From: Gnetum montanum
Taxonomy: Eukaryota; Plantae; Gnetophyta
NCBI GenBank assembly: GCA_015680685.1
Contig: MNCI01002237.1
Coordinates: forward strand, 72,648 to 136,647
DNA length: 64,000 bases
Direction: 5' to 3'
Part shown: positions 1 through 64,000 of the stretch, in pieces
Position numbering within the stretch: the first letter of the stretch is position 1
Layout of the letters: every line of letters starts with the position of its first letter
Translations under genes and position numbers: made by a program
Notes under the pieces: generated by a model
The model's input: the letters and a program-made list of their open reading frames with translations, nothing else
The model's database searches: none
What the model was told of the DNA's origin: nothing

Positions 1-279
1 CATAGTCTTTAATACTTTTCTTTCATATTCTACTTACAAAACATAAATAATTTCATGGTTTTGTCATCTAAATCTTATTTCAAAGCCTTCAAATTAAAGT
101 GGTTGTTTATATTCTTACATAAATATGATCATAAGAAATCTTCTTTTAGGATCTAGATCTAATTGTTGTACACTACTTCTAGAATCTTGTCACTTTTGTT
201 GAATCCTACCTTAACTACATAGTTCTTTCACAATTCTATCCTACCATGCTTACACTATCCTACTCTACTCTTGCCACAT

Positions 280-700
280 TCTAGTACCTAGTCTTAAGCA
301 TCTTCTAAAAGCAAATTAGCAATGGTATTGACGTCTTCATAAATGACTTCTCCATCTATAGATCAAACTTTAAGTAACAAATAGATTATCTAGAGTAAGT
401 ACAAAAGAGGTGCATGAAGAAAAAATTTGAAACTCAACTACTAGAAAAGTCACCTCGAGGTTTGGAAAGGCATTGTTCTAAAGTACAACATTTTTAAAAG
501 AGGCATTAAAGTTTATCCAAAAAAGATTACAGTAATCCAAGAAATCACTCAAAGACCTCCAATAATAAAGGATGTGAGGTTATTCCTTGGACACACCAAC
601 TATTATCAATACTTCATTAAGAATTTAATAAACATTACAAAACTATTTATGTTGCTTCAAATAAATATGCATCCTTTATTTGGTTAAATGATTATGAGAA
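280..700 (+). pseudogene. Athila-like pol fragment (RT C-terminus/connection) of old host element Z
   Basis: Degenerate translation ...IDVFINDFSIY...GIKVYPKKITVIQEI...DVRLFLGHTNYYQYFIKN, collinear with C pol at ~18560-18970. Confidence 0.75.
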
Positions 701-719
701 CAAATATGCATCCTTTATT

Positions 720-2954
720 TTCTTAATTTAATGCATATGATTAAATTTTTAATGTTTTTATATGTGTTTCAATGAATTAGCTCTAATATTCTTGGATTAC
801 ATTACTATCATCACTAGTATTACTGTTGTTGTTGTTAGTTTCTTACATAAGTAAATGCAATTTTCTTGTTAGGTTATTTTGTTAAAATTTTCTACCCTTT
901 TTTTCACTACTATTTAAGCTTAGTCATAGCTTTTCTAAATAATTTATGATTAAATGTTGAAATTTAATTACCTCAGGAATTTTCTCTTTTTATGAGTTAT
1001 CATGCCTTTATGAGTATTTGACGATGCATATTTTATTCTTTATGCATATTTAGTGATGTATATTCAATTTTTATTATGCACATTTANNNNNNNNNNNNNN
1101 NNNNNNNNNNNNNNNNNNNNNNNNNNNNNNNNNNNNNNNNNNNNNNNNNNNNNNNNNNNNNNNNNNNNNNNNNNNNNNNNNNNNNNNNNNNNNNNNNNNN
1201 NNNNNNNNNNNNNNNNNNNNNNNNNNNNNNNNNNNNNNNNNNNNNNNNNNNNNNNNNNNNNNNNNNNNNNNNNNNNNNNNNNNNNNNNNNNNNNNNNNNN
1301 NNNNNNNNNNNNNNNNNNNNNNNNNNNNNNNNNNNNNNNNNNNNNNNNNNNNNNNNNNNNNNNNNNNNNNNNNNNNNNNNNNNNNNNNNNNNNNNNNNNN
1401 NNNNNNNNNNNNNNNNNNNNNNNNNNNNNNNNNNNNNNNNNNNNNNNNNNNNNNNNNNNNNNNNNNNNNNNNNNNNNNNNNNNNNNNNNNNNNNNNNNNN
1501 NNNNNNNNNNNNNNNNNNNNNNNNNNNNNNNNNNNNNNNNNNNNNNNNNNNNNNNNNNNNNNNNNNNNNNNNNNNNNNNNNNNNNNNNNNNNNNNNNNNN
1601 NNNNNNNNNNNNNNNNNNNNNNNNNNNNNNNNNNNNNNNNNNNNNNNNNNNNNNNNNNNNNNNNNNNNNNNNNNNNNNNNNNTTGGATGGATTTCCTACC
1701 TTGGATTTTGATTTGTAAGTTCTTGTGAGGCTATGGATTTAGTTAAGACCATGGCATTGAGTAGTCGAGTCTAGTGGTGTGCGATGAGGCATAGTCAAGA
1801 ACTATCCTTTTAATGATATGTGTATCTCAGCCATTAAGGATGTTATTAGTGGGCTATTGCAAAGACCTAGCCATCAATGACTTGTTTGGGATCACAAGGC
1901 TAATTTCATTATAGTAGGTTATTCCAAGACCTATCGGTGAAACTGTTTCGTAATGAGGATAACTAAGACCTAGCCTTTGGAGATGTCTAGATAAAATATA
2001 TGTTCTTTGGATTTTTGTTGAACAATTTATGATATCTTTGGACACTAAATAATTAAATAAATAAAATATGCATTCTTTGGATTTTATAATTTTATTTGGA
2101 TGTTTGGAAAATTTGTGACATTTGTGGACAAGAAAACATTTTGAATATTTTATTGGAAACCTATGTCTAGATTGTAACCTAATACTTTGGTCCATAGACT
2201 TTATGCTTCATGAAGATGGAAAAAATAACATTTCTTACTTGAGGAGTTTTGACTCCTCTTGCACTTCAATGTAGAAAGCCCAGAGTAGGCAAGAAAATTT
2301 CAAAAGAGGAACATAGGATGAAGATGGACCAATTCTGTACAAGATGGACCCTCTCAACTTGAAAAATTATTTTTGTATAATTTGTATTTTTGTAAAATAT
2401 AAACCTTGTACATTTCTTGAATATTTAGCCATGTACTTATTTTTGTGAATAAAGAGTAAAGTATGATACATATGAATTTTCCACCTATGCAATTAGGATC
2501 GTGAGATTATAAGGAATATTTTTCATTCTGACACATGATATATGTTTCAGGAAAATTTAATATTATTTATTATATATTAATATTTTATTATTTAATTTAA
2601 TAAATTTAAAATGCAAATAACTTTATGTTTAGATGTCCAATTGATGTAAAACAAGTATCGTTGGAACACTATTATATGATGTAACTAGTGGAATTTTTAG
2701 ACATCTACCATTTTTGGCTATGCAAAAAATCTCTTTTTCATTTAATAAAGTTTATTTAACTATATATGCAAGTATTATGAAATTTGAGTACATTGTATTA
2801 TTCTACTACACTTATGTTCCTAATTAATGATTTTTATCTATTTTACCACTTCCTATGAATTAGTAAATCAACATTAAATCTAGATTTTTTGAGGTTTTGT
2901 AACTCTATTAGTTATTTATAGGATATTTTATAGTTAATTAATAGAGGTATTACA
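720..2954 (+). repeat. 5' LTR of element A (first ~40 bp missing; contains N gap 1087-1682)
   Basis: Aligns to ~44660-47836; ends GGTATTACA directly before the PBS. Confidence 0.85.
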
Positions 2955-2958
2955 TGAT

Positions 2959-2970
2959 TGGAATCAAAGC
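2959..2970 (+). promoter_or_regulatory. Primer-binding site, initiator tRNA-Met (degenerate)
   Basis: TGGAATCAAAGC versus canonical TGGTATCAGAGC, 4 nt after the LTR end. Confidence 0.8.
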
Positions 2971-3149
2971 ATGGATTTTTTCTTAGATAGTGTAGAATTC
3001 TTTAAACATTCTTTGATTTCAATTCAAAATGTAGGGGTCAGGATGAGTTAATGACATCTTACCAGAAAATTTTCAAAATTCTTAGGAAACTCCAAATCAA
3101 GTATTTAAGTAATTGTTACTGTTTTGTCAAAATTAAAATCAAAATAATC

Positions 3150-5651
3150 ATAATGAGTACTCTAGGAATGAAGGAAGTGATCAAAAGTAGAGGAGATTCA
3201 TCCATAGTTTTAGAAGCCTAAATCCATGTACCTTTTGAGGCACTAAAAATCCCACTATAGCTATAGAATGGTTGAAGGGATTAGAAAAAGCATTCTATAG
3301 CTTACATTGTTCTACCATATAAAAGACCTCTTTAGGCTTATATTAGTTAGATGGCATGGCTAAGTGATGCTAGGAGGTAGAGCAAAGAGTTAGACAATGA
3401 AAAGTTGAAGAAATAGAATGTGAGAAATTCATTGAAGTATTTAAAGATAAGTATCTCTCTAAAGCCTCTTAGAGATGAAAGGAGATGAGTTTAATAGACT
3501 AATTCAAGGATCTATGTCTATCTATGAGTATGATAATAGGTTTACTAAACTATGTGAGTATGTTCCCCTATGTATTACAAAATGAAGTCGTCCATACTAG
3601 GAAATTTGTAAAGGGATTAAGACCCTTCATCAAAACTATAGTTGTAGCATTGGCTTTGGATAATTATAAAGAAGGATTAACTAGACCCATTACTGTCAAA
3701 AGGGAACAGATGGAGGATTCCACTAGAAGAGAAAGAAAAAGTAATAAAGTATTTATGACTAGAACTAATAAAGGAAAATTCAAGCAGTCCAAGGGAATAA
3801 ATGGTCTAATTTAGCAATAGCCTTAAGGATTTAACAGACTAGTGCAATAGCAACCTAGGGGATTTAATGGACTAGTTCAACCATTTAATTTTAGGATACC
3901 ACTAGGATCTAATATTTTCTTTTATCATAATAAAGTTGGCCATATTAAAAAGGATTGTCCAAAGTTGCTTTAAAAAGATAATATTATGCAAAAAAAAAGC
4001 ATTGAACCTATGATTCTGAATCCTAGAATTGTCCAATAAAATAGAGGAGAAATTGTTAATAATCCTAGGATGGCTTAGAAGAATAAAAATATTAGCAATA
4101 ATTAAGAAACAAGTCAAAGATCTATGAATCAAGGTTGGATATATGCTATACTAGATAGAGATATAAAGGAGTAACTTAACATTGTGGTTGAGACTAAAGG
4201 TATGCTTTATGCACTATCTATCCTTATTCCTTTTGATCTAGGAGCAGGTCATTCTTTTATTAATAGTCAAATAGTGGAAAGACTAAATTTAACATTTGAA
4301 AAACTAAAAATTCAATCATTTTTTCAAGCTATGGGATGCAGTGGATACATAGTAGAATATGTGTGTAGGAAGCTTCTATTAAGAATACAAGATAAGGAAT
4401 GGTATACATATTTATTTATTATAGAATTAGGAGAATATGATAGTATCTTAGGAATTAATTAGTCAATCAGATATAATGGGTTTGTTTATTGCAAAACTAA
4501 GATTGTACAACTAGACTTAGGGGATGAGCAACAAGTCTTGGTTGTAGCTAAAGGAAGATCCATTAAGGTTTCTTTAGTTTCCTCTAAGAATTTCATGAGA
4601 ATGGTTAGGAAAGGACATAATTGTTTCATGGTTGTTGTTAAATCTTAAAAAAATGAGGATGATATAGTTGATATTTCAGTGATCAATGAATTTCTAGATG
4701 TATTTACAAAGTAACTATCAAGGTTTCCTTCAAAAAGAGAAATAGAGGTAGAAATCACTCTCAAACTAGGAACAGAATGAATTTCTAAGGCATCATATCA
4801 CAGATCCCTAGTTGAGTTAGTAGAGCTCAAGATACAAATACAAAAACTTTTAGACAAAGATCTTATTTAACCCAGGGTTTTCCCTTGGGGTGCAACATAT
4901 TATGTTTGAAAAGAAAAGATGAAAATTTAAGGCTATACATTGATTATAGATGGTTGAGCCAAGTTACTATTAGAAATAAATATCCTCCACCTAGAATAGA
5001 TGATTTATTTGATTAGTTGAGGGATGTAGCTATATTTTCCAAACTACACTTAAAGTACGGATATCATTAACTAAGAATTAAAGAAGAAGATGTCTTGAAG
5101 ATTGCATTTAGAGCAAGATATGGACATTATAAATTTATTATATTATCATTTGGGTTAATGAATGTTCCTTTAGTATTTATGCATTTACTGAATAATGTAT
5201 TCAAGTCTTACTTGGATAAATTTAAGATAGTGTTTATTGATGATATTTTGGTATATTCTAAAATTGAGGGGAAATATGAAGAATAGTTTAGGAAAGTATT
5301 ACAACTTCTAAGGGAAAATCAATTATAAGCCTAACCCTTTAAGTGTTTGTTTTGGCAAAAAGAAGTAAAATTTCCTGGTCAAATAGTATTAAAAACAAGC
5401 ATAGCAATTTATCCAAAGAAAACTCAAGTAATTTAGGCTTGGAAAGGCATAATATTGTAACAGAAGTAAGGAGTTTCTTAGATTCAGGTAGTTAGTATTG
5501 AAGGGGCATTAAAGATTTTGCTGGAATTACATCTCCATTTCAATGGATAGAAAAATATGAGCTCACATTTTAAGAATTAAATAAATATCTCACATCAACT
5601 CCTATTTTAGTAACATCAATTTCAAGCAAACAATTAGATGTGTATACTGAT
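3150..5651 (+). pseudogene. Element A gag-protease-RT-RNase H (5' part), many stops and frameshifts
   Basis: FEGTKNPTIAIEWL gag motif; degenerate zinc knuckle GHIKKDCP ~3940; protease LIPFDLGAGHSFI; RT IAFRARYGHYKF...VFIDDILVYS; RNase H cut at VYTD. Confidence 0.9.
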
Positions 5652-6584
5652 TGATGAGACGTGATATCGCGTCATCCCCTGCGATATCGCATATGCGATA
5701 TCGTAGTCCGCCGCCAAATCTATAAATAAGAGGCGGCACTCCCCTTATTTCCCATCCTAGGCTTAAAGTGGGAAAACTCTAGAAATTTGATCACTCCAGA
5801 GATAGAATATTTTCCATGTGCCCGCAGTAGGAGTCCCCAAGTGATCGGATCTTTATTCAGCAACTTTGTACCTGAACGCAAGTTATGTACAGCAATAAAG
5901 ACGAGCTTTGTGGATAAACCTTGCAGTGCATGGAATAGGATTTATTATTTGTTATTTCTTACCTGTTATTTATTACCTGCATTAGTGCGGCATGAGTACA
6001 ACTTGATTACGAGCATTGACGAATGTGTACGGCTAATCAAGGAATCGGCTGCTCATCGCGATTAGTCTCTCTCACCCTCAACTCCTAGAACGCGGGATGA
6101 GTACGACTTGATTACAAGCATCTACAGGTGTGTACGGCTAGTCCAAGAATTGGTTGCTCATCATGTTTAGGCTAGTTAAGTGCCTCAGTATGACCACTTC
6201 GAGCACGTGCGTTACGTGTGGTGATCCCAGTAACGATTAGTGTTTGGTAGCCACAGTTGCATAGTTCAGCGTGTGTACGGTAAGTGGGAATGGATGCTGA
6301 CGCTAGTTAATTTAGACTTAGGTGCTTAGTTAGAGTTAGTTAGTTCTCTCAACCCTTCACTCTTTAGCATAGGAGAAAAACTAGAAAAGACTATAAAAAT
6401 CATATATCTCGGACTTACTTAACCATACACCATGACAACAACAAGTAAGTCTGGGAAGACAACGAATGATTAACCCCAAGTGTTCCATGGGGCATTTAGG
6501 CATTTAGTCTACAGAGTTCAACTAGATCGCATGTGCTACGCTCATTTCATATGGTTGAGTGTAGGGGTACCTCACCACTCATCA
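5652..6584 (+). repeat. 5' LTR of B
   Basis: Direct repeat of 11816-12783; TATA CTATAAATA ~5720; 34-bp deletion between GATATCGC copies relative to the 3' LTR. Confidence 0.95.
5841..6300 (+). ncRNA. Array of four structured cis-RNA modules (RGUACGAC-P2-CGAGC-P3-GUGUACGGC-P2'-GGAA) in the R/U5 region of the B LTR
   Basis: Units at ~5841-5930, 5992-6056, 6096-6162, 6185-6300; helix sequences differ between units but stay complementary, while loop sequences are nearly constant. Confidence 0.7.
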
Positions 6585-6585
6585 T

Positions 6586-6603
6586 TGGCACCATTGCCAA
6601 GGA
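6586..6603 (+). promoter_or_regulatory. PBS complementary to tRNA-Asp (Athila-type)
   Basis: TGGCACCATTGCCAAGGA is a G>A decayed form of TGGCGCCGTTGCCGGGGA. Confidence 0.8.
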
Positions 6604-6724
6604 CTAAGTGTTTGTGCGCCGAATAGAACATAAGGGATATCACTCACATTGTTTTGAGCCTTAACGAACCTTCGGGTTAATCAAAAGAAAATTTATATAA
6701 TAGTAAATTAGCATACTGATAAAA

Positions 6725-9700
6725 ATGCCTTCTTCTCATAAGAGCAACTCACCACCTAAGGATCATACACGAGACAGTCGACAACATAAAACACATAACC
6801 AAAATCAACCAAGTCCTAAAAAATATAAAATGACATATACTCATCCCGATGAGTATATCCCCAACTTTACTTTTATTCTCCATCAAGATGAATAGCTACG
6901 ATGGAGAGATTTTTAAGGTAACATCGTGTTACCCCCAGATCGAGCAATCTCTCACATGCTTTTCTGTGCCTTGGCACAGATTGACATGCAAGAGCATTTC
7001 ATGAAATACATTGTGAAAGATTTTGATATGAGGGATTATTATCCCACAGATGCCCAACGTATGCGAGACTTAAGGCAGGAGAGTCAACATGCACTTCTGA
7101 AGGCCAAAACCCCCCACATCCTTAGCGAAATAGGAGATGAAGAACCCCTTATCACAGGTTCTTTAACCAATGACGTTCCCCCTCCTAACGATGGTGAGGA
7201 GGAAGGATATCAGAATCTACAATCAACAATACATATCCCTGGTTCTGATGCCCGTGAACACTAGTTTTTCACAAAGGGAACAACCACTTATGCCAAGGAC
7301 AGGCACTTAGATCGTCACCATGATCAGGGTCGTAGCAGCCGAAGAGAAGGCAAGAAACATCGCCATGGCGATGGTTCCCCATCTTCTTCTCCTTCATCCC
7401 ATCATTCACCCTCTCCTTCCACATCTGGGTGTAGCCACCATGAACATAAAGGTGAGGATAAAAGTAAGAAAGATGAAAGACCTCGACGGAAAAGTTGAGA
7501 GAGAGGACAAGGGCAAGGATGTAGGGAGAGTAGGGAACGACGCAAACATCACAGGTGTCATGAAAGAGATGATCATGATGAACCCCTACTCACAACCTGA
7601 AGTATGCTTAACATAACAGAGGTAGTCAGGATTCCCACAAGGCATTTAAAGGATAGTCGGATCAAATGATTAGACATGAACAATATTCCACGATTTGAAA
7701 GGGGATACAATGCTGATCCACAAAATCATTTTCAGGCATTCCACAATGCCTGTGCCTATAGAATATAGACAGTGAGTGGCAAAAACTTAAGTTATTCCCA
7801 AGGACACTCATCAAAGAAATAGAGAGCTGGTACCAGTCCTTAGAATCAAAAACCATTAGGAGGTTGAGTACGATGCTAGAACTATTCAACAAAAAGTATC
7901 AAACGTACTCCAGAGTGTCCAATTTGCGTAAGCAAATCCAAGGCTGAAAGAAAGGTCATCACAAACCCTTGGATGCTACCATGGCCTGCTATTACACATT
8001 GTTACATCATTGCCCGGGCCATGGGTACGCTTAGCGAGATCAACTTCGCCACATCGTGGATGGGCTGAGGCATGAAACTAGAGGAACCCTTGGGACTTAT
8101 GCCCAAGGGCGATTATCAAAACTTAGAGCCCATGAAGTACAAATTTTGTTGGAGCAAGTAGCAAATGAAGAAGATGAGCTACGCAAAAGGGAAAGTGTGG
8201 AAGAGTACAACCATGATCCCTCCCTTCGAAAGAAGGAAGTGAAATTTTGTGATGAAGAGGATGAGTTACCACTCGAAGAGTTGGTGAACCGGAAAACCTT
8301 GACAATCCAAAAATTAACAACAGAAATAGTGGCTAAGGTAGATGACATATGGACTTCCTTAGACTCTAAAATTGAAACCGTCTTAAAAATTGTAGAAGAG
8401 TCTAAGGTAGAACAAAGTAGTGATAAAGGTACGCAAAAGTGGAGAGAATTAGGCCCTGCACATAACAAGGGTAAGGGAAAAATAACTAACTCTAATGTGG
8501 CTGTGGATTCTGACACAGAAAATGATAGTGGATGTGGGGTCTGCTACTATGAACATCCTAAAGGATGTTGCCCAGTTATCTCACATCTACAGGAGTCTGG
8601 GGTGTATGCACTTAATCTAAGACTCAACCAATGGCAAACACCCCGAAGGTTACCTTATCCACAAGGTAACCCAAGGCAGTTCCACCAACCACTAACATCT
8701 TATCCAATTGGAACTCCCCCATAGCCCATCAGACAGCATCAATAATGGCAATACCCACAGTCATGGGGGATGCCATCACTGAAATATTAGTACCCTTACC
8801 AGAAGCCTGACCCCTATGGATATTATGTGCAGCAGCCAATTTCTCCAAGTGACTCTATGAGTCACTCAACTCCCAACCATCACTACCAAGTTTGGGAGTA
8901 CTTCAGAAGGACTCCTTCTCCTTCGGGAGATACTCCATACCCACACCATCCTCCTAATCCATCCGCACTCTTCCACCACAAGTAGTTCCCGTAACACCTC
9001 CTACTCCAACAATGCAAGGGGAACTTCCTCCTCAACCACAACAATGTCACGCTGCGAGAGTTGTAAATATCCAACCTACTGCTGGATCTGAGAACTATAA
9101 AAAGAGAAGACCTTACTTCAGAACCAAAATCCTAGACAAACTCTTGCAACAATAAGCGGTTGAGTCCTTGTACACTCCTCCACCATCCAACACTTCGGAG
9201 CACCCTGTAGTCCAATAGAACTTAACGCATACGGTTATGTTAACGCATACCGTAACTAACTGGATCAAGGTAGGTCACCTTCCTAGGAAACTAACTGACC
9301 CTGGAAGTCCCTTAATCTATTTACGGATCGTCAAAAATGAACCACATAGGACTCTTCTTGACTCAGGTTCCAGAGTCAACTTAATTTCATGAGAGATGTA
9401 TCACACCTGGAACCTGCCCCAACTTAAGAAGAGCAACATTCAACTAAAGCTGGTAGACCATTCCATCATCATTCCCTTGGGATTAGTGGAGGACATCATG
9501 ACCACTGTGTGTGGTTGGTCTTACCTAGCTGATTTTCTGGTGATTGAAGTGAACAACAATGAAGGGGACTTCCCAATTATAATGGGAAGGGCATGGCTAA
9601 GTACAGTAGATACATGCCTTAGGATCCGCGATCTTTCCTTGGAAATCTCTAAGATAAACATTTGTGGAAAGATCGAGAAGAGTAAAGTTCCATGCATCAC

Positions 9701-9990
9701 ATACAGTGATTCATCGGGTGATGACATGGAGGAAATGTCTCCATGTAATAGGTGTGCCCTTGAAACTTTGCAACAAAGATGCTTGTATGTAGCAACCACA
9801 CAACCAGTAGTAGACACCTCATGGTTGATAGCTACTAGAAGGAGCAAAAAAATATGCTTGGAATGAACTGAGGAAACCCATGCCAACAACGAAGGCATAG
9901 ATACATTGGAATATGAATGTCGCCAACTTCCACCCCTTAGTCTAAGATCATCATTTGGGAGAAGTTGGGAACTTCTTAGAAATTCAAATA
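6725..9990 (+). pseudogene. B gag (long N-terminal extension) and aspartic protease
   Basis: KLKLFPRTL..ESWYQSL..LLHHCPGHG retrotrans-gag core; KLTDPGSP..LLDSGSRVNLI..PIIMGRAWL protease; few stops, mostly TAG/TGA from CAG/CGA. Confidence 0.9.
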
Positions 9991-11815
9991 GACGCTCATT
10001 ATTTTGGACCTCTCCCTTACAACTCAATCATGGGGGAGATGGCCACCTATACTAATCATATGGGGCCCTCAGTTTTTTTATGTTTTTGTTTTATGTATTT
10101 TTGTTTTACATGTTTTTGTTTTACAACATTTTTGTCTTCCACATTTTTGTTTTACAAATTTCTTTATCTTTTCTAGTTTTTGTTTTACAAATTTCTTTAT
10201 CTTTTATAATTTTTTTTTTTACAAATTTCTTTAACTTTTCTAGTTTTTATTTTACAACATCGTTATACTTTTCCACTTTTTGTATGTGTGTGTGTGTGTG
10301 ATCCACCCTGTAAGTTTTTCCCATAATAAGTGTTTGGTATGATGGTATGAACTGTTTTCAGAAGCATCCAAGCACTCAAGAGAAGCCAATAAAAACAGTT
10401 TTCTTACCGTTCCCAATTATCAGAAGCTGAGCCAATAGAAATAAGAAGTCTTTGCATGGTGTGGTTCTCACCCATACAAACACAAAACAATAAAAAAATA
10501 AAAAAAATAAAAAAACTAAGTGAGAATTCAAATCACACCCCTTAGACGAAATAAAATTTGGGCTACAAGCACTGGTTATGGAACCAAAAGTGTTCCCTCT
10601 AACTAAGGCCCTTTTCGCTTCCTATTCTCTCCTTTGTTTCGTTGGAATGGTGGTGGCTCTTTGGAGATGCATTCTTGTTATCCAAGTGGATGGTTTAGGT
10701 GAATGCTTTGATGCGAAGTCACTGAAAGTGGATGGTTTGAGGCCGAACTTGGAATGGGATGTGCTAAGTCACATTAATCATGCAACACACAAGGGGCTAT
10801 ACACCACCTTGTCCTTGGGATTCCATTCCATTCTCTTCTCTCCATCCTTCTCTCCATTATTCACTTCATTTCCGGTTGTATCATTAGTGTATATATTTTG
10901 GTTGATGCATTGTTTTCTTTTTGGTAAATTCTTGCGGTTAAGACTTTAACTCTTGTTCCAAATGACATTCTTGGAGCCTACGGACTCTTTAAATGTCGGA
11001 TTGCCAGGGCATTAAGGGCATGAGCCTACTTTGGGGAGGACCCACTATCATTCCTATTTGGTGCATCAATTAACTTCTTTTCCCTAAAATTTTTGTAATT
11101 AATTTCATTTTGTTCATTTCCATCTGGACATCCGTTTTATTGATGCCATAGTTGTCTCTTTTTGTCTATCTTTCTTATTCCTTTTCTTTCTCCATTCTAA
11201 CACTACCAGAGGTTCATAATTAGTCATGGAGGTATAGGGCCTAATTTTTTCAATTTTCTCCTAGCCCTGAAATTTTTTATTTTCTTCCTAACCCCTACAC
11301 CTTCGGTAGCCATTAGTAACATTTTCCCAGATCCATATCAGCCATACCACAACCCAGCCAATGAACCTACACCGAAGCAAGGTATTAATTACATGATGAT
11401 TCATTTACCCTTGCTAACATAAGACTATGTTGTGTGTGTAGATGGCGATTATATAATCAATGGATTAGATTTGGAGCTGGAGCAAACACTTGGAATGGAG
11501 CAATACTGGAACCAGCTATGCAAGGAGCAAGATGGATAGCGCGCTTACCGAAGGACAACGAAAAGCGCAATCTTGGTGTTGGTAACAGCAACACTTCTTT
11601 CTATCTCTCTCTTTCTCTCAAGCTACCAACAAAGGCCTGATGTCACTGTAATAAGGTGTTCACCCTTATTGTCATGAACACCAGTTTTGTCAAGTCTTCT
11701 AATAATGATCTGTTCACATGTCATCCCATTAGTTCCATTTCCCTTAATAATTCCATACCTTCTCGATATTATTGTAAGGAACTTGAGGATGATTTTTCAT
11801 TCATTCATGGGGGTA

Positions 11816-12783
11816 TGATGAGACGTGATATCGCATGGGCCATGATATCGTGACCACCGCGATATCGCGTCATCCCCTGCGATATCGCGTACGCAATATC
11901 GCAGTCTACCGCCAAATCTATAAATAAGAGGTAGCACTCCCCTTATTTTCCATCCTAGGCTTAAAGTGGGGAAACTTTGGTAGTTTGATCACTCCAGAGA
12001 TAGAATATTTTCCATGTACCTGCAGTAGGAGTCCCCAGGTGAATGGATCTTTATTTGAGCAGCTTTGTACTTAAACACAAGTTGTGTACGGCAATAAAGA
12101 CGAGCTTTGTGGATAAACCTTGCAGTGCATGGAATATGATTTATTATTTGTTATTTCTTACCTATTATTTATTACCCGCATTAGCATGCCATGAGTACGA
12201 CTTGATTACGAGCATTGACGAATGTGTATGGCTAATCAAGGAATCGGCTACTCATCGTGATTAGTCTCTCTCACCCTCAACTCCTAGAACGTGGGATGAG
12301 TATGACTTGATTACGAGCATCTACGGGTGTGTAAGGCTAGTCAAGGAATCAGTTGCTCATCACATTTAGGCTAATTAAGTGCCTCAGTATGATCACTTTG
12401 AGCAAGTGCGTTACGTGTGGTGATCCCAGTAATGATTAGCATTTGGTAGCCACAATTGCATAGTTCAGGGTGTGTACGGTAAGTTGGAACGGATGCTGAT
12501 GCTAGTTAATTTAGACTTAGGTGCTTAGTTAGAGTTAGTTAGTTCTCTCAACCCTTCACTCTTTAGCATAGGAGAAAAACTAGAAAAGACTATAAAAATC
12601 ATATACCTCAGACTTACTTAACCATACACTATGACAACAAGAAGTACGTCTGGGAAGACAACAAATGATTAACCCCAAGTGTTCCATGGGGCGTTTAGGC
12701 ATTTAGTCTGAGGAGTTCAATCGGATCGCATGTGCTACGCTCATTTTGTATGGCTGAGTGTAGGGGTACCTCACCACTCATCA
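11816..12783 (+). repeat. 3' LTR of B
   Basis: Follows PPT TGGGGGTA; near-identical to 5652-6584. Confidence 0.95.
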
Positions 12784-13685
12784 CTGATGCTTCAAATGAA
12801 GGATTAAGATGCATCCTCATGCAAGAAGGACATGTCATCTCCTATTCTTCTTAACACTTAAAGAATCATAAAGTTAGATATCCTATGCATAACATGGAGT
12901 TAGCAACTATTATTTTTCCACTAAAGATATGGAGATATTATTTATTTAGAGAGAAAATAGCCTTGTGAATAGACCATAAGAGTTTGCAATATCTTATGAC
13001 CTAGCCATAATTAAATTTCCAGCAAAGAAGATGGATTGAATTACTTGTAGACTTTGATTTTGATATTAAATATCATCCTAGAAAAGAAAATGTCATGGTA
13101 TATGCACTTAGTAGATAAATTAGAAGGATAAATAGCTTGATCATGTAATTAAGCCTAATGGATGAGATTATTGAAGAACAAAGGTCAAACACATGGTGCT
13201 AAGAAAAGCTTTAAAATTAGGTCAAATTTTCCCCAATTATTTACTAAAGGGAGATAAAGGTGAGTTAAGATTCAAAGGTAGATTATTTGTATCCAAAGTG
13301 GTAAGAAAAAAACTATTGGAAGAGGCTCATACCAATAGATATTAGATGCATCCTAGGGATGATAAAGTATTTCAAAAATTGAGAAGACAATATTGATGTT
13401 CTAAGATGAAGCAAGAGATAGCTAAATTTGTTTTTGAATGTTTAATTTGTCAACAAGTTAAAGCAAAACATCAAAAACCAAGAGGATTACTTCATGTTCA
13501 TGACATACCATAATGGAAGTGGGAGGTTATTAGCATGGACTTCATTTTAGAATTACCAAAGATAAAAAGGAAACATGTTGCTATACTATTATTGGCAGAT
13601 TCACTAACAAAATCTTCTCTTTTTTTTTTGCTACCCATTCCACCTCAACTACTAAGGATATTACTAAGTTATTTATTAACAAGAT
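12784..13685 (+). pseudogene. Element A RNase H and integrase N-terminus
   Basis: DASNEGL..YPMHNMELA..DHKSLQY; HHCC zinc finger; WEVISMDFILELP. Confidence 0.9.
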
Positions 13686-14563
13686 TAATGAAGCATCATG
13701 GTTTGGCCACATTGACGGGATGTCATTGACACATCCTTATTGATAAGATCTCATTGACATGAGCCCATCAATGCAGGATTTGACCTATTGACGTGTACCC
13801 ATCAATGGGGCACCCTATTTTTGCCTATAAATATGCACCTTCCACCACATTTATGACATCAAGTCTCATAGTTACAATAAAGCTCTAGAAATTTCTCCAC
13901 TTGAAAGTTAGAATATTTTGTAAGTGCCCAAAGCAAGAGTCAAAGGGTGTATGGATCTTTATTCGAGCACTATTGTACTTGAGCACTTTAGTATGTGTAG
14001 TAATAAAGATAAGCTTTTTGATCAAACCTTGTAGAACATGGACTAGATTAATTATTTGTTTATGCATCTAATATTTTAAGCAATTTTCTTTAATGTGTTA
14101 AGTAATTAAAGTATTTAATTAAGATAAATTAAATACTAAACATAAGTACGACCACTTTAGGCATACATGTAATGCTTGGTAATCCCAGTAACACTTAATG
14201 ATTAGTAACCAAATAGTGTTATACATGTTTAGGATGTGTACAACAAGTGGGAATGGATGCTTATGTTAGGATTAGTTAAGTGTTAGTTACTTGTTAGATT
14301 AATTTAGCAATTAAATATCTTTATTCATTATTCTCTATTCTTAGTGACTTGGAACATAAAATAATAAAAATCATATACCTCAATTATACTTAACCATGCC
14401 CTTGTACTTACAAGTGTAACTAGGAAGACAACTATTACAATAGTTGATTCACATCTCACACTAGTGTGCATAGAAACCCCAAAAGTCCTTGGAATTCAAC
14501 TAGATTATGTGTAAATTCTTGTGATTCATATGGTTGGGTGTAGGGTCTACTCATTGCTCATCA
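13686..14563 (+). repeat. 5' LTR of C
   Basis: TAATGAA...CTCATCA; homologous to 41857-43732 once the solo-LTR insert is removed. Confidence 0.9.
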
Positions 14564-14719
14564 TTGATGCCATTACTAGGGACCTTTAGTTAGCTTCATG
14601 CACTTCTAGGACTTAGTGAAAATCATTCACATCATTGGATCAAACCTTAAAGTTGCAATCATTCTAAGACTAACAACAATTGTAAAAAAGCACACTATTA
14701 ATTTTTTTTCAAATTCAAA

Positions 14720-17700
14720 AATGTATTCTTCTCACAAGCACAATGGACCAAAACTGCAAGTACCCTAAGAATGCAAAGTGGTATTTACTCAACCAAATGA
14801 GTTTGTGCTCCATTTCACCTTCATTCTCCATCAAGATGAATAGTTGTGATGGAGAGACATGGAGGGAAATGTTGTGTTGCCACTTGACCAATCAGTTCTT
14901 GGGGTGCTGCTTCAAACTCTTAAGAGGTAGAGCATCTAAGATCTCAAGTATGAATATGTTGTGTAGAAACATGAATATCAGGACTATCATCCCACTAAAA
15001 CACAACAGACAAGAGATCGACAATAAGAGAAATACTATGAAGCTACAAAGGGAAAATAGTTCAATAACTATTTGTTCCTACTAAACTAAAAAGATGATGA
15101 GGATCTCCTCTCTGAGAATTATCAACATGTAGACTCTCCTCCCTTTGATTCTAGTAAATGAAACTTGAACTAGAATTTACAATCCACTGTAAACAATCCA
15201 ATTTTAGGTAAGAATGGATCTCATGATCATGGAGGATCCAAAGGTGGGATTCATGGCAGGGGCAAGGATAGGCATCATGATGATGATTGTAATCATGACC
15301 ATCAAAGAGGGGGTGGCAAGCACCACAATGCTAGTCCTTCTTCCTCTTCACCTTTATCATCATCATCTTCCTCCTCAAGCTTTGACTGAAGCAATAGAGG
15401 ATGTGATTGTGATAGAGATGATTGATGGGATAGAAATGATCATGATCGTAGGACCCACTAGAATGATCAAGATTAGAGGCATGGTCTTTCAATGAAGGAC
15501 CACCACCATGAGATAAGGGATAGCAAAGGACATCATAGGCATCATCAAAATCATGATGATGATAGCCCTTTACTTGTAACGTGAAGTATGTTGAACATAT
15601 TAGAGGTCATGGAAATTCCAACCAGACATGTGAATGATAGTAGAATCAAGAGGTTGGATATGAATAATATCCTAGATTTGAAGGGAAATATAACTCAGAT
15701 TTACAAACTTATCTTCAAGCCTTTCATGATGCTTGTGCCTTGTAGAATATCAAAAATGATGGAGTACAATGCTTAAGTTGTTCAATGACAAATATCAAAC
15801 ATACTCTTAAGTGTCCAACCTGAGAAAGAAAAACAAAGGTCAGTGATAAGAAACACATGAACCCTTGGACATAGCTATGGGTAGGTACTATTCACTTTTG
15901 TACTAATGCTCTGGCCATGGTTATTCTTAGTGGGACCAACTTTGCCATATCAAAGATGGGCTCTAATTAGAAACATGGAGAACTCTTAGGGTCTATGCCC
16001 AAGGGAGATTGTTAGAACTTAGAGCCCATTAGATCCAAATGCTGATAAAGCAAGTTGTAAAAAAATAAGGATAGATGAGAAAATGAGAAAGTGATAAGGA
16101 ATATAATTGGGACTCTTCCATCAAAAGAAGGGAGGTCAGATTCTATGATAGTGAAGGCGAGACACCGCTTGATGAAGTGGTGTAGTGAAAGACCTTACCA
16201 ATCCAAAAATCTATCTTTAAAATTTTGACCAAGGTAGATAAAATATGGAACTCTTTAGATGAAATGTTCCAAATAGCTCTAAAAATAGCAAAGTCATCTA
16301 AAGAGCAAAGTAGTGATCATGATCATAGGAGAAGAAAGAAAGTTGAACATACCTACCAAAGGAGTAATGACAAGGCTACTATAGTTGAAGAGGTTATAGA
16401 GTCTAAATTAGATGATGGTGGTGGATGTGACATCTACCAATATGAACATCCTAAGGGATGTTTCCCTATTGTGTCACACTTGCAAGAATTTTGGATGTAC
16501 ACTCTAAATCCTATACTAGCAATAAGGCAAGCACCCAGAAGATTACCTTATCCATGAGATAATCCCAAGTGATTCCACTAATAACAATAAGCTTATCATC
16601 CAAGTGGAGCTCCACTACAATCATATGAGCAATATCATCAATGGCAGCACTCATAGTCATGGGGGATGCCATTGACAAGGTAGTAATACCTTTACAAATA
16701 ACCAAATCTATATGAGTACTATGTGTAGTAGCCCATGTCTTCATGTGACTCTTCTAGTCAAGCATCATTTTGGTATCACAACTATCTTTTGGAGTACTGC
16801 AGAGCTCATTCTCCATCTCTTAGACGGAAATCCACATATCCTTATCATCTTCTCATCCTTCTACACATGCTCCTCCATCCTCAACCCAATTACCACCTAC
16901 TCCATCCTTGTAGAAAAAAATTCTCACATAGCCATATTAATGTAATGCTACCAAGGTTGTTAACTTATAGCTAGCTCCATAATCAAGTGGTTTGAAATCC
17001 AAATAACGTAAATAATCATTCTTTTGAATCAATAGTCTTACAAAGTCCTCACCAACTCATGTAGCCAGCCAACCTGTGTCTCCTTCATCCTTTGCATCTA
17101 TTCCTTCCGAGAAACCTTCAAATAAAATGCATTTCAAGATTCACATAGTCATGTGAACCCATGTTGTATTTGATTGGATTAAGTTTGGCAACATTCCTAG
17201 GAAGAGAGCTAATCTTGGAAATCCCCTCATGTACTTGAAAATCACTAGGAATGAGCCATGAAAGGCTCTTATTGATTTAGGTTTTGGTGTCAATTTCATT
17301 TCTCATGAAATGTACAAAGCTTGGAACATACCTCCTCTTAAGAAGAGAAACATTCTTTTAGAATTAACAATTCAGTCCATCACTATTTCCTTAGGACTAG
17401 TGAAGTATATTATGACTACTATCTATGGATGGTTCTATTCTGTCGATTTCCTAATAATCAAGGTTGATAACTACAAGGGGGACTTTCCAATTATTATGGG
17501 AAGGATTTGGTTGAGCACCATTGATGTGAAAATGAGCATTAGAGACCTCTCCTTGAAGATTTCCAATGAGAATAAATTTGGCAAAGTTGAGAAGAAGAAA
17601 GTTTCATGCATTGTCTACAGTGATACATGATGCAATTGTGTGCAAAAACTCTAGTCTATAAAAAGTACATCAATCTCAACATGTAGAAAATATATAGATG

Positions 17701-20700
17701 AATCTAAAATTGAAAAGTACTTATATGTAGTATCCACAAAACAAGAGGGTACCCAGTGGTTGATAGTTAATCCTTAAAGTAGCACACTTAGCATGGAACC
17801 AATTGAGAGCTTAACATGTGCCTATGTTAAGGGCATGAATGAATTAGAATAAGTTCATCACCAACTCTCTGATGTTGAACCAGATGACATCTATTGAGGA
17901 GAGTTAAATATCCTTAAAAATTTTAAGCAAGAGCCCCTAAAGTTGAAAACTCTACTTGCTGACATAGACTATGCTTTCCTAAAAAATGCCAAGGTGATGA
18001 TAATTAATTCTAACCTTGCTCTTGAATAGAAAAAGATGTTGTTGAAGGTGATCAAAAAATGGTCAACAACCTTTGCTTGTTCATATCATAAAATCACTAG
18101 GATTGATCTTAGAATATGTCAGCATCACATCTATATTGATCTATCCGTCAAGCCAAAGAGGTAGTCGTAGTGATGGTTGAACCCCAAGCTAAAGCATATC
18201 ATCAAAGAGGAAGTTGAATAACTCCTTCAGATATGGTTCATCTATCCAATTGCACATAGTGAGTGAGTTACTCCAGTTGTAATTGTGCTAAAGAAATATG
18301 GAAATTTAAGGGTGTGTATTGATTTTAAACTATTAAACAGGATGACCTACAAAGATCATTTTCCATTGCCATTTGCGGACCAGGTGTTGGACACCATTTC
18401 TGGGAATTTCTTCTATAGATTTCTATATGGTTATAATGGTTATAACCAAATTCAAATTTCACTGAATGATTAGGCCAAAACTATATTCACAAGGTCTTGG
18501 GGGACTTCTACATATCGAAAGATGCCATGTGGTTTGTGTAATGTCCCTACAACTTTCCAATACTTTGTCCTTAGCATTTTTCAATAGTAGATTGGTAGCA
18601 AGTGGAAGTATTCATGGATGACTTCTCCACATATGGTGCTATGTTTGAGTAGGCCCTAGAGCACCTTGAGAAAATTCTTAAAAGGTGTGTGGAGACCAAT
18701 CTTTAGCACAATTGGAAAAAGAGCCATTTGATGGTCTAGGAGGAAATTGTATTGGGACATAAAATTTGTCAAGAAAGGATTAAGGTGAACCCTAAAATGA
18801 TTAGGGTCATCCAAGAAATAACCCATTAGTCAGAAACCATTAAATATCTCTAGTCATTCCTTGGATACACTAGCTACTACCAAAAAATCATATAGAATTT
18901 CTCTAAGATTACTAAACCGTTAGTCGAGCTTACGAAGAAAGATGCTTCATTTTTATGGATCGAGGAATGTGATTAGGCATTCCAAAAACTCAAAGAAAAG
19001 CTTGTAGAAACTCTAATTTTACAAGTACCTAATTACTCTTGTCCATTTCACATCATGAAAAATGCATCAAACTATGCCTTAGGAGTAGTGCTTATGTAGT
19101 TGGACAATCAGAAACATCATTATTACATCCACTGTGCAAGCCAAAGCATTGTGGGTGCATAGCTCAACTACACCACGATGGAGAAAGAGATAATGGCAAT
19201 GGTGTATGCCTTAGAAATGCTTAGGCACTATGTGCTTGGATACAAGATCTTTATGCACATAATTCATAGTGCCATTTGCTTCTTCATGAACAAGTTGATG
19301 GTGAACCCCCATGTCATATGGTGGTTGGTGATCTTACAGGAGTTTGATCATACAATTGTAGATCGAAAGGAAACTAAGAATGTGATTACTAATCACTTGT
19401 CTTAGATACAATGGGACAACAAAGAGGAGGAGAGTCCATCTTTTGATCAATTTCTTGATGAACTCCTCTTTGTTGGTTCAATAAATGAACAAGTACCCAA
19501 TGAGCCTACATTGTAGGATTACATCCTTACTTATCTTCCCACTCAGGAGATGCCATAAGAGTTAGACCACTGAAAAAAAAACAATAGTTTCTTCATCAAG
19601 CCAAATGATTCATGAAGCTTAACGGACACCTTTATAAGGTATGCATTGATGGCCTGGTTCATTGGTGTGTTCTTGATGCCAATCAACTACAAGTTCTTCA
19701 AGATGTTCATGAGAGTTCACATTGGGACCACTATGTAGGAAGATGCATGACCATTAAGATCCTAATGAAAAGGTATTAATGGCCAACAATCTTTAGAGAC
19801 ATCCACAAATTTATCTACTCTTGTGAATGCTATCAATGAGATGATGAGATGACTACTCAAATGGAGGGGCCTCAGCAATGGATCTAACCACTAGAACCCT
19901 TTGATATCTAGGGAATTAACTTCATGGATCCCATCACACCCATGTCAAATAAAAGGGTATACATTATAGTCACTATTAACTATTGTACAAAATGGATAGA
20001 TGTAGTAACCATCACTGATTGTACATCTTTCACTACTACTTGGTTTTTCCAACAAAATGTTGTAAATAGGTTTGGGGTGCCACATGCACTGATTTCTAAC
20101 AATGGTACTTATTTTACAAGTTGTACTTTTTGCAAGCTTATGCAATTCTTTGGGGTTGAGCATATATTAACACCACCTTACCACTTCCAAGCCAACAATT
20201 AAGCAAAGGTTACCAATAGGAAGATCAGTAAGATCTTAATTAGAACAATAAGAAAATATAGGAGAGACTGGAGCACAAAAATCAACAATTCCCTCTAGGC
20301 ATATTGCTCAACATGAAAACTTCCTATAGGCTATTCTCCCTATGAGTTGGTGTACAAAAAATTACCAACTCTTCTAGTCCAATCCAACCTCTATATACTT
20401 TCAATAGCCTGTAGCCTTAACCTTGACCTTAGCCTAGCATAAAAAGAAGGATTGATTAACCTTAATGTATTAGATGAGAATTGATTGGTGGCCCTATCAT
20501 TAAATGAACTACACAAGGCATTCAACAAAAAAAATCTATGACCTCAAAATTAGAAAAGTGAAATTTCAACTTGGATACAAGGTCCACTACTAGAACCCCA
20601 CACATGTGCCATAACGAATCAAGTTCCAAACATTATGGGAAGGCCCTTACATAATTTATGAAATATTTCCTTTTGGGGCCATGTTGATCTACAAACTTGA

Positions 20701-20790
20701 GCCCAAACAACAAGAAATTAGTCAACATGCAATAACTTAAACCTTTCCATGAGCTTAAGAAAACTAGTGCAAGAAACACCTCATTAAATG
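14720..20790 (+). pseudogene. C gag-pol (gag, PR, RT, RNase H, INT), degenerate
   Basis: Gag collinear with B; LRVCIDFKLLNRMTYKDHFPLPF (RT); EKEIMAMVYALEMLRHY (RH); RFGVPHALISNNGTYF (INT). Confidence 0.92.
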
Positions 20791-21209
20791 GACAACCTCA
20801 CTTAATTTTTTGGATCTTCTCCTTTCAACTCAATCATAGGGGAGATGGCCATCCATGTTAATCACTTAAGTGACTCTTTAGTTTTTATAGTTTTTATACA
20901 CCTTCTTTGTTTTTCTACTTTTTTATTTTACACTTTATGTTGTTTTTCCCAATTTTTATTTACAACGTCATTACTATATTTTATATTTCTTTAACAATTT
21001 TTAATTTCTTTTATATTTTATTTTATTTTTGTGTGCACTTTTCTTCTCATTTCCTAATAAAGTGCTTTATTGCCAGTAAGACACAATAATGTTGTAGTTG
21101 TTTGCTAATGGTGGTTTGTACTTAATATTTTCAATTACTAATGTTTGATCTATTTTTGAGTTTTGATGACTGATGACTAAGACATGGTTTTCTTTTCATG
21201 GAATAGACA

Positions 21210-22795
21210 TGAAATAGCACCAAATTTGGGTCACTGTGTCTCAACTACAAATTTGTCTAAGTGTTGACACAAGGCAAATTTTTTTAAAATGTTGGGCCTA
21301 TGCTCTCCACCACTAAGGCTACACTCTAGAGCATAGTCAACATAGTCTAAAAAAAACTCTATATTTGCAAGATCTTTCAAAGTGTTGATGGCAGCTACAA
21401 ATTTCACTAAGTGTCAAGCAAGAAGCTATCAAGCTTGGTTGGCATGGAAGAAATAGTTTGGCAAATTTTCTAACTACTATGACTATGCTCCCTATTATGC
21501 TCTAGAGTGTAGTCAACATAGTCTGCATGAAGACACTAGTTCTATAAAAAAAATTTAACTATTGAGGCTATGCTCTCACTGCTAGGACCACACTCTAGAG
21601 CGTAGTCAGCATAGTCAGTACTTGAACACATATTATTGCAAAATTTGTCTAACTGGTAGGACTACGCTCTAAAGCGTAGTCAGTGTAGTCATGCAAAACT
21701 ACCTCCATAAGCCTCTAGAACTTAGAATTGGGCTTCATCTTAGCTCCAACACAACTTCAATAGGAAAGATCAACAAATTTTCTCTCTTTTGCCACCCAAT
21801 TTGCCCCTAAATTGTACTTATGCTCAACACCACTCAAGAGAGTAGACATCATAGGCCCGAAGTGTAGTCTTCAAAACTACACTATTTTACACTATTTTTA
21901 GGTACATTGTGGTCTGTTTGACCCTTCCACATGTAGTTTGGATAGCATAGTCATAGTTTGGTAGTCTTGCAAAGTCCATTGAAGCACACTAGTAGAACAC
22001 CATTTTCTTCATTAGGAGCATAGTTGGGTGCAACGTAGTCCCAACTACCCCTCTACCATGAGGCACCCAATCTAGAATTCACAGTAACCCTAATCCTATA
22101 AATACCCCCAATTCTCTATGTTTTATGGGTTGGCAATTCTTGCATTCAATTGGCAAAATTTCATTCTGAGCATTCTCACATTCAAGCACACTTGGCATTT
22201 TAGTAGACTCTAGATTGACACGTGACATTGTTGCACACCACCTAGCACATCATAGGCCACCGCAACCCATGGGACACCACAATAGCCAACTCAGTAGGCA
22301 TATACTTCATGGAAAATGTTAGTCTTCATAGCCTAAAGATCCTAAGACTATGACTACACTACCTATTGCACCTATTTATACATCGTGTACCTCTTCACCT
22401 TTTCTTGCAGTTAACTATGCTCCCCTCATTTGGGGTGGTGTTTCTTTCTCTCTTGCTCATCTCCCTTGAATTTTAGCATTTTCCCTTACATTTTAACATT
22501 CTACCTGCATTTTTTGCTATTTTCTACACATACTTGCATGTTTGCACTTTCGTTTTTCACCAGAAACCTTAACTACGCTCACCCTTGTTAACATCATGAA
22601 TGTCACGAACACCATGCAAACCCTTAGCATTCATTTTGGCATTGCACTCCTTAAGTCCTAGTTTGACTGACAAGATCATTCTAGGCACCGTGTATCCATT
22701 TCTTGTAGGCCATCACATGGATGCAAGGTCAAACTGTGTGCATTGCAAACCTTTCAGTGTACCATTTTAGCCTCTAACATTTTTTTTTCACTACA
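21210..22795 (+). repeat. 5' LTR of D
   Basis: Homologous to 36521-38177; TATA CCTATAAATACCC ~22097. Confidence 0.9.
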
Positions 22796-22801
22796 ATTTT
22801 T

Positions 22802-22818
22802 TGGTGCTAGAAGGAGGG
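22802..22818 (+). promoter_or_regulatory. PBS complementary to tRNA-Asn
   Basis: TGGTGCTAGAAGGAGGG matches the plant tRNA-Asn 3' end (…CCCUCCUUCUAGCGCCA) with one CpG decay. Confidence 0.8.
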
Positions 22819-23289
22819 CCAATGCCATTTCCTTTTACGACCTTCATTGGTCATTATCTTATGTGCTTTCTCCACCACTATTACTAGCTCTAGGCTAGCA
22901 TAGACTCAATAGCCCTATGTACCTACCATGACAATAGCTAGATCTAAAGATAGCATAGGAGTTATCTACAAACTAGTGAGTGTAGACTAGACCTTATCGT
23001 TGGCTCCCCTAGAACCCTACTTGACAACTCCTAGAGCTCACGCCTTATACTTTACTAAATTCTAGGCACTCGGGAGAGTGTAGCTACCTCTCAGTGTAGA
23101 GAGAATAGTTGGCTTTAGCATAGTGAGCATAGTCCTAGAGTTAGCCATTTTTCAATAGTTTTACACTCACCATTTTTTTGTAAGCTTTACACTTAGCTAT
23201 TTTTACAGTAGCCTTCATACTTAGCTATTTTTTCTATCATTTTTTCCTATATTTGGCAACTAGTAGTCTTTCACATTTCTCCCTTTGCA

Positions 23290-26200
23290 TCATGAACCCT
23301 AGGTAGCCTTTGACTTTGGCTTTAACCATGGTTGTTGTTCAGCGCACTTAGCAAGAAATCCAAATTAACCATCCTACCAGTCCAACCATGGTAGGATAAA
23401 GGTAATCCCTTAGGCTATGCATCCTACCTTCTAAGTCCATAGTGTTGAATGATGTGTAGTATAACTTCATTTGTGCAAAGCTCTAGGTGGATCTATTCAT
23501 AGATCCCCAGGAAATGAAGGCCAAATGAAGCTATGGGCTCATACACCAAAACAGAAGGGAATACTTTACCTCTTCTATGGACTTCATTCCACTCATAGAG
23601 CCTTATCAGTGGATGCTTAATTAGCTCATTCGAGCCAATGGACATGAGGTGGGGACAAAGTATGAGGAACCCCTACAGGAGGAGCAAGATGAGTTTGAAG
23701 CTTGTTCAGAGCATGAGAACTTGTTCCACACCTCCTTTCAACTAGCAAACCCTAGCTTGGTTTTCTCATGCTCTCATCCATCCATCTTCCTAGAGACAAT
23801 TATATCCCCAATGTCATCTTGGAGGTCCACACCAGTGGGTTGCACTAGACCTAGTACATGTTCTAGGATGTCGTACATCTTGCTAGCCTACCCTTCAAAA
23901 TCCCATCACAACTTGTGCAAACCTCCCTACTTGCAACTATCATGTTGATACAACCCTATGTGCACATTGTGCATATTTCTCTATCACAAGAGACTTAGGC
24001 ACCGTACATTCCACCTGTCATGTTGACACCCTTTAGAACAACCAAACCCACAAACATGTGGTGGGAACCAACTACTGTACCTATGGCATGGCCCACACAA
24101 TAAGCATCGCATGTGTCCTTACAATGCATAGCCAAGTCATGGGTCGCCTAAATAGCATAGTAGGAGCACAATCATCATAGCCCGTTGCAACCTCCCTGAA
24201 CTTGAATCAAGCATTCCAGCTCATCTAGAATCTGATAGAGGAGGTTAAGTGGCTCAAGGCTTCCTCCTTTGAAATGGTTCATGTGATGGATTTCTACCAA
24301 GATGATCTGATAAGTCTTGTAGTTCCATTACTAACTCTACCTGCCAGGGTCCCACTATCCCAATTCATCAAATAAAATTAATTCTTACTTGGTGATCTTC
24401 CAATCTGAATGCCTTCTACTATAAGCATGGACACATGCTATTATTCATGTGTTTTCCATGTCCTTAACTAGCAAGGCACTAGATTGGTAGTGCATGCTCC
24501 CTAAGGCCTTCATCTCTTCTTTGGAAAATTTGCTTAGCCAATTCACCACATGCTTCAAGTATAACTTGAAGCCTAAGGAAACCCTAGACTAGCAAATGTA
24601 AATTAAGTAAGGTCACCTAAAACCCATGCAAAAAATCATAAAACACTAGAGTGCATCACTCAACAAAATCTATTAGCCCATTGCAAAAACACACATGTTT
24701 GCGATTTTCAATGGTGCAATGAACAACTTTATTAAGTTGAAGCTGCATTACCTAGCCCCACAATCCTTAAGATAAGCATTTGCTCAAACCAAGAGCATTC
24801 AAGATGTTGTAAAGGCCAACAAAGACCTAGCCTATATGGCCTACAAGGACTTGCATGCCAAAAATGACAAGTACAAGGGCAAATAGGCAACCACAATTGT
24901 AGCAATAGTGGCCAATGAGGCCAAGCCAACCAACACCAAACCAACAACCAAGCCATACAAGGCCCTGACCAATAACAAGGCTTCTAGCTCTAGCACTATG
25001 GCAAGTAATTGGCCTACATCATCGATAGTCATAGGGCAAGCTACCCAAAGGCCAAACTATGAGTGCAAGGATTACTCAAAGTGCACACCATTGCCCATTA
25101 TGATATCCAAACTCTTGGATAAACTGCTTAAAGCTTAATGCATCTAGTATAAGAAAATGTTTGAGGATGCTCACAAGTGCCATGATAAGTACTGCAAGCT
25201 TCTTAAGAATTCCTCAGCTACAACACCAAACAAGCCCCCAATCCCTAAGCATTTTAAGCTAAACCATTTTACCACTATCACCAATTGCCTGGCCATGATA
25301 TAAACTTTTACATGGATTTGAACGATGATGTAAAATGCATGATTAATTGGGTTGAGTTGGTTCTTGATGCAACCAACCTAATTTGCCCCCAAAATAAATC
25401 AATGGGGGTCTATAAGGATCCTCTAAATGCGAGTAGTGTAGGGTATACCATCAATGCTATCAGCATTGATGATAACTCAAAATTGATGCAAGAGCCATTC
25501 ATGGTTTGTGTGCCCTCTAGTAGCGCAGGGGCCCCCTTGACATCAACTAGTTCGAGGATTCCTTTCATTGTTAGAGGACCACCTCGGGCACCTACAATAC
25601 CCTTTTTGGTTAGGATCCCATAACACGTTGCAGTAGTAATAGCCTAGTCACCCTTTGTTGTCAAGATGCCACAACATGCAAACTCCTCCCTTACTTAGAG
25701 TTTAGTGGTGGGCCATGAATCAATCCTCACCTACCTAATGGATCATCCTATAGGCAATGCTAGCAGAACATCTAGGTGGAAACCAATGAGGCCTAATGAG
25801 TGTCTCACCAATAAAATGGTTAGGGAGCACCATCAGAAAAGGGCACTAGGCCCACTAAAGCCCATCCCTTGTCCTCTATTCCCATGGCCAAATCAACCAA
25901 GAAGGCCATCATAAGCAACCAACAATAGAGCATTGAGGCTTCAAAACCTGAAAGGCAAGTAAAGCCTAAATCTTCTCCATGAGAGATTCGTCTCTTAGGC
26001 TGCATAGAGGAGGTGAATGCTAAACAAAATAGTAGATAGCAACAAAGACTTCCTTGATGTGTTGGCCTAGGTTAAATAGGCATTAAAATAAAAGAACACA
26101 ATGTTAAGCCTGTATGACCTAATCATAACCTCCTTTGCCCATCGTAAAGCATTGGTCCACATGTTGACCTCCATTCCTATTACAAAGGACATCCTGGTAG

Positions 26201-26973
26201 ATGAAAAATCCATCCATGCTATGATGTTGCCTCCTACATCACAAGAATTGAGTTGAACAACCCTAACATTCTATGATGAGGTGATCAAGGTTAACCTTGA
26301 GAAGGGTTAGGTCATTACTACATCAATGTTCATTACAATTTTTATGGGGCAATGTAGAATCCATAGGTTGCATGTTGATGATGCAGCAACAACTAATTTC
26401 ATCCCATATGATATCATTGACAAGATGGGTCTTGCTAACCAAATCAAACCCATCAAGACAACATGCCTAAAATCCTTTAATGGATCATGCATTTTCATAA
26501 GGGGAATAGTCACAATAGCCTTTGTGATAGGGAAGAAATTCCCCACCACTATAGGATTCATAGTAATTGAGGAGATGCTAGGTTTGAACTTGATCTTGGG
26601 CAGGCCTTGGCTAGCCCAACCAAGGGTTGTCTCCTCTCCAATCCACCAAGAAATCCACCTTCCCTATGAAGGTGGTGAGATTATCATTTACGGTAACAAC
26701 CAACCCCTTTATCCATCAACAACAGTGACACAGAACAAGGGTCAAAGATGGAGTTCTCTAATGACATGCCTCTTTTGAAGGATGAGGGTGAAACATGTGA
26801 GGAAAACCAAACTGAGGAGCCAAAAGGAGCCAAGAAGCTCTTGAAGGATGCTTTGTGCGTAGAAGTGTCCTTCAACATAACTGATGAAGGTCAAGTCTAG
26901 TACCACATAGTACCATCTAGGCCCTACATTCCCCATAATCCACATTAGATTAGGAAGCAACTATGTGACTAAG
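23290..26973 (+). pseudogene. D gag and protease, highly degenerate
   Basis: LPARVPLSQFIK gag-like motif; YHQLPGHDINF Tat-type knuckle ~25275; LHVDDAATTNFIP...LILGRPWLAQPRVVSSPIHQ protease. Confidence 0.75.
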
Positions 26974-27249
26974 GTATCCCCTTAGTCCAATATGCACTAG
27001 GTGCCTACCTACCCCACACTTCTACATACCTTGCCTGCTTGCATTTTGTTTATGCATTTACATTTAGCTTGGTTGTTTGCATTTCACATTGTTCGCTTTA
27101 TTACACATATTTTTTTTGTTTGTGCATTTTTTCTTAGTTAATTTCTATGCTTTTTAGTTTACTTTTTAGTAGTTATTAGCATACACATGAAAAACATCAA
27201 AATACATAAAAAATCATAAAAATTTAAACCACAAAAACTATGGTCCAAA

Positions 27250-27447
27250 AAGGCCTTAAACTGGCACATAGCCCACCATGGCCTAAAACTAGCAACACTT
27301 TTCCTTCCAATGCATGGCTCAAATTGGCCTTAAACTACCATTGGGGCCTAGAATGGCCTAAAACTACTAATACATGCTATCAACACATGTGGCCCAGAAT
27401 GGTCTAAAACTATCATTGTGGCCCAAAATGGCCTTAAACTAGCATGG
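27250..27447 (+). repeat. Degenerate tandem array of GGCCT(T/A)AAACT (~6 copies)
   Basis: Direct reading; related copies at 32038-32110. Confidence 0.75.
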
Positions 27448-27655
27448 GATATGCAATGGCCTAGTCACATTAATTCATCACATTACTAGCATTAAACTCA
27501 TAGTAAATAATCACAAAATCCATACACTTCATATAGCAAAACAATTCATTACATCTCATGTAAATAATAGTACATAGCATGGTCTTATACACCATGTGCC
27601 AAAAAATACACAAAATGCAAAAAACGCCCAATAGCAGGGCTACATTAGAATATGC

Positions 27656-30600
27656 TCAACTAGTGGTACTAGGTGGGGGTGGAGGTGCTTCCTCCTCCAG
27701 TGTGCTATTGGGGCCAGTAGCATTACCTTGTACCTACAACAACAACAAAAAAACAAGCCTATAAGCAAATGTACAATATACAAGCTAAGATAAAACCTAA
27801 AAAAGCATAAAACCAATACAAATAAGTAACCTAAGAGTGTCCCACATTGATCATGTGTGGAGGTAAACTATCAAGGTCCTCCTCCAAGTGTTGGAGGATC
27901 TCAACCTCAGATAGCCATGTCTAGTCCTCTTGGCCAAATTCAATCCCTACAAGGATCTTACCTTTTTCCATGGAGGTCCATGTAGGTGGGTCCATGGAAA
28001 ATGTAGTAGATGAAGCCTCTCCTAAGAGCATAATAATCTACCTCTCTGGGGAACCACTAACCACTATATGATAAGCGAACAACTCATAAGCATGTCTCTT
28101 GCTGGTCACCTCAAGAAACATCTCATGGTGGCAACGTTCCACAGACTCTTCTTTGAGCTACTAAAGATATGCATCTTACTCATGCTTATAGTGGTGTTTA
28201 TGGTTCATTTGCATCTATCCCCACCTGTGCACCTTGGTATGAAATATTTTCTAGTCTTGGTTATTTTGGACAAGCTGATTCATCCATAACCACTACTAAG
28301 TGATCTCACAAGTGGCCTTGTTTTTGCCATGGATGGCTAATCAATACATGGAATAATCAATATTTGTAGTCTACTAGGTACTATCTCCCCATGACTGAGC
28401 TTCTAGGAAGTCATATTAGGACTAAAGGTCCTTGATCTTTGTTTCTTGGCTCATCATCCTCTCCTGAAGTTTATGCATGCATTTCCATAGGTGCTCATTC
28501 AAACACCTAAAGATTCATAATGCTTTCACGTAGGAAAGTGTGCACTTTCTAATTACCTTATATATATATGATAAGGCACTTGCTCTACTTTAGGAAGGAA
28601 CTTGGGAATAACATCTACTTTAGCCACCTAGCTTGGATCCCAGCAAAGCTTAGAACCTGTTAGTATACAACAAGAAAATCAACCTTAGCCACAAACTCTA
28701 CATTAAATCGGTAAAGCAACATAATTAAAACAACTTCATATGCATACCAAGCTTAGGATCTACCTACTATAGGTGGTTAACCATGTCCTCCATGAAGGAA
28801 AACTTATTGGTCGTTTGTACCCATGGCTTCATATAGTAGGTAGATGTAGACAGTGGATTGCTAGCAGGCTCATTTGGGGCTGTGATCCAATAATGTAATA
28901 AGAAAAAACTAAATAGATAAAGATGCAAGAGGAAAAGAGAAACAATAGATGGCAACCTAAGACACTTACCTAGTAAGCCCTCAAGTGTGGGACTAGGGAG
29001 GTCTCCCAACTACACACCATTAAAGAGGCTATCAAAATCACCCCCATCAGGGTGGAGTAGCCCCTCCTCCAATTACTAGAGGATATTTGTGGCCTTTTGT
29101 AGCTCCTTCCTATGTGCTTCCCCCTCCTCAACTTGAGGAGGGGCCACTTCTACTATTGTTGTCACCACTACTTTGGTAGCCCTCTCTACTAATTTACAAA
29201 CATAACATGTTAGCATTAGTATAACATAGCAAGAAAACATAAAAGTATAAACATAAAAAATACAAAATGAATGCATCTAGTAATTTACATATACTAACCT
29301 ACAACCTCTATGTATAATTTGGGGATCTTAAGGCAAATATTCTTAATGCCTGCCTATCCAACCTTAAGAATAGCCTCCTCTATGGGACATGACATCTTGA
29401 TCTTTGCCTTGGACAATCGCACCATTTCCACAATATAGCAATTAGCCTTATTCATTTTCCCTATAACAACTAAGAGACCCTTTCCTATGCTATTACATGA
29501 ATAGTGTGACTACCCCAAGACACCTTTGGTTGTTACTGAATATGACTCATTGATATCCTCTGGGGGGATCCTATGCACAAGTGGTCATGAACATGTGCTT
29601 AACCTAAGGCTTAGATAGTTGTTCATAGTCTTGCACCACCCATCACCCACTATCACAACCACCAAAAGCTCTGTGAACCTTTGTAAATACCATGCGAAGA
29701 ACGTGAAGTGTATGTGAGACCTTGCAACAAAATATCCTGGTTAGCCCCAAGCAACAATGTTTTGGTGATGACTCTTGCAACCTTCACCACTAAGTGTAAC
29801 CACATCATCACACTAAAACCCTACAGCAAGAATTCTAGGAATTCATGTGCCCCTGGCTAGAACTACACTACCTAATAACCCACTAGCATATCTAGTGTAG
29901 GTGTGTTTGGCATAGGCTCGCTCATGCAGCAGAGAATGCCAACAAGCTTCATAACAACTAGGATGGGCTTTAGTAACACCCTACAACCATAAAGCAATAA
30001 ATGAAGCATTCGTATATACTAGATGCAATTTTAACAAAAAATATTAAAATTAAACTTAGCAAAATTAGCATAACATAGCATAGACTAGCAAAAAGTATCC
30101 TAGTGCCCCCTAGGGCCTTGTGGGTATAGGACATCAACACATACATTTGATGTGGCTAGTACTCACTGAGGTACCACATCTTTCACATAGGATTAGCATC
30201 TCATTTTACATTTTGCATGATTATTATCATTGCCATTATCATGGTTTGCATGTTTTAGGTAGTTTAATATCATTATTATTTGCACGTTTAGCATTGTTGC
30301 ATGCTTTAGCATTGTTGGCATTTTCACATTTTTCAAGTCTAGCTTTAAGAACAACTTATAAATTTTCCCAAACTTTTTCTAACTCCAGATACCGTAGTCT
30401 AAAATGCTACAAATTTTTCTAACTCTGGGTTACCTATGGGAGTGTAGTCCAAAAATACAACAAATTTTTCTAACTTTGGATCACCCTAACTACACTCTAG
30501 AACATTGTAGAGCATAGTCCCAAACTGCAAAAGAAATTCTAACTATTGACTATGCTCTCCATGGAGTGTAGTCCAAAAAAAAACTAAATTTTGGATGGGC

Positions 30601-31790
30601 TATTTTGAAGAATACTTGGCATCAACTATGCCTCAAAAATAGTAGTGTAGCCTTGGCCATGGCTAGTGAACCAAGGTTTGGCTACTGCCTCAGCACTTTC
30701 TCTACTCACCGCACCTTGCCACGACACTACACACTACTCACCTACCTCTCTAGGCACTACGCCCTACCATGGTGTTGCTTACCATCACTTTCACTGCACC
30801 CTGTGCTATCAACCCCAACCATAGTCATGATACCTATGTCCACAACCATAGCAACACCCCCATGCCATGTAGAAAACATAGTAGTAATGCATCCTTGGTT
30901 TACACATCTCCCCTGCAGCCCCTACTGTGCCATGGCCCAACACACTCACAACCCCTATGACCCCCAATGCACTTAACCCTTCCCTATGCCCTCTTTTTCC
31001 AAAAAATTAATGAAGAAAACATTGGAGGACAAACCCTTGCCACAACCCTATCTTGTGGTGGGCCACTCACAGCCACCATCTACACCTACATCCCTACCCC
31101 ATGTAAAACAAATTTCACTAAACAAATAAAAACATGGAAAAAACACTCTACCGTGGCCTCAACACTGTGGGTGATGGCTCTTGTTAGCCATCGCCAAGAT
31201 CCAAGTCCCTTTCCCTATGCTACAAAAAATTTAAAACCAAAAAAATTTTGTTTAAAGAATTTGCACATGATCCTTGTGGGAGTTGGTAGTCCCCCCTCCC
31301 ATCTGCAGTTGCACCATCCATTACCACAACTACAAAATCCCTTAAACCCTCATGTGCTCGCACATGCCCAATCCCCACAAGCAAAACCCTCATGTTCTAA
31401 AATCCAAAAAAAAAACCCTTCCCCACATGCACATCCTCCCTAGCCACTACAGTTGAAACAACCATAGTGACGATGACCCTTGTCATGGCAAGGCATCACC
31501 AACACCCAAAGCCCCAAACCCTCTATGCATAAAAAAGTAAATCAATGCAAAAATGGCAAAATGGAAGAGCATAGTTAGGGTACTTGGCGGATGGTGGCAT
31601 CCTCCATCCCTCCACGTGTGCCCGTGGTAGGTGTCCTAGTGCCTGTGCTCCCTCATCTACATTCACCAATATAGGGTATTGGCATCCACTTTAGTGAGTC
31701 ATCTTGGAAGCAACTACACTCTTCACATATTGCACTATGCTTTGAAACTTTGCATTTTAAACTTTTAAAAATGATAGACTTACCCAAGGT
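27656..31790 (-). pseudogene. Multi-exon antisense accessory gene of D, unknown product (decayed)
   Basis: Minus-strand exons ~29299-29980 and ~27829-28656 stay in one frame with only scattered stops (mostly TAG/TGA); short T-rich GT-AG introns; minus-strand TATAAAAG ~31800; last exon VQGNATGPNSTLEEEAPPPPPSTTS*. Confidence 0.7.
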
Positions 31791-32213
31791 GAAATGTGCT
31801 TTTATACCCCCATGGACAACCTAATGATTTACCAACCCTGGGACTATGATCAACCTTATCTATGCAATGGAGAGCATAGTTGGTCTAGAGCATAGTTGGA
31901 TGATAGTGTAGTTAGCATAGACTTAGAAAAATTTTAAATTTTTCTCATTACCTAGTGAACACCTAGTCTAACTCTACATCCTAAGCACTCCCAGCCTTGC
32001 CCAAAATGATGCATCTAGCACATACCATAGTATGCTAAGACCTTAAACTAGCATTCCATGGTCTGGTAAGACCTTAAACTGGTATCCATAATCTACTGAG
32101 GCTTAAAACTAAAACCAATGCACTTACCTTTCTTTAACAATGAATGCACATACTTAGGAAAATTTTTATTCCATTCCTTTCTTCATTTATGCATATTGAC
32201 TTCATTAAGACAG

Positions 32214-35200
32214 GTGTAGCTTAACGTTTTTCTAATTCTTTTTATGGGATTATCGCAAGAATATAACATGACTATGTGTGAGCATCTTCAATCACCTTTG
32301 GTCCTAACTAGGTCTCATGGTGATCTCACATGACACATTGATCCACAATGCCTAGACCTTGAGCTTATAATCTACGATGAATACGCAACATTTATAGAGG
32401 CATTACTAGATTAGTCAGAGCATGTAGTTAAGGCTGAAGATCTAGAGGTAGGTGATGTCACTGAGGATCCCTTTATTGAAATCCTTGTATCAATGCCTAA
32501 TGATGAGGCGAAAGCATTGAAACTTAGATTCTTGCTAGAGCCTCAACATGCCCAGAACATTGCTAAAGTGCTCAACGATAACATTAAGGCATTTGCATGG
32601 TCTTACGAAGACATGCCAGGCCTAGATCTTCATGTAGTTCAACATAACATAATCCTCAATCCCAGCATAAAACCAATTAAGAGAAAGTGCATAAGGTTAG
32701 GCTTGAGGTGGTATTAGTAGTCCATGATGAAATCACTAAACTCTATAAAGCTAGTTTCATCTAGGCCATTAACTACGCAGATTGGATCTCCAACATCATG
32801 GCTGTACCCATGAAAAATGGAAGTATATGCATTTGTAGAGACTTTTGGGACCTGAACAAGGTGACCATTAAAGACAATTTTCCATTTCCTAGCATTTTTC
32901 AATTGGTCGATACTAGAGTTCGTCATGCCTTGTTATCCTTCATGGATAGATCTCAAGTTACAACCAAATTTAGATCAACCCAGAGAACTAGCTCAATACT
33001 ACCTTTATGACCCCTTGAGGTACATTTTGTTACACCATGATGCCCTTCAAACTTAAGGCCATGGAAGAAACTTATCAACATGTCATGACTTACATTTTAG
33101 TAATTACATGTTGAATTTACTCAATGATTACATTGATGACATAGCAGTTAAGTCCAAAGTAGCACACAACCATGCAAATATCTTGGACCTTGTACTTAAA
33201 CATTGTCTAAAACACAAACTTAGGTTAAATCCCAAGAAATATGTTTTTAGTGTCAAGATGGACCACATTCTCAATTTCATAGTATCCAAAGCATACGTGT
33301 AAACCCCGATAAAATTAAGGCCATTATCACTAGCTAACCTTAAGGAGCTATGAGGGTTGTAGGGTAGATTGGAATTTATATGTAGGTTTATTACATGGTT
33401 GACCAAGAAGTTGTAGCTAATGCAACATTTGCTCAAAAGAGGAGTCCACTTTAAGTGGACTGCTCAATGCCAAGAGGCATTTGACAACCTTAAATAGGAG
33501 CTCACTCAACTTTCAATGGTCTACCCTTCGTAAGGAGATAAACCCTTCTACATCTACCTTGCTACCTCTAACATGTCCATCACTTTTCTACTTTGTCAAA
33601 AGCGAGATGATGGCATAGAGGTCTCGGTATACTACTTAAGCTATGCATTGGTTGCCTATGAAGAAAAGTATAATGATGTGGAAAAAATTGTCTTGCATTG
33701 GTCTTTGCCCTCAAGAAGTGGAGACACTATCTTTTCCACAATTACATCAACATCATCTGTAAGAGTAACATACTCTGAGTAATCATCATGGACATTTACA
33801 AGAGTAGTTTCATTGCATGATGGAAGGCAATAACAATGGATTTTGACCTACATTATGTTGCACAAGCCTTAACCAAAGGTCAAGCTATAGCTACATAACT
33901 TATGGTTTCACCCATCAACAGTCAAGCAACAATAGATATGAAATTTCTAGATGAGCATGTTAGTAGTGTAAGTTAAGTGCCTGACAACTTTGATGCACTC
34001 TTGCACTTTGATGATGCTTCAACCTCTCAAGGGGGTAGTGCCACTACCATTATCACATTCCCCTTTAGGGAGATCTAACCCTTCACATATTGTTTTGCAT
34101 TCCCATGCACTAACAATGTGGTAGAGTATGAAGGTCTCCTCTAGGGTATCCTAGTAGCTCGTGACTTACGAATCTAGAGCATAGCAATCTGAGGTGACTT
34201 GTAGTTGGTAGTGAACCAAGTTATAGAGGTTTATGATTATAAGGCCCAACATTTACAACCTTATTGTGGCCTGGAAAAGCACTTGCTTAAATAATTTGCA
34301 ACTACTAATGTTCAACATATCCCCTACAACAAAAATTCCATAGACGATGCATTAGCAAAATTAGCCTTAAGCATTGCACCTAACATGTTTCACGCATTGC
34401 CCACCTTGGTGGTGGATTGAACTATGCCTATCATGCAAACCACTAATATTGCATCCATAGGCACAATTAGCATGACCCACACAGTAGAGTGGTATGATGA
34501 CATTAATGCATACCTTCTAGAGGGTGAGCCTCTATAGCATCTAACCATTTCCCTAAAGGATGTAATGCAAAAATGATCGTGGTAGTATGTCATTGTGGAA
34601 GATGACACCTTGTGTTACAAATCCAATGCTGGGATACTATTGATCTTCATTACTGATGGTGAAGTGTAGACAATCATTGAACAAGTCCATGAGGAACTGT
34701 GTGAAGGCCACATAATGCCCAGGGCAATGGTGGAAAAAATTAAATGCTTGGGCTATTATTTTCCTTACATGAATTACGATTGCATCTCCAAGGTTAAAGC
34801 ATGTGACACATGTCAACAACATGACAACTTAATGCACGTGCCACCAACTGAGTTGCACACAATATAGATCATGTGGCCATTTCAACACTAGTGGTTGGAC
34901 ATCATTGGACCTATAATGCCTAGGTCCTCCATAGGGAATAGCTTCATTATAACCATAACAGAGTATTTTACCAAGTGGGTTGAAGCTATTCCCCTTAGGA
35001 AGACTATCTCACAACATGTTTGCAAATTTGTGTTCAATAACATAGTGACTCATTTTGATTTATCAATGACCATCATAATGGAAAATGGGCCACAATTTAG
35101 CAATGCTGAAACTAAGGCCTTTTGTGAAAGCTTTGATATTAAATAGTTTTTTTCATTGTCATACTATCCACAAGTGAATGGCTAAGTAGAGGCCACAAAC

Positions 35201-35730
35201 AAAGGCATTGTTAACCTTCTAAAGAAGATGCTCAATACTAGGAAATGGCAATGGCATGAGTAGTTATTCTACACACTCTAGGCCTACTACACAACACGTA
35301 GAATAACAACAGGTAAAATGCCATATAGTTTGGTTTATGGATCTGAAGCTATTTTGCCTCTTGAATTACAATTCCATCACTTCATGTCATCCTCTCAAGC
35401 TTCACTGAAGAGGCTTAAAATAATGAGTTGAGAATGATGAACCTCAATTCAATAGAGGAGGAGCACATGTAGATGCTTGATCACATCAAGTGGTACCAAG
35501 AAAAGAAATAGCAAAAACATTATCATAACTAGCACCAATGCTCGATCAAGAAAGGGCACCTAGTCTTCAAGGCCATTTGCAAACCCGCAAATAAATTTTC
35601 AACCAACTAGGAAGGGCCTTTCTTGGTCATCAAGGCCTATGAAAATGGAGCATTCAAGCTTACTGACCATGATGACAATGAACTTGCCAGTTCAATGAAC
35701 CACTCATATTTGAAGCTTTACTACACCTAG
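32214..35730 (+). pseudogene. D RT-RNase H-archaeal-type RNase H-integrase
   Basis: FAWSYEDMPGLD; YIDDIAVKS; aRH LHFDDAS..TNNVVEYEGLL; LDIIGPIMP..EYFTKWVEAIPL. Confidence 0.92.
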
Positions 35731-35774
35731 CACGTAACACCACATCTTGATAAAGCAAGGTAAGCATAAGTTCA

Positions 35775-35915
35775 ATATGATTATAAACTAGCATAGCAAC
35801 TCCACTATGACTATAAACTAGCACAACTCATCCACTATGACATTAAACTAGCATAGGTAGTCTAATATAACTATAAACTAGCATAGACTATTTGCCATGA
35901 CTATAAACTAGCACA
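35775..35915 (+). repeat. 3' UTR tandem repeat of D (~29 bp, TGACTATAAACTAGCA core, 5 copies)
   Basis: Direct reading; 3' UTR tandem repeats are typical of Tat/Ogre elements. Confidence 0.85.
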
Positions 35916-36520
35916 AATTGTCCTTGGGTCATGACAATAAAATAGCCTTTTGTAACTTGCATTTTGCAATGTGTAGAGCCCCAAAGTAGGTTTACCTCAC
36001 AATCAAAAAAGCAAAAAAAGATGCAAAAAAAAATAAAAGAAAAAAAAGAGCAAGGCAAAACATGTTTCCAAGCAAAATTAGCAAAGCTACAATTTTGTAA
36101 CTTGTCCAACCTTAAATCCTCAACAACCTTCTCATAAGCACTCCAACAAGAGGTCATAATTTTAGGGGCAAGCCATTCTAATTCCATGGATGCTGACTCT
36201 CTCACAAGCATTCTAACAAGAGGTCATTATTTTGATGACAACCTACCCTAGTGCCATGATCATCGTTAGCTATGCTAACTTTACAACTTGTAGTAGCACA
36301 CATTGTTTGTATTTCATTTTCCTTTTACCACATAGTACATTCCCTACACCCTTTGCCTCTAGCATACTACAAGCCTTTGCAGTCTTAAGCATGGTGCAAT
36401 GAAATCTAGTTGGGTACTAACAAGTAATGTCAGTTCCTGGCTTGCTATGATATGATGTTTTATCATTCTTTATTGACATCTCTTAGCCCACTCTTCCATA
36501 AATCAACAAAGAGGGGCCAA

Positions 36521-38177
36521 TGAAACACAACCAAATTTGGGTCATCACATCTCAACTAGAAATTTGTCTAAGTGTCAACATAAGGAAAATTTTTTCTAAG
36601 TGTTGGGCCTATACTCTCCACTGCTAGGACTATGCTCCAGAGTGTGGTCAGTGTAGTCTACAATAGAGGTCCAGATTTGAAAGATTTTTCTAAATGTCAA
36701 CAATAGCTACAAATTTTTCTAAGCATGGGAACTACACTCTGACTACCAAGACTATTCTTCAGAGTGTAGTTAGCACACCAATGGCCAATTTTGCAAATTT
36801 TCCTAAGTGTCAAGCCAAAAGTTGTTAAGCTTAGTTGGCATGGAAGAAATAGTTTTGCAAATTTTCTAAGTGTAACCACACTCCCTACTATGCTTTAGAA
36901 CATAGTTAGTGTAGTCTACATGGAGATACTAGTTTTGCAAAATCTTTCAAACTACTGAGGCTATGATCTCACTACTAGGACTATGCTTTAGAGTGTAGTT
37001 GGCACTAGAACACATTGTTTGCAAATTCTATCTAACGATTGGGACTATGCTCTAGAGTGTAGTCAATGTAGTCATGAAAAACTACCTATAGAAGCCTCCA
37101 AAACATAGCATTGGCCTTCATCTTAGCTCCAACACACATCCAACAAGCAAGATTAGCAAATTTTCTCTCTTTTTCCCCTTCATTTCCCTCCAAATTGTGC
37201 CTATGCTCAACACCACTCGAGAGAGTGGACAACGTAGTTATAGAGCATAGTCAAAAAAACTACACTATTTTGCATTGTTTTCAAGTACATTGCAGTTTGT
37301 TCAACACTTGCACATGCAGTTTGAGTCATGTAGTCATAGTATGGTAGTCTTGCAGAGTCCATTGAAGCATACCAGTAGAACACCATTTACTTCATTGGGA
37401 GCATTGTTGGGTGTAGTGTAGTCCCAACTATCCCTCTACCACATGGCAGCCGATCCACATTTCACAGCAATCCTAATCCTATAAATACCCTAGTGATCTA
37501 CATTCTATGGGTTGGCAATTCTTACATGCAATTGGCAAAACTACATGTTGAGCATTCTCACATCCAAGCACACTTGGCATTTCAGCAAACTCTAGATTGG
37601 CACTTGGCACCATCGCACACCACCTAGCACATCGAAAGCCACTGTAGCCCATAGGACACTACGAAAGCCAACCTAGTAGGCATAAACTTCATGGTGGATG
37701 TCATTCTTCATAGCATAGACATCCTAAGATGATGACTACATTGCCTTCTATGCCCATTTTTACACCACGTACTTGCTCATCTTTTCTTTTAGTTGACTAT
37801 GCTCCCCCCATTTGGGGTCATGCCACTTTCTCTTTCCCTTATCTCCTATGCATTTTTAGCATTTTCTCTTGCATTTTAGCATTCTACTTGAAGTTTTTGC
37901 TATTTTCTGCACATACTCATGCATTTGCACCTTCATTTTGCACTGGAAACCTTGACTATAGTCACCCTCATTAACATCATAAATGCCACAAACACTATGC
38001 AAACCCTTAGCATTCATTTTGGCATCGCACTCCATAAGTTACAATTCAATCAACAAGACCATTCTCAGCACCCCATCTCTATTTCTAGCAAGCTCTCACA
38101 TGGATGTGGGATCAAACTATGTGTACCACAAACCTCTCAATGTACCATTCGAGTCTTTGACATTTTTGGTCACTACA
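36521..38177 (+). repeat. 3' LTR of D
   Basis: Follows the PPT; homologous to 21210-22795. Confidence 0.9.
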
Positions 38178-39004
38178 AGGCAATGAGCCCATTTCATCCA
38201 CTTATTCACCAACTTTATGGTCTTTCTTGTTTTGGAAATATGAGGTCTCTTTTTCATTAATGAAACTTTAANTAAAAATTCATAAAAATATAAAATTTAG
38301 AAAAACATGATGGGAATTCAAAGCACATCCCCTAGACAAAATAATGGGCTACAAGCATTGGTTATGGGACTAGAAACACATGTTACCCATGCTTGAAGGT
38401 CCCCTCTAACTAGGGCCCTTTCTCACTTCTTACTTCTTTTTTCTTTCCAAATAAGGAATGGTGATTGATCTATCAAAGCATTCTTATGTCTCCAAGGGAT
38501 GGTCTGGTCTTAGAGTAGTGATGAAGAGTCACTGCAAGTGGCTAATTTTTATCTATACCGAGGGACTTTCATGGGTCATTTTAACATAAAATCCACAAGG
38601 GATTTCATGTGATCACGATTAGGAAATCCATTCCATATTTTCTCACATCCATTAATGCTTTTCATAATTCACCTCACTACTAGTTTCCATGTCTTATTCA
38701 ATGTCTTAGCTTGATGTGTTGGAGTTCTTAGGTAGATTCTTTTAGATTCAATCCTTAACTTTTCATAACCATTAATCAATTGTAGGATCCATGAACTCCT
38801 TATTTTGAATATATGTAAGGGTAAAAAGGGCATGAGCCTACTATGGNNNNNNNNNNNNNNNNNNNNNNNNNNNNNNNNNNNNNNNNNNNNNNNNNNNNNN
38901 NNNNNNNNNNNNNNNNNNNNNNNNNNNNNNNNNNNNNNNNNNNNNNNNNNNNNNNNNNNNNNNNNNNNNGAAATATTTAATATGGAAAATTTTCTAGAAT
39001 AGCT

Positions 39005-39095
39005 CCATTAATGTGATCCCATATATGCATCACATCCATTGATGCAACATCATTGATGAGACCCCATTGACACAAGGTAAAAATGCCTATAAATA
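39005..39095 (+). promoter_or_regulatory. Putative internal promoter of C accessory gene
   Basis: Cluster of CATTGAYR/CATTAATG motifs followed by GCCTATAAATA, the same architecture as C's LTR U3. Confidence 0.6.
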
Positions 39096-39541
39096 CATGG
39101 AAACACTTAGCAAGTTTTCACATTTTCTCATAAATGAGAGGGGAGTTTTTGGATTCTCCAAAGGCCAAAACCTTCCAAGAGCCACATTTCCCTACTCGTT
39201 TGTTTGATTCACTCCATTTTTTGACCCTGTAGCTAACAAAGGTAATCTCTTTGTCATGGGGGCCACAAACCTTAAGTTTTCAATAGAAAATTTTTCAAGA
39301 TTTTTCTAACTCCTACAAAGGTTTAACTAAGAAATCAACATGAAAACATCAAATTATGAGTGTTAGACCCTTCCAAAAAGCTTCTATAACATTAATAATG
39401 AAAAATCATTAAATTAATAATAAAATGATGAATCTGCCATGATCCAAATTTATCCTAAGTGTAACTACCCAATGAAATAAGGTACTAAAATGTTATAAGT
39501 TACACATTGTATGCTAATCCTTGATTATGTTGTGACCATAG

Positions 39542-41655
39542 ATGACACCTAAAGGAAAGCATGTGTAGGAAGGAGGACCATCCCAACCAAGGGACAAATG
39601 GCCATGAATAAGAAGGGACTAAGATTAGATCCATGAGCAAGTATAAACGCATGCCATTGGACCTCTATGGAAGGAGCCTAAAGTGAAATATATTTGGTAG
39701 ATTCCCAAAGAATCAGCCATAATAGAATAATTTCACAAAGATGAGGCATCATAGCTTAGATGGAACCTTGAGGTTACCTTGATGGAGGCTTGCCTCAAGT
39801 AGATTGTGAAGAAGTAGGTTTAGAAATTAGTGCACCAAGAATTAAACTTTAGACCTTTCTTGGAGTTTGCATCTCCAAAAGTTAACACTCAATTGCAAAA
39901 CTCTTCAATGTGGTTGACAATCATTTTCAATAGAAAGTGGTACATGGGAGAAACATACCTATTCTCAAACAATTGATAGGCTGATTCAATGGTCAAGATC
40001 AAGGACATTTCAATGTCCTACTCAGTGAAAGCCATTGTAGAGGCCCTTGGGTTACCAGAAACTTGGGCCAACCTTGCTAAAATTCCCATGTATGTAGATC
40101 ATAGCATTAAGAAAGGATGGACATAGTAGTGTTATGAAGTTAATTATAAAGTGTTTAGTGCACTTACCATGGAAAAGTATGCATACTTTAAGATTGTAGT
40201 CTTTTATCTCAATCCAACAATGAGGCCAAGCAAGATCACAACTTTCTCCACTCATGCATGTGCTGCTCTAAGCCGTAGATTCCTTGTGAACCTTCCACAG
40301 CTAATCTATCTTGAGATAGAGAAGTGGTTTTAAAAAAATGAACATGAAAGGAAGGTGCTCCCCTTTCCATGCCTTATCTAGAAATTGCACAAGAGGGGAG
40401 GCATAACACACTATACAAATGACATTGTCCAACATGCTCTATCCACTTCCTAGGCAAAGATGATGAGGGTAAAGTGCCTACCAAAGTCATCCAAGAAGAG
40501 CAACAACAACCACCACCTTCACCACTCATTCATGAAACAATGACAGAGTCCCACATTACCCTTGAGTGCATGTGCAAGATCTAAGAGCAACTCTTGTGAA
40601 AGTAAGAGTAGCAAGTAGGAACAAGTGGTGGTGATCAATCTATGTATCGCCTAGCAATGAGTCACCTCAGCAAAGTGACTCAAACCATCAATTAGATGGA
40701 AGGAGGTGAATTAATTTTCTCAGCCCAAAGAACACAACTACCAACAAGATTAAATCCTAGCACCTAAGAGGTAATGGTATCTCTCTCTCAATAGCAATAA
40801 TTCCCAGAAATTTCTAGAAACATCATTACTTTTTCTTGGTGATGTAGCACCATGGGTAGGAGACAATGGCAGAGGTCATTGCTAATAGGATTTTCAAAGC
40901 ATTAAATGCACTTACGACATCTATACTAGATTTTTTTGCACTCAAAGATGTGTAGATGTCTGCAGGAACTTTTAGTGGTAGATTAATTATAGCCTAGCAT
41001 GAGGAGTTGCTAGACCAACTAATGAAAACTAGGCAACTGATTCTAGATGTCTTTGACCTTTTGGATACCATCACTACAACCTAGTCTAAGCTACTAGAAG
41101 TGAGGGGAAAATGCATCATATTAGAGGGGAAACTTAAAATAACCTACGCTAAAAACCAATGCTTGGCTATGGAGGTTGGTAGAGTTCAAGCATCACAAAG
41201 ATAGCAAGTAGAAGCTTAAGATTGCTAATGCTAAACTCAAGGTTCTCTAAGTGAAGTTCACCAATCAACAATCAAGTACTAAGAATCTAGTCAAGTAGAT
41301 GAACAATTAACAAGAGTTGCATAATGCACTCAAATCATTTGATATTGAATGTAAATAGTTTGTTGCCTAGTTCGTGAATGTTAAGGAGTTGTTCCCTATA
41401 ATGCCTTGTTGTATTTCCATTCCAACGCACATTGTCGAAGCTGCATGGATTTTCAATGATTCTCAAAGTAAGGAGGAGAAGATGAAGTCACTGTTGGATG
41501 CCTTTTGTCTTCCACTAGAAGTTACAACTATTGCAAGACAACCACAATTGCCTTAACCACTACATGTACCTAAAGAAGGAGAAGGTCCTTCGAAGCCTCA
41601 AGAGTATCCACCACCTGGGTCCAATTCATCTTCTCTAACATCTTTGTATCATTTG
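39542..41655 (+). pseudogene. C 3' accessory ORF (Athila ORF2 / putative plant transposon protein-like, coiled-coil C-terminus)
   Basis: Starts MTPKGKHV*EGGPSQP after a candidate leader intron 39242-39541; contains VNLPQLIYLEI...KVLPFPCLI*KL..GG motif; heptad-rich 3' part. Confidence 0.65.
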
Positions 41656-41856
41656 AGGAATTTTGCCTGTCAATTTTGTCCTAGTGTTCAATTTTGTTAT
41701 CTTGAATACCATAATTTTGTAATAATTATAAAACTGTACACTCTAGGAACTTATTTTTTATCATGTTGTTTATGTGTTAGATTGTGTTAATAATCTCATA
41801 CGTTCCTAAATTTTGTAAAGAAGTCAAAGACAAGTTTTCATTCAGTTGTGGGGGTA

Positions 41857-43732
41857 TGATGAAATGTCATGATTTGGCTACATTGATGAGATGCTATCAA
41901 TGTGACCTTGTCAATGGGATCTCGTCAACAAAGTGTTTGACCCATTGACATTTACTCATTGACAAGTCATCCTATTTTTTTCTATAAATGTGCACCTTCC
42001 ACTACATTTATGTCATCAAGTGTCATAGTTGCAGCAAAGCTCTAGTAGTTTTTCCACTTGAAATTTACAATATTTTCTAACTACCCACAATAGGAGTCAA
42101 AGGGTGTATGGATCTTTATTCGAGCACTGTTGTACCTAGGCACTTTAATGTGTGTGGCAATAAAGATGAGATTCTTGATCAAACCTTGCAACACTTGGAC
42201 TAGATTAATTATTTATTTAAGTATTTAATATCTTAAGCAATTTCATTTAATGTTTTAAATTATTAAAGTAGTTAATTAAGATAAATTAAATAGTAAACAT
42301 AAGTATGACCACTTCAAGCATACGTGTAACGCTTGGTGATGAGTGGCGAGGTACCCCTACACTCTACCATACGAATACGAGCGTACACGCGCGATCCGGT
42401 CGAACTCCGCAGACTAAATGCCTTAACGCCACAAGAAACACTTGGGGTTAATCGTTCGTTGTCTTCCCAGGCTTGCTTGTATGTGTCACGGTGTATGGTT
42501 AAGCAAGTCTGAGGTATGTGATTTTTTTGGTATTTTCGGCTTATCTTCTATGCTACCAGGAGAAAGGGTTGAGAAAACTAAACTAACTCTAACTAAGATC
42601 TAAGTCTAAATTAACTAGCGTCAGCATCCGTTCCCACTTGCCGGACACACCCTGAACTATGCAACTGCAGCTTACCAAACGCTAATCGTTACTGGGATCG
42701 CCACACGTAACGCAAGTGCTCGAAGTGGTCGTACTGAGGCACCTATTTAGCCTACGTGTGATAAGCAGCCGATTCCTTAGCCAGCCGTACACACCCGTGG
42801 GTGCTCGTAACTAAGTCGTACTTATCACACGATCTAGCCTAGCAATGAGCAGCCGATTCCTCAACTAGCCGTACACATTAGACCCGGGAGTTACCAAGCG
42901 CAGAATCCTGGAATACGCTACTGGGTTACCAAGCATCCAATGCTCGTAATTGAGTCGTACTCATGCATTGCGTCAAGCAGCCGATTCCTTGACTAGCCGT
43001 ACACGTCCGTAGACGCTCGTAATCAAGTCGTACTTGAACGCACTAGGAAAGCAGTAAATGAAAGCAATAAATGAAACCACGTGCTGCAAGGTTTATCCAA
43101 ACAAGTTCGTCTTTATTGCCGTACACAACTTGGGTTCAGGTTACAAGCTGCTCGAATAAAGAGCCGTTCACTCTAGGACTCCTACTGCGGGCACAGGGGA
43201 AAAATTCTAACTCTGGAGTGATCAATCTGCCAGAGCTTCGCTACACTAGCCAGGATTGGGAAATGAAGGGAGTGCCGCCTCTTATTTATAGATATGGCGG
43301 CGGGACGCGATATCGCGTACGCGATATCACAGGTGAAGACGCGATATCGCGGCCTAGTGAAAACCGCGTCTCATCACTTGGTAATCCCAGTAAGATTTAA
43401 CGTTTGGTAACCCAATAATGTTATACATGTTCAGGATGTGTACAACAAGTGGGAACGAATGCTTATGTTAAGATTAGTTAAGTGTTAGCTAGTTGTTTGA
43501 TTTATTTAGCAATTCAATACCTGTATTCATTATTCTTTATTCTTAGGCCTTAGTTACACTTAACCATCCTCTTGTACTTACAAGTATAATTGGAAAGAAA
43601 ATGATTACAATAGTTGATTCACCTCCTAAATCAGTGTATGTAGAAATCTAAAAGTCCTTGGAATTTGACCAAATTGTGCATAAATGCTTGTGATTCGTAT
43701 GGTTGAACATAGGGTCTACTCGCTGCTCATTA
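41857..43732 (+). repeat. 3' LTR of C, interrupted by solo LTR B'
   Basis: Starts TGATGAA after the PPT; ends CTCATTA before the TSD. Confidence 0.9.
42337..43376 (-). mobile_element. Solo LTR B' of the B family, antisense
   Basis: Reverse complement homologous to the B LTR; TGATGAG/CTCATCA ends; perfect TSD CTTGG (42332-42336/43377-43381); CpGs largely intact, so young. Confidence 0.95.
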
Positions 43733-44607
43733 GAGATTATTAGGTTACATGGAATTCTAGTTAAAATAATATCTAATAGAGATCCTAAGTTTATCTCAAC
43801 ATTTTAGCAGATATTTCAAGTAGATCTAGGTACTAAATTAAATATAAGTACTACTTATCATCCTTAAATATATGGAAAAATAGACAAAATAAATCAAATT
43901 TTGGAAGATATGCTATGGGCTTATGTACTTCAATATAAGAAAGATAGGGATGAAATGTTGCCTATAGCAACTATTACTAGGCAATATTAAAACTCCTTCT
44001 TATGAGATACTTTATAGAAGATCATGTCGATCACCTATTTGTTGAACTACTATAGAATATAGAATGTAGTTAAGTACTAACTTGATTAATCAAACCACAG
44101 AGCAGGTTTGCACAATCCAAGGGTCTATTAAGGCTACTTAGGATAGATACACCAAGCATGCTAACTTAAGAAGGAGACCACTTGAATTTTAAGTTGGTGA
44201 TTATGTCTTCTTGAAAATGTCTCCAATGAAAGGACTATTGAGGTTTGGAAAAAATAGTAATTGGCTCCAAGATATGTAGGTCCATTTGATATAGTCAAGA
44301 AAATTGAAAAGTAGCATGTCAATTAGCTTTGCCACCAAGTTTAGAAGAAATCCATAATGTCTTCCATGTATCTCTTCTTAAGAACTATGTTCCAAATGAC
44401 AACCATGTTATACATTGGGAAGGAATATATTTGTAACCAAATATTACTTACCAAGAATACCCCATTAGAATCTTAAATAGAAAAGAAAGACAATTATAGA
44501 GTAAAGTAATTCCTATGGTAAAAATTATTTAGGAATGATATGAGAATCAAAAGGCAACTTGGGAAACTGAGGCAAATATGAAAACAAAATTTCCTTACAT
44601 TTTCTAG
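43733..44607 (+). pseudogene. Element A integrase C-terminal part and chromodomain
   Basis: EIIRLHGI..SNRDPKF; APRYVGPF; IHNVFHVSLL; YQEYPIRILNRKERQL..ATWETEANMKTKFP. Confidence 0.9.
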
Positions 44608-44631
44608 GAGGAAAATACCTAAAGGGGAGGA

Positions 44632-47600
44632 TGTTATAGTTTAGAATTTGCAAAACTTAGTTATTTAATTTAATACATATGGTTAATTCTTTAATGCTTT
44701 TCAATGTGTTTCAATGAATTTGTTGTAATATTCTTGGATTACGTTACTACCATCACTATTATTACCATTATTATTGTTGTTGTTGTTGTTGTTAGTTTCT
44801 TACATAAGTGAATGTAATTTTCTTGTTAGGGTATTTTGTTAAAATTTTCTATCTTTTGTTTGACTACTATTTAAGCTTACCCATAAATCTTCAAAATATT
44901 TTATGATTAAATGTTAAAATCCAATTACCTCAGGAAGTTTTTCTTTTTATTAGTTATCATGCCCTTTTGAGTATTTAACTATGCATATTATATTCTTTAT
45001 GTACATTTAGTTTATGTACATTCAATTGTTATTATATGCATATTCAATCATGCACATTTATTCTTTATTATGCACATTTGATTATGCATCTTTTATTTTT
45101 ATTATGCATATGTGATTATGTTATACTCTATTCATTGAGCAATTTCTAATCCTAACCTTACCCAAAGCATATCATTATTACTTTTTGTCATTAAACTAAG
45201 ATTTGGAATTCTTTTAAATTATAATTCAATCTTGCATAAATTAGCTTTGTTTAAAAAGCACCCTAGGATGATGTCTTACCTAGAATATGTCCTTGCCAAT
45301 ATCTTTGGGATGTTCAAAAACATAGATTTTGACTCTTAATTCACTATAATCAAAGTTACTATCCTCAAGATATCACATTTTCTAATTTGATAAAATATCA
45401 TAAATTTTTTGGCATTTGAACTAGGTGACTATGATAAGTGAATCATATGTGATATTTTAATATATAACTAGGTAGAACACTTGATGAGCATCTTGTAGGG
45501 TCAAACAGAATTTGATTTGGAGAGTCAGTATGCATGCTATGAGACATAGAACACTAAGGGTATTACAAGAGAAAGGAAAAAGAGAAAATAACTTATGAAA
45601 ATAATTTTGAAGAAAAATAATAAAAATAAAAATCAAATTTAAAGTCAACATCATTTCTAAAAGCATGTTGTGTGCATGATGCAGAAAAAAGGTATATGTG
45701 ACATATATGCATATTATGCATTTTATTTTATCTTCTTCACCTTGGCTTCATGTTTTCTCTCATTGCCTCTCCGTTGCTTGTTTTTGGCTATCATTTTCCA
45801 CCACAACCATCATTTTGCAAAACCATGTCCCATCATGTCTTTCCATAAAGACATTTTTTACCCTTTCTTCTTCGTTTTAAAGCTAACTTGAGCCCAATTT
45901 CTTTCATTTTTATACCTTATAAATACATGGAGGCCTTAGTTACATCTTGTCATAGTTTAAAGAAGGGTTTTAGATATGATAGGCTAAGTAAATTTAAAAC
46001 CAATTAAGAGCATTAACTGAGAAAGGAAGACTTAAGGAAATTCTAGAAGCCCTCTCAACATCATTAAGAAAGTTTATTTTATTTTCCTTTCAAATGGCTT
46101 CCCCATATTGCTATGGATTTTCTATCTCTCATCTCTAATTCTCTGGACTTTTATTATTCTTATACAATTTTTATTAATATGCTAGGATTCTACTAGATTT
46201 TTGTAATTTTGAGCTTTTTATGAAAAGTAATATTTTAATCTTGTTCATACCATTTTTTATCTTTTGGTGAATTTTGAAAATTACAGAAATTATGCCTAAC
46301 TTGCCCCTAGATATTTTATGAATATATGGGATCTCCTCATAACATAAATACAATTTTGCAAGACTTTTGTGGAATTTAAGCTTTTTATGGACTTTTGGCC
46401 ATTTTGGGCATTTTTTGGACTTTTGGAATAAAATAACAATATTTATGTAATCAATTTTGCTTAGTATGAATCTTTTAGATGCCCCCATCTACATGTAGTA
46501 GCATAGTGTTCTATTGTGGGAACCACCCCATGGAAACAAGGGTTGTTAAATGGATTTCCCACCCTAGATTTTAATTTGAAAGTTCATGTGAGGCTATGGA
46601 TTTATCCAAGACCATGACACTGAGTAGTTGAGTCTAGTGGTGTGCATAGAGGCATAGTCAAGACCTATCCTTCTAATGATACATGTGCCTCATCCATTGA
46701 GGATGTCAGCAGTGAGGCTATTGCAAAGATCTAACCACTAGTGATTTGTTTGGGATCACGAGGCTAATTCAATGACAGTAGTGAGGTTATTCCAAAACCT
46801 ATTGGTGAATCCCTTTGGTAATGAGGATAACTAAGACCTAGCCTTTGAAGATGTCTAGATATACTATATGTTCTTTGGGATTTGTTTGAACAAATTATGA
46901 TATCTTTAGACACTAAAAAATTAATAATTAAAATATCCATTCTTTAGAATTTTAGATTTTATTTGGATTTTTGAAAAATTTATGGCATTTCTGGACTAGA
47001 AAACATTTTGAATATTTTATTAGCAACCTCTATCTAGCCTTTAACCTAAAACTTTGGGCTAAAGACTTTATGCTCCATGAAGAGGGAAATAAAATAATCT
47101 TTCCTATTTGAGGAGTTTTAACTCCAGTTGCACTCCGATGCAGAGTCCACAGTAGGCAAGAAAACGTTTGAAGAGGAACATAGAATGAAGATGAACCAAT
47201 TTTGTACAAGATGGGCCCTCTCAACTTGAAAAATAATTTCTTTATAATTTATATTTTTGTAAAATAGAAACCTCGTACACTTCTAAGATATTTAAACCAT
47301 ATACCTATTTTTGTGAATAAATAATAAAGTATGATAGATATGGCATTCCGTTGTGCCATTAGGACCATGAGATTGCAAGAACATTTTTTATTTTATGTAC
47401 ATGCTATATGTTTGGAACATTTTCATATTATTTATTATATATTAATATTTTATTATTTAATATAATAAATTCAAAATGCAAATAACTTTATTTCTAGATG
47501 TCCAATTAATGCCAAATAAGTGTCATTGGAATTGTTATTTTAAACACTATTTTATGTTGCAAATAGTGTAATTTTTAGACATCTACCTTTCTGTGTGTGT

Positions 47601-47836
47601 GTGTAAAATTCTCTTTTTCATTAAATAAATTTTATTTAATTATATATCCGAGTATTATGAAATTTGGCTACGTTATATTGTTCTATTGCATTTATGATCC
47701 TAATTAATAAATTTTATCTATTTTACCACTTTCTTCGAATTAGTAAATCAAGGTTAAATCCAGGTCTTTGGGTTTTCATAACATCTCTATTAGTTATTTA
47801 TAAGATATTTTATAGATAATTAATAGGGGTATTACA
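44632..47836 (+). repeat. 3' LTR of A (~3.2 kb)
   Basis: TGTTATA...TATTACA, directly after the PPT. Confidence 0.92.
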
Positions 47837-48668
47837 AGTGCACAACTAAATAACATCACAACTAAAAAGGAGCTAATGGTAGTAGTGTACATACTTTAAA
47901 AGTTTAGGCATTATGTACTTGAATATCTTGTTTTTCTACACACTAATCATGGTTGAATTGGGTTTCTTATGAATAACTCAATAGTCAACCACCAAATCGT
48001 TCAATGGCTAGTGATCATATAGGAATTCAACATCACAATGATGAATAAGAAGGAAAAACAAATATAGTCATAGATCAATTATTGAGATCGAGATGGAACA
48101 ATAAGACTAATAAAGAGCCTTTATCAAATCAATTTTAAAATAAGCTATTATTTACAAAGACTACTATAGTTTCTTCATCAGCAACCACTCAATTTGCTAA
48201 CTATCTCATGTATCTAAAACATGAAAAATTTCCTCCCAAGTTGGAATAATACATGACCCCAACAATTTTTGCATTAAGTCAAGCATTTCATGGAAATGGA
48301 GAGGAATCTATACAAAATTTGTATAGATAAATTGTTGTGGAAGTGTGTTCTAAAAGAGACCCAACTAAGAATTTTGTAAGATGTGCATGAACGGTCATGT
48401 GAAGGCTAACATGCATGAAGAGGAATGGGTATTAAAATTCTCATGTCCAATTACTTCTAATCAACACTCTTTCAAAATGCACATTATTTTGCTAAGCCTC
48501 ATGAGTATTATCAATGATATGGTGGTGTAACAACATAATTTGAGAGACTACAACAATGGATATAGTCACTAAATTCTTTTGATCTATGGGGAATTAACTT
48601 TATGAGTTCTATCACTCCATTGAACAACAAATCATGCATTATTGTTGTTATAAACTATCATACAAAGC
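47837..48668 (+). pseudogene. Athila-like RNase H-integrase fragment (continuation of Z)
   Basis: SAQLNNITTKKELMVVVY..FRHYVL; FDLWGINFM; collinear with C ~19155-19995. Confidence 0.8.
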
Positions 48669-50298
48669 AGGTCAGGTGAGAGATCTTTGACACTTTCTGA
48701 TTCTTTCTCCTTCATCTTTCTTCATCATCCTAACCTTGTCCCAGCTCTTCCCACTGTTTTTTCAAAGATTTTATACTGCTTTGTATGTTTCTGTATTTAA
48801 AACAGCAAAAGTGGCTTCAAAAGTCCTGTAAATCATGGATAACATTTGTGCACTTGCTTATGATTATGGTTGTTTTCTAATGATATAAATCTCGCGTACA
48901 CATGTATATATCTCTATATGAAAATGGATCTAAAAATAAGGTAGCCATAATATTGGGAACCATTGGAGGATCTACTTTGATCCTGCTTGTGCCTCTAGGA
49001 GGCTTGCTTGTTTTGGTTTAAAAAGGACAGAAAAACAACAGGTATAAATACATGAATTCCTTTTCGTTCAAACTCTTGGCATTACCAAACTTTCCATAAC
49101 CTTGAAAAACTGCACCAGGAAGTTTTATTAATATGTTTCGATGAAACAGGGGCTTTGGATGAAGAAGAAAACATTCTAAANNNNNNNNNNNNNNNNNNNN
49201 NNNNNNNNNNNNNNNNNNNNNNNNNNNNNNNNNNNNNNNNNNNNNNNNNNNNNNNNNNNNNNNNNNNNNNNNNNNNNNNNNNNNNNNNNNNNNNNNNNNN
49301 NNNNNNNNNNNNNNNNNNNNNNNNNNNNNNNNNNNNNNNNNNNNNNNNNNNNNNNNNNNNNNNNNNNNNNNNNNNNNNNNNNNNNNNNNNNNNNNNNNNN
49401 NNNNNNNNNNNNNNNNNNNNNNNNNNNNNNNNNNNNNNNNNNNNNNNNNNNNNNNNNNNNNNNNNNNNNNNNNNNNNNNNNNNNNNNNNNNNNNNNNNNN
49501 NNNNNNNNNNNNNNNNNNNNNNNNNNNNNNNNNNNNNNNNNNNNNNNNNNNNNNNNNNNNNNNNNNNNNNNNNNNNNNNNNNNNNNNNNNNNNNNNNNNN
49601 NNNNNNNNNNNNNNNNNNNNNNNNNNNNNNNNNNNNNNNNNNNNNNNNNNNNNNNNNNNNNNNNNNNNNNNNNNNNNNNNNNNNNNNNNNNNNNNNNNNN
49701 NNNNCTCTTCCTGTTTACATATATATAATGAATGTCCCATATCTTTTCTGGCAGTGGATACATGTCTCCAGAGTATGCAATGAAAGGTCAATTATCAACC
49801 AAGGCAGATGTGTATAGTTTTGGTGTTCTTATTTTGGAAATAATCAGTGGAAGAAAGAATGGAGACTTGGAGGTATCCAGTGGCCAAAGCATCTTTCCCA
49901 AGGTATAATATTCATCTGCTGTGCATTAAAATATATTTCGCAATAGGTTTTTATTATTTATTTTCCATAAAGAGCAGCTCCAAAAAATTGACGTTTTTTA
50001 TTTTTATGTTTTTAAGATATGGAGATTATTTCAACAAGGAAATGTTGAGGACATTGTTGACGAAACTATGGCATCAAATATCTCATATGAGCAAGTAAAA
50101 AGGTGCATACATGTGGGGTTTCTCTGTACACAAATAGATTCATCATTAAGACCATCAATGTCTGCAGTGTTTTTGATGCTTACGAGTGCCTCCCTCAGTT
50201 AACCAACACCAGCAGAGCCTGCATTTCTGAGTTTTAACAGTGACGGTGACTCTGTTTCTTATGATGGGAATCAGTCTACTATGACATTCCCTAGCATA
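48669..50298 (+). pseudogene. CRK: CRK pseudogene (exon 1 lost; kinase exons 49755-49902 and 50017-~50298 visible; gap 49181-49704)
   Basis: [24 protein letters not shown]; IWRLFQQG...[11 protein letters not shown]; TAA at 50200-50202 where the paralogue has TTG; exon1/intron1 junction GGTCAG|GTGAGAGATCTT retained. Confidence 0.85.
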
Positions 50299-52639
50299 GT
50301 GTGTGAACAGCTTAGCTCACAGAAAATACTCATCCTCAATTCCTCAGGTTGTTGGAGGTGCATTTCTAAATCTTAATTACATTTTTTTTTTTTTTCATCT
50401 TTACAAATTATGCTCTTGTTTTGCAATACTAACTCAGGAGCAGTAAATTCCGTTCTATTAAAAAAATGCAGATATCGTTTTTGCAAGAATAAAGTTCCAG
50501 GCCAAATCTTATATCATTTGTTAAAAGGCAGCTCTCCTAATTAGGAGCTATTGAGTTGTGCTGTGTCCTTAAAAATAAGAAAATATGTGCGAGTCCAAAT
50601 AAATACCAGGGTGTTATGTTTTTTACTCTGATATATTTGCTTGATTTCTATGATACTTATGGGCATGGAACACTGATTCCTTAGGTGTATAATGATTAGC
50701 TTTGTAGGAATTAATTGACTTATAATGCTCATTGTCTCATGGCATGAAGATTTCATTACAAAGCTGTCTTTCTAGTCCCTTTGTTTTCTTTCTTTTTCTT
50801 CTTGGTTTTTCGTTTTCCCAGCCTTTTTATTCTCTCTTTTTAAAGAAAAATTTTTCATTTCTATCATTCTAAACGTTTGCACTGTCTATGTGAGAAAATG
50901 TTCTAATAAAACCTATCGACAGTACTTCCTCAAACCTCTGGAAAAAAGGCATTGAATGAAGCGATTTGCCAGGATTTTTAGTAATTTCATGCATAATATT
51001 TAATAAATGAGCTATGTTATTTCTCTAAATAAGAAAACTAGTAAACGATGCAAGGCTCAGGGCGAAACTGGACACACTTGAACATCCTACCGAGAATTAG
51101 TAACATTTAGGTTAAGACTACAAAACAAGCTTAGCCTGCTGCAACAAAAAATTGACATAACAATTGAACTACCAGGGGTATAATTGGTTTTAAAATGATT
51201 CATCTGTTATAGCTCCAAGTTGATGTAAAATTCTGAAGCATAGTAATTCCAGATTATGAATCTTGATCCCTTAAATATGTTAAAAACATAATGGTTGTCT
51301 CTTTCTGAATTGTTTATTGGAACTGTATCAACTTTGTAATGTACCTATATTCTCAGATTTATTCAGGTATAGGATAGTCATATGGTAGTAATATTTTTAT
51401 ATTTTAATCTGAATAAGGCTAGTATATTGTATATTATTTTACAATTTTAAATTATTTAAATACAAGGGAATCAAGAACACTAATTGCATGCCAGCCAAAA
51501 ACCATAGGTAGTATTGTTGATGTCTAGTTAGTTAGTTGAGCATACCCTAAGGTAGTTAAGATTTCATAAAGACTTTTATGAACCTTATTGTAAAAAGAGT
51601 TAACATATATATTTGTAAAATCACAATTATATTNNNNNNNNNNNNNNNNNNNNNNNNNNNNNNNNNNNNNNNNNNNNNNNNNNNNNNNNNNNNNNNNNNN
51701 NNNNNNNNNNNNNNNNNNNNNNNNNNNNNNNNNNNNNNNNNNNNNNNNNNNNNNNNNNNNNNNNNNNNNNNNNNNNNNNNNNNNNNNNNNNNNNNNNNNN
51801 NNNNNNNNNNNNNNNNNNNNNNNNNNNNNNNNNNNNNNNNNNNNNNNNNNNNNNNNNNNNNNNNNNNNNNNNNNNNNNNNNNNNNNNNNNNNNNNNNNNN
51901 NNNNNNNNNNNNNNAAGTTTCATGTTCTTTCAAATTTTTGAAGTTAATTACATGTACTCTTATGTTTCTAATAAAGTATCAAAGAATTTTGTATGAGATT
52001 TCAGTGCCTTTGATGATGAAGATCACTGAAAAATGACGAAATCAACCATCATGTGTGCAGCCTATATGGGGAAGAAACTGTAGAATTATCAGGTACTTTA
52101 AAAATTTAAGCCTATGTTGACTTGGCTTAATGAACTCCATTTACAATGCAAAAATCCCAAATATTCTATTATAAATTTTTGCACATATGTGAAAGTAAAG
52201 AAAAAATGTAGATTTAGAATGCTTCTCACCATAGTGAGACCATATCCACATTAAGTGTCAAGCTTTGTTTCTAAGTAAACAAAAGCAACTAAGAATATCA
52301 AAAACATCATTAAAAAAATATCAAATAGAAAGTTGTAACAAATCAACTAAGTTCATAAATATCATAACATTCAATTTCAAGGTGTGTGTCAATTTGAATG
52401 TTCCATAATAGCTAGAATCATTTTGAAAGATGCTTGATTTGAATATTTTGTACCAAGGGTGTAGGGCAAGTGGTTAGGACACTCATCTTAGGTTGTGAGT
52501 TTGATTCTTTATTGCTCTTCCTAGAGGAGTTTTGCGGTTGAACCCCTTTTTCATAGTGTGTCACATTTACCTTCTTTTCCTTAGCATAATGTGTGGATAA
52601 GGGTTGTGCTACTAGCCTCAAAAGTGGATCACATGCAGT

Positions 52640-53145
52640 AAGTGACAATGTAACCCCTACTTTAAAAGTGCAGAATTGTTATTAATTGTATGAATGAGGG
52701 GTTTTGTTGTTGGTGGCAAGTCTTCTGAACGTAAAGATCCTGAAAGAAAATCATTGTCAAGTATATGAATAAAGGATTGTGGTACCAACCCCAAAAGTGC
52801 GCCAAGTGACATTGTAACCCTATATTAAAAGTGCAAGTGAAAATGTAAGGCTTACATTAAAAGCATGACCAAGTCTTCTCAATGTAAAGATTATGGGAGA
52901 AAATAATGGTCAATTACATTAAAAGTGTGGTAAGACTTTTCACCGTAAAGATCACAAAGAATAAAATCATTGTCAACCGTATGGTTAGGGTTAGGGTTGG
53001 TCTTCCCTCCGGCAGAAGGGAAAAAAACAAAAGACCCGACTTGTCTTCCCTTTGAAAACAAAATATTGAGCGTAACCCTTACGTTTAAAATAGCACAAGT
53101 CTTTCCAACTTAAAATCACGGAAGAAAATCATTATCAATTGTCAT
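52640..53145 (+). repeat. Degenerate modular repeat array (TGTAACCC..TTAAAAGTG / AAGTCTT..GTAAAGATC..AAAATCATTGTCAA)
   Basis: 4-5 imperfect copies read directly. Confidence 0.6.
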
Positions 53146-53581
53146 GTTATTCAATTTGTTTGGTGAAAATATAAAACCAAAACACCAAAAGTCCACAGAT
53201 ATCTTACATTGTCAAAATTGTGTGCTGCCTCGTGTGGAATTTCGAATCCTCACAGCAGAATCTGTGCTTCTTACTATCAGGTGCATTTATGCAAGATGTC
53301 AACTGCATTTATGAGTAAATGGAAATTATTGCTCTCCGACAAAATGTCGCTGTATATGACACCGTTTGGAATCCGTGCTCTCCTTTCTGAATTTTCCACT
53401 TGTCTTGTTGACTCACCAAGGCCCAATCGCACAATTCTCCTTTGTTTCAGTGTATAATATATTCCAATGCATTCCCTTCCCATGATACATGTTCAGGTGT
53501 TCAGGCAAGTGAGAGAGAGAGTTATCATGGCTACTCGTGTTTATGCAGCCATGCTTTGGGCAGCTGCACAGATGATGCTTA

Positions 53582-53667
53582 TGCTCATGTTCTTCTTTGT
53601 GTTTGTGTTTGCCCAATATTCTGCTGCTCATGTTCTTCTTTGTGTTTGTGTTTGCCCAATATTCTGC
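53582..53667 (+). repeat. Perfect 43-bp tandem duplication
   Basis: TGCTCATGTTCTTCTTTGTGTTTGTGTTTGCCCAATATTCTGC x2. Confidence 0.95.
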
Positions 53668-53987
53668 AGAGGAATGTATTAGGAAACGAATCAAGCCAAA
53701 AAAAATAAAACTCAGAAAACAAGCACACAACACAGTTTTCGTGGTTCAGCAAAATCACCTCCCATCCAAAGCCGCACGAGAGTTTCATTATATATTTTAT
53801 AAATTATAGTTACAAAGGAGTTTTGGAACATTACATAAATATGCATCAAGAAATTGTTTGTAAATGAAACTGGCCCATGACCCAATAATCGGATCAGTTG
53901 CCACATGACTCCAACAATCTCCCACTTGAAAACTAAGAGAGAAAGAAAAAAAAAAGCTCTTGTAACCTTGCTTCTTTTCCCATGTAC

Positions 53988-54744
53988 ACAATCATTTTAA
54001 TTTCAAGATTTTTGACTAGAATTTAAACAACAAAATGCTAAAATGATTCAAGTTTAAAAAGTTAATGGAAAAGCAAAATAAAGATTGCATTACATAAAGA
54101 AATGTTAGTAAAAATTAAATATTAGCCACTACAAATGGATGGTCTTTGTCATATGTCTACAAATAAGGAATCGTCATCTTACTTTAGAAAATAAGATGGC
54201 TACATGGAAAGCTTGGATTGAAGTGGATGAAATGGAGAATTAGCTAAGAGAAATCACTTGGGGGAAAAAAGACTCAAATGAAAGAAAAGATTGTTACATT
54301 GTAAGCTATAATTGAAGCATAGTTAATGAAGAGGTAGCTTGAAAAAATCAATGAGAAAAAAGCTTACATCAATGTGGTGGTTTGTGAAGTTTTTGCAAAA
54401 CAAGAATAAAGTTGAGTAAAAGCCCTTATATCTTTTTAGATAAGATGGGGGAAAATGAAAACAAAAACCTAGTTGTAGAAGTAGAAGTAATGATAGGCAA
54501 AATAATGTGCATTCAATATTCTCAAATTAAATAACCATTTTATTATGAACTGAAGAATGTGAAACCTAGAAACATTGTTGTTATATTTAACGACATAGAA
54601 GATTGATCCAAAGTTTGGGAACATCACAACCACCTAAAAGATCATAAAATTTTGAATGAACAAAGATGTTACCAAAACAAAACCTACAAAGAGATTTGCA
54701 AGGTGGAAGAAAAGTTTAAAAATGTAAAGTAAAAGGCTTCATGG
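53988..54744 (+). repeat. ~755-bp segment duplicated at 60239-60993
   Basis: Collinear, high identity by eye. Confidence 0.9.
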
Positions 54745-55787
54745 TATTTTTAAATATAAAAGACAATACAATAATTATAAAAACAAAGTATTAAAAGAAT
54801 TTTTTTAAAAAGATATAACATATATTTATTTTGGATTTGTAAACATTGATGAATTGGTAGGAAATAAAGTGAAGGTTTTATGTAATAAATCTTTCTCTAA
54901 TATGTTTAACATTATGTTTATATAAGCAAGACATGGTCAAGTTACTTGACTATTGGACATATTTATTGTATTCAAGATTTATTGCTATTGATGCATTTTT
55001 TGCATTATTTAATTTCTCACAAGAGATCCTTTGGGTCTACTTAGACAAAATGAAATTTTAGTTTCAATTTCAAAAATATTAGAAAAATATAAAAAGAAAG
55101 AAATTTTTTTGATTGCATTGAATCATGAAGGCCTTAATTTAAAGGAAAACTATTCAATAGCTACTAGTAGACTATGACTGAGATCTTGTCAGCAAATTGA
55201 AATAGGTAGATATTAAAAGTTGTTCATGAATAAACAATGGGTCAACTTTGCAATCAAAATAGCATTGATGATAACTACTAAAATTTCTTGCATATAAATA
55301 TTTTAGACAAAAGTAAGATACCACACTTATTGGTTTGGTTAATTTATTCTAAATTATAAATTAAAATTTATAACTTTATAGTTATAATGACATTAACAAC
55401 TCTAATTACTTAACTATAAAAATTGTATGTAGGCATAAGTCACTTAGTTACTTACTATGATATTAGATTTTAAGAAAAAATCTAGCCAGAAAAATCTAAG
55501 GTTAAATCTTGGACATACCTGCCTTGGAAAATAACCTAAAAGTTGATTTTGCATGGAGGTTGCTTCATGCTTCTCGTGAACGGAAGGTCATACAAATGTA
55601 ACAAAGAGAAAGAAAGAAGGAACGTGGTAAGTTGGGGTTGTAGCATACGCGTTTTAGCACTGCTATGGTACCACGCTCTTCAGCAGTCGATTCCTCAACA
55701 AATCATTCCGCGTCTAGGTATTCTTTGCTTTAAAGAAAGACTATCATAAGAATATGACTTTTATGGTCAACAAACATTACAAAATTA

Positions 55788-56050
55788 AATATCTTATCTT
55801 GACAACCAGCTCAAATAGATCTTATAATAATGATGCGATAATTTAGAAATATCTTATCTTGACAACCGGCTCAAATATCTTATAATAATGATGTGATAAT
55901 TTAGTAGTAGGATATTTGATTTGAATGTTAGGATATTATAATGTGATAATTTAGTAGTAGGATATTTGATTTGAATGTTAGGATATTATAATGTGATAAT
56001 TTAGTAGTAGGATATTTGATTTGAATGTTAGGATATTTGATTTGAATTTT
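55788..56050 (+). repeat. Tandem repeats in the CRK proximal promoter (~60-bp x2, then 50-bp x~3)
   Basis: AATATCTTATCTTGACAACC... x2; TGTGATAATTTAGTAGTAGGATATTTGATTTGAATGTTAGGATATTATAA x~3. Confidence 0.9.
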
Positions 56051-56122
56051 AGGCTGGATTTCGAAACTTTGAATGAACGGCAGCACATGCATGCCTCTGT
56101 ACTAGTCCTGAAACTTTAAGAC

Positions 56123-58944
56123 ATGGCAATTGGATGTATCGATACTCTGAATTTGCCATTTCATCAGAAACGCAGCAACCTTGCAATGGAGAGCAACACT
56201 CACGTTCACCACCGCTGTGTTATCTTTGCTTTCACAATCCTCTTGTGCTGCTTCTGTTGCTGCGTCACTCACACCTGTCCAATCTGCGGCTCAGAAAATT
56301 ACACAGAGGGCACTCAGTATGCCAGAAACGTGGAGACTGTGATGGATAACTTGATCAAGGCGTCAAAACAAGCTGCAGCGTTCAATATTTCTGTTGTTGG
56401 GAACGGAAACGATACAGTCTGTGGCCTGTTCCAGTGCAGAGGAGGCAAAACAGCGTCCGAGTGTTTTGCTTGCGCTCAAAGTGCCAAAAGCGATCTGCAT
56501 CAGAACTGTAAGCAGAAACGCACAGGCTCAACCTGGACCAATGAAACGTGTTTTATGAGATACAGATGTGATTATTTCATAAACCGTCTGGATCTCAATT
56601 ACGCCAAGGTGGTTGATTGCGGTGACGGTGGCAATGTTTCGGACCCTCAAAACTTTAACCAAGTTGTGAGGGAGCTTCTCACCAATTTGTCAGTCCAGGC
56701 CGTGTCTTCTTTCAGCACAAGATATGCGTCAGGCTCTGCCAATTCCACCATACTCACCGTTTACGGCATGGTTCAGTGCTGGAAAGATCTTTCCACGGAT
56801 AATTGCAAAACTTGCTTGGATGATAATCTGGCCTACATGTTCAACAAGTACAGTGGAATCAGAGGAGCCGAGATTGTCGGCCAAAATTGCCTCACTCAGT
56901 ATGAACCAGATGAGTTTTTCAGACCCACAAATCCGCCTCCTGCAAGTTTTCCTAATTCTGCATCTTCCCCTCCTCCAAAGGGGTCAGGTGAGAGATCTTC
57001 CACATTTTCCTATTCTTGGCCCCTTTTTTTGCCCTTTTTCTTTGTTGTTGCTATACTGAATGTTTCTTAATCTACAATCAGGCGATCCGTACAAATCCAA
57101 CTTGCCAAGAAAGTCATTTTAGTGTAATACAAAGGAATTAGCTGAGTGGTAGGAGCCGTCGTATAGAAACACACGTTCCACGTTCGATCCTAATAAGCAC
57201 TAATGAGTTATGAGTAAAATAAAAAAACAAAGAAATTCCTTTTAGGGCCTGACGGACTAAGTAAGAACCCAGATTTATATGCAGTTGTTTTAGTTGGTAA
57301 AGTAGGTCTGTTTTGGACTTTGTTAAAAAATGCAAACCGTCCCTTTTTTGTGTTCCATGTTGCATATTTCCTCTGCACTTCTTTTGTACTTTTGCGCTGC
57401 TTTTATTTATAAAAATTACCAAATTAGTAATGACTGTTCTGTTATTACGTTTAATTGTCAAACTTGCTTTATCAAATTCTGGAAGGGATACTTTCTTTCT
57501 AATGATATTATCTAAAGTCTTGCAACGCATTGTAGAGAATGAGAAATTTAAAAAATGTTTTAAAATTTATCTATAAAATATTAGATTATAAGACATTGAA
57601 AGTTTTCAAATTACCGTTTTTTTATGTGATACCGGGACCAGATAGAAATCTCCTTAGATGTTTGATTATGTGCTTAGATGTTTGATTATGTGTGGATATG
57701 CAGGTGGATCAAAAAGTAAAGTAAAGGTAATCGTGGTCGCCGTTGCAGGTTCTTTTTTCATGGTGCTTTTGATCTGTGGATGTTGGGTTTTTTTGGCTAA
57801 AAGAGAAAGGAAAACACCAGTTATAGGTATTACCNNNNNNNNNNNNNNNNNNNNNNNNNNNNNNNNNNNNNNNNNNNNNNNNNNNNNNNNNNNNNNNNNN
57901 NNNNNNNNNNNNNNNNNNNNNNNNNNNNNNNNNNNNNNNNNNNNNNNNNNNNNNNNNNNNNNNNNNNNNNNNNNNNNNNNNNNNNNNNNNNNNNNNNNNN
58001 NNNNNNNNNNNNNNNNNNNNNNNNNNNNNNNNNNNNNNNNNNNNNNNNNNNNNNNNNNNNNNNNNNNNNNNNNNNNNNNNNNNNNNNNNNNNNNNNNNNN
58101 NNNNNNNNNNNNNNNNNNNNNNNNNNNNNNNNNNNNNNNNNNNNNNNNNNNNNNNNNNNNNNNNNNNNNNNNNNNNNNNNNNNNNNNNNNNNNNNNNNNN
58201 NNNNNNNNNNNNNNNNNNNNNNNNNNNNNNNNNNNNNNNNNNNNNNNNNNNNNNNNNNNNNNNNNNNNNNNNNNNNNNNNNNNNNNNNNNNNNNNNNNNN
58301 NNNNNNNNNNNNNNNNNNNNNNNNNNNNNNNNNNNNNNNNNNNNNNNNNNNNNNNNNNNNNNNNNNNNNNNNNNNNNNNNNNNNNNNNNNNNNNNNNNNN
58401 NNNNNNNNNNNNNNNNTTTTTCAGCGGTTACATGTCTCCTGAGTATGCAATGAAAGGTCAATTATCAACCAAGGCAGATGTGTATAGCTTTGGTGTTCTT
58501 ACTTTGGAAATAATCAGTGGAAGAAAGAATGGGGACTTTGACGTATCCAGTGGGCAAAGCATTTTGACCAAGGTATAATGTCGTTTGCCTGGTGCGTCAA
58601 ATATACTTCTGAATCAGTTTCAACAAAATGCCACAGGAAAACTGACATTTTATATTTTTCAGATATGGAGATTATTTCAACAAGGAAATGTTGGGGACAT
58701 TGTTGACAAAAGTATGGCATCAAACATCTCATATGAGCAAGTGATAAGGTGCATTCATGTGGGGTTTCTATGTACACAAATAGATGCATCTTTAAGACCA
58801 CCAATGTCTACAGTGTTTTCGATGCTCACAAGTGCATCCCTCACCTTGCCAGAACCAGCAGAGCCTGCATTTTTGAGTTATAAGAGTGACAATGATGACA
58901 GGTCTAATGCCGAAAATCAATCAAGTCTGACAGTCCCTCGATAA
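56123..58944 (+). CDS. CRK: Cysteine-rich receptor-like kinase (double DUF26/Gnk2 ectodomain, TM, Ser/Thr kinase); visible exons 56123-56987, 57704-57826, [gap], 58425-58572, 58663-58944
   Basis: Signal peptide; two C-X8-C-X2-C motifs ([26 protein letters not shown]); [25 protein letters not shown]; kinase subdomains VIII-XI; C-terminal P.P.EPAF...S.TVPR; middle kinase exons are hidden in gap 57835-58416. Confidence 0.93.
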
Positions 58945-59053
58945 CATGGTTTCTCAACAGTTTACAGCTGGAAATTTTCATCCTCATCCTAATGTTGGTG
59001 CTGCATGTCTAATTTTTACTGATTATTTTTGCATCTTTAAAAATTATTTTATT

Positions 59054-59137
59054 TTCTTGATGTATAAAACTCAAAGTGCTTACATTCTTGATGTATAAAA
59101 CTCGGAGTGCTTACATTCTTGATGTATAAAACTCAAA
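59054..59137 (+). repeat. 31-bp tandem repeat (~2.7 copies) downstream of the CRK stop
   Basis: TTCTTGATGTATAAAACTC..AGTGCTTACA. Confidence 0.85.
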
Positions 59138-60238
59138 GGGCAATATCCGTTTTGTAAGGTCCAATCTTATCTAATTTATTGGAAAGTAAGTCCTCTAAAT
59201 GGGAGCTCCGGTTGTGCACCGAAAATCGAATAAATGAATGTTAAAGGTTTTCTTTTTTGTTAGGACATGCATGATTGTTTTTTATTTTATTTTGAAAAAA
59301 CTCAAAAGTGTTTATACCACCATAAAAACAAAATTAACAAGAGACATGATTTTTATTATTTATTTGGACATGCAGAGATTACTTGGGGTCTAGTTTTTAT
59401 TTTGTCGGAAATCAGTGAACCACAAGACTCATTGTCTCCCTGCTGAAAGGACTTAAACAGATCTCTAGCGTAAACTTTTCTACCGCGTGCTAAATTTTAC
59501 TGAAGTTTTCTAGCGTAAAATTTTCTATCATGCGCTAAATTTTACTGAGGAAATCTGTCTATGGTCTATTTTGTTTTCCTTTATTTGGTTTCTTTAATTG
59601 TGAGGAACAATATCAAATTAATGTTATTCTTCTTGTTTGCACTATCTGGTGAGAATGTGAGTGAATCAAACCTTGGTTGGTAATATTTCCTCATGACAAA
59701 ATGGGTTGCTTAACAAAAGCAATTCCTTTACATTGTTCATTCCATTTTGGAGAGAGTGGCAAGTTTTACGGAGCAAGGATAGGAGTAAGGCCCTCATATT
59801 ATTAAATCCATTTTAAAACACTTGAGTATTGCTTAATGAACTTCAAAATTAAGATCGAAGTCAACCCTTTTAAATAGAATTTTATAACTTAGTGGAGTTT
59901 ACTAAAATTGAACTTATAAGTATAAACTTAGTTTTTAAAGTCAGAGTTTTATCATTAAGCTAACATTTTATTAGTACAATTCAATGTTTTCTATTTAAAT
60001 TGTAATCAGAATCTAAGCTTTTTAAGTATTAGATTTTTAATGATAATTCATTATTGTTTAAAATGTTATAATGCATATATTTTCCTTTATTTTATCAAGA
60101 TTATGTATAACAATAACATAACTTTATTTTTAAGCAAAGGCTTGCAATTTGTAATCTAGAATATAATGACAAATTCCATCATGTGGGACTAGATTTCAGA
60201 AGGATGTTTCTAGCAATTAGATCTATGAAAGAACATAA

Positions 60239-60993
60239 ACAATCATTTTAATTTCAAGATTTTTGAGTAGAATTTAAACAACAAAATGCTTAAATGATTC
60301 AATCTTTAAAAGTTGATGGAAAAGCAAAGTAAAGATTGCAATACATAAAAAGATGTTAGTAAAATTTAAATATTAGCCACTACAATTGAAGGATCGTTGT
60401 CATATGTCTACAAAATAGAGAATCTTCATCTTACTTTAGAAACTAAGATGGCTGTGGAAAGCTTGGATTGAAGCAAATGAAAAAGAGAATTAGCTAAAAG
60501 AAACCACCTGGGGAAAAAAAATAGACATGAAAGTAAAGATCATTGCATTGGAAGCTATAATTGAAGCACAATTAACAAAGAAGTAGCTTGAAAGATTCAA
60601 TGAGGAAAAAGCTTACATCAATGTGGTGATTTGTGAAGCTTTTGCAAAACAAGAAGAAAGTTGAGTAAAAGCCCTTATATCTATTTTGATAAGATGGAGG
60701 AAAATGGAAACAAAAACCTAGTTGTAGAAGTAGAAGTAATGATAGGCAAAATAATGTGCGTTCAATCTTCTCAAATGAAATAACCATTTTATTATGAGCC
60801 TAAGAATGTGAAACCTAGAAACATTTTTATTATATTTAAAGACATAGAAGGTTGATCCAAAGTTTGGGAACATCACAACCACTTAAAAGATTATAAAATT
60901 TTGAATGAACAAAGATGTTACCAACATAGAAACTACAAAGAGATTTGCAAGGTGGAAGAAAAGTTTAAAAATGCAAAGTAAAAGGTTTCATGG
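60239..60993 (+). repeat. Second copy of the ~755-bp duplicated segment
   Basis: Matches 53988-54744. Confidence 0.9.
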
Positions 60994-63900
60994 AATAGAT
61001 TAATGATTTATTTTTGCATTTACTATTTTCATTAATTAAGCTAAATTAGACTTGAATTGATTAATTAATTAAGTTAAATAGATTAAACACATAAGTACAC
61101 TGCTTTGAGCATAACATATAACACTTGGTAATCTAAGCAACGCTTAACGCTTGGTAGCCCAGCAGTGTTGTATGCGTTCAGGATGTGTACAGAAAGTGGG
61201 ACCAGATGCTTATGTTATTATAGGTAGTTATTAATTAGCAATTAGATTAGTTAAATTGGTTCATAAGTTAAGTTTCAACTTCTTGTTAATCATAGATGAA
61301 TAAAATATAAAATAATAAAAATCATGTGCCTCAATTACACTTAACCATACAACTAAAGCTCTACAAGTGTAGTTGGGAAGACAACAATCATCAGGATTAG
61401 GTTTCATATTTTGGAACCAGTGTACATGGGAATTTAAGATCTACAGAATTTGACTAGATTGCATGTAAGCACTTGTAATTCATATAGTTGGATGTATGGT
61501 ATACTAATTGTTCATCATTGGCGTCATTGTTGGGGATCTTTAGTTTGTTACATGTGCTATCTATGACTTAGTGAAAATTATTCAACATTGTTGGAATGAA
61601 CTCTAAATTCATATCATACTTCAAAATAACTACAAGAACACTAAGCTAGCACATTGTATTTCTTGTCTTCTAATACAAGATGTCTTCTTCTAACAAGAGT
61701 GGTTCTTCACCCAAGTCTAACACAGTAAATCAGTAGGTGCCCTAGCAATACAAAGTGGTATATGTTGATCCTAATGAGTATGTATCAAATTTCACCTTTT
61801 TCCTACACCAGGATGAACTACTGTAGTGGTGAGACATGGAGGGCAACATTGTGTTTCTACTCAATTGATCCATTCCTACGATGCTCCAACAAACTCTTAT
61901 TAAGTTGGCCATCTAGGGGCTTCATGTTGAATATGTTGTGTAGGAAAGTGATGTGAGGAATTATCATCCTACTGATGCACAATGCCTAAGGGATCAATAG
62001 CTAGAGCAACGTTACAAATCTAGAAAGGGAAAGTGGTTCAATGATTTTTCATTCTTGATGTATCAAAAAGATGGTGGAGAACCCTTCTTTATGGGCTTTC
62101 CATTTAGAGAGATTTCTCTCTTTGAATTAGATGAAGGAGGTCAAAACTAGAACTTGTAATCCATGAAAAAGGGGGATCCAAGGAGGAGAGTTATGGTAGG
62201 GATGCAAGCAAGTAGAATGATCATGATCATGGCCATGACCATTGAAGAGGGGTGGAAGGTGTTGTGATGGTGCTAGTCCTCCTTCCTCTTCACCTTCATC
62301 ATCATCTTCTCCCTCTTCTAGCTCTGAAAACAATCATGATGGCAATGACCAATGGGACTGAGATGATCATAGGGATTATCAAGAAAGTCAAGATCTAGGG
62401 TGCAAGCATTCAAGAGAGGCCCATCACCACAAATAAAGGGGTAGCAAAGGGCATTGTAGGCACAAAGATCATGGCTACGATAACCCTTTGCTTACTACCT
62501 AAAGCATGCTAAACATTGTAGAGGTGGTGAGAATTCCTACAAGGCACATAAAGGATAGCTAGATCATGAGGCTAGACATGAACAATATCCCCAAATTCGA
62601 AGGGGCATATAACTCAAATCTATAGAACCATTTTCAAGCTTTTCATGATGCCTGTGCCTTGGAAAATATAGAAAACGACTAGTAAAAGTTTACATTATTT
62701 CCTAGGACATTCATTAAAGAAGCAGAAAGTTAGTATCGGTCCTTGGAGTTAGAATCAATTAGTTGATGGAGTATGATACTTGAACTATTTAACGACAAGT
62801 ATTAAACATACTCCCGAGTGTCCAATCTGAGAAGGTAGATCCAAGGTTGGAAGCAAGAAACACATGAGTCCTTGGATGTTGCCATGGGTAGATATTATTT
62901 CTTATTACACTGATGTTCTAGCCATGGTTATTTTTAATAGAAGCAACTTTGCCATATCATAGATGGACTTAGATCAAAACGAGGAGAACTCTTCGAGTCT
63001 ATGCTCAAGGGTGATTGTCAAAGTTAAGAGCTCATTAGATCTAAAGGCTGATCGAGCAGGTAGCAAAAGAAGAAGAAGAGTTAAGAAAATGTGAAAGTAT
63101 AGAAGAATACAACTGAGATCCTTCCATTTACAAAAGGGAGGTTTGATTTTGTGATAATGAGGAGGAATCATTACTTGATAAGATGGTAAATTGAAAAACC
63201 TTACGGATTCAAAAATTTACCTCTAAAATTTTGACTAATGTAGATCAGTCATGGGACTCTATGGATAGTTTATTTCAAGATATCCTGAAAATTACTGAAG
63301 AGTCCAAAGAACAAGGTAGCGATTGTGACTATAGGAGGTGAAAGGAAGTTGAACATGCCAATCAACAAGGTAAGGGTAAGATTGTTGTAGTAGAGTAAGT
63401 TGCAGAAACTAAATCAGATGATGATGTTGGGTGTGACATTTGCCAATATGAACATCCTAAGGGGTGCTGCCCTATTATGTTACACTTATAAGAATCTAGG
63501 GTGTATGCTCTAACTCCATGACTAGCTAAAAGAAAAACCCCTAGAAGATTGTCTTATCCTTAAGGCAATCCTAGGTAGTTCCATCAACAATAACAATATT
63601 ATCCAAGTGAAACTTCATTGCAACTATACGAGCAATATCAATAGTGGCACCAACCATAATCATGGGGGATGCCACCACCAAGGCAGCAATACCCTTACAG
63701 ATAACCATATTCATATGGGTATTACGTTCAACAACCCTTATCTCCATTTGGCTCTTCTAGTCACTTTTCTCCTTTTCAACATCACTACTACCCTCTTGAA
63801 TACCATAGAGCTCATTCTTCACATTCCAGGAGGGATACCACATTCTATCCTTATTGTGCTCCTATTCCTCCATCCTCAATGCAGCTACCACCTACTCCAT

Positions 63901-64000
63901 CTATGTAGAATGAACTTTCAGCCTAGCCGCAGCAATGCAACACTACCAGGGCCATCAATTTATAACCGGTTCATCAACTAAGTGTTTTGGAACCTCATGC
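60989..64000 (+). mobile_element. Element E: C-related Athila element; 5'-truncated LTR (to 61517), Asp PBS (61519-61538), degenerate gag from 61680; runs off the window
   Basis: LTR aligns to C 14037-14563; PBS TGGCGTCATTGTTGGGGATC; gag collinear with B and C. Confidence 0.9.

Follow-up and report, generated by a model that had tools for sequence, protein, structure and literature searches.

A repeated internal loop in covarying predicted hairpins within the LTRs of probable Athila retrotransposons

Related LTR motifs and the host elements

Structured motifs have been described in the long terminal repeats (LTRs) of other plant retroelements. Retrozymes display one hammerhead per LTR, a non-coding interior and a 4-bp target duplication (PMC4918200, in excerpt) and are set apart by motif, target duplication and coding content (PMC4918200 and PMC6765202, both in excerpt). 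The LTR arrays of Sireviruses consist of palindromes located upstream of the TATA box of Ty1/copia elements (PMC4728375, in excerpt). The units described here share with retrozymes the presence of a conserved RNA motif in the LTRs of plant elements that are Ty3/gypsy-dependent (PMC4918200, in excerpt), but no hammerhead is found, the target duplication is 5 bp long, the interior is coding and the LTR measures about 1 kb. Like the Sirevirus arrays they are stem-loop motifs present in variable number in plant LTRs; unlike them, they occupy a position downstream of the TATA box, form no palindromes and have stems that covary around an invariant loop.

The window, i.e. the whole stretch of 64,000 nucleotides that was analyzed, contains elements of three families of Ty3/gypsy retrotransposons designated B, C and E, which on the basis of their sequences probably belong to the Athila lineage. 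The main features of these elements are as follows.

5652..6584, + strand: 5' LTR of element B, with TG...CA ends and, together with the 3' LTR, a 5-bp target duplication (5647-5651 / 12784-12788)
5720..5728, + strand: TATA box of the B 5' LTR, about 70 bases from the LTR start
6586..6603, + strand: primer binding site of element B, beginning with TGG, which we take to be of the tRNA-Asp type
6725..9750 (approximate ends), + strand: broken gag and protease of element B, from translations read by eye
11816..12783, + strand: 3' LTR of element B, 91% identical to the 5' LTR
18288..19345, + strand: broken RT and RNase H of element C (Pfam: RVT_1 below cut-off, E 0.001; RT_RNaseH_2, E 2.6e-24)
42337..43376, - strand: solo LTR B', with a 5-bp target duplication, 84% identical to the B 5' LTR

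Element B is 7.1 kb long. Its gag, translated and read by eye, comprises a long N-terminal extension and a zinc knuckle, and its neighbors in the atlas carry Retrotrans_gag (0.82-0.87), to be taken as a lead only. Element B is considered non-autonomous because no RT, RNase H or integrase was seen in its translations by eye. Element C has a gag and a full but broken pol in the order PROT-RT-RH-INT, where RT and RNase H were assigned by Pfam and protease and integrase by eye; a protein search with its RT returned one relative, at 61% identity. An additional aRH domain is a mark of the Tat lineage (PMC6317226, in excerpt), and none was seen by eye between RH and INT of element C. A TGG-type primer site follows three 5' LTRs and 5-bp target duplications were found at both insertions checked. 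The domain order, the 5-bp duplications and the TGG primer site are the reasons for the Athila assignment, and Asp is listed among the primer tRNAs of non-chromoviruses (PMC6317226, in excerpt). The third family is represented by a truncated LTR, E, near 61 kb.

The solo LTR B' interrupts, in the opposite orientation, the last unit of the C 3' LTR (42332-43381 with its duplication). It is CpG-intact, with an observed/expected ratio of 1.15 versus 0.28 in the window. B' was found in 20 of the 24 public runs listed, at least half of its words being present in 18 of them, across 12 studies and nine organism codes. Contig records on B' numbered 56,000-93,000 per DNA run, with differences consisting mostly of C>T and G>A. 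In these public reads, the B' family is a high-copy family in several related organisms.

Two side observations can be made on the surrounding sequence. Palindromes of the GCGATATCGC type occur in variable number upstream of the TATA box of the B-family LTRs (5660-5705, 11822-11905 and 43300-43352); these repeats are a closer match to the Sirevirus arrays than the units are, and may be DNA-level sites. In addition, an intact-looking ORF (56120-57070) with two Stress-antifung (DUF26) domains is a host gene located among the repeats, and a protein search with it returned no relative at E 1e-20.

The units and their internal loop

Eighteen units were extracted by coordinates from six LTR copies of the three families: four from each B LTR, five from B', two from each C LTR and one from E. 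They are located 115-670 bases downstream of the TATA box. This box is kept in all five aligned LTRs, in one of them with one change, and its position places every unit downstream of the likely transcription start.

5837..5910, + strand: unit 1 of the B 5' LTR, with head-to-head loops and an 8-bp stem containing AATAAA (5894-5899)
5992..6056, + strand: unit 2 of the B 5' LTR, with tandem loops, an 8-bp P2 and a GACG apical loop
6097..6161, + strand: unit 3 of the B 5' LTR, with tandem loops, decayed by C>T and G>A
6185..6300, + strand: unit 4 of the B 5' LTR, with tandem loops, a 6-bp P2 and a 68-base P3 insert that has its own conserved hairpin
12035-12109, 12191-12255, 12296-12360 and 12384-12499, + strand: four units of the B 3' LTR
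43175-43103, 43037-42973, 42964-42845, 42831-42755 and 42737-42621, - strand: five units of B'
13943..14018, + strand: unit 1 of the C 5' LTR
14142..14264, + strand: last-type unit of the C 5' LTR (unit model E 0.0012)
42100..42175, + strand: unit 1 of the C 3' LTR
42299..42336, + strand: last-type unit of the C 3' LTR, 5' half, interrupted by B'
43382..43466, + strand: 3' half of the same unit
61091..61213, + strand: last-type unit of the truncated E LTR, decayed (unit model E 0.19)
6215-6250, 42880-42935, 42665-42705, 14170-14215 and 61120-61160: sub-domain of the long P3 inserts
6408..6455, + strand: separate 13-bp hairpin near the LTR 3' end, which covaries between B, C and E
6556..6581, + strand: terminal inverted-repeat hairpin adjoining the primer site

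Upon extraction, the units, their strand, their copy numbers and all the P1 and P2 pairs listed in a preliminary description of this DNA were found again. The two units of the C 3' LTR, one of them split by B', are additions to that list. When the window was searched for the inner loop with a closing helix of 5 bp or more, 13 matches were obtained, all in these LTRs, as compared to 0-2 (mean 0.4) in Markov shuffles (n=20). When a unit model was built from the seven units whose P2 is 8 bp long, the next matches were five untrained units (E 4e-6, 3e-5, 0.001, 0.1 and 0.19), among them unit 4 of the B 5' LTR (E 3.4e-5), all on the sense strand and ahead of the first unrelated match. A second pair of direct repeats (21398-22796 / 36794-38178, 78% identity), probably the LTRs of another Ty3/gypsy element, served as a negative control and gave no match with the unit model.

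Each unit can be modeled as a rod bearing two copies of a single 3x7 internal loop, in which CGA stands opposite GWA(U)CGGM. The loop amounts to about ten bases, its two copies are 6-8 bp apart on the rod, up to ten copies occur per LTR and natural hairpins are 65 bases long. In unit 1 the two copies face each other over the 8-bp stem with exact twofold symmetry; one base of the inner CGA strand is missing from unit 1 of the B 5' LTR. The computed fold of each of the 13 remaining units has AGUA base-paired to UGCU and CGA facing GAA(U)CGGM; the outer loop is then a tandem, same-direction copy of the inner one. The twofold symmetry initially ascribed to all units therefore stands, exactly, for the five copies of unit 1, and gives way elsewhere to a tandem arrangement. 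The proposed GUACGAC...GGAA template fails for unit 1, whose outer loop is identical to its inner loop, while the 6/7 likeness between GUACGAC and GUACGGC is real in the remaining units. The tandem reading accounts for the conserved CGGC/CGGA that was missing from this template.

A sarcin-ricin/loop E motif consists of an unpaired AGUA opposite GAA between helices. Both the AGUA and GAA strings are present in the tandem units, but with AGUA engaged in the UGCU pairing mentioned above the computed fold leaves the sarcin-ricin reading unsupported outside unit 1, in energy models that do not score the motif. In the predicted ensemble, the CG of each loop strand is part of a short helix of 2-3 bp, and GWA and GM are open. 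A kink-turn is made of a three-base bulge followed by G and A on the bulged strand, with tandem G-A pairs; by inspection, no register of GWACGGM/CGA gives a bulge-G-A without breaking a flanking stem, and this candidate was rejected.

The invariance claimed for the loops holds in the CpG-intact B', where CGA is intact in all ten loops, although the window is CpG-depleted, and where 9 of the 10 long strands agree with the motif. At the exception, position 42644, the motif base is found at about half of the depth in three of four DNA runs. The invariance does not extend to the six tandem units of the B LTRs, which display 15 loop changes; 14 of these correspond to C>T or G>A, in agreement with decay following insertion. 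The last unit of both C LTRs has GTACAAC as its inner loop, owing either to decay common to the two copies or to a genuine difference between families. The UACG apical loop was likewise confirmed in part: it is present in two of the six units with a short P3, the others having GACG (two), CACG (one) and UACA (one). The long P3 inserts contain a second conserved sub-domain, CCAG-UA-RCG paired with CGY-UUGG, in which an A-U to G-C change is observed in unit 3 of B'.

The units fall into three P2 classes with two P2 lengths and no sequence common to the classes, and the loop is kept across families even though their flanking LTR parts now align poorly. One loop in two orientations, associated with three unrelated P2 sequences of two lengths, indicates that the loop is the conserved unit.

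Covariation and evidence at the RNA level

In the seven units with an 8-bp P2, 97% of 168 cells are paired and two-sided changes are found at 10 of 24 pairs. None of 500 shuffles reached either the pairing or the two-sided values, and pairing fell to 22-43% in a control where the partners were slid. Units 2, 3 and 4 of B', compared pairwise, show 7, 6 and 5 two-sided changes over 20 pairs, together with two changes on one side only, where pairing is maintained as G-U; no pair is broken and none of the 21 loop positions differs. The corresponding permutation p values range from 5e-6 to 4e-4 for the 20 pairs and from 6e-4 to 4.5e-3 for the 13 variable pairs, with pairs counted on the same sequences that gave the structure and with rows shared by the three comparisons. 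The sample consists of units from one window. The seven-unit and B' counts agree with each other on the compensatory helix changes around nearly invariant loops reported in the preliminary description.

A pair in which both bases undergo a transition remains a pair by default, and double changes are favored by CpG decay. Two of the 18 two-sided changes in B' are transversions, and one P2 change is explicable by decay of ancestral CpG on both arms. Across unit types, transversion pairs were found at one P1 position (A-U, G-C and C-G) and at another (A-U and U-A). The separate hairpin at 6408-6455 shows two-sided changes at 6 of its 13 pairs, some of them transversions.

Folding energies are unremarkable, with z-scores of -1.9 to +0.8 for six single units and -0.76 for the whole array. 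In the sliding analysis, only the 3' hairpin stands out, and not the units: the counterpart of the 6408-6455 hairpin gives the strongest local folding signal in B' (z -4.1). RNAalifold recovered P2 and P3 of unit 1; applied to the last unit and the 3' half of the LTR, it did not recover the rod of the last unit, because of decayed copies.

These ordinary energies, the variable copy number and read joints that skip whole units would be compatible with units devoid of function, generated as a by-product of local hairpin duplication during reverse transcription. Such neutrality is nevertheless extremely unlikely, as the stems of B' diverge at about one third of the pairs and the loops at none, and as the loop outlasts the alignable flanking LTR across families. 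Covariation, the B' counts and the unit model together support the original proposal of a strand-specific RNA structure that is under selection and has multiplied as a cassette.

The strand is indicated by several observations. The sense fold is more stable than the antisense fold in all five units of B', and no variation is seen at the G-U pairs of the sense strand. Stability of UNCG loops is restricted to RNA (PMC8794818, in excerpt). A role at the level of DNA was also considered, in which clustered GTAC would be SBP/SPL sites and the matched stem changes would originate from template switching. B' contains 11 GTAC in 1.04 kb, 8 of them in units, versus 2.3 per kb in the window; SPL proteins recognize a GTAC core (PMC13666632, in excerpt) and template switching can yield compensatory changes (PMC8794818, in excerpt). 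However, half of the loop copies (GAACGGM, GAAUCGGC) are devoid of GTAC with their shape unchanged. Asymmetric loops, invariant G-U pairs and YNMG-type apical loops have moreover been kept, all of which would be erased by copying across the arms, and the fold is biased towards one strand. A DNA-level role is on these grounds very unlikely.

RNA-seq contigs of one study match units 2-4 with 0-1 mismatches over 68-120 bases, which indicates presence only, DNA carry-over being possible. In runs X19 and X20 (RNA-seq, one study), the pieces listed are confined to 42710-43110, a segment that corresponds to units 2-4 and a linker; 11 of 30 bins have depth, and the DNA runs cover all bins. Contig cover cannot show RNA ends or levels, and this pattern could be due either to a discrete processed RNA starting just after AAUAAA or to library bias. 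The contigs of these two runs over units 2-4 include both the B and B' subfamily types, and their organism code differs from that of the DNA holders.

Candidate functions and comparison with known systems

The stem of unit 1 is predicted to mask AATAAA, which is the only AWTAAA in B'. This AATAAA and its complement are invariant in all five copies of unit 1, from two families about 70% alike, unlike the P2 of the other units, which is variable. Hexamer and complement are predicted to be 64-98% paired, and the stem is followed by a U-rich linker in B and C; a second AATAAA-like site is present near the LTR end in C and E. In two runs guessed to be RNA, the summed depth drops about fourfold to fivefold just past AATAAA, which would fit a poly(A) site at this position, yet DNA runs also dip at the variable linker. 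In HIV-1, the poly(A) hairpin masks the poly(A) signal in the 5' LTR. By analogy, unit 1 would hide AAUAAA so that the 5' LTR would not end the transcript; units 2-5 would then be in U5 and would mark only the 5' end of the full-length RNA.

The invariant stem and the U-rich linker also lend themselves to a reading in which the whole array controls 3' ends or stability. Unit 1 would gate AAUAAA, and the rods would slow exonucleases or form a stable short RNA acting as a decoy for host silencing or RNA-binding proteins. This reading leaves unexplained why the loop flanks AAUAAA and recurs downstream, and the contig data are unable to show RNA ends; it appears quite improbable.

Searches of Rfam 15 gave no match at the gathering score in the 64 kb. 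With B' and E values up to 10, four matches were obtained, all far below the cut-off, none with a ribozyme and none on a unit, in line with the earlier statement that no hammerhead, twister, pistol, hairpin or HDV consensus is recognizable. A new self-cleaving ribozyme would be formed by each loop or by a docked pair of loops, like the hammerheads of retrozyme LTRs. A fixed loop within variable stems is the usual signature of ribozymes, G-A mismatches can be drawn in the loop, in the manner of the VS and leadzyme loops, and ribozymes are known in plant LTRs (PMC4918200, in excerpt). Conversely, the unit is a plain rod lacking a junction or a conserved pseudoknot, on which loops 6-8 bp apart cannot dock. 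A 5' LTR transcript open to cleavage at as many as ten places would presumably be at odds with the intact leader needed for reverse transcription, and no back-going joint is found among the RNA contig joints listed. A ribozyme is very improbable indeed, and the catalytic reading of the preliminary description finds nothing in its favor, either in the search, where no Rfam ribozyme model matched at E 10, or in the fold, which is a plain rod. Among other candidates, the loops of the hairpin, VS and leadzyme ribozymes differ in the opposite strand, an SRP Alu U-turn in the P3 insert and a 5S loop E as in Cassandra elements have no Rfam match, and an intron spanning the units lacks GT at the expected start.

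The leader extends over about 1 kb from the TATA box to the start of gag and contains 15 upstream ATGs in the decayed B copy; the intact B' LTR has 6 ATGs after the TATA box. The loops could be sites for a host protein involved either in the nuclear export of unspliced RNA, as with a CTE, or in gag translation past this leader by internal entry or shunting. Export elements are known in several retroelements (PMC4488727, in excerpt), and unit 1 combines two identical loops in twofold symmetry, as does the CTE. No symmetry is however seen in the computed fold of the other 13 units, and its confinement to unit 1 weakens the CTE analogy. CTE-type elements moreover lie near the 3' end, and no sequence match to any Rfam family was obtained. 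We regard export or translation sites as unlikely.

The explanation we favor, with slightly less than an even chance of being correct, is that the 4-10 loop copies in covarying predicted hairpins constitute a multivalent protein-binding platform, most likely for the element's own Gag and for packaging. A fixed loop, interchangeable stems, two orientations and a variable number point to a binding site whose number matters, and the location in the 5' leader of an LTR element makes Gag the first candidate. The fold would form in vivo, the loop CGA/GWA(U)CGGM would be the recognized part and the stems would act as spacers. By analogy with retroviruses, Gag would bind the loops in the 5' leader during RNA selection, dimerization and packaging. 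The number of units differs by family (2 in C, 4 in B and 5 in B'), B having twice as many as C, and extra units would give the non-autonomous B family an edge in protein capture. Retroviral packaging signals are mostly located downstream of the primer site and not in the LTR, which counts against the Gag packaging reading. Repeated purine-rich internal loops are multivalent protein assembly sites in the HIV RRE (PMC4488727, in excerpt). The Gag proteins of B, C and E (6725-7800 in B) share a conserved N-terminal stretch of about 100 residues, which had a single relative among 1.84 billion proteins, followed by a low-complexity region rich in Arg, His, Ser and Asp that could bind RNA.

A bolder proposal, which we advance tentatively and consider possible rather than probable, is that the 3x7 loop is an undescribed modular signal of plant Athila-type elements, tunable by copy number: either the first sequence-defined Gag packaging site of a plant LTR retrotransposon or a catalytic or nuclease-resistant unit. 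As a packaging site, it may have been amplified by non-autonomous families to outcompete their helpers; as a catalytic or nuclease-resistant unit, it may release a discrete structured RNA from every LTR.

The distribution of the loop was assessed in several collections. In IMG/VR, a first pattern gave 6 matches, all GC-rich and none similar to the window by blastn, two other patterns gave none, and a scan with the RT-RNase H piece gave no relative. The JGI metagenomes returned 31 matches, 26 without a matching 5' strand and 5 with a loose one; none had the outer strand or was similar to the window. Prokaryote genomes had no pattern match. No relative was thus found outside the plant group in these viral, metagenome and prokaryote collections, which hold little plant DNA. 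In the open-access literature searched, no description of the motif was found, nor any base-level definition of the RNA selection, export or translation signals of a plant LTR retrotransposon. Cis-acting RNA structures as such are known from LTR elements; the modular loop appears to be undescribed. The loop is a small and directly testable candidate signal. If Gag binds it, one would understand how helper proteins are competed for by non-autonomous families and why LTRs lengthen as cassettes are duplicated; should it cleave, or act as a barrier to nucleases, a new RNA activity would exist in a very large number of genomic copies. In many plants, Athila-type elements account for a large part of the genome.

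The 5'-leader packaging and dimerization signals of retroviruses and of Ty1 and Ty3 resemble the units in comprising successive hairpins, with purine-rich internal loops, near the 5' end of the RNA of an LTR element. An apical GACG loop like that of unit 2 of B also occurs in murine leukemia virus. In contrast to these signals, to which no sequence match was found, the units are inside the LTR and upstream of the primer site, and are built from one loop present in 4-10 copies and two orientations. Unit 1 resembles the HIV-1 poly(A) hairpin in having AAUAAA in a conserved stem soon after the transcription start, but its stem is flanked by two loop copies that recur downstream without AAUAAA. 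No Rev-like gene was identified in the elements of the window. The HIV-1 RRE (PMC4488727, in excerpt) and the MPMV CTE likewise bear several internal loops on rods, an arrangement that suits multivalent binding, and unit 1 is similar to the CTE in its two identical loops in twofold symmetry. The present units differ from both in belonging to the LTR of a plant Ty3/gypsy element, in being symmetric in unit 1 only and in their 5' position.

Follow-up and report, generated by a model that had tools for sequence, protein, structure and literature searches.

A probable intron-bearing, once-coding antisense gene in the protease–reverse transcriptase interval of a decayed Tat element of Gnetum montanum

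We asked what occupies the long stretch that separates protease from reverse transcriptase (RT) in a retroelement found in a 64,000-nt window of Gnetum montanum DNA, the window being the whole stretch analysed. The initial annotation had proposed a spliced antisense gene nested in a Tat/Ogre element. Positions 21210 to 38177 are element D, a decayed Tat-type Ty3/Gypsy element whose two LTRs are 79% identical (K2P 0.25). Its features are the following.

21205–21209, unstranded: left target-site duplication of 5 bp, matching 38178–38182 at 4 of 5 positions
21210–22795, plus strand: 5' LTR with TG...CA ends, 8 copies of GAGYRTAGTY and a TATA at 22097
22802–22818, plus strand: primer-binding-site-like sequence, judged from the letters
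24490–25240, plus strand: decayed gag-like coding stretch, bounds approximate, recognised by translation and periodicity; no Pfam match
26092–26973, plus strand: protease plus linker, recognised by translation and periodicity; the frame shifts near 26720
32260–35730, plus strand: decayed pol with RT, RNase H (RH), additional RNase H (aRH) and integrase (INT), from Pfam matches
36508–36516, plus strand: polypurine tract
36521–38177, plus strand: 3' LTR

A Pfam search of the protease stretch gave no match, and tblastn matched this region to the protease regions of nine Tat loci. In pol, Pfam detected RVT_1, RT_RNaseH_2, RVT_3, Integrase_H2C2 and rve. RVT_3, the additional, archaeal-type RNase H by which the Tat clade is recognised, scored E 3.9e-9 and lies between RT_RNaseH and the integrase. 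The D integrase is nearest to Tat integrases, its best matches having the RVT_3 + rve architecture and 64%, 43% and 42% identity. An aRH between RH and INT is also the order of Ogre, and it is not diagnostic, as the Tat clades of gymnosperms, ferns and hornworts also show RH-aRH-INT (PMC13468544, PMC10508981). In an integrase tree of 52 rows, midpoint-rooted, without named lineage references and leaving D unresolved with any angiosperm group, D and P0002 branched off together on a long stem, among the PMD-bearing and not the Transposase_28-bearing loci (100/99). None of the viral contigs searched with D INT and P0002 matched. Membership of Ogre is not supported, given this tree and a protease–RT gap about 20 times Ogre's mean. 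Orchid Ogre-like elements have a primer-binding site of the tRNA-Arg type (PMC9289625).

The protease and RT anchor motifs of D lie 5,996 nt apart, whereas the distance is 342–861 nt in 27 loci used for comparison. These come from a set of 80, of which 50 were without one of the anchors and three of the 30 measured (89 nt, a stray motif match) were dropped. Two plus-strand features describe this interval.

26974–32259, plus strand: predicted phase 1 protease–RT intron with T-rich ends, running from donor 26974 or 27001 to acceptor 32259
27241–27448, plus strand: array of a ~29-nt repeat, with the motif also at 32021–32082 and 35784–35912 and a copy number that differs among family copies

The plus-strand donors (26974, 27001) and acceptors (32213, 32259) first listed as candidates are all present. 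Each donor fits only 6 of 9 consensus positions. Either one, paired with acceptor 32259, agrees in phase with the frames picked independently by periodicity, which is consistent with a candidate Ogre-like intron. No terminal repeats bounding the interval were found, in line with the earlier description. At 30171–30340 there is a further plus donor together with a T-rich tract, which hints at a more complex pattern.

On the minus strand, the interval holds five predicted exons and four T-rich GT-AG introns of 90–110 nt, all four joining in phase, much as had been described, and the peptides quoted at that time were located in minus frames. The introns measure 110, 90, 91 and 97 nt and contain 45–59% T, against 16–32% T in the exons. 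In the order of the gene, the coding features are:

30167–30199, minus strand: tentative first coding exon, predicted from sequence, ATG at 30199 and donor at 30166
29299–29980, minus strand: E2, 227 codons, a globular-looking domain without detected homologue
28970–29188, minus strand: E3, acidic and of low complexity, starting in frame at either 29188 or 29185
28748–28879, minus strand: E4
27831–28656, minus strand: E5, a coiled-coil-like stretch (judged by eye only) and an acidic tail
27656–27733, minus strand: E6, the last exon, Pro-rich, with a stop at its end

The exon blocks show codon-position periodicity (chi-square p = 4e-8). With a model trained on D pol, the modelled frame scored 13.3, the remaining frames of that strand scored −49.6 and −57.7, and none of 1000 dinucleotide shuffles reached the score of the modelled frame, even with the best frame chosen per block. 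The long single-frame exons of the initial annotation thus stand as regards coding periodicity and not as regards openness, since they contain one frame break and 28 stops in 639 codons (4.4%, against 2.7% in pol). The break falls in or near an AT run at ~28560–28570 of E5, unless a 50-nt intron (28556–28507) is present instead. Stop density is equal in E2 (6/227), RT (7/233) and INT (7/250); E5 has a more open frame than the modelled one (11 stops versus 15). The stop deficit alone was not significant with the best frame per block (P = 0.25; 0.006 with a fixed frame). TAG accounts for 20 of the 28 exon stops, so that the excess is mostly of the kind expected from methylation decay. No coding periodicity that would place upstream exons was found in 30200–31780. 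Altogether, these results support a once-coding, intron-structured antisense gene in the interval of D.

How such a gene might be expressed is suggested by the motif GAGYRTAGTY, of which D has 26 copies and the 47 kb outside D none. An LTR motif common to the interval had been noted; we found it in both LTRs and in two modules upstream of the antisense gene.

30330–30640, unstranded: U3-like module and candidate proximal promoter, with 5 motif copies and, at 30360, a TATA-like site of the minus strand
31780–31960, unstranded: second motif module with a minus-strand TATA at 31806; candidate distal promoter

The first module aligns to the D LTR with a score matched by 0 of 300 shuffles. The second is locally conserved among copies, with a depth of ~900 at 31821 in DNA run X1. 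The minus-strand TATAAAA at 31806 and the donor GTAAGT at 31783 are both where they had been reported. Their pairing as promoter and leader donor is not supported: only 23 nt lie between the first T of the TATA and the start of the donor, and the site near 30360 is a rival candidate promoter. In plants, transcription usually starts at such a distance or further downstream, and the TATA and leader donor therefore do not simply fit together.

Does the segment belong to the D family or to this copy alone? As had been suggested, it is native to the family, the exons being as repeated as gag in DNA contigs. Summed contig depth in X1 was 1,000–2,200 over the exons, 1,000–4,400 over gag and 6,100–23,000 over pol, and the same profile was seen in 4/4 runs from three organisms and three studies. 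The protease/interval junction is spanned by pieces with 36–43 differences (X1 record 2, X6 record 19), and 20 contigs cross 32246, near the acceptor. No long contig spanned the whole interval, and 30700–31485 is poorly common to copies (depth 18–30). With 3.7 exonic indels expected among ten in the interval, only one was seen (binomial P = 0.07; these ten were among 12 listed of 114). A separate high-copy repeat inserted only in this copy of D would account for protease and pol being 3–10 times deeper than the interval, and linkage across 5 kb is beyond the reach of short contigs. We nevertheless regard such an insertion as highly improbable: divergent copies span the junction on the protease side and about 20 contigs cover the RT side, neither splice junction coincides with any of the 24 loose ends listed (of >28,000), terminal repeats are lacking, and greater depth over pol is what related families would be expected to produce.

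The RNA reads bear on splicing itself. Both splice patterns had been proposed, and no junction was found on either strand at the low depth available, among 63, 41, 49 and 341 reads. In X11, 20–25 reads (up to 13 starts) cross the acceptor at 28657 unspliced, and RNA depth in the interval is <1 in X14–X16. The X11 first mates are mostly plus over 27370–29709; we rejected this as a sign of antisense RNA because the protease bins are equally biased and the library type is unstated, and some of the strand-bias peaks have 2 starts. Among 15 RNA variants in exons, three fall in D stop codons, against ~0.7 expected (two were computed, one was found by hand). The antisense gene could be real and the interval never spliced from sense RNA, in which case the family would be non-autonomous for pol, or pol would come from another RNA. 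The weak donors, the lack of junction reads, the second plus donor with its T-rich tract at 30171–30340 and a length of 5.3 kb versus an Ogre mean gap of 274 bp (PMC6317226) speak for this. Both donors and acceptor 32259, however, fit in phase, both ends have T-rich tracts, and decay in pol does not exceed that elsewhere in D; we thus find this arrangement quite unlikely.

The antisense exons had no Pfam match, and a HMMER search of 1.84 billion proteins gave no homologue of the antisense protein: its one match, P0001, a repeat-inflated bacterial repeat protein, was rejected as spurious. A word search with E5 retained 0 of 20 candidates (lengths 119–382 only), the 65 pattern matches to E2 in metagenome contigs yielded none confirmed, and five PDB sequence matches all had E > 0.2. 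For PMD (PF10536) there was no match with Pfam or with a local HMM from 124 grass-type PMDs, the hhalign probability was 0.2, and pairwise scores were reached by 172/300 and 91/300 shuffles; these PMD tests were low-powered, with a decayed query and a narrow, grass-only PMD set. A weak Transposase_28 score of E2 (3/200 shuffles) vanished with a 28-sequence model, and Transposase_28 had no match in the D integrase–3' LTR region or the interval. A single-sequence AlphaFold model of the protein was of poor quality, with a pLDDT of 29.

An orphan of this kind might be a passenger, that is, a host or DNA-transposon gene inserted backwards into the protease–RT intron of an ancestor of D and amplified passively, without function for the element. 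Intron-rich genes are host-like, no homologue among extra ORFs was found, and the exons carry more stops than pol (4.4% versus 2.7%). Transposase-derived antisense genes are described from animal Gypsy elements. A conserved host gene, on the other hand, should show relatives among 1.84 billion proteins, and the excess stops are mostly TAG, as methylation decay predicts. Moreover, both upstream modules are made of D's own LTR motif, one of them aligning to U3, and the flanking repeats match those after the integrase. A passenger origin therefore seems rather unlikely to us.

We consider it probable that D belongs, as a decayed copy, to a high-copy Tat family whose protease–RT interval holds a nested, once-coding antisense accessory gene with a regulator-like role. 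The 5.3-kb interval is likely an enlarged Ogre-type intron, and the gene would comprise five or more predicted exons. Packaging and copying would act on the unspliced sense RNA, in which the spliceosome would not see introns of the minus strand, and the antisense gene would thereby keep its introns. Splicing of the sense RNA would remove the cassette as a whole and give gag-PR-pol. A U3-like promoter of its own may drive the gene, which would encode a protein with, in order, a putative globular domain, an acidic linker and a coiled coil. This protein is likely to fill the role of the Tat PMD-coiled-coil extra ORF, as a nuclear regulator of the element that possibly acts on the repeated motif. 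An extra ORF is absent from both the usual 5' and 3' sites of D, and only ~790 nt separate the integrase from the 3' LTR. A more elaborate joint reading, which we hold to be doubtful, makes D a distinct Tat lineage whose accessory gene moved into the pol intron, with one splicing choice separating genome RNA from pol mRNA, and with an LTR-derived promoter and an unrecognised DNA-binding protein that recognises GAGYRTAGTY in the LTRs and in its own promoter, forming a VANC-like self-targeting anti-silencing circuit.

If the proposed arrangement is true, Tat accessory genes have a third slot in the protease–RT gap, and a retroelement can hold a multi-intron gene in its own regulatory intron. By design, a spliced gene in this gap would go unnoticed, and such elements would then appear broken or nested to annotation pipelines. 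A motif specific to D and present in both its LTRs and the internal promoter would offer a direct test of the role of the long-unexplained accessory proteins.

Intron-bearing antisense genes are reported from other Gypsy elements, located after pol. One antisense gene of a Gypsy element, brtn of Boty, presumably has introns; it is fungal (Botrytis), it lies after pol, and its protein has no shown relation to that of D. The arrangement put forward as new is thus new in its position and its orphan protein, and not in being an intron-bearing antisense gene. Antisense accessory genes are known after pol, and here one appears in the protease–RT slot, rich in introns and encoding an orphan protein; we found no description in the literature of this gap as an accessory-gene site. 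The antisense protein may resemble the PMD-coiled-coil ORFs in motif order. Those ORFs, in Tat lineages III–V (PMC4408406), are likewise extra genes, also antisense, in which a coiled coil comes after an apparent globular domain, but they are long single ORFs, either antisense after pol or sense before gag. Retand, Grande, RIRE2 and pvRetro have an antisense accessory gene (Transposase_28; gene23 in Grande) with tandem-repeat flanks and, in Grande, its own internal promoter (PMC7264820), whereas their pol–3' LTR region is 2.9–6.6 kb long (PMC11963269) as compared to ~0.8 kb in D. Ogre shares with D a predicted GT-AG intron that splits gag-PR from RT-RH-aRH-INT, an aRH between RH and INT and a 5-bp target duplication, but its gap averages 274 bp with no described gene (PMC6317226), while that of D is 5.3 kb and holds one. 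Finally, the VANC module of VANDAL and the PMD module, which are reported to be structurally alike (PMC13547354; bioRxiv 2024.09.27.615353), offer a functional analogy only, an element-encoded factor together with repeated non-coding motifs; these are DNA transposon or host proteins.

Between its protease and RT (26974–32259), element D carries a decayed antisense gene that is real and common to the family, at a position new for such genes; we infer its splicing and function. The distance between protease and RT anchor motifs is 5,996 nt in D versus 342–861 nt in 27 comparison loci (both anchors were present in 30 of 80 loci, and three stray 89-nt values were left out), and the ~5.2-kb gap reported in the initial annotation is borne out. 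In the comparison loci, every PMD match (n = 11 loci) is on the minus strand, as are the Transposase_28-like matches in 26 loci, with one additional plus-strand match, and by their coordinates both kinds lie at or past pol. The usual Tat extra ORF is a PMD plus a coiled coil, according to PMC4408406. The region between integrase and 3′ LTR of D is only about 790 nt.

On the minus strand of the interval, the gene model comprises at least the following exons.

E2, 29980–29299, minus strand, predicted exon
E3, 29188–28970, minus strand, predicted exon
E4, 28879–28748, minus strand, predicted exon
E5, 28656–27831, minus strand, predicted exon
E6, 27733–27656, minus strand, predicted exon

The GT-AG introns between them (110, 90, 91 and 97 nt) contain 45–59% T versus 16–32% in the exons, and all four joins are in phase; E5 stays open to reading only with a single frame change, at or close to the AT run around 28565, or else with a 50-nt intron. 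Stops number 28 in 639 codons (4.4%, 20 of them TAG), against 2.7% in pol and 6.0% and 10.6% in the remaining same-strand frames. This deficit gave P = 0.006 in a fixed frame and P = 0.25 once shuffles chose the best frame, and in E5 the modelled frame differs from the most open one. Codon-position composition is the stronger coding test (chi-square p = 4e-8). With a pol-trained score, the modelled frame reached 13.3 versus −49.6 and −57.7 for the other same-strand frames, topped five of six blocks and was equalled by 0 of 1000 shuffles; the same periodicity, sought in the LTR, the 3′ region and 30200–31780, gave negative scores in every frame. The codon-position signal indicates that the segment formerly encoded a protein at least 640 residues long. 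The antisense gene proposed earlier is therefore supported as a once-coding gene with several predicted introns, and its exons keep their coding signal but not their openness.

The identity of this protein was sought by several routes. No Pfam family was found in it, a search of 1.84 billion representatives brought up no true relative, a word search brought up none for E5, and the structure model was not usable. A comparison with 124 grass-type PMDs was negative, at low power. Short motifs in E2 presumably follow each other in an order resembling that in the C-terminal half of PMD.

Four RNA runs, read to 2–26%, gave 63, 41, 49 and 341 matching reads with no splice joint among them on either strand. 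No read matched D at 99% identity and almost all matches were partial; the reads therefore derive from other copies. In one run (X11), 20–25 reads with up to 13 starts pass the 28657 acceptor unspliced, which speaks against the splicing model; however, the same pattern would be expected from pre-mRNA or from host-intron read-through. Three of 15 exonic RNA variant positions, one of the three assigned manually, fall in stop codons of the D copy, versus about 0.7 expected.

Contigs from four DNA runs (three organisms, three studies) were mapped at 80%, and the depth profile over D was alike in all four. In run X1, summed contig depth was 1,000–4,400 over gag, 1,000–2,200 over the antisense exons, 6,100–23,000 over pol, and 480 and 387–1,955 over the promoter-like modules upstream of the antisense gene. 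The antisense exons are as highly repeated as gag, contig depth not being equal to copy number. Pieces carrying 36–43 differences extend over the junction between protease and interval, and position 32246 lies within 20 contigs; none of the pieces listed spans the entire interval. The repeated exons and the divergent junction pieces argue that the interval is native to the D family, as originally supposed. Among the 12 indels shown of 114, 10 lie in the interval and one of these is exonic (P = 0.07). Similarity to D ends at 26687, directly past the protease, in many DNA contigs and RNA reads; these loose ends come from related families that have the protease in common with D and a different linker. 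Over 30700–31485, GC-rich with T runs on the minus strand and common to very few contigs at 80%, X1 depth is 18–30 versus about 1,000–2,000 around; this is perhaps a former CpG-rich leader. A ~29–30 nt repeat (27241–27448 and 32021–32082) brackets the antisense cassette and recurs after the integrase (35784–35912). Its number of units differs among family copies, and it could mark transfer of the cassette from the 3′ region by recombination.

The motif GAGYRTAGTY, counted on both strands, occurs eight times per LTR, once in the leader and nine times in the interval, with no copy in the 47 kb of window outside D, in agreement with the earlier remark that the interval shares the LTR motifs. Interval copies cluster at 30440–30573, which aligns to U3 with a score reached by 0 of 300 shuffles, and at 31567–31897. 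These clusters lie 66–80 nt upstream of minus-strand TATA-like sites at 30360 and 31806; the nearest LTR copy is about 80 nt ahead of the LTR TATA. The TATA box placed at ~31800 corresponds to 31806. With only 23 nt separating it from the leader donor at 31783, either candidate promoter, 30360 or 31806, may be the one used.

On the plus strand, pol-trained periodicity places the linker past 26720 and the sequence past 32260 in one frame. In this frame donors 26974 and 27001, each agreeing with the consensus at 6 of 9 positions, both have phase 1 and fit acceptor 32259, and T content is 51% past the donor and 43% ahead of the acceptor, versus 26–27% over most of the interior. The interval is consistent with a predicted Ogre-type intron; of the splice sites first suggested, both donors and acceptor 32259 agree in phase, and no read of the four RNA runs joins them. 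A second donor-like site with a T-rich tract (30171–30340) resembles the 5′ end of this predicted intron (27001–27180; score reached by 15 of 1000 shuffles) and may represent a duplication of that intron end or a further splice step.

The LTR pair of D, found by self-comparison of the window (21210–22795 and 36521–38177), is 79% identical over 1,570 aligned sites (K2P 0.25); the 5-bp duplication on its two sides agrees at four of five positions. All through D, interval included, CG occurs at 0.1–0.2 and CAG/CTG at 0.3–0.7 of expectation, indicating an old, methylation-decayed copy whose interval aged like the remainder. Pfam domains in pol (32260–35730) run RT, RNase H, additional RNase H (RVT_3), integrase, and D is therefore a Tat element. 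Of the initial Tat/Ogre label, the Ogre part is not established, because Tat clades of gymnosperms, ferns and hornworts have this order too (PMC13468544 and PMC10508981). The nearest integrase is Logan protein P0002 (64%), followed by Cryptomeria (43%) and angiosperms (42%). In a midpoint-rooted integrase tree (52 rows, none of them a named reference), D and P0002 form a separate long branch on the side of PMD-bearing loci, split from Transposase_28-bearing loci with support 100/99. The start of P0002 seems to be unrelated and Copia-like (PF22936 is the Pfam family listed), as in a chimeric or nested contig. An older and more distant Gypsy element (~13800–21200 and 38178 onward; RT ~18040–19380, integrase ~19620–20480), related to copies at 7600–9700 and 61000–64000, carries D as an insertion within its 3′ portion. 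The window also has a younger LTR pair, 91% identical, at 5660–12786, and more related LTR-like copies at 41900–43700.

We propose that, most likely, the unspliced sense RNA of D would be the genome and carry the cassette backwards, which would explain why its introns were kept, and that spliced sense RNA would give pol. An LTR-like promoter inside the element would most likely drive the antisense gene, in the way that Grande gene23 has an internal promoter (PMC7264820). By analogy with VANC and PMD (PMC13547354 and bioRxiv 2024.09.27.615353), its protein would be regulatory and possibly motif-binding. In the literature partially covered (including PMC11963269, PMC9289625, PMC4093653, PMC8365987, PMC6431247, PMC7156037, PMC13317346 and PMC13468544), we found no description of an additional gene between protease and RT. 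In Ogre, the gap has a mean length of 274 bp and some of the transcripts splice it out (PMC6317226), in contrast to the far wider anchor spacing of D, and what is new in D is the PR-RT position of its antisense gene.
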